Source: a virus
Lineage: Duplodnaviria; Caudoviricetes
Virus record (IMG/VR): IMGVR_UViG_3300021256_000057
Location: 64,001-128,000 of that record
Direction: 5' to 3' (one strand)
Length of the DNA stretch: 64,000 nt
In this document: in pieces, positions 1-64,000 of the stretch
Numbering within the stretch: position 1 is the stretch's first letter
Layout: each line of letters opens with the position of its first letter
The notes under the pieces: generated by a model
The model's input: only the letters and a program-made list of their open reading frames with translations
The model's database searches: none
What the model was told of the DNA's origin: nothing
Position numbers and translations under genes: made by a program

Positions 1-43
1 GTGATTTCTTCCTGTACATCTGCCGCTTTAATATATCTCTTCA

Positions 44-289
44 TCAAGCATCATCCTCGGTTTCTACCCAGAATCTATGACTTCTGTCCATTGAATACTG
101 ACGACGTACTGGACTACCATCATCAGTATACTCTATTTCCTTATCGACACGTTCATATGATGTGATTCTTCGACCGTTTGAAGTCCAGTAGCCAGTAGGA
201 CGCATCAAGCATCTTTCTCCAGTATTTCCAATTCTTCCTGAAACAGCCCCAGGTTCACGAACTGCCTTTGAGATAATGTATCGTTTCAT
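44..289 (-). CDS. hypothetical protein with MKRYI leader
   Basis: ORF; likely ATG at 289 giving MKRYIISK, just after the upstream gene's stop. Confidence 0.65.
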   Translation of the reverse strand: MKRYIISKAVREPGAVSGRIGNTGERCLMRPTGYWTSNGRRITSYERVDKEIEYTDDGSPVRRQYSMDRSHRFWVETEDDA

Positions 290-294
290 TGAAA

Positions 295-732
295 TCACCG
301 TTCGTCTTCGATATAGTTCTCCAAGAACAGATGATTGTCAAACACAGAAGTCCAAGTCTTTCTTGACTTTGCGTTCTTCTTTGTTATCTCGATCATCTGC
401 CCATTCAAAAACTGCAAGAATACTGTGCTTGCTCTGTTCGTAGAGTAAAATGCTTGCTCACCATCTGGAAACTCAATGGCGTACCATGTGTCGTTATAGT
501 TCACCTTGTCAGCCATATAATTGATAAGCTGAAATCTGAGGTCAAGAGGATCTGCAAGTCCAGCTTGAAGGTCTATCGGCACTTGAATAAAATCAATGCT
601 ATCAAGCATCTCCTTGATCTCTTGCTTCAGCTCTGTATCTGATTTACGCTTAGAATTATAGTCGAACTCGACACTCTCATCCGGCTCAAGGTCAGAAGCA
701 CTGTATTCAGTTGATCGAATATATCTCTTCAT
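295..732 (-). CDS. acidic hypothetical protein with MKRYIRS leader (candidate internal head protein)
   Basis: 145 aa ORF, SD GGGGTGA, leader shared with other ORFs. Confidence 0.75.
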   Translation of the reverse strand: MKRYIRSTEYSASDLEPDESVEFDYNSKRKSDTELKQEIKEMLDSIDFIQVPIDLQAGLADPLDLRFQLINYMADKVNYNDTWYAIEFPDGEQAFYSTNRASTVFLQFLNGQMIEITKKNAKSRKTWTSVFDNHLFLENYIEDER

Positions 733-749
733 TCATATCACCCCATGGA

Positions 750-1595
750 TTATATCTGCTTCAAACCCATCTCTGCAAGCGTAAGATTGCCACCTTGTCT
801 TTCTGGTGCATTACCGCCAAGGATTCTTTCTACATCATAATCATCCAATAGCTTTGTGACACGGATAGCTCCGGTGATTACCCACGGAACTGTGTCAGGG
901 TTTGGATTTGTACGATACTTGTAATAACCATTCTTAGGTAGTTTTGGAAGTCCTGCTAAAGAGTGCTGATACTTATCAGAGCGATATGTTGAACCATCTG
1001 GGTTTGTTCTCATGTACCCCTGTTCATCCGCCTCCGCCTGATAGTCAACATCCATCACATACTCGCATTCTGCCCAGATAAAGTCATAAGGGAAATATGG
1101 TGCATTATCATTTACGACCTGCACATACTCATTAAGGTCTTTAATATAAAAGACTTTTCCAATGTTTGCCGTCTTTGCATAGCTCTTAATGAATGTGTTA
1201 TAAGTACCAACCTCTTTTGCGATCTCGGTGCTATCATCAACCTCTACAAAGTCCCAACCAAATGACCGATCAAACTGTTTCGCCCTTGGAACATCACCCA
1301 AATGCCAGCCAGGTCTATAAGCAAGATCACCGCCACCAGTAGATTTTACTTTCTTACGCCCTGTCTTCGATAGACCTGCAAACTCTCCCTCTTCTGCATC
1401 AAGCCAAACGCCAACTGGAGTATCCTGACCACCAGGATTTGCAACCATAGGTGGATACAGTTTCCCATTCTTCACACGAAATACTTTATATGCAGTACCC
1501 TTTATGGAATTTGAATAGTCGTTTTCTGACACTTTAGAGAAGATATCATCAGATGCAAACAAACTCCGATATCTTGGTCTAATAAAACGTACCAT
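750..1595 (-). CDS. conserved phage hypothetical protein (LAYRPGWH motif; resembles a domain of large polyvalent proteins)
   Basis: 281 aa ORF, SD GAGGTGA, leader MVRFIRP..LFAS. Confidence 0.7.
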   Translation of the reverse strand: MVRFIRPRYRSLFASDDIFSKVSENDYSNSIKGTAYKVFRVKNGKLYPPMVANPGGQDTPVGVWLDAEEGEFAGLSKTGRKKVKSTGGGDLAYRPGWHLGDVPRAKQFDRSFGWDFVEVDDSTEIAKEVGTYNTFIKSYAKTANIGKVFYIKDLNEYVQVVNDNAPYFPYDFIWAECEYVMDVDYQAEADEQGYMRTNPDGSTYRSDKYQHSLAGLPKLPKNGYYKYRTNPNPDTVPWVITGAIRVTKLLDDYDVERILGGNAPERQGGNLTLAEMGLKQI

Positions 1596-1744
1596 AGAAT
1601 GTCACCTCAAATATAAAAGTGTTAGCTACAATGCGCTACACCCATATATAAGGTTAGAGTATCTACGATATATAACGATTTTAGGTATCAAAGAAAAGCA
1701 GCAAGCCCACAATAGAGCTTGCTACTAATGCCAATGAGAAATCA

Positions 1745-3577
1745 TCAACCACCTATCAGAAAATCAAACAGTTCTGGATGCTTCTTAATATCCAGAGAAT
1801 CATCTACCATGTAATCGGAGATTGCCTGCTTATCTGTCAGTATCTTGTAAACTGCTTCATCGATCGTGTCTTTTGTGATAAGCGTATACACGTTCACAGG
1901 TTTACTCTGTCCGATGCGGACAAGTCTATCCTCTGCTTGGATACGAGCTGCATTTTGCCATGGGATGTCATATAGAACACAGTTATTTGCAACAGTAAGT
2001 GTATGATTTACGCCAAGAGCGCCGATAGTACCGAGCATGACCTTGTACTCTGGGTTATTGATGAACACCCTCTTATGCTTCTGGCGCTCTTCCTCTGTCA
2101 TTGTACCAGTATAGCAAGCAGTCTTGTGCCTTTTGGATACATACTTGTATACTGTTCTAAGTGGCTCGACCCAGTTGGAGAACACAACTATCTTCTCGCC
2201 ACGTTCAACTGCATCGTCAATGATCTCTAGGAGTCTTGTAAGTTTTGCGTTCATGGATAAATAGTGCGGGTCATCGACTTTTATCTTGTCGTTGACCAGC
2301 TCCGGGCTACCATTGACCTGCCGGAGACGGAGCATCTGGGCTAGAGGATTCATTGAAGATAGAATCTTTGACTTATCTACCATGATACCTTGCTTGACCT
2401 TCTGGTATAGATCCATCTGCACAGGGGTATTCTCAACATACTCTGTATAATAGATCTTTGGAGGTAGATCCTTGAGGACATCAGTCTTTAGTCTACGGAG
2501 CATATGGTCATGAAGAAGCTCCTTGAGATATGGAATGTTTTTATATCCTACTACTTCATGATCGTCATATCCGCCAAACATACAGAACGACTGGCACCAT
2601 GCCCAATAGCTCTTTACAGAGTGTCCATCTACCAGTTTTAATGGTGTATATACATCGGTAGGCCGATTGACGATAGGTGTTCCTGTCATCGGGATCCACT
2701 CTGCATTTTTGTTCGTTCGCTTCTTGATATCCAAAATGATTTTACCCTGCGTGGATTTTGGGGATGCATTTTTATGGATCTCATCTATTGCTATCATACT
2801 GATCTCACCAGAGTTTATCATCTCAACGATCCTATCGGCGAGAACATATTTTCTACCTGACTTTGTGCGGAGTGCTTCAATATTTGTAATGATAAAATAC
2901 GGCAGTTCCGGCTCGTTTATATTACCATACATGTGGCAGGTTACAAGGTCTTGAAGTTTCTTATCGCCACTTGTGCTATAGTTGTATCCGCCGGTTCTTC
3001 TTGGTCTTGACCCTAAAATATATGCGATCTCGGTCCCGTTTGTGTGGGTCTCAATATCCTCTTTCCAAGAAAATTTTGCAGAGTTGACACAGCAGATGAT
3101 GAGACAATGCTTGCACCCATTCACTTTACGCCGATAAAGCGCGTAGTTCATGACTTCAAGCGTCTTGCCACACCCCATGTCATCTGCAAGGATGAAGCCC
3201 TTACCAAGTTTAGATTTGCTGTATTTAAGGAAATCAAGCTGATGCGGATATAGTGCAGCTCCATCTTTTACATACTGATCCATATCAGAGATATCAATGT
3301 CTGGGATAGCATCTAGTTTCGTAGCACCTAAAGTAGAGTTCTCATTCAACCTCTCACCAGAGTTTATCTGCACCTGGGTCTCATATGGTGTATCTTTTAT
3401 CGTATTAAGGAACCAACCAAGATGCTCCTTTGGGATAGTCCATATCTTTTTATCGACATTCCATTGTCTGCCGGGAACGTCTCGAAGCATATTGATCAAG
3501 GCTCTATCATATTTGAACCTGATCTCATAAACAGGACCATTTTCAATTACACTTATCATAAAATCACCACCTATCAA
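1745..3577 (-). CDS. SNF2-family (HARP/SMARCAL1-like) helicase/ATPase
   Basis: ADDMGCGKT (Walker A), IDEIH (DExH), MTGTP, QAEDRLVRIGQ (motif VI); N-terminal HARP-like segment; probable start 3559. Confidence 0.92.
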   Translation of the reverse strand: MIGGDFMISVIENGPVYEIRFKYDRALINMLRDVPGRQWNVDKKIWTIPKEHLGWFLNTIKDTPYETQVQINSGERLNENSTLGATKLDAIPDIDISDMDQYVKDGAALYPHQLDFLKYSKSKLGKGFILADDMGCGKTLEVMNYALYRRKVNGCKHCLIICCVNSAKFSWKEDIETHTNGTEIAYILGSRPRRTGGYNYSTSGDKKLQDLVTCHMYGNINEPELPYFIITNIEALRTKSGRKYVLADRIVEMINSGEISMIAIDEIHKNASPKSTQGKIILDIKKRTNKNAEWIPMTGTPIVNRPTDVYTPLKLVDGHSVKSYWAWCQSFCMFGGYDDHEVVGYKNIPYLKELLHDHMLRRLKTDVLKDLPPKIYYTEYVENTPVQMDLYQKVKQGIMVDKSKILSSMNPLAQMLRLRQVNGSPELVNDKIKVDDPHYLSMNAKLTRLLEIIDDAVERGEKIVVFSNWVEPLRTVYKYVSKRHKTACYTGTMTEEERQKHKRVFINNPEYKVMLGTIGALGVNHTLTVANNCVLYDIPWQNAARIQAEDRLVRIGQSKPVNVYTLITKDTIDEAVYKILTDKQAISDYMVDDSLDIKKHPELFDFLIGG

Positions 3578-3834
3578 AACAACTGATTTCTTTTGTTTTT
3601 AGTTTTTGGAGCTGGCCTTTTACCATCCACGATAGATGATACCTCAGACTTACTTGCTTTAACAGACTTGCCATCGACCTTGAGCTTATGTCCAGTCTCT
3701 TCAAGATACTTCAAATCATTTGTACTAGGGATACACTCTTTGTACTCTGTGTGGAACACAATGCGACCATCCCGATCAAAAACTTCAAATTTCACATAGA
3801 TCACCTCTATCATATATAACGAATTTGAACACAA
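3574..3834 (-). CDS. small hypothetical protein
   Basis: ORF coupled to the SNF2 gene; probable GTG start near 3795 after GAGGTGA. Confidence 0.6.
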   Translation of the reverse strand: MCSNSLYMIEVIYVKFEVFDRDGRIVFHTEYKECIPSTNDLKYLEETGHKLKVDGKSVKASKSEVSSIVDGKRPAPKTKNKRNQLF

Positions 3835-3866
3835 AAGAAACTGCCCATCCTATGTGGACGGGCAGT
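3832..3866 (-). terminator. intrinsic terminator after endolysin
   Basis: ACTGCCC..GGGCAGT stem followed by a T-rich tract on the minus strand. Confidence 0.75.
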
Positions 3867-3882
3867 CTATGGATGTGATAGG

Positions 3883-5025
3883 TTACTTCAAAAGTTTGTT
3901 TACATAGCTCTGTACCGCGGTATAACTATACCCAGCCGCTTCTAGTTTCTTCTTTCTAGCTGTGCCAGACCCCCACTTACCAGCGATAACTTCCTTTGCA
4001 ATCTGTTCAACAGTCTTTTTGTATAGGGATAGACCTGGCACAGACTTTCCTGCAAGAATTGCATTGACAGCAAGCTGTACGTTCTGTGCATTATAGCCAG
4101 CTTGTGTCAACCTCTGTACTCGTGTAGCTCCGACACCGTACTTACCAGTAATGACATCCCTAGCAACACTTTCAAGAGTATCTGCCTTTGGTGTCTCCAC
4201 ATTGGGAGCTGTCAATGCAAGAGATGGGACAGGTTTGCCTGCAAGGAGTGCATTTACAGCAGATTGCACATTTGCTACATTGTAACCAGCACTCTTAAGT
4301 GCTGTAGTCCGTGCAGCTCCATTGCCGTACTTACCAGCGATAACATCCTTAGCCACGCTCTCAAGAGTAGGCGTAGTGCTGATAGGCTTTTCCTCAATAG
4401 GTTCTGTCGATGTATTAACAGGCACAGCTACTGTGCTATAGTCCTTATAGCAGTAATTACAGTCAACATCTCCTGTGATGCCATCTATCTTGCCTTTCCA
4501 TGAATATTGCCAAATCGCGTATGGCTTCTTATATGATGTCTTTTTTACATTAACATGTGCAAGCCATACATCATAATTTGTAAGAAGGTCATCTGTAAAG
4601 CAAGTATTGAGTGCTGACAGCATACTATAGATACCTACCTTGAACCCAGCAGCCTCTAGTTCATCAAGAAATGCCTTTGTGATCGCAGATACCTTTGTCT
4701 TACCGAGTGCAAGTACGCTCTTCTCTTCCACATCATAGAACACAGGATAATCAATGTCAAGACCCTTCAAGATCTTGATACATACCTTAGCCTCTGCTCT
4801 CGCACCATCTACTGTCTTGGCATAGTTATAATAATAGATACCGACTGGAATGTTATTAGCTTTGCATCCCTTGTAGTTTGCATCAAACTTTGTATCCTTC
4901 TGAGAGATAGCACTGCCATAACCAGCTCGAAGCATTGCAAAGTCTACTTTCTTTGCAACTTTCGTCCAATTGATATTTCCCTGCCATTTTGATACATCAA
5001 TGCCGAATTTAATCTGTGTAGCCAT
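3883..5025 (-). CDS. endolysin: GH25 muramidase plus three CW_7 (Cpl-7) repeats
   Basis: GIDVSKWQG, FYDVEE, WQYS, GDVDCN; three VA.DVI.GKYG.G..R...L..AGY repeats. Confidence 0.93.
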   Translation of the reverse strand: MATQIKFGIDVSKWQGNINWTKVAKKVDFAMLRAGYGSAISQKDTKFDANYKGCKANNIPVGIYYYNYAKTVDGARAEAKVCIKILKGLDIDYPVFYDVEEKSVLALGKTKVSAITKAFLDELEAAGFKVGIYSMLSALNTCFTDDLLTNYDVWLAHVNVKKTSYKKPYAIWQYSWKGKIDGITGDVDCNYCYKDYSTVAVPVNTSTEPIEEKPISTTPTLESVAKDVIAGKYGNGAARTTALKSAGYNVANVQSAVNALLAGKPVPSLALTAPNVETPKADTLESVARDVITGKYGVGATRVQRLTQAGYNAQNVQLAVNAILAGKSVPGLSLYKKTVEQIAKEVIAGKWGSGTARKKKLEAAGYSYTAVQSYVNKLLK

Positions 5026-5176
5026 ACCAATCCTTCAGCTCCTTTACTTTCTCTTCACTATCATCAATTAGAGCCTGCACATCCTCTTCCGAAACATCCT
5101 CGTTTTGTGAGATAGCACGAATTGAATAGCCGAATACATATGCTTTCAGTATCTCATTTTTCTTCTCGTCTGTCAT
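5009..5176 (-). CDS. 55-aa HTH-like protein overlapping the endolysin start (not in ORF track)
   Basis: MTDEKKNEILKAYVFGYSIRAISQNEDVSEEDVQALIDDSEEKVKELKDWYGYTD*, SD AGGAG. Confidence 0.7.
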   Translation of the reverse strand: MTDEKKNEILKAYVFGYSIRAISQNEDVSEEDVQALIDDSEEKVKELKDWYGYTD

Positions 5177-5241
5177 TGTAGGTCAGCTCCTATCTACTTT
5201 ATTCGTAACCATATGTATTATGGTCATTATTATATAAGGTT

Positions 5242-5278
5242 AAAAAAAATATGCCGCACCGGTGTTGCCCGGTGCGGT
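5242..5278 (-). terminator. intrinsic terminator
   Basis: CCGCACCGG..CCGGTGCGG stem followed by T8 on the minus strand. Confidence 0.8.
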
Positions 5279-5291
5279 CAATAATTCATAA

Positions 5292-5528
5292 TTATACGTT
5301 GTTATCGTTACCGATCAATGTATATACAAATATATTACAATCATGGTTCACTTCATCCAGTATTCTTAGTATTTCATCTATTGTCGCTCCAGATGTATTG
5401 ATGTCATCAACTACTAGGATGTTTGATCCCTGCATCTTGGAAAACCGCTCGATGTCCTTGTCTGACAAGTGGAGGAAGTTCTTAATATATTTCCTATACT
5501 TTGGCTTTACATTGTGCGCTAGTGAAAA
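5292..5528 (-). pseudogene. 3' remnant of a type I phosphoribosyltransferase gene interrupted by IS605
   Basis: Manual translation FSLAHNVKPKYRKY...NILVVDDINTSGATIDEIL...* contains the PRPP-binding motif and begins exactly at the IS right end. Confidence 0.85.
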
Positions 5529-5700
5529 TTGGCACTCCCCATTCCTAAAGGCAGGGGATTCTTGCTACCTGCGGTTACATAGCAACTGAACAGTCCATTT
5601 CTGGTAGTTCGTAGTGCAAGATACGGCTGTGCCATCAGCCTTCCTGAGACAGGACATATAGTCTCTCAGGCAGTATGTCTGATATCGCTATCTCCAACAT
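5509..5700 (-). ncRNA. predicted TnpB omegaRNA (right-end RNA); guide about TTTTCACTAGCGCACAATGT
   Basis: Inferred from established TnpB biology; hairpins at 5643-5670 and 5535-5558; boundaries approximate. Confidence 0.55.
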
Positions 5701-7010
5701 ACTTAGTGGAATTACAAATATTCCACGCTCCTAATATGTCTCTATGTGTATGGAATCCACACTTACAAGAATAACTTCTGTCTTTAGCATGATGTATATC
5801 TCCACAGACAGGGCACGTTTGACTTGTATAGGCAGGATCAACATAGAGCACTTCAATACCTGCAAGTTTGGCTTTGTACTCAATAAATTTTGCGAGACGA
5901 TAAAAACTCCAGCTATGAAGTGAACGATTGTTTTTACGACTTGTTCTTGTCGTAGAGCGAATGTTAGACAACTGCTCTAATTTTATAGTTTTAACGTTAT
6001 GGGCTACAGCAGTATCAATGATACAACGACTTAATTTATGGTCGATGTCTTTCATGATACGCTGTTCTTTGTTGTTGATATGCTTTACTGCACTCAGATG
6101 TTTGGCTTTCTGCAAGGATTTACGCTTTACAGCAAAATGTCTCCGCATAGCTTTGTTCTTACGACCGTTGCCGTAAAACTTAACGCTTCCATCTGAGCAC
6201 TTGCTTACAGCAGGGCATTTAATACCGAGGTCAACACCCATATCATTTCCTTTTTCTGGAGATAGAGGCTCTTCAGCTTCATAAACAATCTGTGCAACAA
6301 TATGATTGTTTTTCAGAATGATTCGCATTGTTCCAAGTTTATGTGACGATAATAGAGCCTTCTGATTATCTGTCATTCTTGTGTGAATAGAAAGTCTTTT
6401 AGATTTACTGTTTACCATAATAGGAAACTCGATGTTTGTACCATTTATCCTGTAGTTCTGGTTGTTTACATAACAACACGGCTTTTTCAGAACAGGAAGA
6501 GTTGCGACGGCATCAGCTTTCTTGCCTTGTTTGATAAGAAATGCATTCTTACGTCCAGCTTTACGACAATCCTTATTGTACTTCCTGAAAACAGACTTTG
6601 CATCACGAATGCACTGGTTTGTGAGAGCAGACGGCAAATTGGCGTTGATACTCTTTGTTGTGAGTTTTGCAATAGACGCACCGTTTACAGCATCGGAAAC
6701 AATACCATTAACTGTAGAAATATACACATCCATAGTATCTCTGACAAGCGCATATTCGGTTTTAGTCATATACAGCTTAACTGTTTCTGATAATTGCATA
6801 AAGCTCACCTACACATTCTTTTGATTCTGAATGTATTGTTTGATTGCCGAAAGCGGAGCACCCCCAACTGTAGAAACAAAATAACTGTTTGTCCATAGAC
6901 TCGGCAACCTCGATTTAAGCCAAGGAAATTCATTCCGCAATATACGGGATGAATAGCCTTTGATTTGTTTGACAGCCTTATGAATTCCAAACTGCGGGTC
7001 CACATCCATC
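5529..7010 (-). mobile_element. IS200/IS605-family element, left end deleted
   Basis: tnpA 3' fragment plus tnpB; right-end hairpin AATCCCCTGCCTTTAGGAATGGGGAGTGCCAA ends at 5529; left boundary approximate. Confidence 0.85.
5666..6808 (-). CDS. tnpB: RNA-guided endonuclease TnpB
   Basis: RuvC-I GVDLG, RuvC-II KLEQL, Zn finger CPVC..CKC, RuvC-III HRDILGAWNI. Confidence 0.95.
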   Translation of the reverse strand: MSFMQLSETVKLYMTKTEYALVRDTMDVYISTVNGIVSDAVNGASIAKLTTKSINANLPSALTNQCIRDAKSVFRKYNKDCRKAGRKNAFLIKQGKKADAVATLPVLKKPCCYVNNQNYRINGTNIEFPIMVNSKSKRLSIHTRMTDNQKALLSSHKLGTMRIILKNNHIVAQIVYEAEEPLSPEKGNDMGVDLGIKCPAVSKCSDGSVKFYGNGRKNKAMRRHFAVKRKSLQKAKHLSAVKHINNKEQRIMKDIDHKLSRCIIDTAVAHNVKTIKLEQLSNIRSTTRTSRKNNRSLHSWSFYRLAKFIEYKAKLAGIEVLYVDPAYTSQTCPVCGDIHHAKDRSYSCKCGFHTHRDILGAWNICNSTKYVGDSDIRHTA

Positions 7011-7039
7011 CTAACTCCACCTGTTATTAGTCTTTTCAT
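6809..7039 (-). pseudogene. tnpA: chimera: phage gene start (MKRLITGGVR) fused to the C-terminal half of TnpA
   Basis: DPQFGIHKAVKQIKGYSS..LWTNSYFVSTVG..YIQNQ is the TnpA C-terminus; HUH motif missing. Confidence 0.85.
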
Positions 7040-7055
7040 GAGCTGATCACTCTGA

Positions 7056-7694
7056 TTACAGATCTCCGTAAAGATCTTTGAAATCTCTGATAGCTAGAAC
7101 TCTCCCAGAAGACGAATTTACATCATACCACTTGGTCTCTGTCATCTCTGTAGAAGACAGAACAAAGTCCTTACCGTGGATGTTCGTAAAGTATTCCTCG
7201 GCATCCTGCACAGTTGCATTGTCGAACTTCATATCAACATTTCCATTCTTATCGTAGTATTCACCGATGATATTGATAGGCTTATCGACAAGAGGTTGAC
7301 CATTCTTTGACCTCTCTGGCATAGGTGTAGTGACCAAAACAGCATCCTGCTCGTACTTCTTGCACCAGGATACCATCAGCTTAATGAAGTCCCTAGGTGC
7401 AAATCTATTATTGATCACGCAGAATGTGTCCTCAGAAACTCGGACCTCATCATCAGTATCCTTGTTCTCTATAAAGCCACCAGATGCTTTGATGAACGTT
7501 AGACCAGAAGCCCTAATGTCCGCCTCTAGTTGCTTGTTACGTCTACGTTTCTCGTTCGTACTTAGTTTCTCACCATCGGAGCTGTACTCTCTAAATGCCG
7601 TAATGAAACCACACTGCTCTTTGTTCATATGCGATATTGCACGATTGAAACTCGATGCATAAATTCCCTCTGAAGACTTGATATATCTTTTCAT
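7056..7694 (-). CDS. putative SAM lyase (T3 SAMase-like)
   Basis: ITAFR, RN, GGFIE, SEDT, YEQDAVLV parallel T3 SAMase motifs as recalled (SAFR, GCYRE, EEKT, WEQDCVLV). Confidence 0.7.
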   Translation of the reverse strand: MKRYIKSSEGIYASSFNRAISHMNKEQCGFITAFREYSSDGEKLSTNEKRRRNKQLEADIRASGLTFIKASGGFIENKDTDDEVRVSEDTFCVINNRFAPRDFIKLMVSWCKKYEQDAVLVTTPMPERSKNGQPLVDKPINIIGEYYDKNGNVDMKFDNATVQDAEEYFTNIHGKDFVLSSTEMTETKWYDVNSSSGRVLAIRDFKDLYGDL

Positions 7695-7734
7695 AGAAGA
7701 TCACTCCTTTGTGGTTACTGGTGTCTACACTATT

Positions 7735-7763
7735 ATTATAGCATATATCAAATGAGTTGTCAA
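7735..7763 (-). promoter_or_regulatory. consensus sigmaA promoter for the SAM-lyase-like gene
   Basis: TTGACA-17 nt-TATAAT on the minus strand. Confidence 0.85.
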
Positions 7764-7784
7764 TAGTATCATTTGACATTTTAG

Positions 7785-8669
7785 TTATAAATGCATGTAC
7801 GGAACTTCGTATCCATCTGCTTTATGCTTAATGTCTAGCAGTGTTGCAGACAGCTCTACACGCTTTAGCTCTGATGCCAAGTGAATCAGATCGTCAATGT
7901 TATCGCAAATGTATCTAATTGCGTCAGAATTATTATCTTTTGCAGCGTAAACAAGCAGATCTAACACGATCGGTTGTTTTGTTTGAACGAACTCCTCTAT
8001 TATTGTGATGTCTTTAGTTGTCATATAATCGTAGATGTATTCAAAATATGGGGATTTTAATGCAGTCTTTGTCGAGTTCCCGCTAAAGAAAAAAGTAGTT
8101 CCATTGATGGATATTGATCTAAGATTTGTACTTTCTACATCAAATGCATTTTTATGCACGACCGTAGAGGTGCTATCCAGTACGACCTGCTCTACATTAG
8201 AGCAATCACAAAATGCGTTACATCCAACAGCCTCTATTGAACAAGGAATGTGTATATATTTTAGCGAACGACACCCACTAAACGCTCGGTCGTTAATTTC
8301 CTTCAACGATTTTGGAAACTGTATTGATGGCAAAGCACTACACGCATAAAAAGCGTATTCTCCGATAGTTGTGAGATTTTTTGGCAAATTCACGTTTTCT
8401 AGCTTAAACAATTGTGCAAATGCCTGCGTCTCTATTGTTGTGACTGAATCTGGAATACAAACACTCGTAACATTATGATTATACTTAAACGCAGCAGTAC
8501 CGATCGCTTTTACTACGTTCGGTATCTTTACATTTACTGACTGAATGCCTAGGGTTTCTTCAAATCTAGTAAGAATGTCTTTGTATATGTGAAATACGCC
8601 GGTCTCATCTATGATGTCTTTACTATATCTATTGATCTGCCTTTCTTTAATAATCATGAGAATCTCCAA
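7785..8669 (-). CDS. BspA-type leucine-rich repeat (LRR_5) protein
   Basis: IPxSVxxIxxxAFxxCxxL repeats; helical C-terminus ending YMHL. Confidence 0.9.
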   Translation of the reverse strand: MEILMIIKERQINRYSKDIIDETGVFHIYKDILTRFEETLGIQSVNVKIPNVVKAIGTAAFKYNHNVTSVCIPDSVTTIETQAFAQLFKLENVNLPKNLTTIGEYAFYACSALPSIQFPKSLKEINDRAFSGCRSLKYIHIPCSIEAVGCNAFCDCSNVEQVVLDSTSTVVHKNAFDVESTNLRSISINGTTFFFSGNSTKTALKSPYFEYIYDYMTTKDITIIEEFVQTKQPIVLDLLVYAAKDNNSDAIRYICDNIDDLIHLASELKRVELSATLLDIKHKADGYEVPYMHL

Positions 8670-9545
8670 TCAAAGCCACATAGATCTATTTTGGTACATG
8701 GTGCTACCGCAAGTATTCAAAATCTCTGCGGCAACGTCGGTTCTACCATAATCTGATGCAAATTCAAGTAGCTTATCTGCATTTTGAATGATATCCTGCT
8801 TTACATCATTATCTTTCTTTGAGATTTGTACCACTAGGTCGAGTGCAAAGGAAAATCCATTCTGTAGCAGGAAGAGGATTTGACTGTAGTCGTGACAACA
8901 TAGGAATGCCATACAGCGCTTGATAGCTTCTGTGAATCCAATAGTTCCTTCTGTATACGATACATTTAACGTAATGCTTGGGAATTCTATGACTTTGACA
9001 GAGCTACAACCATCGAATACGCCATGATCCATACTTATGTTGTCAGATTTGAACTCTATTGTTTCTAAGCCAGTACAATTACAAAATGCATGAGAATCAA
9101 TTGTTATTATACCACTTGGCAACACTAGGTTTTTTAGGGACATACACGCAAGAAACGCATATTTACCAATTTTCCAAAGAGTGTCAGGTAACTGCACATT
9201 TACAAGTCTTTCACAACAAGAAAATGCATGTGGTTCTATTCGTTCAAGGTTTTCAGATATCTTAACTTCCTCAAGATTGTGACACCTCTCAAACGCCTCT
9301 TCCTCGATTACACGCACAGTGTTAGGCAATATAATTCCACGAATCTTGCTGCAGTCAAGAAACGCAAACTGATGGATGATCTCAACACCATTTGGGATGG
9401 TGTAAGTGGCAACCTCTTTAGAATAAGAGGCCTCTTCAAAGTATCTCCAAAAAATGTTACCAATGCAATGCCCTGTACCATGGTCGCTGACAAAAGCAAC
9501 CGTAGGACCGTGGTCAGTAATCATAGGACCATGACAAGCAATCAT
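8670..9545 (-). CDS. BspA-type LRR_5 protein
   Basis: LRR_5 repeats; ends SMWL. Confidence 0.9.
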   Translation of the reverse strand: MIACHGPMITDHGPTVAFVSDHGTGHCIGNIFWRYFEEASYSKEVATYTIPNGVEIIHQFAFLDCSKIRGIILPNTVRVIEEEAFERCHNLEEVKISENLERIEPHAFSCCERLVNVQLPDTLWKIGKYAFLACMSLKNLVLPSGIITIDSHAFCNCTGLETIEFKSDNISMDHGVFDGCSSVKVIEFPSITLNVSYTEGTIGFTEAIKRCMAFLCCHDYSQILFLLQNGFSFALDLVVQISKKDNDVKQDIIQNADKLLEFASDYGRTDVAAEILNTCGSTMYQNRSMWL

Positions 9546-9569
9546 GCCATCTCACCCCCGGCAATAGTA

Positions 9570-10427
9570 TCAGAGCCGCAAAGAACCGCCCTTGTTGAAG
9601 TCATCTTGCATCATATCAAGAAGTCGAGCTTTCATGTCGGTTCTGTCAGAAGCATATTCAATGAGTTTATCCTTATTGTCGTAGATGAATTGATCTGCTA
9701 CGGCATCCTTCTTAGCAAGCTCAAAAATGAGATCAAGTGCAAATGGGAATCCATCCATCAAAAGTGATAGTACACCCCTGTAGTCGCTATCCCGAATAAT
9801 GTACATACATCTCTGGATAGCATCAGTGAAATTACTTACACCATCGGTGTATGACACATCTAGTGTTAGATTTGGAAACTTGATCGTTCTTATTGATGTG
9901 CAATCCTTAAATGCATGTGGCAGTAATTGAGTGTTTAGTGATTTAAACTCGATTGATCGTAGATTTGTACATTTGTTAAACGCCTTTGGCAGTAGTCTGA
10001 ACACACTACGAGGGATTGTGATAGTCCGCAGACTTACGCATCCGTAAAAATCATTGCTACCAATGGCGCTAAGACTATCTGGAAGTTCTACATGTTTTAG
10101 ATTCTTGCATCCGGCAAACACGGAAGCACCCATATTTGTAAGGTTTTTAGAAAACACAACTGTTTCTAGGTTTTTACACAGCATGAACGCAGAGTTATCG
10201 ATTCTATCAACAGTATCAGGCATGATGATCTTTTTTAATGTCTCGCACTCATAGAACGCTGTGCTTCCAATCGCTCTGATACCATATGGAATCGTGTAAG
10301 TCACACCGAATGCATCTTCATCCTCTTCGTAGTCAAAAAATACATCATTTAAGAACGTTCCTTTTCCAGGACCACCATCATGGTCGACTTTTAGTACATC
10401 ATTTGCTGCACGAATATACCTTACCAT
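9570..10427 (-). CDS. BspA-type LRR_5 protein with MVRYIRAA leader
   Basis: LRR_5 repeats; clear paralog of 8670..9545 (DH.G...G.F..F and LxVSYTxG...FTxAIxRCM); ends SLRL. Confidence 0.9.
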   Translation of the reverse strand: MVRYIRAANDVLKVDHDGGPGKGTFLNDVFFDYEEDEDAFGVTYTIPYGIRAIGSTAFYECETLKKIIMPDTVDRIDNSAFMLCKNLETVVFSKNLTNMGASVFAGCKNLKHVELPDSLSAIGSNDFYGCVSLRTITIPRSVFRLLPKAFNKCTNLRSIEFKSLNTQLLPHAFKDCTSIRTIKFPNLTLDVSYTDGVSNFTDAIQRCMYIIRDSDYRGVLSLLMDGFPFALDLIFELAKKDAVADQFIYDNKDKLIEYASDRTDMKARLLDMMQDDFNKGGSLRL

Positions 10428-10428
10428 C

Positions 10429-11151
10429 TCACTTCACCTCCGACAAGTTGACCCATCCAAGAATATCCAGAACATTTCCCTTGGAATCCTTGTTCTTTGT
10501 GATAGGTCTCCGATCATACTGCTCAAGTACATTGTCATTCTCATCATGCCACCAGTAAAACTCACCAGCATATGTTCCGAATGGTGTCTTTGCAACAGAG
10601 GTCTTATACAGACGAACGTGCTTTGTACTGAGTGAAGTTTCCTTTACAGTATCATTCTTAGAAGATGTCTCATGACGTGCCTCTTCCGTGACAGCAGTAT
10701 TATTCTCCTTTGCTACCTCTGGCTTCTTAGCTCTAGGCTTACGAACCTTCTTAGTCTCTTCCATTGTAATATCCAACTCCTTTATAAGCATCCTGGTCAA
10801 GATCCTTACACGAGCTTGACGTGATGGATCCGATATACCATTATATATGTATATAAGGTTTTTCGACCATTTTGACTCATAAAAAGAGTCATAAACTGCA
10901 TCACAGACTTCTTTATCCTCGATATAGCAGAACTTTTCTCGAATCATTTTTGCTTCATGTTCATTTCTTCGAGCTGTAAGATCGGAGCTGTCCGGCAGAG
11001 TGCCATTTATAACATGTGTGATAGCTTCAGAGTGAGATATTCGATTATCATATTTTTCAGCGAGTGCTCTTGCATCTTTAGCGACTTGTAGAACCAGGTG
11101 ATATGGAGCTGTACTTGCGTTTAGTTCCTTTAAGAACTTAGCGTCCTGCAT
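10429..11151 (-). CDS. hypothetical protein; N-terminus weakly RpoZ (omega)-like; possible internal start at 10764
   Basis: PYHLVLQVAKDARAL resembles the omega motif RYxLVxxxAKRARQL. Confidence 0.6.
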   Translation of the reverse strand: MQDAKFLKELNASTAPYHLVLQVAKDARALAEKYDNRISHSEAITHVINGTLPDSSDLTARRNEHEAKMIREKFCYIEDKEVCDAVYDSFYESKWSKNLIYIYNGISDPSRQARVRILTRMLIKELDITMEETKKVRKPRAKKPEVAKENNTAVTEEARHETSSKNDTVKETSLSTKHVRLYKTSVAKTPFGTYAGEFYWWHDENDNVLEQYDRRPITKNKDSKGNVLDILGWVNLSEVK

Positions 11152-11584
11152 TTCTCACTCGTCTCTTGCATTTCTTGCCCATACCGATCTGGATAGACTT
11201 TGGACTTACAAGCCGCCTGCCGCATACGCTGCAAACACCACTATGGTAAAGATGCATCCGTTCGTCATAGTAGCCATCCTTGAACATCATCTTTAGGATA
11301 TATACTACGCCGAGTACGATCTCATTATCTCTTGCGAAATTTGAACACTTCGTCAGGATAAAGTGTCCGCCATTGAGCATACCCACATACTTCCATTCAC
11401 CATTATCGACCATGGTCTCAACGAATAGAGCAGAACGCATACGGCTCTTTGCACTCTTGTAGAAGCGGTAAGTATGATATACACCGCTATCAGATGTAAG
11501 TGTTACGATTGCATTTCCACCTGATAGATAGTCCTTGATAACATCTGTACCAAACAACTCGTTCTTTAGCAAAGTATTCTCCAT
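11138..11584 (-). CDS. DUF6011-like zinc-ribbon protein
   Basis: CSVCGRRLVSPKSIQIGMGKKC; ATG at 11584 after AAAGGAG. Confidence 0.75.
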   Translation of the reverse strand: MENTLLKNELFGTDVIKDYLSGGNAIVTLTSDSGVYHTYRFYKSAKSRMRSALFVETMVDNGEWKYVGMLNGGHFILTKCSNFARDNEIVLGVVYILKMMFKDGYYDERMHLYHSGVCSVCGRRLVSPKSIQIGMGKKCKRRVRNAGR

Positions 11585-11688
11585 AATGGACAGCTCCTTT
11601 CTGATGGTTACTCTACTATTTATAACGAGTGGTAGGTACAAAAAAACACCCTATGCTTGGTAGCATAGGGCGATGTTGATCATTCTGT

Positions 11689-12237
11689 TTACTTTTTGTA
11701 CAGGTGAATATTGTTCTCAAATGTTAAGTTATCCATTTTAACTTTTAGAGCATGTTCAGCATCACGATATGTAGAATAACTCTTATCATCTATATTGATA
11801 CTTATCAGTTTCCAGCTATATCCATCATAGAGAACTTTATCATATTGGCTGTTTCCACGCGCTTCATTATTATAATGATGTGTACGCCTAGCACGCTTGT
11901 CCTTGGATTCGTTCAATGGGTGGTCTGAAATGCGGAAGAATACAACGCACTTGATCGTTTTTCCAGAAACAGTATCTTTTTTCACAAATGTGTAATACTC
12001 AGATTTACTACCATCTCGATCACTTTCGTCAGCATCGATATATTTGAATCCGCAGCACTCAATAATGTCGATAGCAGTGATAATGAAGTCTTCATAGTCA
12101 CACAGCGCCTGACCTGTTAAATTTGTATCAATGCTTGCTGCAATCTCACCAGAGCCAATCATCTGGTAGACAAGATCAATATGCACTTCATATTCAATGA
12201 TATCAGGCTCTTCGTTACTTTTGATGTATCTAACCAT
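11689..12237 (-). CDS. hypothetical protein (RISDH motif) with MVRYIKS leader
   Basis: 182 aa ORF, SD AAGGAG, SEYYTF...FFRISDHP. Confidence 0.75.
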   Translation of the reverse strand: MVRYIKSNEEPDIIEYEVHIDLVYQMIGSGEIAASIDTNLTGQALCDYEDFIITAIDIIECCGFKYIDADESDRDGSKSEYYTFVKKDTVSGKTIKCVVFFRISDHPLNESKDKRARRTHHYNNEARGNSQYDKVLYDGYSWKLISINIDDKSYSTYRDAEHALKVKMDNLTFENNIHLYKK

Positions 12238-12257
12238 TATATCAGCTCCTTTTATTC

Positions 12258-12286
12258 ATTGTACCATATTTCAATATACTTGTCAA
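12258..12286 (-). promoter_or_regulatory. sigmaA promoter
   Basis: TTGACA-17 nt-TACAAT. Confidence 0.7.
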
Positions 12287-12309
12287 CTATTATAACGAGC
12301 CGAACACAG

Positions 12310-13401
12310 TTATTCTGAAACGTCATCCTTAAGCACGTTCAAATCATCAAGATAGTCATCTATCGTACCGATCATATTATCATAGCATCCGCTATCTACG
12401 AGATTAGCGCTGTTGTATTCGATAACATTGATATAGTCAGATAGGATGTCTATCACCATTTGTCTAGGATCCTCTGTATTAAGATACCACATATCATCTA
12501 CCTCTTCCCCAAGAGCACCGAAGATAGAGATAGCGTATCCATAGTCTTGTACAGACCAGTAATTATACATATCCACATCATCCATGAGGTATTCGCACAA
12601 GTCGTGGATATATTGATACAGTTCACCCTCCTGATAAGTATACCAATAGAGCATCTTTAGCATATGCCATGCAGCAAACGCAGAATAGATGATCGGATAA
12701 TAGACATTTCCTTTGTCACCGATATCATCTACGTTCTCAATGTCATAATCATCTCCGTCATCGGTGATCTCAAAGGAGGTAGGAGCATCAAGCACAATAT
12801 CCGTAAACTCTTCATTGTCAAGTAAGCTATTCAGATCATGTACAGTGGCTACTGGGTCATAGTTCGACTTGATAGCAACAAGATCAATTGACACATCGTC
12901 ATCAGATGTTACTTTCTGAAGCGTCACAGATAGTTTCTTTGCGCTATTTGCAGACTCCCCTTTTGCGACCTTAAAATCTGGCTCCATACTCTCTACCATA
13001 GTCTCGATTGCCTTGCCGATAGCATTATAAGTCTTTTGTACAGTCTCTGTAACTGCGATCTTCGTTTGATCCTCCTTATCAGGTATAGACAGTTTCACTT
13101 TACCATCTTCTGTCGGCTCTACTATCAACTTGAACGTGAAGTCCTTTTTCTGTGCTTCATAATCTTTTCTGACAAGAGGAACGACCATATCGTAGACTTT
13201 TACACCCTCGGTAGAACTCTTCTTATCCTCGCTTGCCTGGTATCCTAGGTCTATCAATCGATTCAGCGTATGCGATACAAGGTTTACAATATTTGATAAT
13301 AGCCCCTTTTGCTTTGTTCGCTGATTTTTCACATTGTTCATTGCATCAGAAGCCCTAGATCTCAAATCTTGAAACTTAGACGTGTCAGTTTCTTTAGCCA
13401 T
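12310..13401 (-). CDS. acidic hypothetical protein in the head module
   Basis: 363 aa ORF, SD AGGAGG. Confidence 0.8.
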   Translation of the reverse strand: MAKETDTSKFQDLRSRASDAMNNVKNQRTKQKGLLSNIVNLVSHTLNRLIDLGYQASEDKKSSTEGVKVYDMVVPLVRKDYEAQKKDFTFKLIVEPTEDGKVKLSIPDKEDQTKIAVTETVQKTYNAIGKAIETMVESMEPDFKVAKGESANSAKKLSVTLQKVTSDDDVSIDLVAIKSNYDPVATVHDLNSLLDNEEFTDIVLDAPTSFEITDDGDDYDIENVDDIGDKGNVYYPIIYSAFAAWHMLKMLYWYTYQEGELYQYIHDLCEYLMDDVDMYNYWSVQDYGYAISIFGALGEEVDDMWYLNTEDPRQMVIDILSDYINVIEYNSANLVDSGCYDNMIGTIDDYLDDLNVLKDDVSE

Positions 13402-13469
13402 AATAACGACCTCCTATAAACAAAATGACCCTGCACAGACTATGCCGTGCAGGGTATTCTGTGAATATC

Positions 13470-13811
13470 TTACTTTCTGCGCGGCAGCTTCTTTACAGTG
13501 CGGCCAGCTCGTACAGGACGACGAGTGGAAGCCTTTACTGCCTTGCGGTGACGGATACGAGTAGAAGACTCTACAGTATCTGCACCCTCGTCAGGCTCGC
13601 AGGTGAAGGTCTCCTCGCCTACGGTGAACTCTACAACGTCACCATCGGACTCAACTGTAACATCCTCACCAGTAACATCAGAAATAAGGTCTGCTACATC
13701 GTTGGCCTCGAACAGGAGCTCTACTACATCCTCGGCTACCTCGGTCTCAGCCATTACACGGCGGGTCTTTGCAGGACGTGTCTTTGCGGGACGATTCATA
13801 CGCATATTCAA
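13470..13811 (-). CDS. small head-associated protein (basic termini, acidic core)
   Basis: SD AGGAGG; VMAE, VKAS and VRAG motifs like those in the capsid propeptide. Confidence 0.7.
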   Translation of the reverse strand: MNMRMNRPAKTRPAKTRRVMAETEVAEDVVELLFEANDVADLISDVTGEDVTVESDGDVVEFTVGEETFTCEPDEGADTVESSTRIRHRKAVKASTRRPVRAGRTVKKLPRRK

Positions 13812-13823
13812 TTCCTCCTAGTT

Positions 13824-14534
13824 TTAGTTCAGCACAACCAGCTTGCTTTGCTTGTTGAGCAGTTCATTGTGGATAGCCTCTATCTCAGCATTCGCTTCTG
13901 ACAGGAGCTGATCCCCATCTAGTGATACATTTGACCCCTCGATCGTATATTTTGATCTCGTTCTACCAAGTGACTTCTTCATGTATGCTTCACTTAATCT
14001 TACAAGGTAGTCCTCCCATGTATGATTATGTATCTCGCTAACATCCTTAAAGTCCGGAACATAGCGTATTGTAACTGACGTAGGTATCGGACTTCTATGT
14101 GTGCAGTATACTACTTGATTAGGTAAATCATATCTCCACTGAAAATCAGTCGATAGTGTGTTTCTAACTTGTGCTAGTGACAGTTCGCTCATGATGCGAT
14201 CAGTATAGACGTTAGAGGTATTGCCTAGAGCACCAAAAGTATTGACAGCGGCAGCGAGCTGGAACACGTTTCCGCTATTCATTGATGCAAGGTTCAAACC
14301 TAGTGCCGGATATGCTGGCAATACATCGAGTATCTTTACAGTGATGATCTCTACTGCGAGAAGATCAATTCTAGTAGAATACGATACGGTCTTATCGACT
14401 GGGGTATCTATGTATCTTTTCAGTTCTCGAAATGCGATGTTCACGGCTTGTTCCACCTGTTGACCCTCTACATTTCGATTAGCAGGTAGGCCTAAAAGAA
14501 ACGACACCTGCTCAACGATCTCTTGCATTGTCAT
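13824..14534 (-). CDS. putative neck/head-tail adaptor (T4 gp13-like)
   Basis: Position after MCP; C-terminal KKSLGRTRSKY...LDGDQLLSEA pattern. Confidence 0.7.
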   Translation of the reverse strand: MTMQEIVEQVSFLLGLPANRNVEGQQVEQAVNIAFRELKRYIDTPVDKTVSYSTRIDLLAVEIITVKILDVLPAYPALGLNLASMNSGNVFQLAAAVNTFGALGNTSNVYTDRIMSELSLAQVRNTLSTDFQWRYDLPNQVVYCTHRSPIPTSVTIRYVPDFKDVSEIHNHTWEDYLVRLSEAYMKKSLGRTRSKYTIEGSNVSLDGDQLLSEANAEIEAIHNELLNKQSKLVVLN

Positions 14535-14570
14535 CTCGATCAGGCCCCCTTACTATAATATAACGAGTGA

Positions 14571-14945
14571 TCAGCCCTCAGCAGCGGTCACAGTTACGGT
14601 GAAGCCCTGATCCTTGACCTGCTCACCTACCTGAGCATACCAGAAGGCCTCCATATAGGAGTCAACAGTAAACTCTACCTTGTAAGAGCCATCACCCTGC
14701 ACAGCTCCAACGACTGCGGCCTTGAACTGAGCCAGCGGAACAGGGAACGGGAACGAAGTAGTCTTGTAAGGCTCCATGAGGTCAATGAAGCCGAAGCCAT
14801 CAACATTCGTGTCATACACGGTGCCAGCATAAGCGGCAGTATCTACATAACTGTTGTCAGGAGTATACAGTCTGCATACAGGGGATACAAGAGCCGCAGA
14901 AGGAGCAGTTACACCAGTGTAGGTAATTGTAATCGTGTAAGCCAT
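14571..14945 (-). CDS. virion structural protein (possible head decoration)
   Basis: Directly after MCP, strong SD, codon bias like MCP, beta-rich. Confidence 0.6.
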   Translation of the reverse strand: MAYTITITYTGVTAPSAALVSPVCRLYTPDNSYVDTAAYAGTVYDTNVDGFGFIDLMEPYKTTSFPFPVPLAQFKAAVVGAVQGDGSYKVEFTVDSYMEAFWYAQVGEQVKDQGFTVTVTAAEG

Positions 14946-14969
14946 TATCTTACCCTCCTATATTAGTGT

Positions 14970-14996
14970 GATAGGGTGTAGGTCTTACACCCTATC
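14970..14996 (-). terminator. hairpin after major capsid gene
   Basis: GATAGGGTGTA..TACACCCTATC inverted repeat. Confidence 0.65.
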
Positions 14997-15008
14997 TGTT
15001 TGATTTGA

Positions 15009-16478
15009 TCAGAACGTGCCTACGATCTTACCAGATACTACGGTAGCCGGGTTTACAACTTCCATAGCATACATGGTCGCATAACCCTGCTGGATGGATC
15101 CATCAGCAAGTGCTACAGGAGTGGTCTCAGTCAGAGGCATGTACTCACCGAACAGAGCAGAGTTCTTGCGGATGTCGTTAGACTTGCAGCACATTACCCA
15201 TGCGTTCGGATCGTAGTTAGGATCTACAAATACCTCGAAGTTATCGAGACGACCGAGCTTGTACGGACCAACTGTATCCTCAAGGTTCTCCGCCTGGAAG
15301 CCATTGATCATGCTGATGTAAGTACCAGTGTTTGTACCAGCTACGATACGGTTAGGACGACCGAGCTGGGTCTCCTGATATACAGAACCAGCCGCCTGAT
15401 TGAACTTGAGCTTCAGCATGTTCAGGTAGTCAGAAGAGTATACAGAAGCCTGATTGATCGGAGTAGCATCCCAGTTGTACTGAGGCTTGTAAGATGCCGT
15501 GCGAGCAAGAGTATTGAAGCCGTTGGAGTTGATCTCAGCAGTCAACTGAGAGAACGCAGCTTCCTTGGCGATGTCATCGATGGATGCACCATACTCACGG
15601 TTAGCACGGAACGCAGCGAACGCAGACCAGTCAGAACGGAGCTGATGTGCATCTGCAACGAGGTTGATGTTGTCAAGCTGGAGATGACCACTGCCCATGC
15701 GAGCGCCAATGTGACCGTTGGTATCAGGACCGATGGTCTCATTATCATACTGATAAGTAGCCTTAACAGTATCGCCAGCAGCAAGCGTGATCGCAGAGGT
15801 AAATGTGATAACACCAGTATCATACTGGATAGTACCTACGGTAGCACCAGCAGCAGTGATCAAAGAGCCATTGCGGTCATCCAGATACGCAGTAGTTACA
15901 CCAGAGAGATTGGTCTCAATGGTAACACTACCAGGAAGTACAGGGATGTAAGCAAGAGTTCCAGTCGTGAACGAACCAGCGGCAGACTCTACGACCTCAT
16001 TCTTAACTACACGGCCAGTGAAGTTAGGATCGATGCCCTGACGATTAACCATCGGGCTAGAGAGAATGGTGTTAGCCGCGGTCTCACCCTTGGTATTATC
16101 AGATACAAACTTGAAGTATGGGATCATCTGCTGTACAGAGTTCATCGCTACAGAGCCAAAAACATCGAGGATGATCAGCTTCTGGGTGAACAGAGGCAGG
16201 AGCTCCAGGAAGTCAGGACGTGCAGCAATATTGGAAGTGTTGGTAGCGCCCATGATAGCTCGTGTAGAAGCAGTTACCGGAATCGGCTGACGGCAGTTTG
16301 AGCGAATCTGGTTTACAAACGCACGCTGCTGAGGTGTGAGTGTAGAGTAGTTAGCCATTACACGACTCTTCTGACGCTGTGCCTGACGGCTCTGTACACC
16401 TGCAGTAATGCTAGTGCCAGCAGTGATAGCAGTGCGGCGAGCAGGAGATACTCTACGAGTAGATCTTTTGATTGCCAT
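15009..16478 (-). CDS. major capsid protein (T4 gp23-like, HK97 fold)
   Basis: Follows prohead protease; L.AEIN, G.L..FEVFVDP, YMPL...QGYATMYA patterns; basic N-terminal propeptide; Ig-like insertion (PVLPGSVTI..GTIQYDTG). Confidence 0.85.
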   Translation of the reverse strand: MAIKRSTRRVSPARRTAITAGTSITAGVQSRQAQRQKSRVMANYSTLTPQQRAFVNQIRSNCRQPIPVTASTRAIMGATNTSNIAARPDFLELLPLFTQKLIILDVFGSVAMNSVQQMIPYFKFVSDNTKGETAANTILSSPMVNRQGIDPNFTGRVVKNEVVESAAGSFTTGTLAYIPVLPGSVTIETNLSGVTTAYLDDRNGSLITAAGATVGTIQYDTGVITFTSAITLAAGDTVKATYQYDNETIGPDTNGHIGARMGSGHLQLDNINLVADAHQLRSDWSAFAAFRANREYGASIDDIAKEAAFSQLTAEINSNGFNTLARTASYKPQYNWDATPINQASVYSSDYLNMLKLKFNQAAGSVYQETQLGRPNRIVAGTNTGTYISMINGFQAENLEDTVGPYKLGRLDNFEVFVDPNYDPNAWVMCCKSNDIRKNSALFGEYMPLTETTPVALADGSIQQGYATMYAMEVVNPATVVSGKIVGTF

Positions 16479-16496
16479 TAGATATTCCTCCTATTA

Positions 16497-18002
16497 TTAT
16501 ACTGTGATCAAGCCAGGTACGCCGGATGCATAATAATCGTCATCCTCATCATCGTATACAGGCGCAGCTCCCAGTGAAACAGTGTTTGTAGCACAGGATA
16601 GGTCTGACTTAATATCATCTACTGTAGTAGATGGTGTGATATTGATGGAATCTGCCCTAGCTCCGATCATGTTTGCGTATAGTTCAGCATAAGCTGATTG
16701 GAATGATAGTAGATTCGCATTACAAGCGTCTAGTTTTGCTTCAATGCTCTTTCGATCTGCTGTCTCTGCATCAAGTCTGCTTTGACACTCATCAAGGGCA
16801 TCTTTACTAGCTCTTACCTCAGAACGATAGGAACGCACTTCCTGATCAAGGTTTGATTTGAGATTCTTCAACTTTGTGCTTGCTGTGACGGTTTCACGAA
16901 GCTCAGAACGAAGATCTCCGATAGTGGCATCCTTCTCATCTGCAAGGCTTGTAGCGGCTTCTATCTTTCTTTTATATATAAGGTTAGATTTTTTCGCAGC
17001 ATTGAGATCATTTTCAAGATCAGACTTTTCACGCTGTAGTGAAGCGATGATACGCTTTTGTTCAGATACAGTCGTATCAAGTTTTCTCTTGCTGGCCTCC
17101 AAAGAAGCGGTTCTCCTTTTTAGCCCATCTCTCGATGCTGTTACTCTGTCTCTATCCTCCAAAGCGTCATTGAGCTGATGCTCTGTGATTCGCTGTAAAC
17201 TGGATAGTTTTCTATTATAAACAGAAGCCAATACCGCCTTATCCTTCTTCAACTTCTCATTCTCAGTTGCAAGGACTTTGATCCGACTCATTGCTTCAAG
17301 ATACAAGTCAGTCATAGCAGTTAGCTTCTCGCTGTCTATATTTAAGGTTGATCCAGCAGTGATCTCAGAACACCTGTTTTCAATCGCCTTGTATTCCTCT
17401 GACATTGGTGCGAATTGAGCCTGAATGGCCTTCAATGTGGAGCTGCTCGTTATATTAGGCAGTGCGTTGTTTACTGCGGCACAGATCTTTTCATACTTCT
17501 TCCGCACACTTCTATCTGTACTTGCTGCGATCTCAGTAAAGGTTGGTATGGATTCTGGATATGCCGGAAAAGCTACAAGGTCATAACCTCTGAAAACAAA
17601 TGTCTCGGGGTCTACAGCGTTTCCAATAATATCCCCTGCGCCACGAATTGAGATACCAAACTTAACACCTGCATCAATGAACGACTTTACGATCTGACCA
17701 ACAGGGGTATTGATAAGATTGAACTTCGCATGGACTTTACCATCGGATTCGATAGACATCTCCGTCATGACGATACATCCGTTCTTGAAGTCCTGGCAAT
17801 CTGGATCCTCTGGATGTCCCAAATATCCTATGAACCATCCATTTTCGATACCGTCCTTGTAATCCTCGGAATCCAGAACTGCCTCCATTACATCTCTTGT
17901 AATATCAAGGCCATTCTTATTTGTGATCTGTGGATCCAGCACCTCACCCTCATATGTACCTATGATAGATGATGTGATAGATGATGCTTTTACGTTCTTC
18001 AC
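16497..18002 (-). CDS. prohead protease (T4 gp21-like) fused to coiled-coil scaffold
   Basis: GYLGHP (His), TPVGQIVK, GISIRGAG (Ser), YDLVAFPA (Asp); long coiled-coil C-terminus. Confidence 0.88.
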   Translation of the reverse strand: MKNVKASSITSSIIGTYEGEVLDPQITNKNGLDITRDVMEAVLDSEDYKDGIENGWFIGYLGHPEDPDCQDFKNGCIVMTEMSIESDGKVHAKFNLINTPVGQIVKSFIDAGVKFGISIRGAGDIIGNAVDPETFVFRGYDLVAFPAYPESIPTFTEIAASTDRSVRKKYEKICAAVNNALPNITSSSTLKAIQAQFAPMSEEYKAIENRCSEITAGSTLNIDSEKLTAMTDLYLEAMSRIKVLATENEKLKKDKAVLASVYNRKLSSLQRITEHQLNDALEDRDRVTASRDGLKRRTASLEASKRKLDTTVSEQKRIIASLQREKSDLENDLNAAKKSNLIYKRKIEAATSLADEKDATIGDLRSELRETVTASTKLKNLKSNLDQEVRSYRSEVRASKDALDECQSRLDAETADRKSIEAKLDACNANLLSFQSAYAELYANMIGARADSINITPSTTVDDIKSDLSCATNTVSLGAAPVYDDEDDDYYASGVPGLITV

Positions 18003-18009
18003 CTAAAAC

Positions 18010-18369
18010 TCACTTCCTCAACAGTTTATTTGTAAGACGAACAAGACCACCAACGAGGAGCGTCTTGCCGATCTCTTTAATTACACCAGATTCAATAGTT
18101 TCAGTCATATCATCTGTAGCAATCTCATCGTAGGCATCCATGTTTACATCCTCGATATCTTCGATCGTCTGTATATTGGCTTCTACCTCGTTTACGGAGC
18201 TTGCATCTATCTCGTACTCAGAGCTACCGATCGTCAGTCTGATAGCCCCATCAATATCCTCTGTCATTGAGATATCATGGTCAGCAAGCTCATCTATACT
18301 TGCCAATAGATCAAGCACAGCCGCTGGTGTAAAAATAATATCACTCATTGTATCACCCACCATATCCAT
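18010..18369 (-). CDS. acidic hypothetical head-module protein
   Basis: ORF; probable start 18348. Confidence 0.7.
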   Translation of the reverse strand: MDMVGDTMSDIIFTPAAVLDLLASIDELADHDISMTEDIDGAIRLTIGSSEYEIDASSVNEVEANIQTIEDIEDVNMDAYDEIATDDMTETIESGVIKEIGKTLLVGGLVRLTNKLLRK

Positions 18370-18565
18370 GGATTCGTTTTAGTTGAAGAGTATCTTCGCC
18401 AGATCTTTCGCTAAAGCAATGGAGTATCACATTATCATCATCTACTTCAATCAGAATCTCGGACAGCTCCATATCTGGATGTTTCTCTATCGCATAGTCT
18501 GTATATATCTTCTTCTCATCTGGTGTAATAGCTCCGTTCTTTACGGCTACTACCATTTGAATCAA
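18353..18565 (-). CDS. small hypothetical protein
   Basis: SD AAGGAG before MVVAVK; upstream motif at 18580. Confidence 0.6.
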   Translation of the reverse strand: MIQMVVAVKNGAITPDEKKIYTDYAIEKHPDMELSEILIEVDDDNVILHCFSERSGEDTLQLKRIHGYGG

Positions 18566-18592
18566 CTCCTTTTACTATTTATATAAGGTTAG

Positions 18593-18636
18593 AAAAGAAA
18601 ACAGATGATGGATAGTGTATGCTACCCATCATCTGT
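18593..18636 (-). terminator. intrinsic terminator
   Basis: ACAGATGATGG..CCATCATCTGT followed by a T tract. Confidence 0.75.
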
Positions 18637-18726
18637 GTGCCATGTTATTCTAAGCAGTTGAACACATGAAGATACTTTCCGTAGTGACATACATCAAGAC
18701 AGATCTTCGTAAATGTTCACCGCCTA

Positions 18727-21135
18727 TCACGTTACTACTGTACCTTCAAAGCGATACCAATCACGCCAAACTCCAGAACTTTTAATCCTTGAATATCTAT
18801 ACTGTTGGTATGTGGTGGAAATGGCAACTGCTTCAATTACACAGGTTGTGTTATAAATCTTTACTGTAACCATTGTGTTGGAATTATTTATTGCTGCAGG
18901 TACATCAGTTAGGCTATTATTGTTTGGTATAAGAAATGAATATGTCCCATTGCTAAGAGTATCTACATATGCGGCTAAACTAGAGAAAGCAGTTGTTTTG
19001 AATTGAGACACTTGCATAGAGTTTTCAATGCTTTTTACTTCCTCATACAATCCACTATTACTCGGAGCATAAGGTACATATTCAGAACTAATAGCATAGT
19101 CTTCGGTAGTGCAGATCATGGGCTTGAAGACGAGGTTGTCGGGAATATACCCGGCCCAGATTCTGATGTATACGCTAATGGTAGTGTCTTGGGTGATCGT
19201 AAATGTAAACCCATTACCCAGATCGTATCCGATACCAGCAATTTGAAGTTTGTATGTATTACTATTATTCCCACCTTCAGGACAGCCAGATAGTACATAA
19301 GTCCCCGCTTTGATCGGCATATTTTCAGCGACATATAGATCGGTATTGTTCGTGTTTGCACTCGTGGCGTTTACGACATAAGTGTCGTCATCGTTATGTG
19401 TAAAAGTAAGATTTGTTCGTACTAAATCACCATACGGTGCAGTATTTTTTAGCAAATTCTTTGCCCCATCATTTACTACTTTCTTTGCTAGATTATTTAC
19501 ATCTACACCAGTTTCTGCATTATTAGTATATATTTTTCCATCCCAATCTATCGCAAAAGCATTTGAAGTATCTGACAAACTTGTCCCATTTCCGATAATG
19601 AAAGCTAAATTATCCCCTGATCCAGGTTCATTATACTTCCCTTCTACATGCTGACAATCTCCATATGCAACAGTGCCTCTTCCTTCCGCATGAGAAAAAT
19701 CTCCATTAGTTTGACATTTATATCCCTCTACATGAGAGTAATCTCCTTTTGCTGTATTATATGCGCCTTCCGCATGAGTTCCAGTCCCCTCGGCAACATT
19801 TAGTCCACCTTCTGCATGAGATCCAATTCCTATTGCCGTTGTACCAGAGCCCTCAGCATGTGAATAATCACCAACGGCTATATTTTCAGTTGTCCCTTCA
19901 TACTCATTAAATACTTCTGCACCAGTGCCAGCAGTAATAGTTTCACCATCTATAGTATACTGCTTCCCATCAACAGAAGCTCCGACCAAATTGATTTGAT
20001 CTGTTACCCCTGGATGAGGATCTGTGTCTGAATTGCTGATAGTGCTAGAAAATGTAGTGGATACTTCAAGTTCATTAGAATATGGTGTTTTTGATATTGA
20101 TGTTTTCCAATATTTTTGTAGCATTGCGGCTATTTTTATTTCATTGCTGCTTGTAGTTGATGTTAATGTGATATCATTACCAGCAACGTAAACGTCATTT
20201 TTAGTGTAAAGGCAGATCTTACCATCCTTATACCAATATACAGGATGATTCATGTGCATCTCAATTTGATATGTTGAATATGCATGACCTAGATAAATGT
20301 AGATATTACCATCATCTGTAGTAGGTAGATCCTGGGCAAGTGGTGATGATGCCAATTTTGCGTATCCATCCGATTGTGGGACTGCAACAATATAGACGTC
20401 CTTGTTGCTTGTTAAAGTTTGTCCACAATTAAACGAATACCGTAAATCAAATGCATACTGCTGCCATAACGAAGAAGATGTTTGACTTCCTGCAGATACA
20501 GTGCTAGTTCCAGAATAATATAGTATTTCACCGAATGGATTGAAACTTTCAGTAGTCAATGCTTTTGTTGTTGTGATAGAATTTGAGACCGAGTTCACAG
20601 GAAGCACTTGCGTTGAGGATTTTGATAGCAATAGCATATACCTATATATATTAGCAAATGCTGTATATGTTCCACTGTTATGCCGTAACTGGTATCCGAT
20701 CGAATTTGCATCCGTATTATAGTCTGCGTGTGTCCATCTCGCCGAGGTCGTTGCTGTACCACTGACATTGATCGCACCAGCAGACCAGTATGTGAGAATG
20801 ATCGTTGAGCCAGCAGCATATTGTGTGGTCAATCTTGTCGTTCCAGTTTCATATACATCAATAGCTCCTGTTGTAGTCCCATCAGATAGTGTGAGATTCA
20901 GGGTCGCGTTTGTTCCGGATACCCCCGCATACGGAAGATAATATGCGATCGTCAAACCATCATACAGGCTATCTATATCAATTGCGCCTGAAAACTGTGC
21001 TGTTGCATCCGTCTGTGTACCGATAACAGGATACACAAGTTTATCCGCCATATTACCTATCTTCGTTCTAGCTGTACTATCTTTAATATCATATGTTGAA
21101 TTATTAGGCAATTTAATAGATGAAACATCTGCCAT
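18727..21135 (-). CDS. tail fibre / receptor-binding protein with YadA-head-like SHAEG repeats
   Basis: 14-residue A.GDYSHAEG repeats, IIGNGT...SNA neck motif. Confidence 0.8.
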   Translation of the reverse strand: MADVSSIKLPNNSTYDIKDSTARTKIGNMADKLVYPVIGTQTDATAQFSGAIDIDSLYDGLTIAYYLPYAGVSGTNATLNLTLSDGTTTGAIDVYETGTTRLTTQYAAGSTIILTYWSAGAINVSGTATTSARWTHADYNTDANSIGYQLRHNSGTYTAFANIYRYMLLLSKSSTQVLPVNSVSNSITTTKALTTESFNPFGEILYYSGTSTVSAGSQTSSSLWQQYAFDLRYSFNCGQTLTSNKDVYIVAVPQSDGYAKLASSPLAQDLPTTDDGNIYIYLGHAYSTYQIEMHMNHPVYWYKDGKICLYTKNDVYVAGNDITLTSTTSSNEIKIAAMLQKYWKTSISKTPYSNELEVSTTFSSTISNSDTDPHPGVTDQINLVGASVDGKQYTIDGETITAGTGAEVFNEYEGTTENIAVGDYSHAEGSGTTAIGIGSHAEGGLNVAEGTGTHAEGAYNTAKGDYSHVEGYKCQTNGDFSHAEGRGTVAYGDCQHVEGKYNEPGSGDNLAFIIGNGTSLSDTSNAFAIDWDGKIYTNNAETGVDVNNLAKKVVNDGAKNLLKNTAPYGDLVRTNLTFTHNDDDTYVVNATSANTNNTDLYVAENMPIKAGTYVLSGCPEGGNNSNTYKLQIAGIGYDLGNGFTFTITQDTTISVYIRIWAGYIPDNLVFKPMICTTEDYAISSEYVPYAPSNSGLYEEVKSIENSMQVSQFKTTAFSSLAAYVDTLSNGTYSFLIPNNNSLTDVPAAINNSNTMVTVKIYNTTCVIEAVAISTTYQQYRYSRIKSSGVWRDWYRFEGTVVT

Positions 21136-21205
21136 AATATCACCTCATTCGTTTAGAAGTGTAGGTGAGTGTGTTTGGCACTCACCTACGAAGCGATCAG
21201 TTTTC

Positions 21206-23170
21206 TTAATTCCCCTTAGTTACTTGAACATCAGTTGCGCTAGTCAGTACAGTAACTGCATCCTTGTTATTCCATTGAGTATTTGCGCCGCTTGCGGTAG
21301 CCTTGATGTTTGTCTTAGCAGGAGTAACTGTGATAGTAGATTCTGTGCCGACGACTGTATCAGTAGTAGGAGCAGCATATCCAGTAACAGCGGTAACAGC
21401 GTCCTTACTATTCCAGGTCGTATTAGCTCCACTTGCAGTAGCTTTAACATTAGTAGTAGTTGCACTAACTTCTGTAATAACTGCGACTTTACCAGTGGAT
21501 TCATCGTCTGCCAATGTAGCAGTGATCGTAGGCTGGGTAACAGTAAACGTGGCGCTGTCTCCAATAACGGTATCTGTTGTCGGAGAAGCATATCCAGTAA
21601 CTGCTGCAACATTTTTCTGATCATTCCATGCTACATTCGCACCGCTTGCAGTTCCACCAATGTACTTAGTTGTACCACTTGTATCCGTGGCCACGCTGAT
21701 AACACCCGTCCCAGCAGTAGCTCCTGTTGCAAGGGAAACAGTGGGTTGTGTAATTGTAAATGTAGACGCCGAACCAATAACAGAATCTGTTGTGGGGTCT
21801 CCAAGTCCTGTAAGTGCTGTTGTAGAAGTACCGTTTGTTGCAGAGGTGACAACAGTTGCACCATTTGTATCTGTAGTTGCTACTGCGCCAGTTGCAACTT
21901 GAGTAGCAGATTCCGCAGCAACTGGTACAGTAACATCAGTTGTGGCGCTTACAGAATATGTCGTTTGAGTGTCCATTGTGACAGCACCGATTACAAGTGT
22001 TTCATCGCTTACACTAACACCCTTCAGCCATTCTGTATTAAGATTACTTGCAGTCCCTGTCCCCTTGGAAGTTGTTTGAGATGCACGAGTTACCTTAGAT
22101 GCAGTTGTACTTCCACTTACACCAGTAACTGTAGTAGTGGCCAGTTTTTTTGTAGTTGTGCTAATACTCTTCAAAAAAGTATCGCTTGATGGAGAATATC
22201 CTGTAACAACTGTTTTTTCATCTTTAGATTTCCAAACCGTATTCGCGCCACTGGCAGTCGCCTTTATGTTCGTTTTTGTTGCACTTACTTCTGTAATCAC
22301 ACCGACCTTGCCAGTTGCTGTTGTTGTAGCAAGTGACATCGCAACAGTCGGCTGTGTAACAGAGAACGTAGCATCTTTTCCTACAACATTAGCGGTTGTT
22401 GGTGTGCCCAATCCCGTTAGTGCATTTACTGTATCTTTTGAATTCCAATCCACATTACCATTAGATGCAGTTGCCCCTAAATACTTAGTTGTACCACTTG
22501 CATCTGTGGCGAGGCTTATCACACCAGTGCCAGCAGTTGCACCTGTCTCAAGCGATACAGTTGGCTGTGTGATCTTGAATGTAGAATTTGCGCCGATCGC
22601 GGATTTTGTAGATGGTGTGCCTAGTCCTGTAATTACTGTAACATCATCACCGCTTGCAGATGCACTTGTAATATCAGATACTACACTGACGGATCCAGTT
22701 GAAGAAGTAGATTCAGCGGATAGAGATACGGTAGGCTGCGTGATTGAAAATGTAGCATCTGTGCCAATAGCACTATCTGTTTTCTTATCCAGAGTTACAT
22801 TTGTGACAACATCAGACAAGTCTAGCTTTGTATCTCCAAGTTTCTCCCAGAAATATACTGCTGGGTCCCCGCCCTGTGAAACAGTGACGTATTCATCATA
22901 AATATCTAGTGTCTCGCCGCTTGGTGTGCTAGAAGACTTCACAAGGTAGAACGAACCTACCGTATCCGCAGTAGCTGCAAGAGTTCCAGTATAAACAGTA
23001 TCATTATATGTTACCTTTACCCCGGCTGGGATATCAGCAACTACTGGAGCTGAAGACCCATTCCATGCAATTACAAAACTAACACCGCCAGAGATCATCT
23101 GCCTTGCAACAGCATCCTTAATGTTGTAGGTATTACCACTAGGCAATGTGATCTTTGAAATATCTGCCAT
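21206..23170 (-). CDS. Thr/Ala-rich repetitive fibre protein
   Basis: Several ~55-aa repeats (ATASGAN..WN.KD...TG...PTTD.VIG..ATF.ITQPT); N-terminus shared with 18727..21135. Confidence 0.75.
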   Translation of the reverse strand: MADISKITLPSGNTYNIKDAVARQMISGGVSFVIAWNGSSAPVVADIPAGVKVTYNDTVYTGTLAATADTVGSFYLVKSSSTPSGETLDIYDEYVTVSQGGDPAVYFWEKLGDTKLDLSDVVTNVTLDKKTDSAIGTDATFSITQPTVSLSAESTSSTGSVSVVSDITSASASGDDVTVITGLGTPSTKSAIGANSTFKITQPTVSLETGATAGTGVISLATDASGTTKYLGATASNGNVDWNSKDTVNALTGLGTPTTANVVGKDATFSVTQPTVAMSLATTTATGKVGVITEVSATKTNIKATASGANTVWKSKDEKTVVTGYSPSSDTFLKSISTTTKKLATTTVTGVSGSTTASKVTRASQTTSKGTGTASNLNTEWLKGVSVSDETLVIGAVTMDTQTTYSVSATTDVTVPVAAESATQVATGAVATTDTNGATVVTSATNGTSTTALTGLGDPTTDSVIGSASTFTITQPTVSLATGATAGTGVISVATDTSGTTKYIGGTASGANVAWNDQKNVAAVTGYASPTTDTVIGDSATFTVTQPTITATLADDESTGKVAVITEVSATTTNVKATASGANTTWNSKDAVTAVTGYAAPTTDTVVGTESTITVTPAKTNIKATASGANTQWNNKDAVTVLTSATDVQVTKGN

Positions 23171-23187
23171 AATATCACCTCATGTAG

Positions 23188-23589
23188 TTATTTGAAAAGG
23201 ACAAGATTCTCTGTGTTTTCATCAGAGAGCTTACAACTGATTTTATCATTCCATGCTATTCTTTCTTCCTGCGTGACATGAATAGTATTATCAAGGATAT
23301 GCCTATAATACAGTTCATCTGTAAATGGCATATCTATCAAATACGCTTTCCCATCTCCTATCTTAAACCCAGGGACCGTAAGATCTCCATCTACTAGATG
23401 ATCTGTATATACATAAAAGGTTTTATTCTCAGATATAAGTGATGTCTGTTTATTCCAGTTATCAGTTGTATCAAACAATATGGAGCTGTACTTACTAGAT
23501 AGATAGATTTTCAGTTTTTCATAGAAATATGCCAATCCATCTCTGTCGAGCCACTCTTGATTCTCAGTATTGATAGTGATCACCTCCAA
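23188..23589 (-). CDS. tail-associated hypothetical protein
   Basis: FKIGDGK..L.DMPF motif typical of fibre N-termini. Confidence 0.6.
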   Translation of the reverse strand: MEVITINTENQEWLDRDGLAYFYEKLKIYLSSKYSSILFDTTDNWNKQTSLISENKTFYVYTDHLVDGDLTVPGFKIGDGKAYLIDMPFTDELYYRHILDNTIHVTQEERIAWNDKISCKLSDENTENLVLFK

Positions 23590-23616
23590 ATGATGGATAA
23601 CAGATAGGTTATGGCG

Positions 23617-24144
23617 TCAAGTAAACAGACTATCTATATATGATTTAGGTATCGGCTTGATGATCGGCGTCAAGTTTCCGTTTTTAATATCAGCATCAAA
23701 GTTCTCTGCATCCGTTGGATAGTCAGTACTTGCATCGAAATTCTTTGTTGCCTGATATATCTGACCCTGAGTAAGATATACGATCTGACCAGAGGTGTAT
23801 GTAGCATCTGTAGAATACTTACTTACTCCAGATATACCATCTAGTGAGAAGAGAAATGACCAAGTTTCTCCATTATCATATGACACCTCGACCAATGAAT
23901 CATTTTTTCTCAGTAGAGGCGTTTCTCCGTTCTCACCATTGTAAACTCGAAACGTATCATAAGTTCCATCAGAATAAAGTATTTTATAAGTATCAGTAGC
24001 TCCAGGTAATCCAGATGTCTGACCCTTATCACTTGATAAAAACGTTATTGATACTACTTCACGACCTCCACCACCACCGCCGCCTCCGCCGGATCTAGAA
24101 AGCGCAAGTGCTCTGGCTATAATATCCTTTGCCATTATCGCCAC
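23617..24144 (-). CDS. tail-associated hypothetical protein with poly-Gly linker
   Basis: ORF in fibre module; probable start 24135. Confidence 0.65.
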   Translation of the reverse strand: MAIMAKDIIARALALSRSGGGGGGGGGREVVSITFLSSDKGQTSGLPGATDTYKILYSDGTYDTFRVYNGENGETPLLRKNDSLVEVSYDNGETWSFLFSLDGISGVSKYSTDATYTSGQIVYLTQGQIYQATKNFDASTDYPTDAENFDADIKNGNLTPIIKPIPKSYIDSLFT

Positions 24145-24323
24145 TCCCCCTCACTATCTAGCCAGCGGATATCATGAGACCCATCGATGATAGCCATACT
24201 CCCTTGATCCCACCATGGCTTTGCTTCTGGCAGATCTGCTACAGAGTCAACGTGGATAGTCACTTTGTACTTGTGTATACCATCATCATATCGGCTGTAT
24301 TCAAGATCATCTAATACAAACAC
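24135..24323 (-). CDS. small tail-module protein
   Basis: SD AAGGAG; DSVADLP..GSMA..LDSEGEW. Confidence 0.6.
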   Translation of the reverse strand: MFVLDDLEYSRYDDGIHKYKVTIHVDSVADLPEAKPWWDQGSMAIIDGSHDIRWLDSEGEWR

Positions 24324-24339
24324 GGTTTATCACACTCCT

Positions 24340-26982
24340 TTAGCTATGGATGCAGTACATTACATTTTGAAGAGGCGGATCTAGCGCATCATACTCAGCT
24401 TGTGTCAAAGATACGATAGGCATCAATTGTAGCCCTGTACTATCTGTGTATCTGCCAGATATTCTAGTATTACCGCTAGTATCTACTGCAAGAGCGTTTG
24501 ACCTATTTGACGTGCTAGTGCCATTTCCTATCTGGAATATATCTGTTGCGTTGGGTGAATTGTACTTTCCAAAAACAGTTGAATTAACGCCTTGTGCAGA
24601 TACATGATCACCATGAGCAAATGAACATATTGCATTTGCGGTACTATAGCTACCGCCAGAGAATGAATGATCTCCAATAGCTTTGGTATAAGACCCCTCT
24701 GAATGTGAGTCAGCTCCCGATGCTACCGTGTTATAGCCTTCCGCATGAGACTGAGATCCATTTGCAATAGTTAGCTCACCTTCAGTATGGGAGGAACTTC
24801 CATTCGCTATTGTTTGTCGTCCCTCAGAATGAGAATACTCCCCATGTGCTCCACTTATACGCGCTACACCATCTGAATCTTCCCATGAACCGCCTCTCCC
24901 TTCGGCATGAGCGGCATATCCTGATGATACAGTTAGATATCCCTCAGCATGAGTGTATGTATAAGATGATTGAGTTTGGCCACCCTCTGCATGAGCACCA
25001 TTGCCTGAAGCTGTTGTTTTGTCTCCCTCTGCATGAGAATAATCCGCATCTGCAACTGTTTCAAATCCCTCTGCATGTGCGCAAAACTCATCTGCTATGC
25101 ACAGATTCCCCTCTACATGAGAGCATCTACCAGATGCGGCACTCGTGTATTGTATATCATTTTTTGTATACTGACCACCAGCGCCTTCAGCATGAGCGCA
25201 ATACCCAGATGCAATAGACATATATCCTTCTGCATGTGCGGCTTTTCCATCATCAGAATGCACTCTTGCTTTGGGATCTACACCTGCAACAGTTGAATCT
25301 CCCTCTGCATGAGAGGCATCCCCAATAGCATGTGTTTCATATCCCTCTGCATGAGAGCCATCCCCGAATGTTGTTTTATCTTCATTGATTCCGCCAGCTA
25401 CTGTTCTGCAGCCTTCTGTATGAGAATACTTGCTGTATGCATGAGACGAAATACCCTCAGCATGGGATTCATAACTGCTCGCAATTGTACGATGGCCTTC
25501 AGAATGTGAGTAATCACCAGATGCCGTTGTATAATAACCCTCAGCATGGGATTGTCCACCAGATGCGACACAACCACTGCCCTCTGAATGAGATTCATCT
25601 CCACTAGATTCACTGCTAAGTCCCTCTGCATGCGCCTGATATCCACTAGCAGTTGTGTATGCACCCTCAGCGTGACTGTCTTGGCCAGATGCATTCGTGT
25701 TGGATCCCTCTGCATGTGATCTTTTACCTAGTGCAGTAGTAGAATATCCCTCAGCATGAGAATATTCGCCTATAGATTTGTTCAGCTTGTAATTGTTGAA
25801 CTGTTCTGATCCTATACCGCCTGTGTACTCTGTATCATCAATAACAAATGTCTGCCCCTCAGTATTTCTACCTACACCAGATGCAGAAGCATCATAGAGC
25901 AGCTCCCACTCTTCCTCTTCATTGTAGAAGTAACTAACACCATCAAATATCGCCTTGTACATATCATATACTTCTGCGGTATTAGGAAGATCCTGCTTTA
26001 CATCTACATATCCCTTAAATTTTAGAAATCCCTTGATATCCTCATATTGTACATAGGATGTAAGTTCTTCTTCTAGTTCAAGATGGGTAACATAGTTTCT
26101 GAGATCTTGCGCGTTGCCGATAAGGTCATAGATAGAACCAATCTGCAATTTCCAGATAACTTGTACTACTTGATTGATACCTACTCTAAGTATACTCTCT
26201 TGAACAAGTTTTCTATTAGCAGGATCTGTCATATCCCATTTTTCAGTATCTGTTGGCATCATACGATAACCAGCAAGAAGACCATTTGAAGTAGAGTTAC
26301 GCCAGTCTGGAGTAGCCCATAGACCTGCTTCTGTGATAAAGATATGGTCAGCATCACCGCGGAACTGTGCAAGAGCACCTGTTGAGATCATAGCACTGTA
26401 AACAATGTCGATCGTCTCAGAACGTTCTGAATCTGTCTCTGGTATGATCTGACGATAGCTGATCTTTGACCTAGGGAATGTTGTAGATATCAGTTCGCAC
26501 TTTACAGGAACACCAGCACCTGCATATACAGCACCGAGACCTAGCTGAGATCTGCCATTATTTTCTGATGGGTCATATCCATCTGCACCGTATCCGGGCT
26601 GCTGTTCCTTGTAATCATTATATCTGCGTTCTTCATAACTCTCATCAGGTTCACCATCACGCTGCTCTGTTTCACCGATACCAGTGGGAAGACCATTCTC
26701 ATCTTCATCTTGATTCAGTAGACCCATCGTACCAAGAGAGATATACTTTGGCACATAATCACTCAGCATGGAGCTGGCCTGATTCAATACACCATCGCCC
26801 TTGAGGTAATGTGCGATACCAAGGAGCATCGTATTGGTAGCCTGGTTATGTCCTGTATGCTCCGATACTATCTGCCCTGTTGTTCTATCGATCACTCGGA
26901 ACGATACATTTTGTGTGACACCCATATTTTTTGAGATGTCTGCTATATTCATTGTTTTGGTCAGCTCCTTATGGTATCTCAC
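24340..26982 (-). CDS. tail fibre protein with a long YadA-head-like (SHAEG) repeat region
   Basis: More than 25 SHAEG-type repeats; N-terminal baseplate-attachment-like region (ITEAGLW). Confidence 0.85.
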   Translation of the reverse strand: MRYHKELTKTMNIADISKNMGVTQNVSFRVIDRTTGQIVSEHTGHNQATNTMLLGIAHYLKGDGVLNQASSMLSDYVPKYISLGTMGLLNQDEDENGLPTGIGETEQRDGEPDESYEERRYNDYKEQQPGYGADGYDPSENNGRSQLGLGAVYAGAGVPVKCELISTTFPRSKISYRQIIPETDSERSETIDIVYSAMISTGALAQFRGDADHIFITEAGLWATPDWRNSTSNGLLAGYRMMPTDTEKWDMTDPANRKLVQESILRVGINQVVQVIWKLQIGSIYDLIGNAQDLRNYVTHLELEEELTSYVQYEDIKGFLKFKGYVDVKQDLPNTAEVYDMYKAIFDGVSYFYNEEEEWELLYDASASGVGRNTEGQTFVIDDTEYTGGIGSEQFNNYKLNKSIGEYSHAEGYSTTALGKRSHAEGSNTNASGQDSHAEGAYTTASGYQAHAEGLSSESSGDESHSEGSGCVASGGQSHAEGYYTTASGDYSHSEGHRTIASSYESHAEGISSHAYSKYSHTEGCRTVAGGINEDKTTFGDGSHAEGYETHAIGDASHAEGDSTVAGVDPKARVHSDDGKAAHAEGYMSIASGYCAHAEGAGGQYTKNDIQYTSAASGRCSHVEGNLCIADEFCAHAEGFETVADADYSHAEGDKTTASGNGAHAEGGQTQSSYTYTHAEGYLTVSSGYAAHAEGRGGSWEDSDGVARISGAHGEYSHSEGRQTIANGSSSHTEGELTIANGSQSHAEGYNTVASGADSHSEGSYTKAIGDHSFSGGSYSTANAICSFAHGDHVSAQGVNSTVFGKYNSPNATDIFQIGNGTSTSNRSNALAVDTSGNTRISGRYTDSTGLQLMPIVSLTQAEYDALDPPLQNVMYCIHS

Positions 26983-27445
26983 ATGTCTCAGATTCCTCGT
27001 CGTGAGTTATCTTTGTTAGTGTTCGATATGAATAAAAACCTCTTATTTTTACATCCCATACGTTTTCATATGCTTGTACTACCGGAAGCCAATTTGTATA
27101 TGGCAAGTTATCTAAGATAAATGGCGACCAATTCCAAACAAATCTAACATCATCCATACTGTATTGCGGCACTGAAGCTGTTGTGAAGGGCAATCCATTC
27201 AGTACAGTTTGACTCCACATCCATACGAATCGCATATCCTCATAATTGAATGATGCAGTTGGCTCAGTTACATAGGGCAGTCCGTTAAAAATTGATTCAT
27301 TTGAAGTCCATAAAACCCTTACAGCATCTATACTATATCTATTTGTGGGATATGATGGATATGGAAGCCCATCTAGGACACTGTCATCCTGTGTCCAAGG
27401 ATCACTATACCAGCTCATGGCAAAAACCCTACAGACATTAGCCAC
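26969..27445 (-). CDS. small repeat protein (W..S..VL.GLPY x4)
   Basis: Four ~29-aa repeats; probable start 27418. Confidence 0.65.
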   Translation of the reverse strand: MANVCRVFAMSWYSDPWTQDDSVLDGLPYPSYPTNRYSIDAVRVLWTSNESIFNGLPYVTEPTASFNYEDMRFVWMWSQTVLNGLPFTTASVPQYSMDDVRFVWNWSPFILDNLPYTNWLPVVQAYENVWDVKIRGFYSYRTLTKITHDEESETCEIP

Positions 27446-28272
27446 TCTTTGTCCTTCATTTGTTCCATAGTAGCTACAGTCAGACCAGCCTTGGCATCGA
27501 TCTGACTTGGCGGTGTATCACACACGATAAGGCTACTAACACCAAAAGAAGAGTTACCGCATGATTTAATATGGTCAGCTTTATATTCACAATTCAAAAA
27601 GCCAACATAACTGTATCGCTGGGATGGCAATAATGATATATAACGATCTGCATATACAGAGCAATTATCAAAAATAATAGCACTCCTTGTAATAAGCCAT
27701 GAATTAGGACAGTTGATAGGGTCAACATTGCCGCATATATTGCAGTCTCTGACTACTATTGTACTTCGTAACAGTTGTGCGTAGAAAAGTATAGTAGGAT
27801 TCTGTGAATTGACATACTTTACATCTAGTGCGCAATCTGTAAATTTACAGTGACTCATAAATCCATATTCAACGTTGTTACCACCAACGGAATCGTCAAT
27901 TATGACCGATGCTTTGCAACCGTTCATTACCAGTGTGTCTGATGTAGTTGTTGTTAGAGCATAGCCAGCTCCAGTACGTTTAAGGGCGAAATTTTTGAAA
28001 AACACATTGTTTGCGCTAAACACAGCTACTCTGCTTTGCAGCAGCGTCGCTGCGCGAACCGTCACTCCTGATATGGAATGGTCATTACCTAGCAATGATA
28101 TACAACTAAGGTCTATTGGAGATGTTAGTTCACCATTATAATTAGGATCATCCGCCGCATTGATGTCCTGCGTCAGTGCCACATACGCTCCGCTCGTCCC
28201 GGCCGCTGCGATAAACTCAGTCAGTGTCTCTGGGATTAATGGATCCCCCTGTGAGCCTGTACCTGTCATCAT
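27415..28272 (-). CDS. tail-module protein (G.GT..DP..I / GLUG-like beta-helix)
   Basis: MTGTGSQGDPLIP..Y..LT.DI. Confidence 0.65.
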   Translation of the reverse strand: MMTGTGSQGDPLIPETLTEFIAAAGTSGAYVALTQDINAADDPNYNGELTSPIDLSCISLLGNDHSISGVTVRAATLLQSRVAVFSANNVFFKNFALKRTGAGYALTTTTSDTLVMNGCKASVIIDDSVGGNNVEYGFMSHCKFTDCALDVKYVNSQNPTILFYAQLLRSTIVVRDCNICGNVDPINCPNSWLITRSAIIFDNCSVYADRYISLLPSQRYSYVGFLNCEYKADHIKSCGNSSFGVSSLIVCDTPPSQIDAKAGLTVATMEQMKDKEWLMSVGFLP

Positions 28273-28283
28273 TAAACACCACC

Positions 28284-29633
28284 TTATCCGATAAAAACAT
28301 TTTGATCATCACCAGAGATGAACCTATGTAGGTTTGGATCTGTATACTGATCAGTTGGAATTGGATCAGCTCCTGCATCATCTGGATCATACACATTATC
28401 TGATATATTAGATAACTGCCAATCTGCAAGTAGATCCTGTATCACATCCTGTGAGCCAAAAACAAGATCACCAGTTAGTCTACTATTATTTATGATAGGA
28501 TATCCGATAGTATCAGAAAATCCATAAACCACTTTATTTCTTGGCCTAAACCCAATTCTAGGCATGAGCGCCATATGATGTACAATATCACTCAGTCGAT
28601 ACATTCTAAAGATAGCTACGGAGTTCGTATCCATGAAATACCACAAGCAGTTTCCATTTATATACCTAGTATTGATTCCAGAGTTCGTCAGAACAGTATA
28701 TGGGATCACTGTATTCATGCCGCCCAGGTAGTATCTACCATCATTTGTGATACATGATCCATCTGATACTATGCCTTGGGTATCCATCAAACTATAGTCT
28801 GACGGATTTGATGTATTACAAGACCCTGTAGAAGATACACAATACGCAGTACCGCTTGTAGTCACTCGAATGATAGGTGAAGCGGATGTTGAATATGCTC
28901 CATATGTCTTATCAGGCATTGCGTCAAAAGTTGGATAAAAGTCATACCCAGATATGAAGTAATGTACATCGACATAATATCGTCTATCTGTTGTATAGCC
29001 AGAGAAAACTGCATACCCATTATGCTCCATGGAATAAAGATTCAAATCCAGTTTTAGTATGCTTGTAGCAACACTTACATCTATTGTAAGGTGTACAAAC
29101 CCAGAGATATAATTATACAGAGTTTCTTCGTTTGATATTTCAAGATGAGTTTCAAACCAAAGTCGTGACCCCATAGACTCTTGACTTGCCCCATATCTAC
29201 CGATAACTTTCAATCGAACAGACTGTGTAGGTTTGAATACCACACCAGAGGACTTCACATCTAGGGCATTGAACAAAGACTGCTCATAGTCACTGGACAA
29301 TGGACTTACCCATTCCCCATTTGTGAAATTATACACATTATAATTTGGAGCGGTTTCATCTATTGTTTCAGTATATCTACCACCGTATGTCATCTGAAAC
29401 ACGGTACTGTCTGTAGCATCCTTAAACCCAACTTCTGTAGATGTATTATAATAGGAGGATAGATGCATAGTAGATGGCAATACATCATAAGATACGCCAG
29501 CAAGCCAATAGCAGGATGCAAATGTATTTGTATCGACTGGGATCTCAGATATCGGCTTTGTCAGTTCAGCTCCTACCTCTGGAAGTTCAATTTCGGAGCT
29601 GTACAATTTGTCTACTACCATATGTATCACCAC
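28284..29633 (-). CDS. hypothetical virion protein
   Basis: 449 aa ORF after upstream motif at 29661. Confidence 0.7.
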   Translation of the reverse strand: MVIHMVVDKLYSSEIELPEVGAELTKPISEIPVDTNTFASCYWLAGVSYDVLPSTMHLSSYYNTSTEVGFKDATDSTVFQMTYGGRYTETIDETAPNYNVYNFTNGEWVSPLSSDYEQSLFNALDVKSSGVVFKPTQSVRLKVIGRYGASQESMGSRLWFETHLEISNEETLYNYISGFVHLTIDVSVATSILKLDLNLYSMEHNGYAVFSGYTTDRRYYVDVHYFISGYDFYPTFDAMPDKTYGAYSTSASPIIRVTTSGTAYCVSSTGSCNTSNPSDYSLMDTQGIVSDGSCITNDGRYYLGGMNTVIPYTVLTNSGINTRYINGNCLWYFMDTNSVAIFRMYRLSDIVHHMALMPRIGFRPRNKVVYGFSDTIGYPIINNSRLTGDLVFGSQDVIQDLLADWQLSNISDNVYDPDDAGADPIPTDQYTDPNLHRFISGDDQNVFIG

Positions 29634-29696
29634 CTAAAAAGAAATATCCGCTGTCACAATTATATAAGGTTAAGGTGACAGCGGATACTATTATAA

Positions 29697-30797
29697 TCAT
29701 GTTTGTTTTGGAAGAGCATCACCCAGTTTGCCCATGATCGGATTGATAGCCGGAGATGTCTCAACAATAGATACAGTCTTGTCCTTATCCAACGTAGAGA
29801 TAACTGGTTCGCCATTCTCATTCTTTGGAGTGATCTTCTCATCGAGTTCAAGGTCATATCTGAGATTGTACTTCCTAGGTTCTTTGTCTGTTTTCAAGTA
29901 ATCATCTGGCACTTCTACAAATACGTTCTGAGGATCATATCCGATACTAAAGATCGGGTCTAGCATAGCACGGATCACGTTTTCTCCATTGGCAAGCTGG
30001 ATAGACGATAGCGCACGGTATCCTGGGTTTATATCCTCGTTTGGATCGCCCTCATACTTGGAGTTCCTACTCCATACACCATGTCGCTTGTCTTCTGTGT
30101 CTAGTGTTGTAGGATTAGTCATCTTTTGCAGACTAGCATAATCAGCTCTTCTGTAATGGCCTACAAATGTGGGACCGAAATCAAGATCGCTGTCTCGTAG
30201 GTCTGTCAGTCTTACATCGATTCCTATCCTTGTTCTCGCATCCATTCTTACGCCAGCATGCTGCGCGATATACATACCGATAGGTCGTACATACTCTATA
30301 CATGCATCCAATGGTGTAGATGTAGCAAAATAAACAACATCAATGTATCCGTCCTCTGGGTGTGGGCCTACAAATACAGAGTTTACAGGGATGGATGGAT
30401 CATCAAGACGCTCCTTTGCTATCTCTGATCCACTATGGACAACACCATATTGGTCAGTATATCCAGATACTGCCTCATTCACTCTAAATGATGCTAGATT
30501 CGTCTCTGCTGCAAGTGTCATGCCTGTTACACTGCCTCTGTAGTTTATCATGGACATGAAGTACATGAGTACGAGCCGATTGAACGCTGGATAAAACCTA
30601 TCGTCATACTTGAAGCCCATCGTGTCTGCTAGTAGCCATAGCAGATCTGTAGGACATCTAAGAGGGTCATATAGGTCGATCAGGTTCTCTGTATCATACT
30701 GCATCTTTTCAAGGCATGTTGTGAATAGGTCTATGAAGAACCGAAAATCCTGACTATCTGTATATACTTCTGGAACTGATATCTTTTTTATATCCAT
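29697..30797 (-). CDS. baseplate wedge / P2 gpI-like tail protein
   Basis: DPLRCP..LL..LA..MG...YRGS..G motif; follows gp6-like gene. Confidence 0.75.
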   Translation of the reverse strand: MDIKKISVPEVYTDSQDFRFFIDLFTTCLEKMQYDTENLIDLYDPLRCPTDLLWLLADTMGFKYDDRFYPAFNRLVLMYFMSMINYRGSVTGMTLAAETNLASFRVNEAVSGYTDQYGVVHSGSEIAKERLDDPSIPVNSVFVGPHPEDGYIDVVYFATSTPLDACIEYVRPIGMYIAQHAGVRMDARTRIGIDVRLTDLRDSDLDFGPTFVGHYRRADYASLQKMTNPTTLDTEDKRHGVWSRNSKYEGDPNEDINPGYRALSSIQLANGENVIRAMLDPIFSIGYDPQNVFVEVPDDYLKTDKEPRKYNLRYDLELDEKITPKNENGEPVISTLDKDKTVSIVETSPAINPIMGKLGDALPKQT

Positions 30798-30812
30798 GAA
30801 CGGTCAGCTCCC

Positions 30813-32777
30813 TTACTGAATAAGATAGTCTGGTGCAATGCGGATATTGTTCTCCCCATCACCTACATCTTGATACTTTGCAAAACTGATTGGGTTGAAG
30901 TAGTCAATATCATACTTAACAAGTTTTGACTTACCGCCTACGACTGACCGTTCACCGTAGTTGATAACAGGGGTAGACAGACTTCCGGCATCAAAGTATC
31001 GGATAGATGGGTCAGCTCCCTGTATTACATCAACGACCTCCATGACAGTCGGCTTTTGACCAAACTCCCGGTTTGCAGGGGCAAAATACAAAGCAAGTGC
31101 TTCTTTTACCTTTGCGATCAATACAGCGGCATTATCCGCATTTAGAGGATACTTAGGATATATCTCCCCTACAACATACCATGGGAACACACGAACATAA
31201 CCAAACTGAATTTCTGTCGTCATCGCCTGTAGTGGCCTGAAATCATCATTGATGGCATCCGTAAAAGCCACTGGTGGAAGATATCTCTTATACGCGACCT
31301 GGTCTGTTATTGTTACCGTCACATTACCCGGCTCGGAGCTGTCCGCATATTTTGTTCCCAGGAAGTTATCGCTATCTTTGAAATCGTTGTGTACAACATA
31401 ACACATAGCAGTGTGTGTTGAGAAGCCCACTGTGAATGGATATCCATTTGATGTATCCACACCATCAAGTAGCTCTCTAAAATTTATCTTTGTTGTATCT
31501 GCTATTGGGAAGTCCTGTGGATTGATATACTGCTTTGACTTCTGTGCATCGGTCAATCCTGTATTGTGATAAATAGCAAGATTGATCTCCAATGCCTTCT
31601 GACAATCTATCACAGTAGCTGCATCTACACCAGATTCTCTTTTCAAGAACCGTGTGTAATCCGGCAATGTAATTAGAGAATCCCATGTATTGATGTAGTT
31701 CCTACTATTGAAGTATGCTTCTTTTGCTGTCTCTGGGCTTTTGCCAGTAACAGTATATGTATGTGGCAGCTCTATCGTGTTAGACAGGTTGCTGATCTTT
31801 AGCCCCTCAGCATCGAATACATTATAACGGCTATCATCCGATGCGGGGATGGCCGGTTGGAAGTTTTCAAGCACATCCTTGCTGACAGAGCCGATAACAC
31901 CAGAACATTCGATCCAGTACACAGTCAAGTAGTTGTTATCATAGTTATCCATCTGGTTAAGATAATTTGATACATATATCTGAGCGTTTGAATAATTATC
32001 ATACGCAACAGCAAATCTAGGCTCAGGATCAGTGAACTGGGCTACGCTCTCTACTTGCACCCAATTCTCTTCCAAAAACTCGTCAGAATGAAGTGTGGCC
32101 TTAGACTTTAGCCAGATAGACCGCGTATCTATGTGCTGAGATGGAAGTTTGATAATGTATCCATTATTCTTGACCTGCTGTACTGAAACTGTACAGCTCC
32201 GAAGTTCACCCTCTACTGCAACTCTTGTAACACTATCTCCTGGTGCAAGAGATACCCTATCGCTCGTTGCAAATACATTCGTATTATCTGTGACAAGCGA
32301 TCGTGTGCTCTTTGTGGTGTTCATACCGTAGGAGCTGGACGTAGGCAAGATATTATATGTGATAACTCTTGGTTGCTGTGTAATATCTGTATATGCGTTC
32401 AATGTGCAGAAGTTAGCGCCATTGAAGCCAAAATCGAGAAACATAGTGGTCTCACTTACATTTGTAAATGTTACCTCTGTCCTTGCTGCGGTGTACCATC
32501 CAAGTGTATAGCCTACCAGACCAAAGATCTTTTCTGCGTTCTTCCTTTGCGTCACAGATGGAGCATACATCTCATTTGACATCCAGTCCAGATTGACAGA
32601 GAGCATGTCCGCTGAACTGGCCAGTAGAGACATCAAAACATATCCTGGGTCTGCTGTAGCATCTGGAGACCATAGCTCTGTCAGCTTTGGTACAGCATCT
32701 TTCATATCCTCTAATATGGAGTTATAGTCCCTACTTGTGTATCGTATCATTCCCCTGTTCGTGTCTGCCAACGTCAT
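30813..32777 (-). CDS. baseplate wedge protein (T4 gp6 / gpJ-like)
   Basis: YTSRDYNSI..W...DPG, ETAKEA..LITLPDY. Confidence 0.85.
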   Translation of the reverse strand: MTLADTNRGMIRYTSRDYNSILEDMKDAVPKLTELWSPDATADPGYVLMSLLASSADMLSVNLDWMSNEMYAPSVTQRKNAEKIFGLVGYTLGWYTAARTEVTFTNVSETTMFLDFGFNGANFCTLNAYTDITQQPRVITYNILPTSSSYGMNTTKSTRSLVTDNTNVFATSDRVSLAPGDSVTRVAVEGELRSCTVSVQQVKNNGYIIKLPSQHIDTRSIWLKSKATLHSDEFLEENWVQVESVAQFTDPEPRFAVAYDNYSNAQIYVSNYLNQMDNYDNNYLTVYWIECSGVIGSVSKDVLENFQPAIPASDDSRYNVFDAEGLKISNLSNTIELPHTYTVTGKSPETAKEAYFNSRNYINTWDSLITLPDYTRFLKRESGVDAATVIDCQKALEINLAIYHNTGLTDAQKSKQYINPQDFPIADTTKINFRELLDGVDTSNGYPFTVGFSTHTAMCYVVHNDFKDSDNFLGTKYADSSEPGNVTVTITDQVAYKRYLPPVAFTDAINDDFRPLQAMTTEIQFGYVRVFPWYVVGEIYPKYPLNADNAAVLIAKVKEALALYFAPANREFGQKPTVMEVVDVIQGADPSIRYFDAGSLSTPVINYGERSVVGGKSKLVKYDIDYFNPISFAKYQDVGDGENNIRIAPDYLIQ

Positions 32778-33187
32778 TCACCCACTTTCACAGTATCTCC
32801 GTATATCGTTTTGATACCAACCGTCATTTCAAGTGTATTGTAATTCTGTACAACACTACCATCGCTACCAGATATCAACAGACCGTCTGCGTATGCAGTC
32901 TCATCTGGTATACAACATGGTTCGTGGATACGGAGCTGTTCTTCTATCCTATCCTTTATAATGGCCTTTTGATTATCATTGTTGTACTGCCATAGATGCC
33001 GTTTTAGACCTACACCGAAGTTAGGTACATTGTATAGCTCTGTAGGCTCTGTCAATATCAATAGTCTGCTCCGATTTGCTATCGAGGCATTCCCTTCTAA
33101 AACTGCCACCTGACCATGTGCTACATTGAACATATCTGGAAACGCTATGCTTTTTGTCATTGATTCACACTCCGATCTCAGTTGCAC
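32774..33187 (-). CDS. baseplate gp25/GPW-like protein
   Basis: LILTEPTEL..PNFGVGL...EP; probable start 33160. Confidence 0.85.
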   Translation of the reverse strand: MQLRSECESMTKSIAFPDMFNVAHGQVAVLEGNASIANRSRLLILTEPTELYNVPNFGVGLKRHLWQYNNDNQKAIIKDRIEEQLRIHEPCCIPDETAYADGLLISGSDGSVVQNYNTLEMTVGIKTIYGDTVKVGE

Positions 33188-33464
33188 CTGAATAATAACT
33201 ACCGCCAGTCAAACCTATCACGATCCATTCTGAATTAGCTGGGTTTATCGCAGACAGCGCGGCGACCTCGCCCTCTGCTGGTAGATGTGGTAATAACAGA
33301 GACGGATACCATGGGAGATCCTTATCTCTTGTATAATTCCGTATCGTTCTACCTCTATAACTGGATTGATCATAAGGACCATGGATAGATGGTACTCTAA
33401 CTTGTATCATAAGTGTGCCATCACCGGTATATTTATAGTTTTTCACATATCCATATGTTATCAA
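33165..33464 (-). CDS. gp5/Vgr OB-fold-like baseplate spike protein
   Basis: IQVRVPSIHG..DLPW..LP..GE.V pattern next to gp25. Confidence 0.6.
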   Translation of the reverse strand: MITYGYVKNYKYTGDGTLMIQVRVPSIHGPYDQSSYRGRTIRNYTRDKDLPWYPSLLLPHLPAEGEVAALSAINPANSEWIVIGLTGGSYYSGATEIGV

Positions 33465-33529
33465 GATAGTACACCACCTATCAAATGCAAAGATCGAGGG
33501 AGCTACAAAGCTCCCTCTTATATATAATG

Positions 33530-34387
33530 TTAGTCGTAGTTCATCAAGATAGCTTCTACCATCTTTGACCTGTTTGATTCTTTAGCACCAACATGATAGT
33601 AATGATCCACATTTAGTTTTTTACAAAAGCCCCATACGCTCTCCAAGTATGTGTTATGTCTATATTGATTATGATCCCAAGAAGACAGCATGAACCGACA
33701 TTTTGATGATACTAGAGCATCCCTTAAACTAGACTCACAACGCTCATCCCATGTATCATAGTAATCCACATGTCTATCAATATATGGAGGATCGCAGTAA
33801 ATAAACGCATCTTCATCACATTGTAGTATAGTTTCACGATAGTCCTGGCAAACAAATTTCCAGTCCTTGCAGGATAATTGATCTTCTACATACTTAACTT
33901 GGTTCACTATCTTTGTTATGTATGATTTTGAAAACCGATTAGGTTTATGACAATAAGGGACATTGAACTTATTATCCCTATTGAACCTCATCATGCCATT
34001 AAAGCAGGCTCTATTCAGAAAAAGAAAATCAAGTGGATCACCGCCATTATTGAACCTATCTCGAACCTCATAATAATACTCTGTATCCTGTTTTGACAAG
34101 ATCTGCCCCTGTTCTGTCAAGTATTCTCTAACTATACTCGATGTGACACGTTTATCCTTTATTGCATTGTAGAAACCAATAATGTGCGGATTTATATCAG
34201 AAAACACGGCAGTAGAAGCAGATACATTAAACCCAACAACACCAGAACCCATAAATGGCTCTACCCATGTTGTATTTGAGCTTATCTTGATGTTAGATTT
34301 TATTACAGGGACAAGTTTTGTCTTTATTCCTTGAATCTTAATTGGCGGCACATGTACTTTTCCAAACTCTGGAGTATTATCCATCAT
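33530..34387 (-). CDS. dam: DNA adenine methyltransferase (D12 class, Dam-like)
   Basis: EPFMGSG (motif I), LNRACFNG, YCDPPY (motif IV). Confidence 0.9.
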   Translation of the reverse strand: MMDNTPEFGKVHVPPIKIQGIKTKLVPVIKSNIKISSNTTWVEPFMGSGVVGFNVSASTAVFSDINPHIIGFYNAIKDKRVTSSIVREYLTEQGQILSKQDTEYYYEVRDRFNNGGDPLDFLFLNRACFNGMMRFNRDNKFNVPYCHKPNRFSKSYITKIVNQVKYVEDQLSCKDWKFVCQDYRETILQCDEDAFIYCDPPYIDRHVDYYDTWDERCESSLRDALVSSKCRFMLSSWDHNQYRHNTYLESVWGFCKKLNVDHYYHVGAKESNRSKMVEAILMNYD

Positions 34388-34734
34388 TCACCCTCTACGA
34401 TCTCAAAGTGTTCGAGCACAAACTTGATACGTTCCTGAACAGTATATACTTCATCATACCCTTTTACAACACGCTTCACGTTGGATCTTGCGCCATTAGT
34501 CTTTATAGGCACAAATCGGATAGAACAGGGATGGATGACATTATCGTATGTTGGATACAGTTCGAGCCATCCATCAGCATCTGTAATCGTATTGTGAAGT
34601 TTTGAGTTCAAGTATGTTTCAAGCTCACCGCTCAATACATCCACATACTCTCTAGTATAGGTAGAATTCTGGTCAATTAGCGAAAACCGCATACTGTCTA
34701 GATTCTTAACTCTTGAAGTATTTCTTGAATCCAT
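34384..34734 (-). CDS. hypothetical protein
   Basis: ORF with SD AAAGGA. Confidence 0.65.
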   Translation of the reverse strand: MDSRNTSRVKNLDSMRFSLIDQNSTYTREYVDVLSGELETYLNSKLHNTITDADGWLELYPTYDNVIHPCSIRFVPIKTNGARSNVKRVVKGYDEVYTVQERIKFVLEHFEIVEGE

Positions 34735-34761
34735 CGTACAGTTCCTTTCTTGTAGTGCAAT

Positions 34762-35061
34762 TTATGGAAGTGGGTCGTAAGTTGCTTCACCAAGCACAGT
34801 AAGCCTAGCGATCACATTCTCGTTTTGTAGCATCTTAACAGCATAGTTATCATACCACTCCGCCTTTTGCAGATCCTGTTCTGATGGATTTCCGTCTTTA
34901 TCACCCTCACGGTATCTGTACTTAAAAGCGTTTAGGCGGCAGAAGTAGTACACCGCAAGTGGTCCGTACTTCTCTTCCATCTCCACGATACACTCTTTCC
35001 TACCAGGCTTGTTATAGTGGCTCGGATGGTCAACATTCTTTTTGATATCATCATTCATCAA
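34762..35061 (-). CDS. DUF3310 family protein
   Basis: NVDHPSHY..ECI..NAFKY.YR...DLQKAEWY. Confidence 0.85.
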   Translation of the reverse strand: MMNDDIKKNVDHPSHYNKPGRKECIVEMEEKYGPLAVYYFCRLNAFKYRYREGDKDGNPSEQDLQKAEWYDNYAVKMLQNENVIARLTVLGEATYDPLP

Positions 35062-35376
35062 TCAAACAGCTCCTTTGTAGTAGTCAGTGTCGATGCGATC
35101 AAACTTAGCAAGCAGACAATCTGCACACAGCACAGTATCCTTGTTATATCTGTAAAGCTCTTCTACATTTGCTCCGCAGTCATCACAGATCAGGATGCAC
35201 TGTTTCTCTTTACGACCACAATTGATGCATGTATCGCAATGTTCACAAGTGTCTTCAAATCTGATAGGCATAATAATCATCTCTTTCCTATTTTTCTTAT
35301 CGTTGCAGATATACGTTCGTTCTCTGCCAATTTGTCTTTGTATTTCTGATTGCGGTTCTTTTCGTACTCTTTCCAA
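35062..35376 (-). CDS. small Cys-rich zinc-finger protein
   Basis: CxxC motifs; probable start near 35271. Confidence 0.55.
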   Translation of the reverse strand: MERVRKEPQSEIQRQIGRERTYICNDKKNRKEMIIMPIRFEDTCEHCDTCINCGRKEKQCILICDDCGANVEELYRYNKDTVLCADCLLAKFDRIDTDYYKGAV

Positions 35377-35486
35377 GGAGTACAGTCTATCCTACATGTT
35401 GCAGAGCGATTTGGACAATCTGGTTTACATGGATGATCCACGATGGTCAGCTCCTTATTATTTATTTGGAAACAAATGAATGTCAC
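35277..35486 (-). CDS. small Cys-rich protein
   Basis: PCKPDCPNRSATCRIDC..WKEY. Confidence 0.55.
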   Translation of the reverse strand: MTFICFQINNKELTIVDHPCKPDCPNRSATCRIDCTPWKEYEKNRNQKYKDKLAENERISATIRKIGKR

Positions 35487-35806
35487 AAGTCTTTCTCAAC
35501 AACGACACACTTATCAGGATTTAAGTCAAACGCACCGTTCACCAATAATTTAAGTAGATTGTGTGCTGGTCTTAACTCTCTGTCAAGATTCTCACAATCT
35601 CCAAGTGTGATCTCGAACGGTTCGCCGACCTGCGGATAGATGAACAGGTGGTACCCGTATTCCGTAATAATTCTTAAGTCTGCAAAAACAACATTATGCG
35701 TGCTGATATATTCTACCCCTTCGTTAAGTTGCTCAATAATATCGCTATACGCTTCTGCTGTTGCATAGTGCTTATTGCCAAAGCAAACAACAAACTTCTT
35801 TTCCAC
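35483..35806 (-). CDS. hypothetical protein
   Basis: ORF in operon. Confidence 0.65.
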   Translation of the reverse strand: MEKKFVVCFGNKHYATAEAYSDIIEQLNEGVEYISTHNVVFADLRIITEYGYHLFIYPQVGEPFEITLGDCENLDRELRPAHNLLKLLVNGAFDLNPDKCVVVEKDL

Positions 35807-35824
35807 GGTGCAACCCTCACTTTC

Positions 35825-36142
35825 TCATAGTCTCATGATTGTTTCCGTTTCGTTTCGTATTTGCAATTCGTCCAGGATGACGGCTTTGAGCTCAGCCGGC
35901 GTCCGACGCTTTTCAGACAGGTAGTCTTTCAGCAGCTCTGACGGCAAGCCTCGCAGCAGCGCGATGGCGTCTTGTAGCCTGCCATAGGTGTAGTCGTGTT
36001 TGACGTCATAGTCTGCCGCGCAAATATTGTCATAGAAACAATACACGTCATTTTTGTCTTGGCACGATAGGTGGCACTTGCTGCACATACCTTCCATCTT
36101 CGCAACATAGTCCGTCTTAAGCTCTCCCCATGCTGTATTCAT
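35825..36142 (-). CDS. hypothetical protein ending IMRL
   Basis: ORF with SD; shared C-terminal tail. Confidence 0.65.
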   Translation of the reverse strand: MNTAWGELKTDYVAKMEGMCSKCHLSCQDKNDVYCFYDNICAADYDVKHDYTYGRLQDAIALLRGLPSELLKDYLSEKRRTPAELKAVILDELQIRNETETIMRL

Positions 36143-36154
36143 AGCCTCATTTCC

Positions 36155-36730
36155 TCACTTATGCCACCTCATCTTTAGAATGAATTTGATCATTTTCAAA
36201 TAGTTATCTCTAATTGTATCATAGGCTTTCTTAGATTCATCATCAGGCAGTCTATCGGATATGACATCAGATGTGGTATCAAGCCAGTCTTGATAGAACT
36301 TGGTCAGCTCCGATCTTGTCATCTCTTCAAGAGTTCTTAGAGCGCCATGATAAGAGTGAGCATCTACATTGATCAATTTGATGTACTTTGCTACTTCGTC
36401 AAATTCTTCCTTGCCGAAGAACTCAACAAGTACAGGCTCTAGCTGGATGATCTGTATATCATCTAGGAGGATGTCTACACCAGCTTGATCTACAGTAAAT
36501 ATCTTCATACTAGAGATACTAGCATTATCATCAATATAACCGTTCACTTTGTCAAAGAGCCAATTTACGCGACTTGCATCTCCATTGTTATGCCCGATAG
36601 ACCAAGATCGCAAGCTGATCGACTTGATCCTACAAAATGGAAGATTTTTCTCAATTAAGATACGTCTCTTATTATCTTTCAGGCCATTCTTCCATAACCT
36701 GACCCTAGCTATAAGCAGTCTAAGTGACAC
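36155..36730 (-). CDS. hypothetical protein
   Basis: ORF downstream of motif at 36762. Confidence 0.65.
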   Translation of the reverse strand: MSLRLLIARVRLWKNGLKDNKRRILIEKNLPFCRIKSISLRSWSIGHNNGDASRVNWLFDKVNGYIDDNASISSMKIFTVDQAGVDILLDDIQIIQLEPVLVEFFGKEEFDEVAKYIKLINVDAHSYHGALRTLEEMTRSELTKFYQDWLDTTSDVISDRLPDDESKKAYDTIRDNYLKMIKFILKMRWHK

Positions 36731-36848
36731 ACTATCACGCCTTTCGATTTGTGCTATCTATTATAACGAGTGTGAAAGAATCAAAAAGATGCAGTCCTAT
36801 TGAACTGCATCTATATGTAAATATTCTGTGAACGTATACACATCTATA

Positions 36849-36877
36849 TTGACTTATGTGGATTTATGTGCTATAAT
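36849..36877 (+). promoter_or_regulatory. sigmaA promoter for the HTH / AcrVA2-like operon
   Basis: TTGACT-17 nt-TATAAT with extended -10 TG. Confidence 0.75.
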
Positions 36878-36908
36878 AAAGAAAACATGTAGAAAGGTGG
36901 CGATAGCC

Positions 36909-37649
36909 ATGACAAAAGAGACTGCATATTTGTTAGGGCAGGTCTATGGAAAACTGATCAGCCTTAACAAGAACTGGGACACGATGGCCAGACTAACGAT
37001 CGCTATGAGAAAGCCCATGCGAGCTATCACGGAGCTGCACTTGAATGCGATTCGTTCCAAATTTTTCACTGATGATGTACAAGAGTACATCATGTTCCGT
37101 CTTGCAGATGTGTCTGTAGATGATGCTATGAGCGATATGAACACAGAGACATCCAGCTCGTTCATGCTCGGTGTGCATTCCTTCGATCTGGATGCCCCAC
37201 AGCTCATCAAGAACATAGATCTAACACAGGAAGAGATCGCAGAAAAGCTCGGTGTGAGCGCAAACACTGTATCGAGATGGAAACTCGGTACATCATCGCC
37301 ATCTCAAAAGACGCTGTATAAATTGCAGAAGCTCAGGATCGATCCGTTCGGCTTTGAGAGATATGAGGATATGGTGCTGATAGACGAGGTATGGCATGAT
37401 CCGTCTCATCCGTATGAACTTATCGTAGAGGATCGTGGCAACTTCTATGTCTATGGTAAGCCGTTCATCAAATCCCCTAGTAGCAGTCAGTTCCGCAGAT
37501 TCCCCACAAGGCCGGTCGAAAAGGCAAGACCCGGATATCTCCATAGGTATGGCATCTGGGCAAGAGGATTATGCAGAAGAAAGGATGTAGATCTGTATGA
37601 AAAAGAAAAAGCCGGATCCGATGCCTCTGGCAGCGATCAAGAACCTTAA
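36909..37649 (+). CDS. XRE-type HTH protein (central HTH)
   Basis: LTQEEIAEKLGVSANTVSRWKLGTSSP; ATG at 36909 after AAAGGTGG. Confidence 0.8.
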   Translation: MTKETAYLLGQVYGKLISLNKNWDTMARLTIAMRKPMRAITELHLNAIRSKFFTDDVQEYIMFRLADVSVDDAMSDMNTETSSSFMLGVHSFDLDAPQLIKNIDLTQEEIAEKLGVSANTVSRWKLGTSSPSQKTLYKLQKLRIDPFGFERYEDMVLIDEVWHDPSHPYELIVEDRGNFYVYGKPFIKSPSSSQFRRFPTRPVEKARPGYLHRYGIWARGLCRRKDVDLYEKEKAGSDASGSDQEP

Positions 37650-38514
37650 AGAGAACCATCCTGATGTATGGCGGAAGGTCGATGCTAATGATATCAATTC
37701 TGCGGTAGAATATGCAAAGTCCCATAACATCCCTGAATCCGCATATATTATCGCTGCTCTGTCTCGGTGGAGACTCAGCAAGCAAATCTTTGAGGTCAAT
37801 GAGGAGCTGTGCAAGATCCTCATGAACTCGGATAAACTTGATGAGGAGATACCGAACGAAGTGATCAATAGATTGATCTACAACTCCTTTTACGTCAAAC
37901 TACCAGAGAATTTCTTGACAGTACGTTCTGTAAACGGAGAATCTATGGATCTTCCCATGGATGGCTTCTTCTACAATGTTATAAATAAATCCATCCTGAT
38001 CGTTATCATGTACAGTACAGGACACACCCAGAGCCTCGGATTTGACATCTACAATGACTTGTCGCTTAGGGCATGTATGGAGAAGCATATGACTGCTAAC
38101 AGTGATGTATACAAGACAGTCAACTTCTTCTTACAGATCGTTCTATATCTCTGTGCGGATAATGCGGACATTGAGGAAAACAAAGTTCAGCGCTCTGTGT
38201 ATAAGCAAAGTCCTATCGTAACAGATAGATACTCAGAAGTCCGTAAATGGGATGTTGGTTGGAGATATGGCAATGCTATTAAAAAGATGAGATCAAGTCA
38301 GGCTACGGATGGATCACACGCAGAAGCATCTCATGTTGGATCTCATACCAGGAAAAGGACACATGTCCGCAGAGGACACTATCATCATTACTGGGTAGGA
38401 TCTGAGAAGTCTGGTAACAGGGAGCTGATCTTAAAGTGGACATCACCAGTGGTAGTCAACGCAGAATACGAAAACACTGCAACTATCCACAGAGTTATCC
38501 ATAAAGTGAAGTAA
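37597..38514 (+). CDS. AcrVA2/FinQ-like protein
   Basis: WRLSKQIF, LYLCA.NADI, WDVG.RYG, RTHVRRGHYHHYWVG..LKW. Confidence 0.6.
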   Translation: MKKKKPDPMPLAAIKNLKENHPDVWRKVDANDINSAVEYAKSHNIPESAYIIAALSRWRLSKQIFEVNEELCKILMNSDKLDEEIPNEVINRLIYNSFYVKLPENFLTVRSVNGESMDLPMDGFFYNVINKSILIVIMYSTGHTQSLGFDIYNDLSLRACMEKHMTANSDVYKTVNFFLQIVLYLCADNADIEENKVQRSVYKQSPIVTDRYSEVRKWDVGWRYGNAIKKMRSSQATDGSHAEASHVGSHTRKRTHVRRGHYHHYWVGSEKSGNRELILKWTSPVVVNAEYENTATIHRVIHKVK

Positions 38515-38515
38515 G

Positions 38516-38560
38516 TAAAAAATGGGAGCTGTGCATCATAACAGATGTACAGCTCCTTTT
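38516..38560. terminator. bidirectional terminator between convergent genes
   Basis: GGAGCTGT..ACAGCTCC stem flanked by A and T tracts. Confidence 0.7.
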
Positions 38561-38613
38561 CTATATCAATAAGAAATACCCTGCTAGTGTTATCCAGCAG
38601 GGCATTGTCTTCA

Positions 38614-39042
38614 TCAAAGACCTAGTTTGTTTAGAATCCAAGCAGAAATGTTCGGAGCTGCATCTTCGGCCACCATGCGCTTGATCTGTTCAAGCTGCGC
38701 GTTGGTGACCGAGATCGACAATACAGTCTTCTCACCATCTTCATCAACATCACCGAAAATCTTTTCATACGCATCTACATCGAGATACTCCTCAGCCCAC
38801 TTCTTTGCGTCTGCGTATGACATCGGCATGATGCGCTCACCAGGAGCCCACTCAGACATACCAGCGGATTCAGCGTACTTGCTACCAGCATGGCCATATC
38901 CGTGCAGGAAGAACTCGCCACCGCGCTTGCGGTAGAGTGTCTCACAGTAGTAGTCATACTGTGATTTGGAGCTGTGCGTGTACTGTGCCAATTCCTGTGC
39001 TGTATCGGTGTCATACCGTTTTCCGTTAATAATCTTTTTCAT
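38614..39042 (-). CDS. conserved Firmicute-phage protein (possible C-terminal RHH)
   Basis: MKKIINGKRYDTDTA..ETLYRKR.GEFFL. Confidence 0.75.
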   Translation of the reverse strand: MKKIINGKRYDTDTAQELAQYTHSSKSQYDYYCETLYRKRGGEFFLHGYGHAGSKYAESAGMSEWAPGERIMPMSYADAKKWAEEYLDVDAYEKIFGDVDEDGEKTVLSISVTNAQLEQIKRMVAEDAAPNISAWILNKLGL

Positions 39043-39064
39043 TGCATGTGATCCTCAATTCCGA

Positions 39065-39301
39065 TTATTCTCTAAAAAAGTCAACTCTGGAATTTCTGAA
39101 CGTTTTCGTAGTACCATCGGCGAATGTTACGATCGTGTACTCGTTGTATTCGTCGATTTCATCAATACCAGTGTTATGAGCTTCATCTGCACTGAGCTTT
39201 TTCACATCGAACGACCAGACATCCTTGTAAATACGCTCTTCGAGCTTCTTGCTTTCTACATTGTACTTGCAGCCATCGTAGATCTTTACCTTGATAACCA
39301 T
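39065..39301 (-). CDS. hypothetical protein
   Basis: SD GGAGGTGG. Confidence 0.7.
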   Translation of the reverse strand: MVIKVKIYDGCKYNVESKKLEERIYKDVWSFDVKKLSADEAHNTGIDEIDEYNEYTIVTFADGTTKTFRNSRVDFFRE

Positions 39302-39330
39302 TGTACCACCTCCATTGTTTAATGTGCGTC

Positions 39331-39750
39331 TTACTGCATCAGCAGTTTCTTGATGATCTCCTGCTTGTGTTCTTTGATAGCATTCTTCGTATCTGCGGGC
39401 AGGATAGCCCAGCCAGGAACCAGGATGTGCTCACCGTCCTCGTGCATCCTAAGATGGTATTTTTCAATCAGCTCCTCGACATAGGACAGCGGAGTATGCT
39501 CTGCGATCCATCTCTCTGCGATCCAGCTCTCTGCGGTCTGTATGCTGTGCATCCCTGCGGTGATCTCGTCCCAGCCGCCCCACTCAGCATCATCGAGCAT
39601 CTCGATAACCTCACCGTCCCACAGGCGCTCTACCTTGTCACAGATCTCGTCATCGCTAAGGTCAAAGTCGATCACGGCAGTGCCACGGTCATCGTCCATC
39701 AGGATGAGATAGTTCATCGTGTTATCTTGGCCTACAAACAGTCTTCTCAT
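39331..39750 (-). CDS. hypothetical early protein
   Basis: SD AGGAGG; promoter at 39811. Confidence 0.7.
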   Translation of the reverse strand: MRRLFVGQDNTMNYLILMDDDRGTAVIDFDLSDDEICDKVERLWDGEVIEMLDDAEWGGWDEITAGMHSIQTAESWIAERWIAEHTPLSYVEELIEKYHLRMHEDGEHILVPGWAILPADTKNAIKEHKQEIIKKLLMQ

Positions 39751-39810
39751 GATATGCCTCCTATTTCATGCAGATCTTCTGGGCATCCGCTAAACCCTAT
39801 CCTCTATTAC

Positions 39811-39839
39811 ATTATAGCATACTTTTGCATAAATGTCAA
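39811..39839 (-). promoter_or_regulatory. consensus sigmaA promoter
   Basis: TTGACA-17 nt-TATAAT with TG. Confidence 0.85.
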
Positions 39840-39957
39840 TCCATATAACAATTATGTAAATGTATATATGTAGAAAACAGAGTGAATATTTGTGCAGCAT
39901 GCTAATAGCAAAACCCGGCTACAGTCTAAACCATAGCCGGGTGTTTTGTCACTGTGT

Positions 39958-40335
39958 TTACTCGTTGAGCATCTTCTTGAGGTCCTCGATGGACATGTTC
40001 ATCAGTGACTGATCCTCCTTGGCAGCGATGATCTCTGCGATACGCTGCTTCTTCTGCTTCTCCTGTGCGAGAGCCAGCTTCTTATCATTAGCGTCCTTCT
40101 TCGTAGCAAATACATCTTTGACGATCTCGATCTTGATGTCTACAGATGTGGGAGCTGTACCAACGTCAAGGAGAGAGTCACCAGACATCGCTTGCTTCTC
40201 CTTATTCAGGGACTTGTACAGAGCATCCAGCTCCTTCATGTTGAGATGGTACAGATCCTCTACACAGAGGTTTCCCTTATCGGTCTTGAACCGAAGTGCC
40301 TCCATTGCTGCGATCTTATAGATGTTAGTCTCCAT
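39958..40335 (-). CDS. conserved phage coiled-coil protein
   Basis: LRF.T.KG.L.VEDL..L. Confidence 0.75.
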   Translation of the reverse strand: METNIYKIAAMEALRFKTDKGNLCVEDLYHLNMKELDALYKSLNKEKQAMSGDSLLDVGTAPTSVDIKIEIVKDVFATKKDANDKKLALAQEKQKKQRIAEIIAAKEDQSLMNMSIEDLKKMLNE

Positions 40336-40353
40336 TTGTAATACTTCCTTTCC

Positions 40354-42414
40354 TTAGAATTGAATCTTAAGCACCCTTTCAGTAGCGCCGATCACCTTTA
40401 CAACAAGCTCTGCCCTCTTATCGGTAGCAAAGCCAAGTCCAGACAACTGATCATCTGTGTCAGCTACACGCATCTTGTTACTGATAGCCTGCATCACACG
40501 ACGATTCTCATTCAGCTCCTGCACAAGATACTCGTTGAAGATACCGGAGGGATTCTCATCGTTCACACAGCCATCGAGCATGAAGAACACATGCTGATGA
40601 CCTACGTTCTTCTCCGCGGTAGACCAGTGGTTAGGAGAGTACATGATGCTTGTAACAGGTACAAACTTGTTGGTGTCGATAGACCACTTTGTCTTGCTGG
40701 CAACCCTTGTGTTATCAATTGCAGGGATGATCGAGAAGTTACCAGACTCATCAAGGAGAACATCTGCAACTACAACATCTTCATGGTATCTCATAGAATG
40801 CGGATAGTCGAAACTGTAGATCTCACCATCCATCTCGATCTCTGCGCGAAATCCATGCATTACAGATCCGCTAAACTGATTTACATAGAAGCTGTACACG
40901 CCAGGTGTCATTCGAGACTTGTTAGGCCATGTAATATTCTCTACGGCTGTCTTATCGACACCGCGAACATCAGATCTGGGATCGATAATGTCAACATCGA
41001 GATTTCCACCTGTCTTATAATCCTCCTTAGCGCCAAAGTAGATCTCAGCGCCATCAGGTGTACGAGCATGTGCATCAAGGTCATAGCTATCGTCCTGACT
41101 CTCGTTCCACTTGATAGAGAAGCGCAGAGCACCCTCTACATTACCACCGAACGACTTTACCTTTTCCTTGAAACTGTCGGTAACGTTGCCTGTGTACGCC
41201 CAGGAGAAGTTATTGCCCCACTTAAACATAGACTTGCTATCCTTGTTTACAGGAGCGATAAGAGATACAAAGTTACCAGAGTGCTTATTCTCGACATACG
41301 CTTCGATTCTTGTTGCAGTAGGGACGATGTCCTTGATGAACTTTTCAATAGAGACTGTTTCCACTCTATCAAACTTTTTGGGTTTGGTAGTAACATCCTT
41401 TGCAAGTGCATCAAAGATGGTTTCAGCTCCTTTGATCCGGTGTGCAGCAGAGCGGTCTGTAAAGAGGATGTCATTCACAGTGATGTCATCCAGAGTAGAA
41501 AACCGCCTAGGCAGAGAGTCCATATAGCCCATGTCAGTGATCTTCTTCTCAGCATCCTTTCGCATCCGCTCTGTGAAGATAGGCTTAGGATGCTTGTATA
41601 CCGTAGGATCTGTGATAGCTTCGTAATTCCTTACTGCATCCTCAAGATCCCTGCCGTTGCTGATGTCAATAAGAAGTACGCCGATCGAATGATTCTTGAT
41701 ACGGACAACTGGTGTATTAGCCAGCTTCGTGGAAGTGTACCATGCGTACAGATCTTTATGCCGTGAATCGAAGTTATCATACTCTGTTCTACACCACCAG
41801 AGCCTCTCAAGTGCCTTTTTCCACTCATTACCTCTATAGATAGAGTTGTCAGCGATCAGCTCCAAAACGGTATCGATCGCATCGATGCTGATCTCCTCTA
41901 GAGATCGCTTGAATACTTCCTTGGACGTTCTGAGTTCATTCAGTTTTGTGTTCTTCTCATCCGATCTTACGACATGCTTGCCAGCTAGGTCAATGAAGAA
42001 ATGATCGAATCTGAAATGGCTTACCTTTTCCAGAATCTCGAAGTTATGATGGCATCCGATCTTACTGAATGATGACAGGAATACATCACGAACATCATGC
42101 CTATGGACGAACTCAGACATTGCCTTGATAACAGGTCCATAGGTTTCATCATCGATATCGAAGTCCCAAATGGATACCATTTCACTTCCGATGATAGCTA
42201 CAACAGCTCCGATGTTCTTGATGAAGCCGCGGCAGCAAGAGCAGTCATGCTCTGTTCTTGTACGGAAGATCTTGTTTGTACCCTTTGGGAACGAACTGAG
42301 ATAGGTGTTCCACATCTCATCCTTGTTGACACCCACCTCAAAGAGGTAGTTTTGGTCGCGCATGACCTCATCAAAGTGCTTGATGAGCATGTCCCTCATT
42401 TCTGTAAACAGCAT
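40354..42414 (-). CDS. conserved large phage protein with YfaP/DUF2135-like domain
   Basis: HDCSCCR, DLDAH, LDVDI, AVENITW. Confidence 0.75.
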   Translation of the reverse strand: MLFTEMRDMLIKHFDEVMRDQNYLFEVGVNKDEMWNTYLSSFPKGTNKIFRTRTEHDCSCCRGFIKNIGAVVAIIGSEMVSIWDFDIDDETYGPVIKAMSEFVHRHDVRDVFLSSFSKIGCHHNFEILEKVSHFRFDHFFIDLAGKHVVRSDEKNTKLNELRTSKEVFKRSLEEISIDAIDTVLELIADNSIYRGNEWKKALERLWWCRTEYDNFDSRHKDLYAWYTSTKLANTPVVRIKNHSIGVLLIDISNGRDLEDAVRNYEAITDPTVYKHPKPIFTERMRKDAEKKITDMGYMDSLPRRFSTLDDITVNDILFTDRSAAHRIKGAETIFDALAKDVTTKPKKFDRVETVSIEKFIKDIVPTATRIEAYVENKHSGNFVSLIAPVNKDSKSMFKWGNNFSWAYTGNVTDSFKEKVKSFGGNVEGALRFSIKWNESQDDSYDLDAHARTPDGAEIYFGAKEDYKTGGNLDVDIIDPRSDVRGVDKTAVENITWPNKSRMTPGVYSFYVNQFSGSVMHGFRAEIEMDGEIYSFDYPHSMRYHEDVVVADVLLDESGNFSIIPAIDNTRVASKTKWSIDTNKFVPVTSIMYSPNHWSTAEKNVGHQHVFFMLDGCVNDENPSGIFNEYLVQELNENRRVMQAISNKMRVADTDDQLSGLGFATDKRAELVVKVIGATERVLKIQF

Positions 42415-42429
42415 TGAATTAGCCCTCCA

Positions 42430-42621
42430 TTATAGTTTTTTCGCATATTTGATTGTGATAGTATTAACTGACTTTAAATACGAAACTGTCACCTCGTAAC
42501 CATTGCTGATCAACATATGGACGATGTCTTGATAGCCTTTTTCGTATTCGATCCTCATAACCCCTTGATCTTTTTCCATTGTTTCACCTCCTATCATTTG
42601 ATCATGTTCTTTATGATGCAC
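42430..42621 (-). CDS. small hypothetical protein
   Basis: Probable start 42579 after AGGAGGTGA. Confidence 0.55.
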   Translation of the reverse strand: MHHKEHDQMIGGETMEKDQGVMRIEYEKGYQDIVHMLISNGYEVTVSYLKSVNTITIKYAKKL

Positions 42622-43547
42622 ATCACAGTCCTTGAACAGATCTTACTGAAATTATCTACATTGTCTACAGTCTCCGGCTCTTCCTTGATGCAGTCATCGT
42701 ATACGAGCTTTGGAGCTGTTTTAGCAATAATTCCAAGGTCGTGTTCGTCCCATTCTTCACGGAGCTGCCCTGCATCTATCATCTTCTCGATGATCTTTGA
42801 TACTCTCCGCTCAGTAATGATCGTAGCGGCCAGCTCCTTATCTGCTTGCTCCTTTGCAGCTACATCAGGATCCTTTGGTGCTTTGGACTTGTGTGCCTTT
42901 GTCTCTGCAAACTCATCCGTTACGATTTTAACGTAGATAGGTCTATCACTGTTAGTAGGTAGTCCAAGTCTATCTTGAGACTTGATGACAATGCCCTCAC
43001 CAGTAGGCTCTGCATCAAGATGTGTTACACCACAAAAGCGGCTTACATCATCCCATCCAGTAAACTTACAAACATCAAGAACTGGTACAAAGTTGATGTG
43101 TGTGCAACCGCATACTCTTTGCAGTGCCTTGTACATAGCATTTGCATCCTCGATAGAGATGTACTGTTCTGTATCACAGTCCCATACATCAAACATGTAG
43201 AACTTATAGTATCTGTTATCTGGATACTTGATCGTATGCGGTGCGAGCCACTCACCAAATATGATATATCTTCCATACTCTGTGATCTCATTCAGACGTG
43301 TAGCAGGGATCTGCTGTGCCCACTCGTAGAAGCCGCGAAGAGGTTTATCTTCGGATAGCTCCGTGTTTCGGGAAAACGCCTTTACAATGCAGTTACCATC
43401 ATCATCTACATTGGTAGTAAACGATGCGTTAGCCCCATCGACCTTTTCCTCGATGACGATATTCTCACCGATTGCAAATGCATCTTTGTACTTATCCTTG
43501 AGACGTTCGATGTCCATATACTTCTTCATTTGTGTTACCTCACTCAA
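42594..43547 (-). CDS. ATP-dependent RNA ligase (Rnl2-like)
   Basis: EEKVDGAN (motif I), IFGEW, FYMFDV, EGIVIK, YVKIV. Confidence 0.85.
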   Translation of the reverse strand: MSEVTQMKKYMDIERLKDKYKDAFAIGENIVIEEKVDGANASFTTNVDDDGNCIVKAFSRNTELSEDKPLRGFYEWAQQIPATRLNEITEYGRYIIFGEWLAPHTIKYPDNRYYKFYMFDVWDCDTEQYISIEDANAMYKALQRVCGCTHINFVPVLDVCKFTGWDDVSRFCGVTHLDAEPTGEGIVIKSQDRLGLPTNSDRPIYVKIVTDEFAETKAHKSKAPKDPDVAAKEQADKELAATIITERRVSKIIEKMIDAGQLREEWDEHDLGIIAKTAPKLVYDDCIKEEPETVDNVDNFSKICSRTVMCIIKNMIK

Positions 43548-44268
43548 AAGTTATTCTGCTCTCGATGTAGTCTCTATCCTGCGTAAATATCGGTGTTTCG
43601 TAGTCGATCGACCATCCAAAATCCGACTTAACACAGCAGGCGCCTCTCTTTTGATAGTTGGAGAAGTCCATTCCCCAATTGATGCCTTTCTCTTGGAACA
43701 ACTTCTCTTGGATCTCATCCATGTTAAGACCGTGCATCTCTTTCTCAGAGAAGTTAGCGTGTCCCACGGACTGGATAGAGTTTCTGGTTGCATCCTGCTG
43801 TCTCCAGATAAGATAGTTTGTAACCTCGTCCCTTGGTAGCGTAAATGCTCTTGCATCAAATGTAGCACCAAGTGCAATAGCTTCTTTGTATGGAGTTGTA
43901 TCTGAAAATACTTCGCTGGAAAACGCTCGGTTGAATGCTAATGTAGCCATACTCGCAGATACGCTCACGAGCTTTTGGAGTTCGTTTCCAAACCAAGGCT
44001 GCCTATCAATAGTCTGATAGTCACACAGTACAAAAGAAATCTCGTCAGACTGAGTGTAGCCAAGTACACACCCAGAGATGTTCTTACACAGATACTGCAT
44101 GGTACTTGTCATGCTTCTCTCGATAGTTACATCAAACGGCTTATCCATGTGTCTTGTGAACGTGTGGAACGCTCTTCCATCGATTCGGATGATAACAGGG
44201 GATCTACGCATCAGACTGATCTTGCTGCATTCCTCATACTGCTTCATTCGTTCTCCAAGTGTACTCAT
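43540..44268 (-). CDS. thg1: tRNA(His) guanylyltransferase Thg1 / Thg1-like 3'-5' polymerase
   Basis: IRIDGRAFHTFT, YTQSDEIS, FDARAF, WRQQDATRNS. Confidence 0.93.
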   Translation of the reverse strand: MSTLGERMKQYEECSKISLMRRSPVIIRIDGRAFHTFTRHMDKPFDVTIERSMTSTMQYLCKNISGCVLGYTQSDEISFVLCDYQTIDRQPWFGNELQKLVSVSASMATLAFNRAFSSEVFSDTTPYKEAIALGATFDARAFTLPRDEVTNYLIWRQQDATRNSIQSVGHANFSEKEMHGLNMDEIQEKLFQEKGINWGMDFSNYQKRGACCVKSDFGWSIDYETPIFTQDRDYIESRITFE

Positions 44269-44283
44269 AATATCACATCCTTT

Positions 44284-44562
44284 CTACACAGAAACTTCAC
44301 GCCGACCAGCGGAGAACTCACCGATAAGATCATCCGACCGTACCCATGCAGGCTCAAACTTACCTACGCAAGAGAAGCAGAGCGGACCGGTGTAGATCTT
44401 TACGATGTCATACTCTCGTGCGCACTCATTTTTGAGAGCATCATTGTACTCCGATACCGCCCAGCATCCGCCGGACTGACCTACGAGCATACCCTTGACG
44501 ATGACACACAAGGTCTTGTCACGGAGCTGTACGAAACGTCCATCTTTCAACAAATCTTTCAT
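44284..44562 (-). CDS. hypothetical protein
   Basis: LKDG..VQLR..YDIVKIY phage motif. Confidence 0.7.
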   Translation of the reverse strand: MKDLLKDGRFVQLRDKTLCVIVKGMLVGQSGGCWAVSEYNDALKNECAREYDIVKIYTGPLCFSCVGKFEPAWVRSDDLIGEFSAGRREVSV

Positions 44563-44642
44563 ATAATACCTCCATTTTGATATCTGTTGTATGATCGACC
44601 ATGTGATCGCTCACATACTATAACGAGTTCACATCATATGAT

Positions 44643-44930
44643 TCAGCCTACTCTATCCGCAGCACATACATTCTGTATGTACCTGTGATCGCGCTCATAG
44701 GTCTCTGTGAAATAGGCCAGTTCCTTCTCACGAAGTTCATCACGCTCGTGCTTGTAGAACTCGGTAGCAAACTTGTGTCTCTGGTAGTTACGCTCACCGA
44801 TGTAAGTCAGGACTGCACACAGCAAGCTGATGATGATGAACAGAACGTTATCAAATCCGGTCGCAGCGAATATGATAGAGTTTACGATGCTGATGATGAC
44901 GGTCAGCCGGTGCCACATAAAATGTTTCAT
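44643..44930 (-). CDS. small membrane protein
   Basis: Two hydrophobic segments at the N-terminus. Confidence 0.6.
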   Translation of the reverse strand: MKHFMWHRLTVIISIVNSIIFAATGFDNVLFIIISLLCAVLTYIGERNYQRHKFATEFYKHERDELREKELAYFTETYERDHRYIQNVCAADRVG

Positions 44931-45592
44931 TTCGATACTTTCCTTTCTCTTGGTGGTGTTGTCAAAGCATCACTGAGATCCCACCCTCTCTCAATGCGCT
45001 TGCAGAACAATGTATTGGAGATGTTATAAGCTGCACACATCTCTGATTGGCTATCATAATGATTTCCAAAATGGTCTGTCGCTGGCTTTGTTAATGGTCT
45101 TGTCTCTTTTGTTAAGGCGTCCGCCTTTGACCAGTTCAACTTAATACGGCATGCATATTGCACTGGTTTTACACCGTAATGATCACACATAGACTTAATT
45201 GATGGGAACTGATTTCCTAAATGATCTTGTGTTGGTGTCCCCTTATGCCCCCGGTGTTTCTTGTATGTTCGCTTCCTGAAATGCCATTTTTCTGCGCTAA
45301 ATGCTTCTTCAATGGTAGCGCCTTGTTTTAGACGATATACCACTGTACCACGATTGATGCCGAGATTATTGCAAGCATCAGTGATAGATGCATATACACA
45401 TCCATTGACTGTTACTAGATCTGATACGCATGGTTTTCTTCTATACGATGCATGTCTAATGCATCGTTCTACTGCGGCATCTACAGAGTATCCATCCTTT
45501 AGTTGTCGAAGGAATAAATAGTATTTGATGCCATATTCTTGACACAGCTCCATTGCGGAGGCATATGTCTTATCATTATATGTGATCTTCAT
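44927..45592 (-). CDS. tandem small HTH (NUMOD-like) DNA-binding repeat protein
   Basis: Four repeats G..Y.S...MC..YG.......R...GW....AL. Confidence 0.7.
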   Translation of the reverse strand: MKITYNDKTYASAMELCQEYGIKYYLFLRQLKDGYSVDAAVERCIRHASYRRKPCVSDLVTVNGCVYASITDACNNLGINRGTVVYRLKQGATIEEAFSAEKWHFRKRTYKKHRGHKGTPTQDHLGNQFPSIKSMCDHYGVKPVQYACRIKLNWSKADALTKETRPLTKPATDHFGNHYDSQSEMCAAYNISNTLFCKRIERGWDLSDALTTPPRERKVSK

Positions 45593-46041
45593 GCAGTTTC
45601 CTCCCCTAGTGACAACATCAGTCTTGCACCATAGGTAGGATACTCAGGATCCAGACCGCCCACGATGCGAAACCTCGATAGTTCAACGTTCATACCTTTG
45701 TCGAGGAGGGTGGCTACTACTGCTGCCACTTTTGCAGGCAGATAACCGATCTTAGCACGATACTTGCTATGTACTACTGCGTATACAGCTACCGCATTAG
45801 AATCGTACTCGTTGGACTTCTCACGGCAGAGCTGAACTGCCACATCAGGATAGCATACAGCTACCTTATGCAGGACACGCTGACGGTTCTCGAACGTAAC
45901 ACCAGCGACCCTAGTCTCGATGTTATCGGCCTTGATAAGTCTCCATGCGGTACGCATCGCATTGCTCTGCACATATCCGCACTTGTGAAACAGATAGTTC
46001 GCGATCATCATGACCTTTCTGCGCATCTCCTTAGTGATCAT
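45589..46041 (-). CDS. HIRAN domain protein
   Basis: VAGVTF, RE..NEYDSNAVAV, IGYLP. Confidence 0.85.
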   Translation of the reverse strand: MITKEMRRKVMMIANYLFHKCGYVQSNAMRTAWRLIKADNIETRVAGVTFENRQRVLHKVAVCYPDVAVQLCREKSNEYDSNAVAVYAVVHSKYRAKIGYLPAKVAAVVATLLDKGMNVELSRFRIVGGLDPEYPTYGARLMLSLGEETA

Positions 46042-46089
46042 GTTTTCTCCTCCTCTCAGAATATATAACGAGTGACGGTATTAAAATTC

Positions 46090-46242
46090 AAATTTGGTAT
46101 TTGACTTGTGTTTCTTGGTTATCTCCATCCTTCTTCTACAGTATACCACACATCAAATCATTTGTCAATGTCTGCAAACACATTTGACTATGTTATCTGG
46201 CAAAATCGTAACTTTGCACAAAACATATCAAATGATATTGTT
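46090..46242 (-). repeat. diverged promoter/leader repeat, copy 1 (copy 2 at 51757..51908)
   Basis: Shared ATTTGGTATTTGACTTGT..TTGGTTATCT, TCATTTGTCAATG, TTTGCACAA, ATCAAATGATATT; contains TTGACA-17-TATACT at 46140-46168. Confidence 0.8.
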
Positions 46243-46316
46243 TATATTGCCAAAAACAACTCAAATGCTTGCATCTATTGAATAATTCTGATATAATAAT
46301 AGGAGGAGGTGGTCAT

Positions 46317-46613
46317 ATGGCAATCACAGAATTGTTGAAAACACTTAGGGTAAAAAAGGGATACACGATGAAGCAGGTCGCAGAGCTGTGTGGTATGCAT
46401 GAACAGGTATATCGCAACTATGAAAATGGTGCTCGAAACCCAGGTGTTCCGGCTCTCTGCAAATTTGCAGATTTGTATGGTGTAACAGTAGACTTCTTGC
46501 TGGGTCGTGAGAGTAAGGATGCAGATGTGTCTAATGACAAGTATGTCAATCTACCAGATGAGGTCAAGTGCATCATAGATGCGATAGTGGATTATGCAAA
46601 TAACAAATCATAA
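46317..46613 (+). CDS. XRE-family transcriptional regulator
   Basis: LKTLR..KGYT..QVA..YENG.RNP..AD.YGVTVDFLLGR; ATG at 46317 after AGGAGGAGGT. Confidence 0.9.
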   Translation: MAITELLKTLRVKKGYTMKQVAELCGMHEQVYRNYENGARNPGVPALCKFADLYGVTVDFLLGRESKDADVSNDKYVNLPDEVKCIIDAIVDYANNKS

Positions 46614-46841
46614 GGACAGCTCCGATGTAGATCTGCACGAGCAGCTTGTTCGGACGGTAGCTGGTACACTAGCTATCGAGGGCATCGAGCTGAGTGAGAA
46701 CAGCAAGCGTAACCTAGAGAGATACGCAAACGGTGAAGCCGATGCACAGCAACTGCTTGAAATGGGGTCAACCGCAATCCCACCGGATTTAGACGGTGGG
46801 TTAAGGTTGACAAATGGTATCAAAAATGATATACTGTAATT

Positions 46842-47246
46842 ATGAATAAATGGAAATAAAAAAACAGACATAAATATTTGTTGCAGTATCATGTGATATT
46901 TGTTTGTAAATACAGAAAGAAATTACTTTCAGCAAAAGAAATTTCAGATGATATAAAGCGATTGTCTTGCGAAATATGTCAAAAACATAATATAACTATC
47001 AAATATATGTGGACAGATAAAGACCATATACATTACATGATAGAAACAGAACCAACAATTTCGATAAGTAAATCTGTAAATTTAATGAAAAGTTATACAA
47101 CGTATCACATTTGGCAAAATCATAGTTATTATCTGTCAAAACATTTTTGGAAAGAACGTACATTTTGGACTGACGGATATTTTGTTTGCAGCGTTGGAAA
47201 TGTATCGGAGAAAATACTCAAATAGTATGTAGAAAATCAAGGATAA
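46842..47246 (+). pseudogene. tnpA: IS200-like TnpA with two nonsense codons
   Basis: DHIH (HUH) present; TAA at 46857 and TAG at 47223 just before catalytic YVENQ. Confidence 0.88.
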
Positions 47247-47261
47247 GGGGGTGGGCAGTAA

Positions 47262-48359
47262 ATGTTAAAAGCATACAAATACAGAATATATCCAAATAAA
47301 GAACAGATGATGCAGATTATAAAGACATTTGGCTGCTGCCGATTTGTATATAATCAAATTCTGGCCTATCGAAAAAATCAATACGAAACAGAAAAGAAGA
47401 GCATGAGTAAAACTGCCTGTAACAATTACTGCAATCAAGTATTAAAAGCACAGTATGAGTGGCTGAAAGATGTGGATAAATTTGCCTTGACAAATGCGAT
47501 TTACGATATGGATACAGCTTATCAAAAATTTTTCAGAGAGCACACAGGTTATCCAAGATTCAAAAGCAGACACAATAAAAGAAAGTCATATACAACAAAT
47601 TTTACAAATAATAATATAGAAGTATTTGATAACAGCGTAAAGCTGCCGTATCTGAAAAATGTAAAAGCAAAAATACACCGAAAGTTTTCAGGTCAAATAA
47701 AATCTGCAACGATTTCACAAACACCAAGCGGAAAGTATTTTGTATCTGTTCTTGTAGAAACTGAACATAATGCACTTGCACATACTGATAAGAACATCGG
47801 AATTGATTTAGGAATAAAAGATTTGTGCATTACTTCCGACGGCAAAAAATATGAAAATCCTAAAACTTTGCGTAAATATGAGAAAAGGCTTGTAAAAGAA
47901 CAGCGGAAACTTGCACACAAGAAAAAATTAAGCAAGAACAGAGAAAAACAAAGAATCAGAGTGGCAAGACTTCACGAAAAAATAACAAATATCAGAAAAG
48001 ATTATCTGCATAAAATTTCTCATGAGATTATTAGCGAAAACAAAGTGATAGTTTCTGAAAATTTGCAGATAAGCAATATGATAAAAAATCATCATCTTGC
48101 AAAAAGCATAGCAGATGCATCATGGTATGAACTTACAAGGCAACTGGAATACAAGGCTTTATGGAACAACAGACAGTATGTAAAAGTTGATACGTTTTAT
48201 GCAAGCAGTCAGTTATGTTCCTGTTGCGGCTATCAGAATCCCAAAACCAAGGATTCATCTGTAAGAAATTGGATATGTCCAAACTGTGGAGAAAATCATG
48301 ACAGAGATATCAATGCTGCTAAAAATATACTTTCAGAAGGATTAAGGCTGTTAGCCTAA
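47262..48359 (+). CDS. tnpB: RNA-guided endonuclease TnpB
   Basis: [37 protein letters not shown]. Confidence 0.95.
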
Positions 48360-48488
48360 AATAGTACGATATAGGGCAGGGACTGTCCGAATTTACGCCT
48401 GTGGAGTTAGTAGGTTACGAGGACTATGAAACAGGAAGCCCATTGGCTTTAGACAATGGGTAGTTCACGAGATCAAGAACCGATACAA
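48330..48488 (+). ncRNA. predicted TnpB omegaRNA; guide about GAGATCAAGAACCGATACAA
   Basis: Inferred from the right-end position; boundaries approximate. Confidence 0.55.
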
Positions 48489-48533
48489 ACAATAACAAAA
48501 CGGAGCTGCACGACATGTACAGCTCCGATTTCT

Positions 48534-49547
48534 TTATTTTACTTTGTGGCTTGTAACATCGATCTCACCAGCAGCTCCATTTACGAAGCACTCCGATACC
48601 CATTTCACAACAAGTTCTTTGCTATCTCTCTTACCTACCCAGTACCGATGCCAATGTGCTCGGCGTAGATGCGGTCTAACTGTGCCGGTAGATTCTGTAT
48701 GGTCTCTAGATGCACCGAGACTTCCCTTTGTCCACTTACGGAATGCAGCTCCAAATCGTTCGCCTACATGATACTCTCTACCAGGTTTATTAGCTGGATC
48801 ACGATGCTTTTGTCTCTTGTAGCTTGCGTTCAGTGCTTTTGAAGTTGTAGTCTCACGGATGTCAGGAGCATATGAACACATGTATTCAAGAGTGTGCAGC
48901 AAAAGACTCCATAGTTTCTCGCGAACTTCAAAGAGATCAGGATCATCTACTCTGCTGATCTTCAATTGGCTCTCTACAAATTCTTCTGCTGTGCAGTCAA
49001 TGTCTTCATCTTTCAGGAATAGTACATGTGACGCACACATATATTCTTTGTCGAACATGTTGTGAAAAGATGCTCTGATCATCCAATAATTCCCGTACTG
49101 CTTGACGTTTACGATTCCACCTGCTACATTTGTTTTGTCGACCGCATATTGACAGTTTGCATAATCAATAGCGAATGTATCGACTGGAAGTCTTGATAGC
49201 ATGCCTTTAAGCATATTGATGTTCTGAGTGTCCATCAGTTCTTTTGTGAAATCGGAATCAAAAACGTAGATCTGCTTCTTCCTTTCCCACTGTGTATTCA
49301 GGAAATACTGATTCAGAGCACGGAACATCTGGTCGTAGCCATTCCTATCACAGTTCTTGTATACAAGATTCAGGAATCCAGTATGGTCGTGGCCATCTGC
49401 GATAGGGATTCCATTTGCCATAGCATAATAAATGTAAATAGCATCTTCCATCTCAACAGATGGTGTGGTTTTCAATATGTGGTCTGTAGCTTCAAACTTA
49501 TTCTTGAACTCTCGTATGCTGGCTCTCAGATCAAACATAGACGACAT
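48534..49547 (-). CDS. AcrVA2/FinQ-like protein (paralog of 37597..38514)
   Basis: WERKKQIYVFD, LEYMCS..PDI, VG.RFG.A, RPHLRRAHWHRYWVG..VKW. Confidence 0.65.
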   Translation of the reverse strand: MSSMFDLRASIREFKNKFEATDHILKTTPSVEMEDAIYIYYAMANGIPIADGHDHTGFLNLVYKNCDRNGYDQMFRALNQYFLNTQWERKKQIYVFDSDFTKELMDTQNINMLKGMLSRLPVDTFAIDYANCQYAVDKTNVAGGIVNVKQYGNYWMIRASFHNMFDKEYMCASHVLFLKDEDIDCTAEEFVESQLKISRVDDPDLFEVREKLWSLLLHTLEYMCSYAPDIRETTTSKALNASYKRQKHRDPANKPGREYHVGERFGAAFRKWTKGSLGASRDHTESTGTVRPHLRRAHWHRYWVGKRDSKELVVKWVSECFVNGAAGEIDVTSHKVK

Positions 49548-49557
49548 CCCCCATCCG

Positions 49558-50064
49558 TTACAATCTCATTGTGTCATCTGTATCATTGCATCTCTGCATC
49601 TGATTCATCAGCACTGGTATCCACTTGTTACCTAGGTTTTCATCTCGAATCACTTGTATGCTGTTGAGGCATGTCGATTTTAGATGAATCATGTCAATGA
49701 TGTCTTTTGCGTATCGTTCGTTATCAAGGACTAAATAGTATACTGTTAAGAACAAAAGAAGCTCGTCCTGATCCTCTACATTCAAAGAACAGAATCGAAT
49801 AGATGACAGAATCGCATCTTTCGGAGATTTGAGTTCATTCGTAGTGATAACCATGTATTCTCTCAATGCGTCCAATCGGCTATTCAACGGTTCAATGAAT
49901 GTAGATGGGTGGTGTCCCTGTATCATAATCATTACATACAGTACATTAGTATTATTGTATAAGAAATTGCTGCGCATACATTTGTTTAATACTCGAAGTC
50001 TATACCTAGCACTTAGGCCTCTAGGATATATCAGATATTCATTCAATTTCCTCACCTCTACCAA
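49558..50064 (-). CDS. hypothetical protein ending TMRL
   Basis: ORF; start uncertain. Confidence 0.55.
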   Translation of the reverse strand: MVEVRKLNEYLIYPRGLSARYRLRVLNKCMRSNFLYNNTNVLYVMIMIQGHHPSTFIEPLNSRLDALREYMVITTNELKSPKDAILSSIRFCSLNVEDQDELLLFLTVYYLVLDNERYAKDIIDMIHLKSTCLNSIQVIRDENLGNKWIPVLMNQMQRCNDTDDTMRL

Positions 50065-50131
50065 CTATAACGAGTAATTATGACATGATTGGAGCTGCCC
50101 TATATTCCGGACAGCTCCAATTGTTTCTACA

Positions 50132-51292
50132 TCAGAGCCGCAAATCGTTTCTGGAGCAGAGCTTACCGTGCTTACGCAGGAGATCCAGCAGTTCTGCTCT
50201 GATAGCTACATTCTCGATGTGGTCGAGGTTGTCCTTTACCACATCAAGGAAATCCTGCTCGAACTCATCCGTGGTATCGTTCTGGAACATCCTATAGATG
50301 TCAAAGGCCTCTCTGGAAGTTGTGAACACGCAGGAGAGATCCGCAATCAGGCAGGAGTAGGCGATGTTCTTATCGTTAGATACTTCTCGAACGCACTTTC
50401 TCCACTCATCGATGACCTTGTAGCAATCTGCAATATTGCTAACGCATGGTACAGCTCCGTGTGTACGGATACAAACAACTGCGTTTCTGTATCTTACCAT
50501 CTCCAGATAGTGGTCGCTCACATTGATATACCGGAGCACAGACTTTGCATCTCTATAAGCTGCGTTCTGCGCAGCTTTTAGGGCGTCCTTGTAGTAAGGA
50601 GAAGTAACAGGGATCACACACTCATCGGTCTCGAAATAATCAGTCATGCTGTCAGACCCGTTGGTTGGGTCCAGCTCAGCCGGGATGTGCCCATCATAAT
50701 CCTTTGCATGGAGCTGGATCGGGCTCTTGTCATCGGTGCATCTATACCAGCATCGGATGATGTTACCACCATCTACCTTGATGCCGTTGTAGTAGAACTT
50801 GATACCCTTCTTCTTGTCGCTCATCTTCGGAGCTGCACAGTCCGCACCAGACCTCATGAGCCGATTTACTACACCTTGGTAGAAGTTGTACTTTCTCTGT
50901 TCCAGCTCTCTGTTGGCTTCATCGTAGTAGATTTTATCTTCCAGTCTGTCATGGATCATGATGCACTCTTTGTTGAAGTATTCTATGATACCATGAACGT
51001 TCTTGATGCCGACTACCTCGATCTTTGCGTTTGCCGCGTTCCACTGCTTTGCTTCTGCGTTCTTTGCATAGTTGTTGGTGTACGAGTGGATCGGCCAGAA
51101 GTTCGTCGTGTTCTTCGAGATCGCGAGACTTCCGTTCTTGCAGAGCCTATGCAGACACAAGTCAGACCCTCGATAGCCGGGTACTTCAGAGGAGTGTGCT
51201 ACGAAGTACAGGCCATTATCAGTCTTGAAGTAGGCACCTGTGATCTGCACCACATCGCCTACTCTGATTTCGTTTCCATTTTTGTCTTTCAT
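50132..51292 (-). CDS. multi-domain hypothetical protein (YopX-like N-terminus) ending DLRL
   Basis: MKDKNGNEIRVGDVV; IKFYYNGIKV..DSMTDYFE. Confidence 0.75.
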   Translation of the reverse strand: MKDKNGNEIRVGDVVQITGAYFKTDNGLYFVAHSSEVPGYRGSDLCLHRLCKNGSLAISKNTTNFWPIHSYTNNYAKNAEAKQWNAANAKIEVVGIKNVHGIIEYFNKECIMIHDRLEDKIYYDEANRELEQRKYNFYQGVVNRLMRSGADCAAPKMSDKKKGIKFYYNGIKVDGGNIIRCWYRCTDDKSPIQLHAKDYDGHIPAELDPTNGSDSMTDYFETDECVIPVTSPYYKDALKAAQNAAYRDAKSVLRYINVSDHYLEMVRYRNAVVCIRTHGAVPCVSNIADCYKVIDEWRKCVREVSNDKNIAYSCLIADLSCVFTTSREAFDIYRMFQNDTTDEFEQDFLDVVKDNLDHIENVAIRAELLDLLRKHGKLCSRNDLRL

Positions 51293-51304
51293 GATGATCT
51301 CCTT

Positions 51305-51757
51305 TCACTTATCGTACTCTTTCCAGCAATTGGGAAGAGGGCATATATCGATACGATTTTCTATAAGCGTGTATTTATTTCCATCTACGATCGTTCTGTA
51401 ATAATAGTTCCGACCATCATCAGACGCATACTTAGCAAACTTCTCGAACCAGTACCGCTGTTTGTATGTCATGAACTGGTTGTGACGAAGATCCTTGCAG
51501 AATGCTCTGAACCACTCGTTCTTTGGCTGATTTGCGGTTGACAGGTAGCACACGAGTTTCCGCCTTGGTGCAATCATCGCATTGCGAAATGAGCACGCTT
51601 CCTGATCCAATTTAGCCCAGATGCCGTTATCCTCCACAGCATCTGCACGTTCTTGCATGAGGTTATATTCCTTTTCCATGCGTTCGATGTCTTTCTTGAT
51701 CTTTGCTTTGCTCATCATGTATATCACCACCACTCTATTCATATAACGATTTCTCAT
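51305..51757 (-). CDS. hypothetical protein
   Basis: Probable start near 51718. Confidence 0.65.
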   Translation of the reverse strand: MRNRYMNRVVVIYMMSKAKIKKDIERMEKEYNLMQERADAVEDNGIWAKLDQEACSFRNAMIAPRRKLVCYLSTANQPKNEWFRAFCKDLRHNQFMTYKQRYWFEKFAKYASDDGRNYYYRTIVDGNKYTLIENRIDICPLPNCWKEYDK

Positions 51758-51908
51758 ATTTGGTATTTGACTTGTATCTTTTGGTTATCTATAACCTTCT
51801 ATTATAGTATAGCACAAATCATATCATTTGTCAATGCATATCAACCCATTTGATATGCTTTTCAAAGAAAATCGACGGTTTGCACAATTTCCATCAAATG
51901 ATATTATT
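51757..51908 (-). repeat. diverged promoter/leader repeat, copy 2
   Basis: See 46090..46242; TTGACA-17-TATACT at 51806-51834. Confidence 0.8.
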
Positions 51909-51953
51909 CAGATAAAAGATGATGCCCCAGAGTATGTTTCTCTGGGGCAATTG

Positions 51954-54020
51954 TTACTTCATGATGATACTGATTTGTTTCCATAGAGCAGATGCGGTAT
52001 TTTGTCTTGATTGAGATTCTCTATCTATATTTGCTGGTACTTCAAACTTACGGACAAATACATCTGCGGCCTCTCTCGCCCCCTGTTCTGTATTTGCTAC
52101 TGTAACAAGTTTCGCAAGCACTCTATCTTTATATGAGCCGTTGAGTTCATACCATAGATAATTTAACTGTCCTGTTAGGTTGTTTGCCCAGTCAGACCCG
52201 GCCATAGACTTCATAGCTGTACCTCGTTCATAATGCCACTGGCATATACCAAATGATGTAGGTACTCCACCTTGATAGTCTCCCTTGGATTCAGGATTGA
52301 ATGAGCTTTCATGCTTGATATTAGCGGCGATAGCGATACTAGCAGCGGCGTTAAGCCCCTTACTCAATAGGAACTGTACGATTATCTTGCAATTCTGATT
52401 CTGCATAGCATCTAGGGATACTGTATTGCTGTTGTCTGTACCAATGGAAGATAGGTCAGCTCCGCCGATAGATACGCCACTGAATGCACCACTAGATAGT
52501 GCTGTAGTATAGTTTATCACAGATACTCGGATATTAGAAATCTTTGCCACGGTCAGTGCATTATCATCAATGTATCCGAACTCACGAACGATCGCATCTT
52601 CTTTTGTACACATCGTAGTGTATAGCGGCTGTACAGCTCCGGCATCCCCATATACATCAAAGATATCACCATCTTCGCTACTGTCCTGCACGTCCTCCCA
52701 CTTTGGCCGATAGTATGCACATATCTTCTTATCACTTTTGCTGTAGTCGCGTTCTACGACCTTACCCCCATTATCACCTTCGACAACATGGACAGTATTA
52801 TTATTCTTTACAGACAGTACGATAGCAACTTTATCGCATTCATATGTAGAGTAGTCTTGTCCGATTTTAGTTCTCAGCATCATCAGATCTCCTACTTTCG
52901 GAGATGTCTTTGATGTGATCCACGATCCTATCTTGCTATGCTCTGCGTTTTTACCTATATCACTAGGGCAATTTGACATCGGTATCGCTTTGCCTAGTAA
53001 ATCATTCTTTTTAGCGCAAGCCATTACATATTTGCAGGACCAAGGCTCTGTTGTTCGATACCCACCTATCTGACTTGCTATAAATGAAGCATAGTCCTTG
53101 ATGTGTTCTAGTGCAGTTTGTGTGAAGTTGGATACTTTATTTGTTGGTTGACCTCCGCCAGGATTGTAGATAAAGCCCTGGAAATGAAACTTGCTACTCC
53201 ATGTATAGAGCGGTGGTTTCAGCGTCTGCATATAAAATCTTTTACCTTGCCATGCAGAATTTGATGTTTCAATCGTACCATCTGGGTATACTTTCTCAAC
53301 GATAGCTACATGCCCAGCTCCACCATCTTTGCTCCAGCAAGCTACAGCACCAAGTCTAGGTGTTTTACCCCGTTCATATCCATCTTGAGTATAGCTTATC
53401 CATGTACCTGCATTATGCCATGACAATTTGCACTTTGTTACGCCCATAATCTCCATAAATCGTCCATATGCGTATCCGACACAGTTACCAGTCAGCTCTC
53501 CGTTCTCAAGGGTCATCATGTGTGTCTCTGGTTCTACAGCACAATATACTTTCTTAGTCCGCCTTGTCTCCTTTATATGATCTACCATGATAAACAAGTT
53601 ATACTTTGAATATCGGATAGCCATACCTCGAACGAGATCTACTGTCTCAACGATATGCCAATTTACCCGGTCATCATCAAATATGACCCACCGATGATTA
53701 CCAGAACACTTGTAAACTGATCCATTCTGAAGATGAACTTCATATATCTTCTGCTTACCAAAACAAGATACAGTTGCATCTCGCATAACTCCATCCATAG
53801 TTGGTATCTTTATCTGAAGCCCCTCTAACTTCTTCAAAGGGAAAACTCCCTTATCGGTCTGTATCTTTGTATCTCCTGTAAAACAGTTTGGTAGGACAGA
53901 TCCAGAAGATGCGCTTGCGTGCCACCCAAGGATGCATGGGCTATATCCGCCCTTTGATTGCTGTATCCATAATTTATTTGTATATCCTGGGTCAGTTGTT
54001 CTAGGTACAAAAGCCATCAT
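51954..54020 (-). CDS. virion-associated lysin: intein-split CHAP, second CHAP-like region, phage tail lysozyme domain
   Basis: LPN|C..GHVAIVE..SNS; ANIKHESSFNP..GICQW...F..KFEVP. Confidence 0.85.
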   Translation of the reverse strand: MMAFVPRTTDPGYTNKLWIQQSKGGYSPCILGWHASASSGSVLPNCFTGDTKIQTDKGVFPLKKLEGLQIKIPTMDGVMRDATVSCFGKQKIYEVHLQNGSVYKCSGNHRWVIFDDDRVNWHIVETVDLVRGMAIRYSKYNLFIMVDHIKETRRTKKVYCAVEPETHMMTLENGELTGNCVGYAYGRFMEIMGVTKCKLSWHNAGTWISYTQDGYERGKTPRLGAVACWSKDGGAGHVAIVEKVYPDGTIETSNSAWQGKRFYMQTLKPPLYTWSSKFHFQGFIYNPGGGQPTNKVSNFTQTALEHIKDYASFIASQIGGYRTTEPWSCKYVMACAKKNDLLGKAIPMSNCPSDIGKNAEHSKIGSWITSKTSPKVGDLMMLRTKIGQDYSTYECDKVAIVLSVKNNNTVHVVEGDNGGKVVERDYSKSDKKICAYYRPKWEDVQDSSEDGDIFDVYGDAGAVQPLYTTMCTKEDAIVREFGYIDDNALTVAKISNIRVSVINYTTALSSGAFSGVSIGGADLSSIGTDNSNTVSLDAMQNQNCKIIVQFLLSKGLNAAASIAIAANIKHESSFNPESKGDYQGGVPTSFGICQWHYERGTAMKSMAGSDWANNLTGQLNYLWYELNGSYKDRVLAKLVTVANTEQGAREAADVFVRKFEVPANIDRESQSRQNTASALWKQISIIMK
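53484..53885 (-). mobile_element. mini-intein (134 aa, no homing endonuclease)
   Basis: Block A CFTGDT, block B SGNH, block F VYC, block G LTGN|C. Confidence 0.88.
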
Positions 54021-54082
54021 ATCACCTCAATATATTCAAGATCGGAGCTGCCCAACTCTATCGGACAGCTCCGTGTCGCCTA

Positions 54083-56359
54083 TCATTTCAATCCGCTCCA
54101 TTTACCGTGATTTGTAACACTTGCTACCTTTTTACCTTTCCACCCTGTTAGGTCGATGACGGTAGACTGGTCTGTTGCATATGCGGATGAGCCATTTTTC
54201 TCCCACTCTATGATGTCGATCTTACCGCCGTAAAGATGACCCCATGATGTAGGTGCATCTGCCCCTTTTGAATCCGCCATAATAGCAGTAAACTTTGTGC
54301 CATCTTCTAGTGTAATGGTCAATAGATCTCCTGTAATTCCAAACCGAGGAACCATCGCCAATAGATAATGTCCAGAAATTGTAGCTATATTTCGACTGCT
54401 TGGACGTCCCTGAGAGTTCCAAATATCAGCAAGCTGTCTTTGAACAGTACGCGCTTTCCACTTCGGATACCAATAACTATAGTTAGTATAGTTTTCTGCA
54501 ACACCTTTCTGATCGACATTTGCAGGAATTGTAACTGTAGTTCCTCCTGCTGGTGGTGTTGTATCATACACCATACCCTCAGTAGGATAATAACCAGTTA
54601 TCGTATGGGATTCCACATCAGATGGATCAAGCATAAAGAACTCTGGATATAGGAGCTGTTCAACTTCTGATATCTCCTCTACATGCTCTACCATCCACCA
54701 GTAGAAGTCCTCTTTCCACTCGTCCCACGAAATAGTTGCTATCTGATCTCGGTCTACATAGAAGCCCATCTTACTTACAAGACCGAGTTTTGTCAATCTC
54801 TCCTTGTATGTCTTGATGATGCTGTCATTCATCGTTTTATCCTCTTCCTTGAATGCAAATGTAAGCCAGCATCCGAGAGGAGGTGTATATTTCTGTATGA
54901 TGAACTGTAGCTCTTGCAGTTCTGCCTTGGCTTCATCTACATTTCTAGCTCGAATATCAAAATACAGAGCATAGGGCATCTCAGCATCTTTAGCAAGTTT
55001 CACTTGTTCATCTATCTTCGGATTTCTATATCGAGCTACTACCATATGGGATTTATCATATAAAAAGCCGCCCTCTATCATGAGAGCTACGACTTTTATC
55101 TCTTTGAGCTTGTCTATATCTATATCTTCACTCTTGCGGTCTATAGTAGCGATATAAGGAGTAAATGTAGTCCAATCTACATTGACAGCTCCGCCGAATG
55201 CAGCTCCGAACGCGGTTAGTCCGTTTAGGCCAGCAGTCGTTGTATAGCCACCAGCAGTATATCTAAATGCAGTAAACCACTTATCGTTATAGTAGTTATG
55301 TACCCAAACTTCCCAGCCTGTCTGATCTCCCTCTTTACCGCCATGTGCTCCCTTAAACTCGTTCTGAGATGCTTCGACAAGTTGCCCATCTCCAACATAC
55401 ATTGCTGTATGCCCATGAGCTAACAGCACATCGCCTCTAATTAGATTTGCATAACTAGATGGATTGAAATTAGGAACATATGAGAAACCAGTCTTTATGA
55501 AAATGGCTTCCATATTTCTTGTATTTGAGGCATGATTTGTTTTAACAGGAACACCTGCGTTCTCATATGCCGATATCACAAGAGATGAGCAGTCATAATC
55601 TGGACCCCATCGTGAGCCCTGGTCATATCCGTGAGAATCATCGTTTGCTATATTGATAGCCCACTGTACTGCATACTCTACTTTTGTTATCTGTGTAACA
55701 GGTGGATAGTAGGCTACACCAGATGTAGGATTGCTACCACCAGCAGTAGCACCATAGTCATAATCAAGATCTACGTTCCCATGTATGCCTGGAATAGTCC
55801 CTCTCTCTGAATACTGCCACATGCAGTATGTTCCTTTTTTATAGTAGGAAGGAGAACTGCCTCCGAACTGTGCGACCCACACCTTGTATCCAGTCAATAG
55901 ATCATTTGAAAAGAAATCGTTCAGTGCAGATGCGTTAGAATATAAGCCAAGGTTTCTAACACCAGACATTTTCATCGTATTGAAAAACGCCCTTGTATTA
56001 TTTGAGACTCTATCTGCACCAAGGCTAATTAGTTTGTGAGGGTTCGGATTTTTCCCTCCAACATCCTCCACATCATAGAAGATAGGATACTCAAATGTTT
56101 TACCTCGAATCGCATTTAAGCAGGCGGATGCTTCTTTCACGCATCCTGCCTCATTTGATGCTTGACAGAACCAATATATACCGCATGGTATATGATACTG
56201 TTTACAACTCGCGTATGAGGCTTCAAATTTAGGGTCAGTAGATGTACCATACCCAGCTTGTATGATCACAAATTGAACTTTTCCAGACGAAACGACCTGT
56301 TGCCAGTTGATAGGTCTATCATAATTGTGTTTAGAGATATCTATACCCATCAATGCCAT
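54083..56359 (-). CDS. virion-associated lysin: GH25 + NlpC/P60 + degenerate GH25-like + C-terminal domain
   Basis: GIDISKHN, FYDVED, WQYS; YDCSSLV..GHTAMY. Confidence 0.85.
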   Translation of the reverse strand: MALMGIDISKHNYDRPINWQQVVSSGKVQFVIIQAGYGTSTDPKFEASYASCKQYHIPCGIYWFCQASNEAGCVKEASACLNAIRGKTFEYPIFYDVEDVGGKNPNPHKLISLGADRVSNNTRAFFNTMKMSGVRNLGLYSNASALNDFFSNDLLTGYKVWVAQFGGSSPSYYKKGTYCMWQYSERGTIPGIHGNVDLDYDYGATAGGSNPTSGVAYYPPVTQITKVEYAVQWAINIANDDSHGYDQGSRWGPDYDCSSLVISAYENAGVPVKTNHASNTRNMEAIFIKTGFSYVPNFNPSSYANLIRGDVLLAHGHTAMYVGDGQLVEASQNEFKGAHGGKEGDQTGWEVWVHNYYNDKWFTAFRYTAGGYTTTAGLNGLTAFGAAFGGAVNVDWTTFTPYIATIDRKSEDIDIDKLKEIKVVALMIEGGFLYDKSHMVVARYRNPKIDEQVKLAKDAEMPYALYFDIRARNVDEAKAELQELQFIIQKYTPPLGCWLTFAFKEEDKTMNDSIIKTYKERLTKLGLVSKMGFYVDRDQIATISWDEWKEDFYWWMVEHVEEISEVEQLLYPEFFMLDPSDVESHTITGYYPTEGMVYDTTPPAGGTTVTIPANVDQKGVAENYTNYSYWYPKWKARTVQRQLADIWNSQGRPSSRNIATISGHYLLAMVPRFGITGDLLTITLEDGTKFTAIMADSKGADAPTSWGHLYGGKIDIIEWEKNGSSAYATDQSTVIDLTGWKGKKVASVTNHGKWSGLK

Positions 56360-56374
56360 GATCGGACAGCTCCC

Positions 56375-56890
56375 TTACTTCTCCATTGTCTCAAAGATCT
56401 CTACAGCATCATTGTATCCTAGGTCTCGAAGTTCACGGCACATAAGAGTGATAGCTTCTGCGTATCGATACTTCTTTGGACAGAAGTCCTTTATCCGCTT
56501 CATCTCTTCAGTGAACTTTGTTGTATCTCTCGGAGCTGTACGAATATCTGTTGATGGCTCTGTCAGTATAACGATCGAAGCAGCAGATGTGCCTGTTTCA
56601 TATATGCCTCTATCTAGGATGATTATGCCGCCATCATTTGTTAGATGGTCCTCCAAACGTTCCTCTATCAAGGACAAAGCAGTTTGAAATACATCCGTAT
56701 CTGAAGGAGATGGTGTCTTGTTTAGAGGCCGAGCCTGCATGTACTTGACCATGATATCAAAAACAAATCGTTCACATGCATCTTTAGCGGATCGGATGTC
56801 GTGGTCATTATCTACTGCATAGCAAAACGTCTCTTCTTTCTGATAGTTTGTAAACGCACCTTTAGGTGTGATCTTTATTGTGATCTTCAT
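56375..56890 (-). CDS. hypothetical protein
   Basis: ORF with SD GGAGTGA. Confidence 0.65.
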   Translation of the reverse strand: MKITIKITPKGAFTNYQKEETFCYAVDNDHDIRSAKDACERFVFDIMVKYMQARPLNKTPSPSDTDVFQTALSLIEERLEDHLTNDGGIIILDRGIYETGTSAASIVILTEPSTDIRTAPRDTTKFTEEMKRIKDFCPKKYRYAEAITLMCRELRDLGYNDAVEIFETMEK

Positions 56891-56894
56891 GTTA

Positions 56895-57356
56895 TCACTC
56901 CATTCGCAATTCGTTCTTGATGTACTTTGTAGGATCCTGCTTATAAAAGGTGCTAGACCCTATTCTTACAGGAAAATGCTTGTCACCCACACTTTTTGAT
57001 AAAAGTTCTACATGAACATATTTAGAAGCATGACCAATGCGATATCGCATTTGAAGTGCATCGTTCAGCTCCACGTTGATATCTTTCAGATGCATATAGC
57101 GGAACAGATGCTCACCATCGTACTGTATGGTCACACCGAATAAGCCATCACCATCTTTGAGAATAGAGACCACAACGCCATTGCACATCGTACAGACATC
57201 ATCAGTCTTTACATCTACGCCTAGATGCTTTGATGACCATGGAGTTATGATCTCTATCGGTTCAAATGACAGCATAGAATATGAGATTTTCATTTTCTTC
57301 TTATCCCACCATGAAGTTTGTAGACAGATGCTCAAAGTTAGGATACATCGTACCAA
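56895..57356 (-). CDS. M23-peptidase-like protein
   Basis: HLGVD, YMHL, HVE, DP motifs; probable start 57293. Confidence 0.65.
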   Translation of the reverse strand: MVRCILTLSICLQTSWWDKKKMKISYSMLSFEPIEIITPWSSKHLGVDVKTDDVCTMCNGVVVSILKDGDGLFGVTIQYDGEHLFRYMHLKDINVELNDALQMRYRIGHASKYVHVELLSKSVGDKHFPVRIGSSTFYKQDPTKYIKNELRME

Positions 57357-58761
57357 AGTCTACTTTATATGGAGTAATGATATTATTTGTTTTCTCGGAG
57401 CTGCCCACGAATGTCCGCCTACCAGATACATAAATCCCTTGTGTAGAAGCGACCGCATTTGCGTTACTGATAACAAGTCTCTGTAGCTTCAAAGAGGTGA
57501 TAAATGTATTTGATATCGTATGTGTTACGGACATGATGTTGTATACGCCCGTAACAGGAGATATGCTATTCCCTGACATCACAAGGAGAGAAACAGGCTG
57601 TGCCAGCTCGAAATTCTTTACAGTACCAACTATCTGCACAGTAAAGTCACCGCTAAACTGTGTAGCAAGTGCATTGATGTCATTGATGATGTTGGATGCC
57701 TGATAGGTATCTGCTACGGAGCTGGACCAGGAGTTTACGACCTCCCAATCTCTTGTGATATCTTGACCGCTGCCATCTACAGCAAATCCAACTTGTGTAA
57801 AGTTCATATCAGACAGATTATAAGCAACACCATCATAATTACCGCTCATAGTCAGGATATTTGTATTTGATGTACCATATTCTAGCAGCTCTAGTCCCTG
57901 CCCTGTCTGAAGCGCAGCAGATGATTTATAGTGGATGATACCAGGAGAAGTCATCGTCGGCTCTTCTACCCAGTATGAGAATGAAGTACACTGAGGAGCT
58001 GTATCTGCATTACTGTGCCTCAAATACTCATTTACTGGTGTTACGGAATGATTATTCAGCACACTATTCAAAGAATGGTATCCGTACCGTAGGCCAGCGG
58101 CATCTCTAGATGCACTATAAGACCGTGACAGTTTTATCAATCCAGGGAACTGATCATAGTCGTCCTTTGTAGAATAAGTGCCACGAATATAAGAATTGAA
58201 ACTTGTCGTTAAGTTACCATGCGATATTAGTGTAGGTGCATCATTGTGATCTATATCTAGCTCATAATAATAGTTGGCCTTTACCGCCTTTGCAAGAGCT
58301 TCAGCGACCGCAGATGGTTGTACAAACCCAGATAGTGCTGGTATACGCAAAACAGGCATACTGCTCTGTACAGACAAAGTAGCAAAGCCTTTTATCGTAT
58401 ACCTCATATACAGACCATCCGTTGATACCTTGAATGTAAGGGTAAACCCTTGATATGATCTATACTCTAATACATTACCAAAGTCATCTAACCAACCGAA
58501 TGCAAAGGATACTGGGATACCGCTGGAATTAGGATATCTGCTTGCGTCTTGTGCTGCACTATATATCAATGCTTCAAACGATGATGCATTTACCCCTCTT
58601 GAAGCATCTCCACCTACGATGCAAGCTAGTGTGAATGAGGTCATGGAGGTTATCTCACTATTGGACAGCTCCAAGGATGTGAATGGAGAGGGTATCAATA
58701 GACCATAGTCAGTAAGAGATACCCCAGCCAATGTAAAATTACAAAATGCTGTTTTCTTCAC
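57301..58761 (-). CDS. putative baseplate hub protein (gp27/GpD-like)
   Basis: C-terminal G.Y.I.SV.H.I...F.T.L.L.R pattern; context. Confidence 0.6.
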   Translation of the reverse strand: MKKTAFCNFTLAGVSLTDYGLLIPSPFTSLELSNSEITSMTSFTLACIVGGDASRGVNASSFEALIYSAAQDASRYPNSSGIPVSFAFGWLDDFGNVLEYRSYQGFTLTFKVSTDGLYMRYTIKGFATLSVQSSMPVLRIPALSGFVQPSAVAEALAKAVKANYYYELDIDHNDAPTLISHGNLTTSFNSYIRGTYSTKDDYDQFPGLIKLSRSYSASRDAAGLRYGYHSLNSVLNNHSVTPVNEYLRHSNADTAPQCTSFSYWVEEPTMTSPGIIHYKSSAALQTGQGLELLEYGTSNTNILTMSGNYDGVAYNLSDMNFTQVGFAVDGSGQDITRDWEVVNSWSSSVADTYQASNIINDINALATQFSGDFTVQIVGTVKNFELAQPVSLLVMSGNSISPVTGVYNIMSVTHTISNTFITSLKLQRLVISNANAVASTQGIYVSGRRTFVGSSEKTNNIITPYKVDFGTMYPNFEHLSTNFMVG

Positions 58762-59220
58762 ATCGTCAGCTCCTTCTACCTTATTATAACGAGTTGAAAA
58801 AAAGAAATGGTGATAAGCACGTTATATGCCTATCACCATTATATAAGGTTTAATACAAATCACGTTCAGATATAAATCAATGAGGTATTCACATGAGTGC
58901 TCGATCCTATTTTCAAATCTTGATGTGTGCCAATTCTGACACATTCAATTACGTTGTCAACTATTCTATAAATCAGGACAAGGTCCCCCTTGATATGAAT
59001 TGTATTACAAACCCCATAGGAATGCCCATTTCAAGAATACGAATAAGCATGTGCCTGATACCCGCCTGGTAGATCTCTAATATTAGGAGTTCTTCTTATA
59101 ACATCGATTCTTTCTGATAGTTTAGTAAGATTCTCATGTGCTCCAAGTAATTGAAGTATGTCTTTCTAATACAATGAAGTGCATCGAATCTGCATGTACG
59201 AATCTGAATATTGCCTTTTC

Positions 59221-59448
59221 TTACTTGAGTAAATCTTCAATGGAATCACCATACATTTCATATCTCGTTTGGATAGCTTTCATCATATCAGCAGCACTGT
59301 TATATGGGCCAAATGTGAAGTCAGGATCTGCAAGTGCAGCTCTGTATTCTTCTACGGTCATTGGTACAGGATTATTATAAGCCATCCCAAATATCTTTTT
59401 CATCTCTGCGATTTTATCTGCATCTGACATGCCAATGAACTTTTTCAT
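59221..59448 (-). CDS. hypothetical protein
   Basis: SD GGGGGTGG. Confidence 0.55.
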   Translation of the reverse strand: MKKFIGMSDADKIAEMKKIFGMAYNNPVPMTVEEYRAALADPDFTFGPYNSAADMMKAIQTRYEMYGDSIEDLLK

Positions 59449-59466
59449 AAGACCACCCCCATAAAT

Positions 59467-59889
59467 CTACATGTATTTTAGAAGCTCTTTTACTGAAAAC
59501 GGCATCTCATGTTTAGTATCTTCTGGAATCAACTGCGCTATCTCTTCTACTGAGTAACGACAGTTGTTCTTAATGGCCTCAAACATTGCATACTGTATGT
59601 CCTTAACTATTTCACTATGGGAGCTGCACCAATCGTGTACAGTGTGCTTCAGCGAATCAAGAGCAACTATTTCATCATGAGGCCTCTTCTTCCAGGAAAA
59701 AGCTGCATATGCTTTTTGCGCTGTTTTATACCCAAATCCCTGTGCATCGTCAAACACTTCTCCAGTATCGCTATCTATGATGATATATCGATACTCCGTA
59801 TAGAAGTCTTGTGTCTTTTCAAGACGAATGACTTTTACATTCTCAGGTACAGGACGGTTGTATCCAGTATATGGCTTTTTCTTTCTCAT
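59467..59889 (-). CDS. hypothetical protein
   Basis: DDAQGFGYKTAQKAYAA motif; upstream TAGACA-17-TATAAT. Confidence 0.7.
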   Translation of the reverse strand: MRKKKPYTGYNRPVPENVKVIRLEKTQDFYTEYRYIIIDSDTGEVFDDAQGFGYKTAQKAYAAFSWKKRPHDEIVALDSLKHTVHDWCSSHSEIVKDIQYAMFEAIKNNCRYSVEEIAQLIPEDTKHEMPFSVKELLKYM

Positions 59890-60069
59890 AGTGCCTACCC
59901 TCTTAATTATAGCACGATTGATTCACCATGTCTATACACACAATGCACAAATACCACTCGGATAGTTGTGCATTGTGTAACAGTCTATTTTACTCGTAGA
60001 TAGTTCCGCAGAGCGTAAGCTCGGATTTACCAAGCTCGGAGCTGAAGTTATTGTCTGCTGTATATGGCA

Positions 60070-64000: not shown

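Follow-up and report, generated by a model that had tools for sequence, protein, structure and literature searches.

Two divergent AcrVA2-like paralogs of a large phage are candidate target-specific gene silencers

One 184-kb gut/rumen phage carries two intact genes of the AcrVA2/FinQ family. We analysed a window of 64,000 nucleotides of this phage, in which both genes are found. Both belong to the AcrVA2-like family (PF26125) and are kept by selection. We favour, with moderate confidence, a reading in which they are target-specific silencers, copy 1 as an autoregulated moron-like cassette and copy 2 in a separate operon. A preliminary description had claimed two AcrVA2/FinQ-like paralogs, and both reading frames proved to belong to the family:

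37597..38514, plus strand: AcrVA2-like copy 1 (P0001), 305 aa; matches phrog_6160, AcrVA2 in the PDB and its fold
48534..49547, minus strand: AcrVA2-like copy 2 (P0002), ORF of 337 aa; matches phrog_6160, AcrVA2 in the PDB and its fold

The start of copy 2 is most likely the second ATG, at 49538. It would give 334 aa, as in a 94%-identical homologue.

Family, fold and conserved residues

The two copies are homologous to each other (BLASTP E 2e-15, 24% identity over ~270 aa). Both match phrog_6160 (1e-35 and 5e-27), and PF26125 "AcrVA2-like" is carried by 80/80 homologues of both copies. The preliminary description had proposed a profile and structure search against AcrVA2. With phmmer against PDB sequences, AcrVA2 (7ci1) was matched by copy 1 (E 9e-6) and by copy 2 (E 3.3e-11, residues 78-324). 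The fold of copy 1 matches AcrVA2 with a Foldseek E of 1.6e-11, a TM of 0.6 and a VIA Z of 18.7 over 245 residues. Likewise, copy 2 gives a Foldseek E of 3e-11 and a VIA Z of 12.9 over 235-247 residues. AcrVA2 is the sole significant fold match and covers the full length; the next best Z is 2.3 for copy 1 and 2.6 for copy 2. Confidence in the structural models is low (pLDDT <50) immediately ahead of the HxR block, at residues 240-249 and 275-287.

In the tree, SH-aLRT support is 98 for the clade uniting both copies and 99 for each subclade. The copies are anciently diverged paralogs, separate lineages in one Bacillota-associated subfamily. Both are under purifying selection, with dN/dS of 0.04 (copy 1) and 0.09 (copy 2).

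Both translations present the motifs W..KQI[FY], VG.R[YF]G.A, R.H.RR.H[YW]H.YWVG and EL..KW, as first described. A fifth, given as L.Y[LM]C...DI, needs a small correction: four residues precede DI, not three (LYLC....DI in copy 1, L.YMC....DI in copy 2). The family mark PHxRRAHWH also holds, as H-x-R-R-x-H-W/Y-H in both copies, and it covers residues essential in AcrVA2. Alanine mutants of AcrVA2 H286, R288 and H291 lose activity and still bind the target. The equivalents of these residues show little or no variation in either lineage, and across AcrVA2, FinQ and the two paralogs. In 39 homologues, copy 1 H256, R258, H261 and H263 never vary; copy 2 W87, D97, H293, R295, H298 and H300 are conserved. 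The equivalent of AcrVA2 W79 is found in both copies. That of D89 is aspartate in copy 2 and asparagine in copy 1, a natural minority variant (8/39). Distant homologues of copy 1 retain 9-24% identity in the middle domain and 20-33% in the N-terminus, against 35-47% in the C-terminal block.

AcrVA2 of a Moraxella bovoculi prophage (PDB 7CI1/7CI2; bioRxiv 10.1101/2022.11.29.518452) resembles both copies in Pfam family, in its full-length three-domain fold and in the conserved W79 and H286/R288/H291. It is also phage-carried and of similar size (322 aa against 305-337 aa). However, the copies are only 14-24% identical to it and fall in a distinct Bacillota-associated clade. Conservation with AcrVA2 does not extend to their N-terminal and middle recognition domains, and they have no AcrVA1-like partner. 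A dedicated HTH partner is present only at copy 1, whereas the Moraxella phage context has no annotated HTH. FinQ, a fertility inhibition protein of IncI1 and F-like plasmids, is homologous to the copies and shares their C-terminal motif block; it gives the family a precedent for a non-CRISPR target hit by lowering mRNA. It differs in its weak similarity to the copies (tblastn E 1e-5), its separate clade and its setting: it is plasmid-borne in Enterobacteria and targets F transfer genes.

The copy 1 cassette and its HTH partner

Copy 1 lies in a self-contained cassette of 1.7 kb, on the plus strand within a minus-strand region:

36847..38564, plus strand: copy 1 cassette (promoter, HTH gene, AcrVA2-like gene, terminator), with boundaries from the relatives L251 and L007
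36849..36877, plus strand: SigA/sigma-70-type promoter with extended -10 (TTGACT-17-TG-TATAAT), 11/12 matches
36909..37649, plus strand: XRE-type HTH gene (P0087), 246 aa, HTH_3 E 1e-10
38524..38557, plus strand: intrinsic terminator, a 14-bp stem then a T run, at the cassette end

A plus-strand unit with its own sigmaA promoter behind an HTH gene had been proposed, and its promoter and terminator are now located. Homology to the cassette-less L251 stops at 36846, 2 nt ahead of the -35. Homology to the cassette-bearing L007 spans 36814-38564 and then jumps to 39958. The cassette is found in L007, L252, L253 and a P0006 relative, and is missing in L251. The promoter and the entire 5'UTR are near-identical in L007, despite saturated silent sites in the coding sequences. 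We sought an operator-like palindrome at the cassette promoter and found none.

The start of the HTH gene at ATG 36909 is preceded by a good RBS (AAAGGTGG) and gives 246 aa, as in relatives. A GTG at 36828 was rejected since it lies upstream of the promoter. The HTH of P0087 is central (aa 99-141), flanked by N- and C-terminal domains. The gene overlaps copy 1 by 53 nt here and by 47-59 nt across relatives. A search of 5.8 billion proteins gave only 5 homologues of P0087; wherever the context could be read, an overlapping AcrVA2-like gene came next. The partner is linked to a copy 1-type gene in 6/6 contexts of this clade. Nevertheless, an HTH_3 gene is upstream in about 5/92 non-redundant loci of the AcrVA2-like family. 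The "aca-like" arrangement suggested earlier is therefore real and strictly conserved as a trait of the copy 1 clade, but not of the family.

In acr-aca operons and in HTH-first loci such as Listeria AcrIIA1, a strong host-type promoter drives an HTH gene co-transcribed with an anti-defence-type gene. The copy 1 cassette shares this promoter type, the co-transcribed HTH, compactness and patchy distribution. It differs in that its HTH protein is large (246 aa), upstream and endowed with two extra domains, and its gene overlaps the effector gene. The likeness is one of layout, and repression is putative. Phage morons are self-contained promoter-gene-terminator insertions, described for lambdoid phages. 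Similarly, the cassette begins 2 nt ahead of its own -35 and ends just past its own terminator; it runs opposite to its neighbours, and only some close relatives carry it. Unlike a moron, it holds two genes, including its own putative regulator.

The copy 2 operon

A separate operon of four genes, which has its own host-type promoter and its own terminator, ends with copy 2:

51949-51923, minus strand: terminator preceding the operon promoter
51806..51834, minus strand: operon promoter (TTGACA-17-TG-TATACT)
49558..51757, minus strand: three orphan genes of 150, 386 and 168 aa, upstream of copy 2 and co-oriented with it
48501..48527, minus strand: intrinsic terminator of copy 2, an 11-bp stem then TTTTGTTATT

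Searches of the three orphan genes against Pfam and PHROG gave no match. The 168-aa gene, separated from copy 2 by 10-19 nt, is hypervariable (48% identity to a relative, versus 92-95% for its neighbours). A 31-nt core of the operon promoter recurs once, at 46140-46170, before a HIRAN operon. The operon has no XRE-HTH partner gene.

Proposed mechanism and rival readings

By homology to AcrVA2, each copy is most likely a polypeptide-specific gene silencer. Silencing by mRNA destruction during translation has one precedent in the family, AcrVA2 itself. A 2026 review of Marino et al. assigns ribosome association to the C-terminal part and describes binding of the N-terminal target peptide. In our copies, the conserved basic module at the C-terminus (V-G..G, then H-x-R-R-x-H-W/Y-H..W.G) would keep the protein docked to ribosomes during translation. 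Binding the nascent N-terminus of a single chosen target would fall to the rapidly diverging N-terminal helical and middle beta-sheet domains. A putative host RNase would then destroy the target mRNA before translation finishes. Copy 1 would travel in a mobile, moron-like cassette that is driven by a host-type promoter and most likely autoregulated by its dedicated XRE-HTH protein.

The recognition domains of the two copies have almost nothing in common, so the copies most likely have two different targets, probably proteins of host defence or of rival mobile elements. The earlier suggestion that the targets could be other defence proteins agrees with the proposal of Marino et al. for the family (bioRxiv 10.1101/2022.11.29.518452).

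A narrower reading, possible although we consider it unlikely, is that the copies silence a key protein of rival phages or plasmids (exclusion) and not host defence. FinQ, the other studied member of the family, acts on a plasmid and not on a defence system; it lowers the mRNA of F-plasmid transfer genes. The moron anatomy of the cassette (own host-type promoter and terminator, inversion, presence or absence among relatives) is consistent with such competition. The phage also encodes both a tyrosine integrase and a serine recombinase, which makes lysogeny plausible. The reading applies especially to the copy 1 cassette, if expressed from a prophage. Nevertheless, nearby genes (RNA ligase, Thg1-like, HIRAN) resemble counter-defence genes rather than exclusion genes. 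The molecular mechanism would be the same as in target-specific silencing of defence proteins; only the target differs.

That either paralog, or both, is a genuine anti-CRISPR silencing host Cas12a, as AcrVA2 does, seems improbable. Both belong to the AcrVA2 family, and AcrVA2 also inhibits LbCas12a, from a Lachnospiraceae bacterium. Rumen and gut Clostridia are the source of several Cas12a orthologues and also the likely host group of this phage, judging from the Bacillota relatives in the tree and from IS copies in Clostridia genomes. However, the clade of both copies is far from AcrVA2 proper, with unalignable recognition domains, and the presence of two divergent paralogs suggests that at least one has a target other than Cas12a. 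Four Bacillota genomes bearing relatives gave no Cas12a match, in a search whose control was silent and on genomes that are incomplete. According to Marino et al. (bioRxiv 10.1101/2022.11.29.518452), Cas12a is lacking where most family members are found.

Even less probable is a toxin-antitoxin-like or abortive module, with copy 1 as a growth-arresting mRNA-decay effector restrained by the HTH protein. The HTH-first overlapping layout, constant in every relative, fits such a pair too, as do the own promoter and terminator, the strict co-inheritance and the patchy distribution. P0087 also has a weak generic HTH likeness to antitoxins such as MqsA, HigA and HipB, but these matches do not reach the threshold and would be expected of any XRE HTH. 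An HTH gene is upstream in only ~5% of family loci, and copy 2 has no such partner. Moreover, AcrVA2 expression affected essentially one transcript, and toxicity was not reported.

Finally, a complete IS element adjoins copy 2:

46762..48468, plus strand: IS200/IS605 element of 1,707 bp, with tnpA and tnpB
46878-47225, plus strand: tnpA, Y1_Tnp E 1e-29
47262-48359, plus strand: tnpB, OrfB_IS605 and Cas12f1-like_TNB
46320..46839, plus strand: small pair of a 97-aa XRE-HTH gene (HTH_3 E 2.6e-14) and a VbhA-like small gene (VbhA E 1.5e-5)

Copy 2 is convergent with tnpB, as the preliminary description stated, but only because the element inserted there; the two genes are 175 bp apart. L251 is contiguous across the site, a clean insertion without target duplication. 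The element is missing at this site in relatives ~91% identical on both flanks and in an 81% relative. Full-length 1,707-bp copies with 73-74% identity occur independently in two Clostridia genomes. In the ancestral layout, the XRE-HTH/VbhA-like pair was convergent on copy 2; the junction shows that the IS replaced the 3' end of the VbhA-like gene, and relatives keep intact 97-aa and 58-aa genes. TnpB lies within ~4 kb in only 1/159 AcrVA2-like family loci. The element is a recent chance insertion, outside the AcrVA2-like system. TnpB is the evolutionary ancestor of Cas12, yet the proposed functional tie, for example copy 2 silencing TnpB, is largely refuted by this comparative context and has almost no chance of being right.

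The AcrVA2-like family is large (~5,750 clusters at 50% identity) and previously described, large phages included. Both copies add new members to it.

The paralogs and their family

The phage genome carries two AcrVA2-like genes, named here copy 1 (P0001, 305 aa) and copy 2 (P0002, 337 aa), and no third copy was found in it. Their proteins are homologous (BLASTP E 2e-15, 24% identity over ~270 aa), and both match phrog_6160, whose function is unannotated. Nearly all the motifs that the preliminary description reported as shared were present in both translations, with a slightly different spacing in L.Y[LM]C...DI. The likely start of copy 2 is the ATG at 49538 (334 aa), which fits its ribosome-binding site (RBS) and the 334-aa homologues.

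Sequence searches of the PDB with both proteins returned AcrVA2 (7ci1), the Moraxella bovoculi prophage protein, and nothing else. With phmmer, copy 2 matches 7ci1_A nearly end to end (residues 78-324, E 3.3e-11). Copy 1 matches it in C-terminal residues 213-289 (E 9e-6). Likewise, each of the 80 homologues of the paralogs, close or distant, bears a precomputed match to PF26125 'AcrVA2-like'. Family membership was read from these precomputed matches, and the Pfam release that we scanned directly is without the PF26125 model, which explains its empty result for both paralogs. NCBIfam and PADLOC scans gave nothing for either protein, and no mention of the accession PF26125 was found in the literature.

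AlphaFold2 models were built on the homologue alignments (pLDDT 82.7 and 84.0). Foldseek found the AcrVA2 chains as the sole significant match of both models (E 1.6e-11 to 7e-11). With VIA-align, the copy 1 model superposes on AcrVA2 with Z 18.7 (rmsd 4.1, 245 residues aligned; next match Z 2.3). The copy 2 model reaches Z 12.9 (rmsd 4.5-5.4, 235-247 aligned; next match Z 2.6). Both models show the helical N-terminal part, the mixed middle and the beta-stranded C-terminal module of the AcrVA2 fold. The preliminary description had assigned both genes to the AcrVA2 family. The significant phmmer, Foldseek and VIA-align matches of the two paralogs, with the PF26125 matches of their homologues, bear this out.

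The plasmid fertility inhibition protein FinQ is a further homologue, of low similarity. Hundreds of IncI/F plasmids carry annotated finQ genes that copy 2 matches weakly (E 1e-5). On IncI1 plasmids finQ adjoins trbA, and the paralogs lie in a 183.6-kb virus genome. Neither is a FinQ in the strict sense of a gene on a conjugative plasmid, beside transfer genes, that inhibits F transfer.

The family is large. A search with the A2 profile (E <=0.001, 1.84 billion representatives) collected 5,752 clusters at 50% identity. IMG/VR adds 247-312 relatives, and representative bacterial genomes from many phyla add 178. Previous work described ~1,800 AcrVA2 orthologues on plasmids, phages and megaphages (Marino et al., bioRxiv 10.1101/2022.11.29.518452). 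AcrVA2-like proteins in huge phages were noted earlier (Al-Shayeb et al.), and a Shewanella phage gene was previously annotated as AcrVA2. The two genes thus add new members to a family already known. At least 27 viral contigs of IMG/VR (77-150 kb, L106-L162) have a copy-1-type homologue 0.02-2.8 kb from one end, with transcription running inward; related contigs have it in mid-contig position. The terminal position could reflect either a true end of the genome or an assembly break common to these contigs.

Conserved residues and selection pressure

The C-terminal H-x-R-x-x-H of AcrVA2 (H286, R288, H291) is required for mRNA down-regulation. The substitutions H286A, R288A and H291A abolish activity and keep Cas12a binding, and W79A and D89A have moderate effects (Marino et al., bioRxiv 10.1101/2022.11.29.518452; the numbering of PDB chain 7ci1 is offset by one from these residue numbers). 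The H286A variant forms a stable trap for its target. The three H-x-R-x-x-H columns are invariant in a joint alignment of both paralogs, FinQ and an AcrVA2 orthologue, the Moraxella phage Mcat5 protein (E 7e-127 to 7ci1). In the copy 1 lineage, H256, R258 and H261 are invariant (39/39 sequences). In the copy 2 lineage, H293 is present in 39 of 41 sequences, and R295 and H298 in all 41. The equivalent of W79 is kept in both (W58 in copy 1, W87 in copy 2). The D89 position holds D97 in copy 2 and N68 in copy 1. We rejected this change as a sign of inactivation, since asparagine is a natural variant there in 8 of the 39 copy 1 lineage members.

Conservation is not uniform along the protein. Distant homologues show 9-33% identity in the N-terminus and the middle beta-domain, and 35-47% in the C-terminal block. 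This pattern would be expected if the C-terminus touches a universal partner and the remainder picks the target.

A tree of 106 sequences places both paralogs within one clade (SH-aLRT 98), which otherwise holds only metagenomic sequences and two Bacillota genomes. AcrVA2 and FinQ cluster outside this clade with Proteobacterial sequences. Because this was a quick LG+G4 search and its branches are long, we relied on strongly supported groupings only. Inside the clade, copy 1 and copy 2 fall into separate subclades (SH-aLRT 99 each), which means that they are old and not recent duplicates. Both are retained, in the same layout, by a relative of the phage at 81% identity (the P0006 carrier). Of ten further large viral genomes that encode a homologue, eight or nine do so once, and one carries two or three copies. 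Two copies per phage are thus uncommon, not unique.

Both genes are under strong purifying selection. The dN/dS value is 0.04 for copy 1 against its counterpart in the related phage L007, where dS is saturated, and 0.09 for copy 2 against that in the related phage L251. Positive selection was not found in any pairwise comparison: regional dN/dS is at most 0.23, with dS saturated for copy 1.

Transcription units and their surroundings

Copy 1 belongs to a compact plus-strand unit with the following features.

36849-36877 (+): promoter, near-consensus extended -10
36909-37649 (+): HTH gene, HTH_3 domain in mid-protein (E 1e-10)
37597-38514 (+): copy 1, overlapping the HTH gene by 53 nt, with its own RBS
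38524-38557 (+): terminator with a 14-bp stem

The anatomy given earlier for this unit is right; a single promoter and a single terminator enclose the HTH gene and the AcrVA2-like gene that overlaps it. The HTH protein (P0087) starts at the ATG at 36909 (246 aa) and has the same length in all relatives; the GTG at 36828 is not its start because it lies upstream of the promoter.

The unit is a discrete cassette at 36847-38564, as its boundaries show. Similarity to L251, which is without it, stops at 36846, 2 nt ahead of the -35, and similarity to L007, which has it, stops at 38564. L251 is otherwise ~90% identical on either side of the site. The cassette is also carried by two further relatives, L252 and L253, and by the P0006 carrier. 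Between the window and L007, the cassette has a dS of 1.7-3.0 (saturated), whereas its flanks have 0.4-0.7, which suggests that the cassette was exchanged by recombination. Despite the saturated dS in the genes, the cassette promoter and 5'UTR are almost identical in the two.

The HTH protein is rare, with only five homologues among 5.8 billion proteins. An overlapping AcrVA2-like gene follows its gene in 6/6 readable contexts, even at 54% and 58% identity. However, HTH_3 stands upstream of an AcrVA2-like gene in only 5 of 92 family loci, so the two genes are a clade-specific linked pair and not a signature of the family. A conserved upstream partner for the whole family was rejected: the same-strand neighbours of 110 loci, taken by crude ORF picking (the longest ORF on the plus strand whose end lies near the start of the gene), are 73 singletons and small clusters. 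In two other family loci with 61%-identity homologues, the upstream gene (L008:4498-5004, L009:1659-2123; 4-nt overlap) does not encode the HTH protein. Its product is Cys-rich (C.C.C...C.C) and zinc-ribbon-like, with a coiled coil, so the partner there was exchanged for another putative nucleic-acid binder. No similarity was found among this protein, the HTH protein and the 168-aa protein encoded upstream of copy 2.

As in acr-aca operons, the cassette joins an HTH regulator and an anti-defence-type gene in one transcription unit. Pfam, NCBIfam, PADLOC, PHROGs and Atlas gave only generic XRE-HTH matches for the HTH protein, and in the ESM Atlas these were generic HTH clusters below 0.9. We found no convincing inverted repeat or operator-like repeat overlapping the promoter, and the sole hairpin near it (36782-36817) is absent from L007. 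The 'aca-like' label proposed before is a reasonable but putative reading of the pair, which is strictly kept in its clade (6/6 contexts) and clade-specific (5/92). The simplest reading is that the HTH protein would act as an Aca-like autorepressor.

The overlap of the two genes (37597-37649, 53 nt; 47-59 nt in all relatives) spans an A-rich run (GAAAAAGAAAAAG), and copy 1 is in the +1 frame relative to the HTH ORF. The two genes are likely translationally coupled. A +1 frameshift within the overlap, which would fuse the HTH protein to copy 1, is judged unlikely, given the separate RBS and the conserved start of copy 1.

Copy 2 (48534-49547, -) is the last gene of a minus-strand operon.

51949-51923 (-): terminator preceding the operon
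51834-51806 (-): strong promoter of the operon
between promoter and copy 2 (-): three orphan genes (150, 386 and 168 aa)
48527-48501 (-): terminator of copy 2
46762-48468: IS200/IS605 element of 1,707 bp, tnpA (Y1 transposase) and tnpB, convergent on copy 2

The promoter and leader of this operon (~150 bp) are repeated before the HIRAN operon. The repeated module lies at 46140-46170 and 51806-51836 (minus strand), in ~150-bp similar stretches at 46029-46230 and 51754-51908, and reads CATTGACAAATGAT.TGAT.TGTG.TATACT. The window contains this module exactly twice, against a chance expectation of none. The terminators of both AcrVA2-like genes (38524-38557 + and 48527-48501 -) are hairpins on GGAGCTG...CAGCTCC.

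The preliminary description had linked copy 2 to the TnpB beside it. This link failed. The tnpB gene belongs to an inserted element (Y1_Tnp E 1e-29; OrfB_IS605/TNB), and L251 is contiguous across the site, with ~91% identity on both sides. The junction against this empty site is clean and lacks a target duplication, a property expected of IS200/IS605 insertions. A small VbhA-like gene, itself 3' of a 97-aa XRE-HTH gene, had its last nine codons replaced by the element. Two Clostridia genomes each contain several full-length 1,707-bp copies (73-74% identity). TnpA with TnpB, the absent duplication and these independent copies identify a complete IS200/IS605 element. TnpB lies within ~4 kb of an AcrVA2-like gene in 1 of 159 family loci, so we rejected an association between them; the adjacency here is accidental. 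A host call through the element was also rejected, as a sample of 400 Clostridia genomes held only the 73-74% copies.

The virus record is 183,567 bp long and complete (CheckV); the window spans its bases 64001-128000, where the minus strand carries almost all genes. The INPHARED collection holds no near relative of its DNA. Genes for a tyrosine integrase and a serine recombinase lie elsewhere in the phage genome, beyond the window, so a temperate lifestyle is possible. Neighbours of the two units include two large peptidoglycan hydrolases and, at 42594-46041 (-) between both AcrVA2-like genes, an RNA ligase, a Thg1-like enzyme (tRNA-His guanylyltransferase family), an I-TevI-like DNA-binding protein and a HIRAN protein. 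The ligase and the Thg1-like enzyme might together counter anticodon nucleases by tRNA repair.

A variable island (38565-39957) lies between the cassette and the 125-aa and DUF8224 genes. In the window this island contains a pair of small orphan genes (142 and 139 aa); L007 has no such gene there, L251 and L252 have one each, and the P0006 carrier has three. The orphan genes adjoining each AcrVA2-like unit are hypervariable (dN/dS ~0.3 for both). The 168-aa gene (49558-50064, -) shares 48% identity with its counterpart in L251, where the neighbouring genes reach 92-95%. For the 191-aa gene (36155-36730, -), identity to the L007 counterpart is 44%, and the genes on the far side of the cassette reach 87-94%.

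Possible targets and meaning

According to a 2026 review of Marino et al., AcrVA2 binds the nascent Cas12a N-terminus and recruits a cellular enzyme, so that the mRNA is degraded; its C-terminal part associates with ribosomes and polysomes. By analogy, the paralogs are most likely co-translational, polypeptide-specific mRNA silencers of two different targets. The foremost candidates would be host defence proteins; proteins of competing mobile elements come next.

A minority possibility is Cas12a itself. An AcrVA2 in the strict sense binds the N-terminal peptide of Cas12a (LSKT motif) and lowers cas12a mRNA and interference. The phylogenetic distance of the paralogs from AcrVA2 argues against assuming this target. 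A Cas12a search (TIGR04330) gave no match in the phage or in four Bacillota genomes with relatives, but the control genomes were equally silent, which makes this negative uninformative. AcrVA2 orthologues occur mostly in hosts without Cas12a, and other targets have been proposed (Marino et al.). Our findings agree with the predictions of the family's describers and do not depart from them.

AcrVA2 is so far the sole bacterial example in which a nascent polypeptide is recognised and its mRNA destroyed. The question for the field is what the thousands of AcrVA2 homologues target in hosts without Cas12a. This phage has two intact divergent copies whose effector module is shared and whose recognition domains are unrelated, each in a well-defined transcription unit. 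With two divergent copies and a cassette whose presence varies among relatives, it is a reasonable comparative system for targets and specificity, and its practical value is limited since the host may be uncultured. Tentatively, the two proteins might be silencers of different specificity against two non-CRISPR proteins of host defence or rival elements, one of them in a mobile cassette with an HTH autorepressor or co-factor. If true, this would be the first regulator-linked AcrVA2-like module, and the two copies would lend themselves, as a natural pair, to learning how target choice is encoded in the variable domains.
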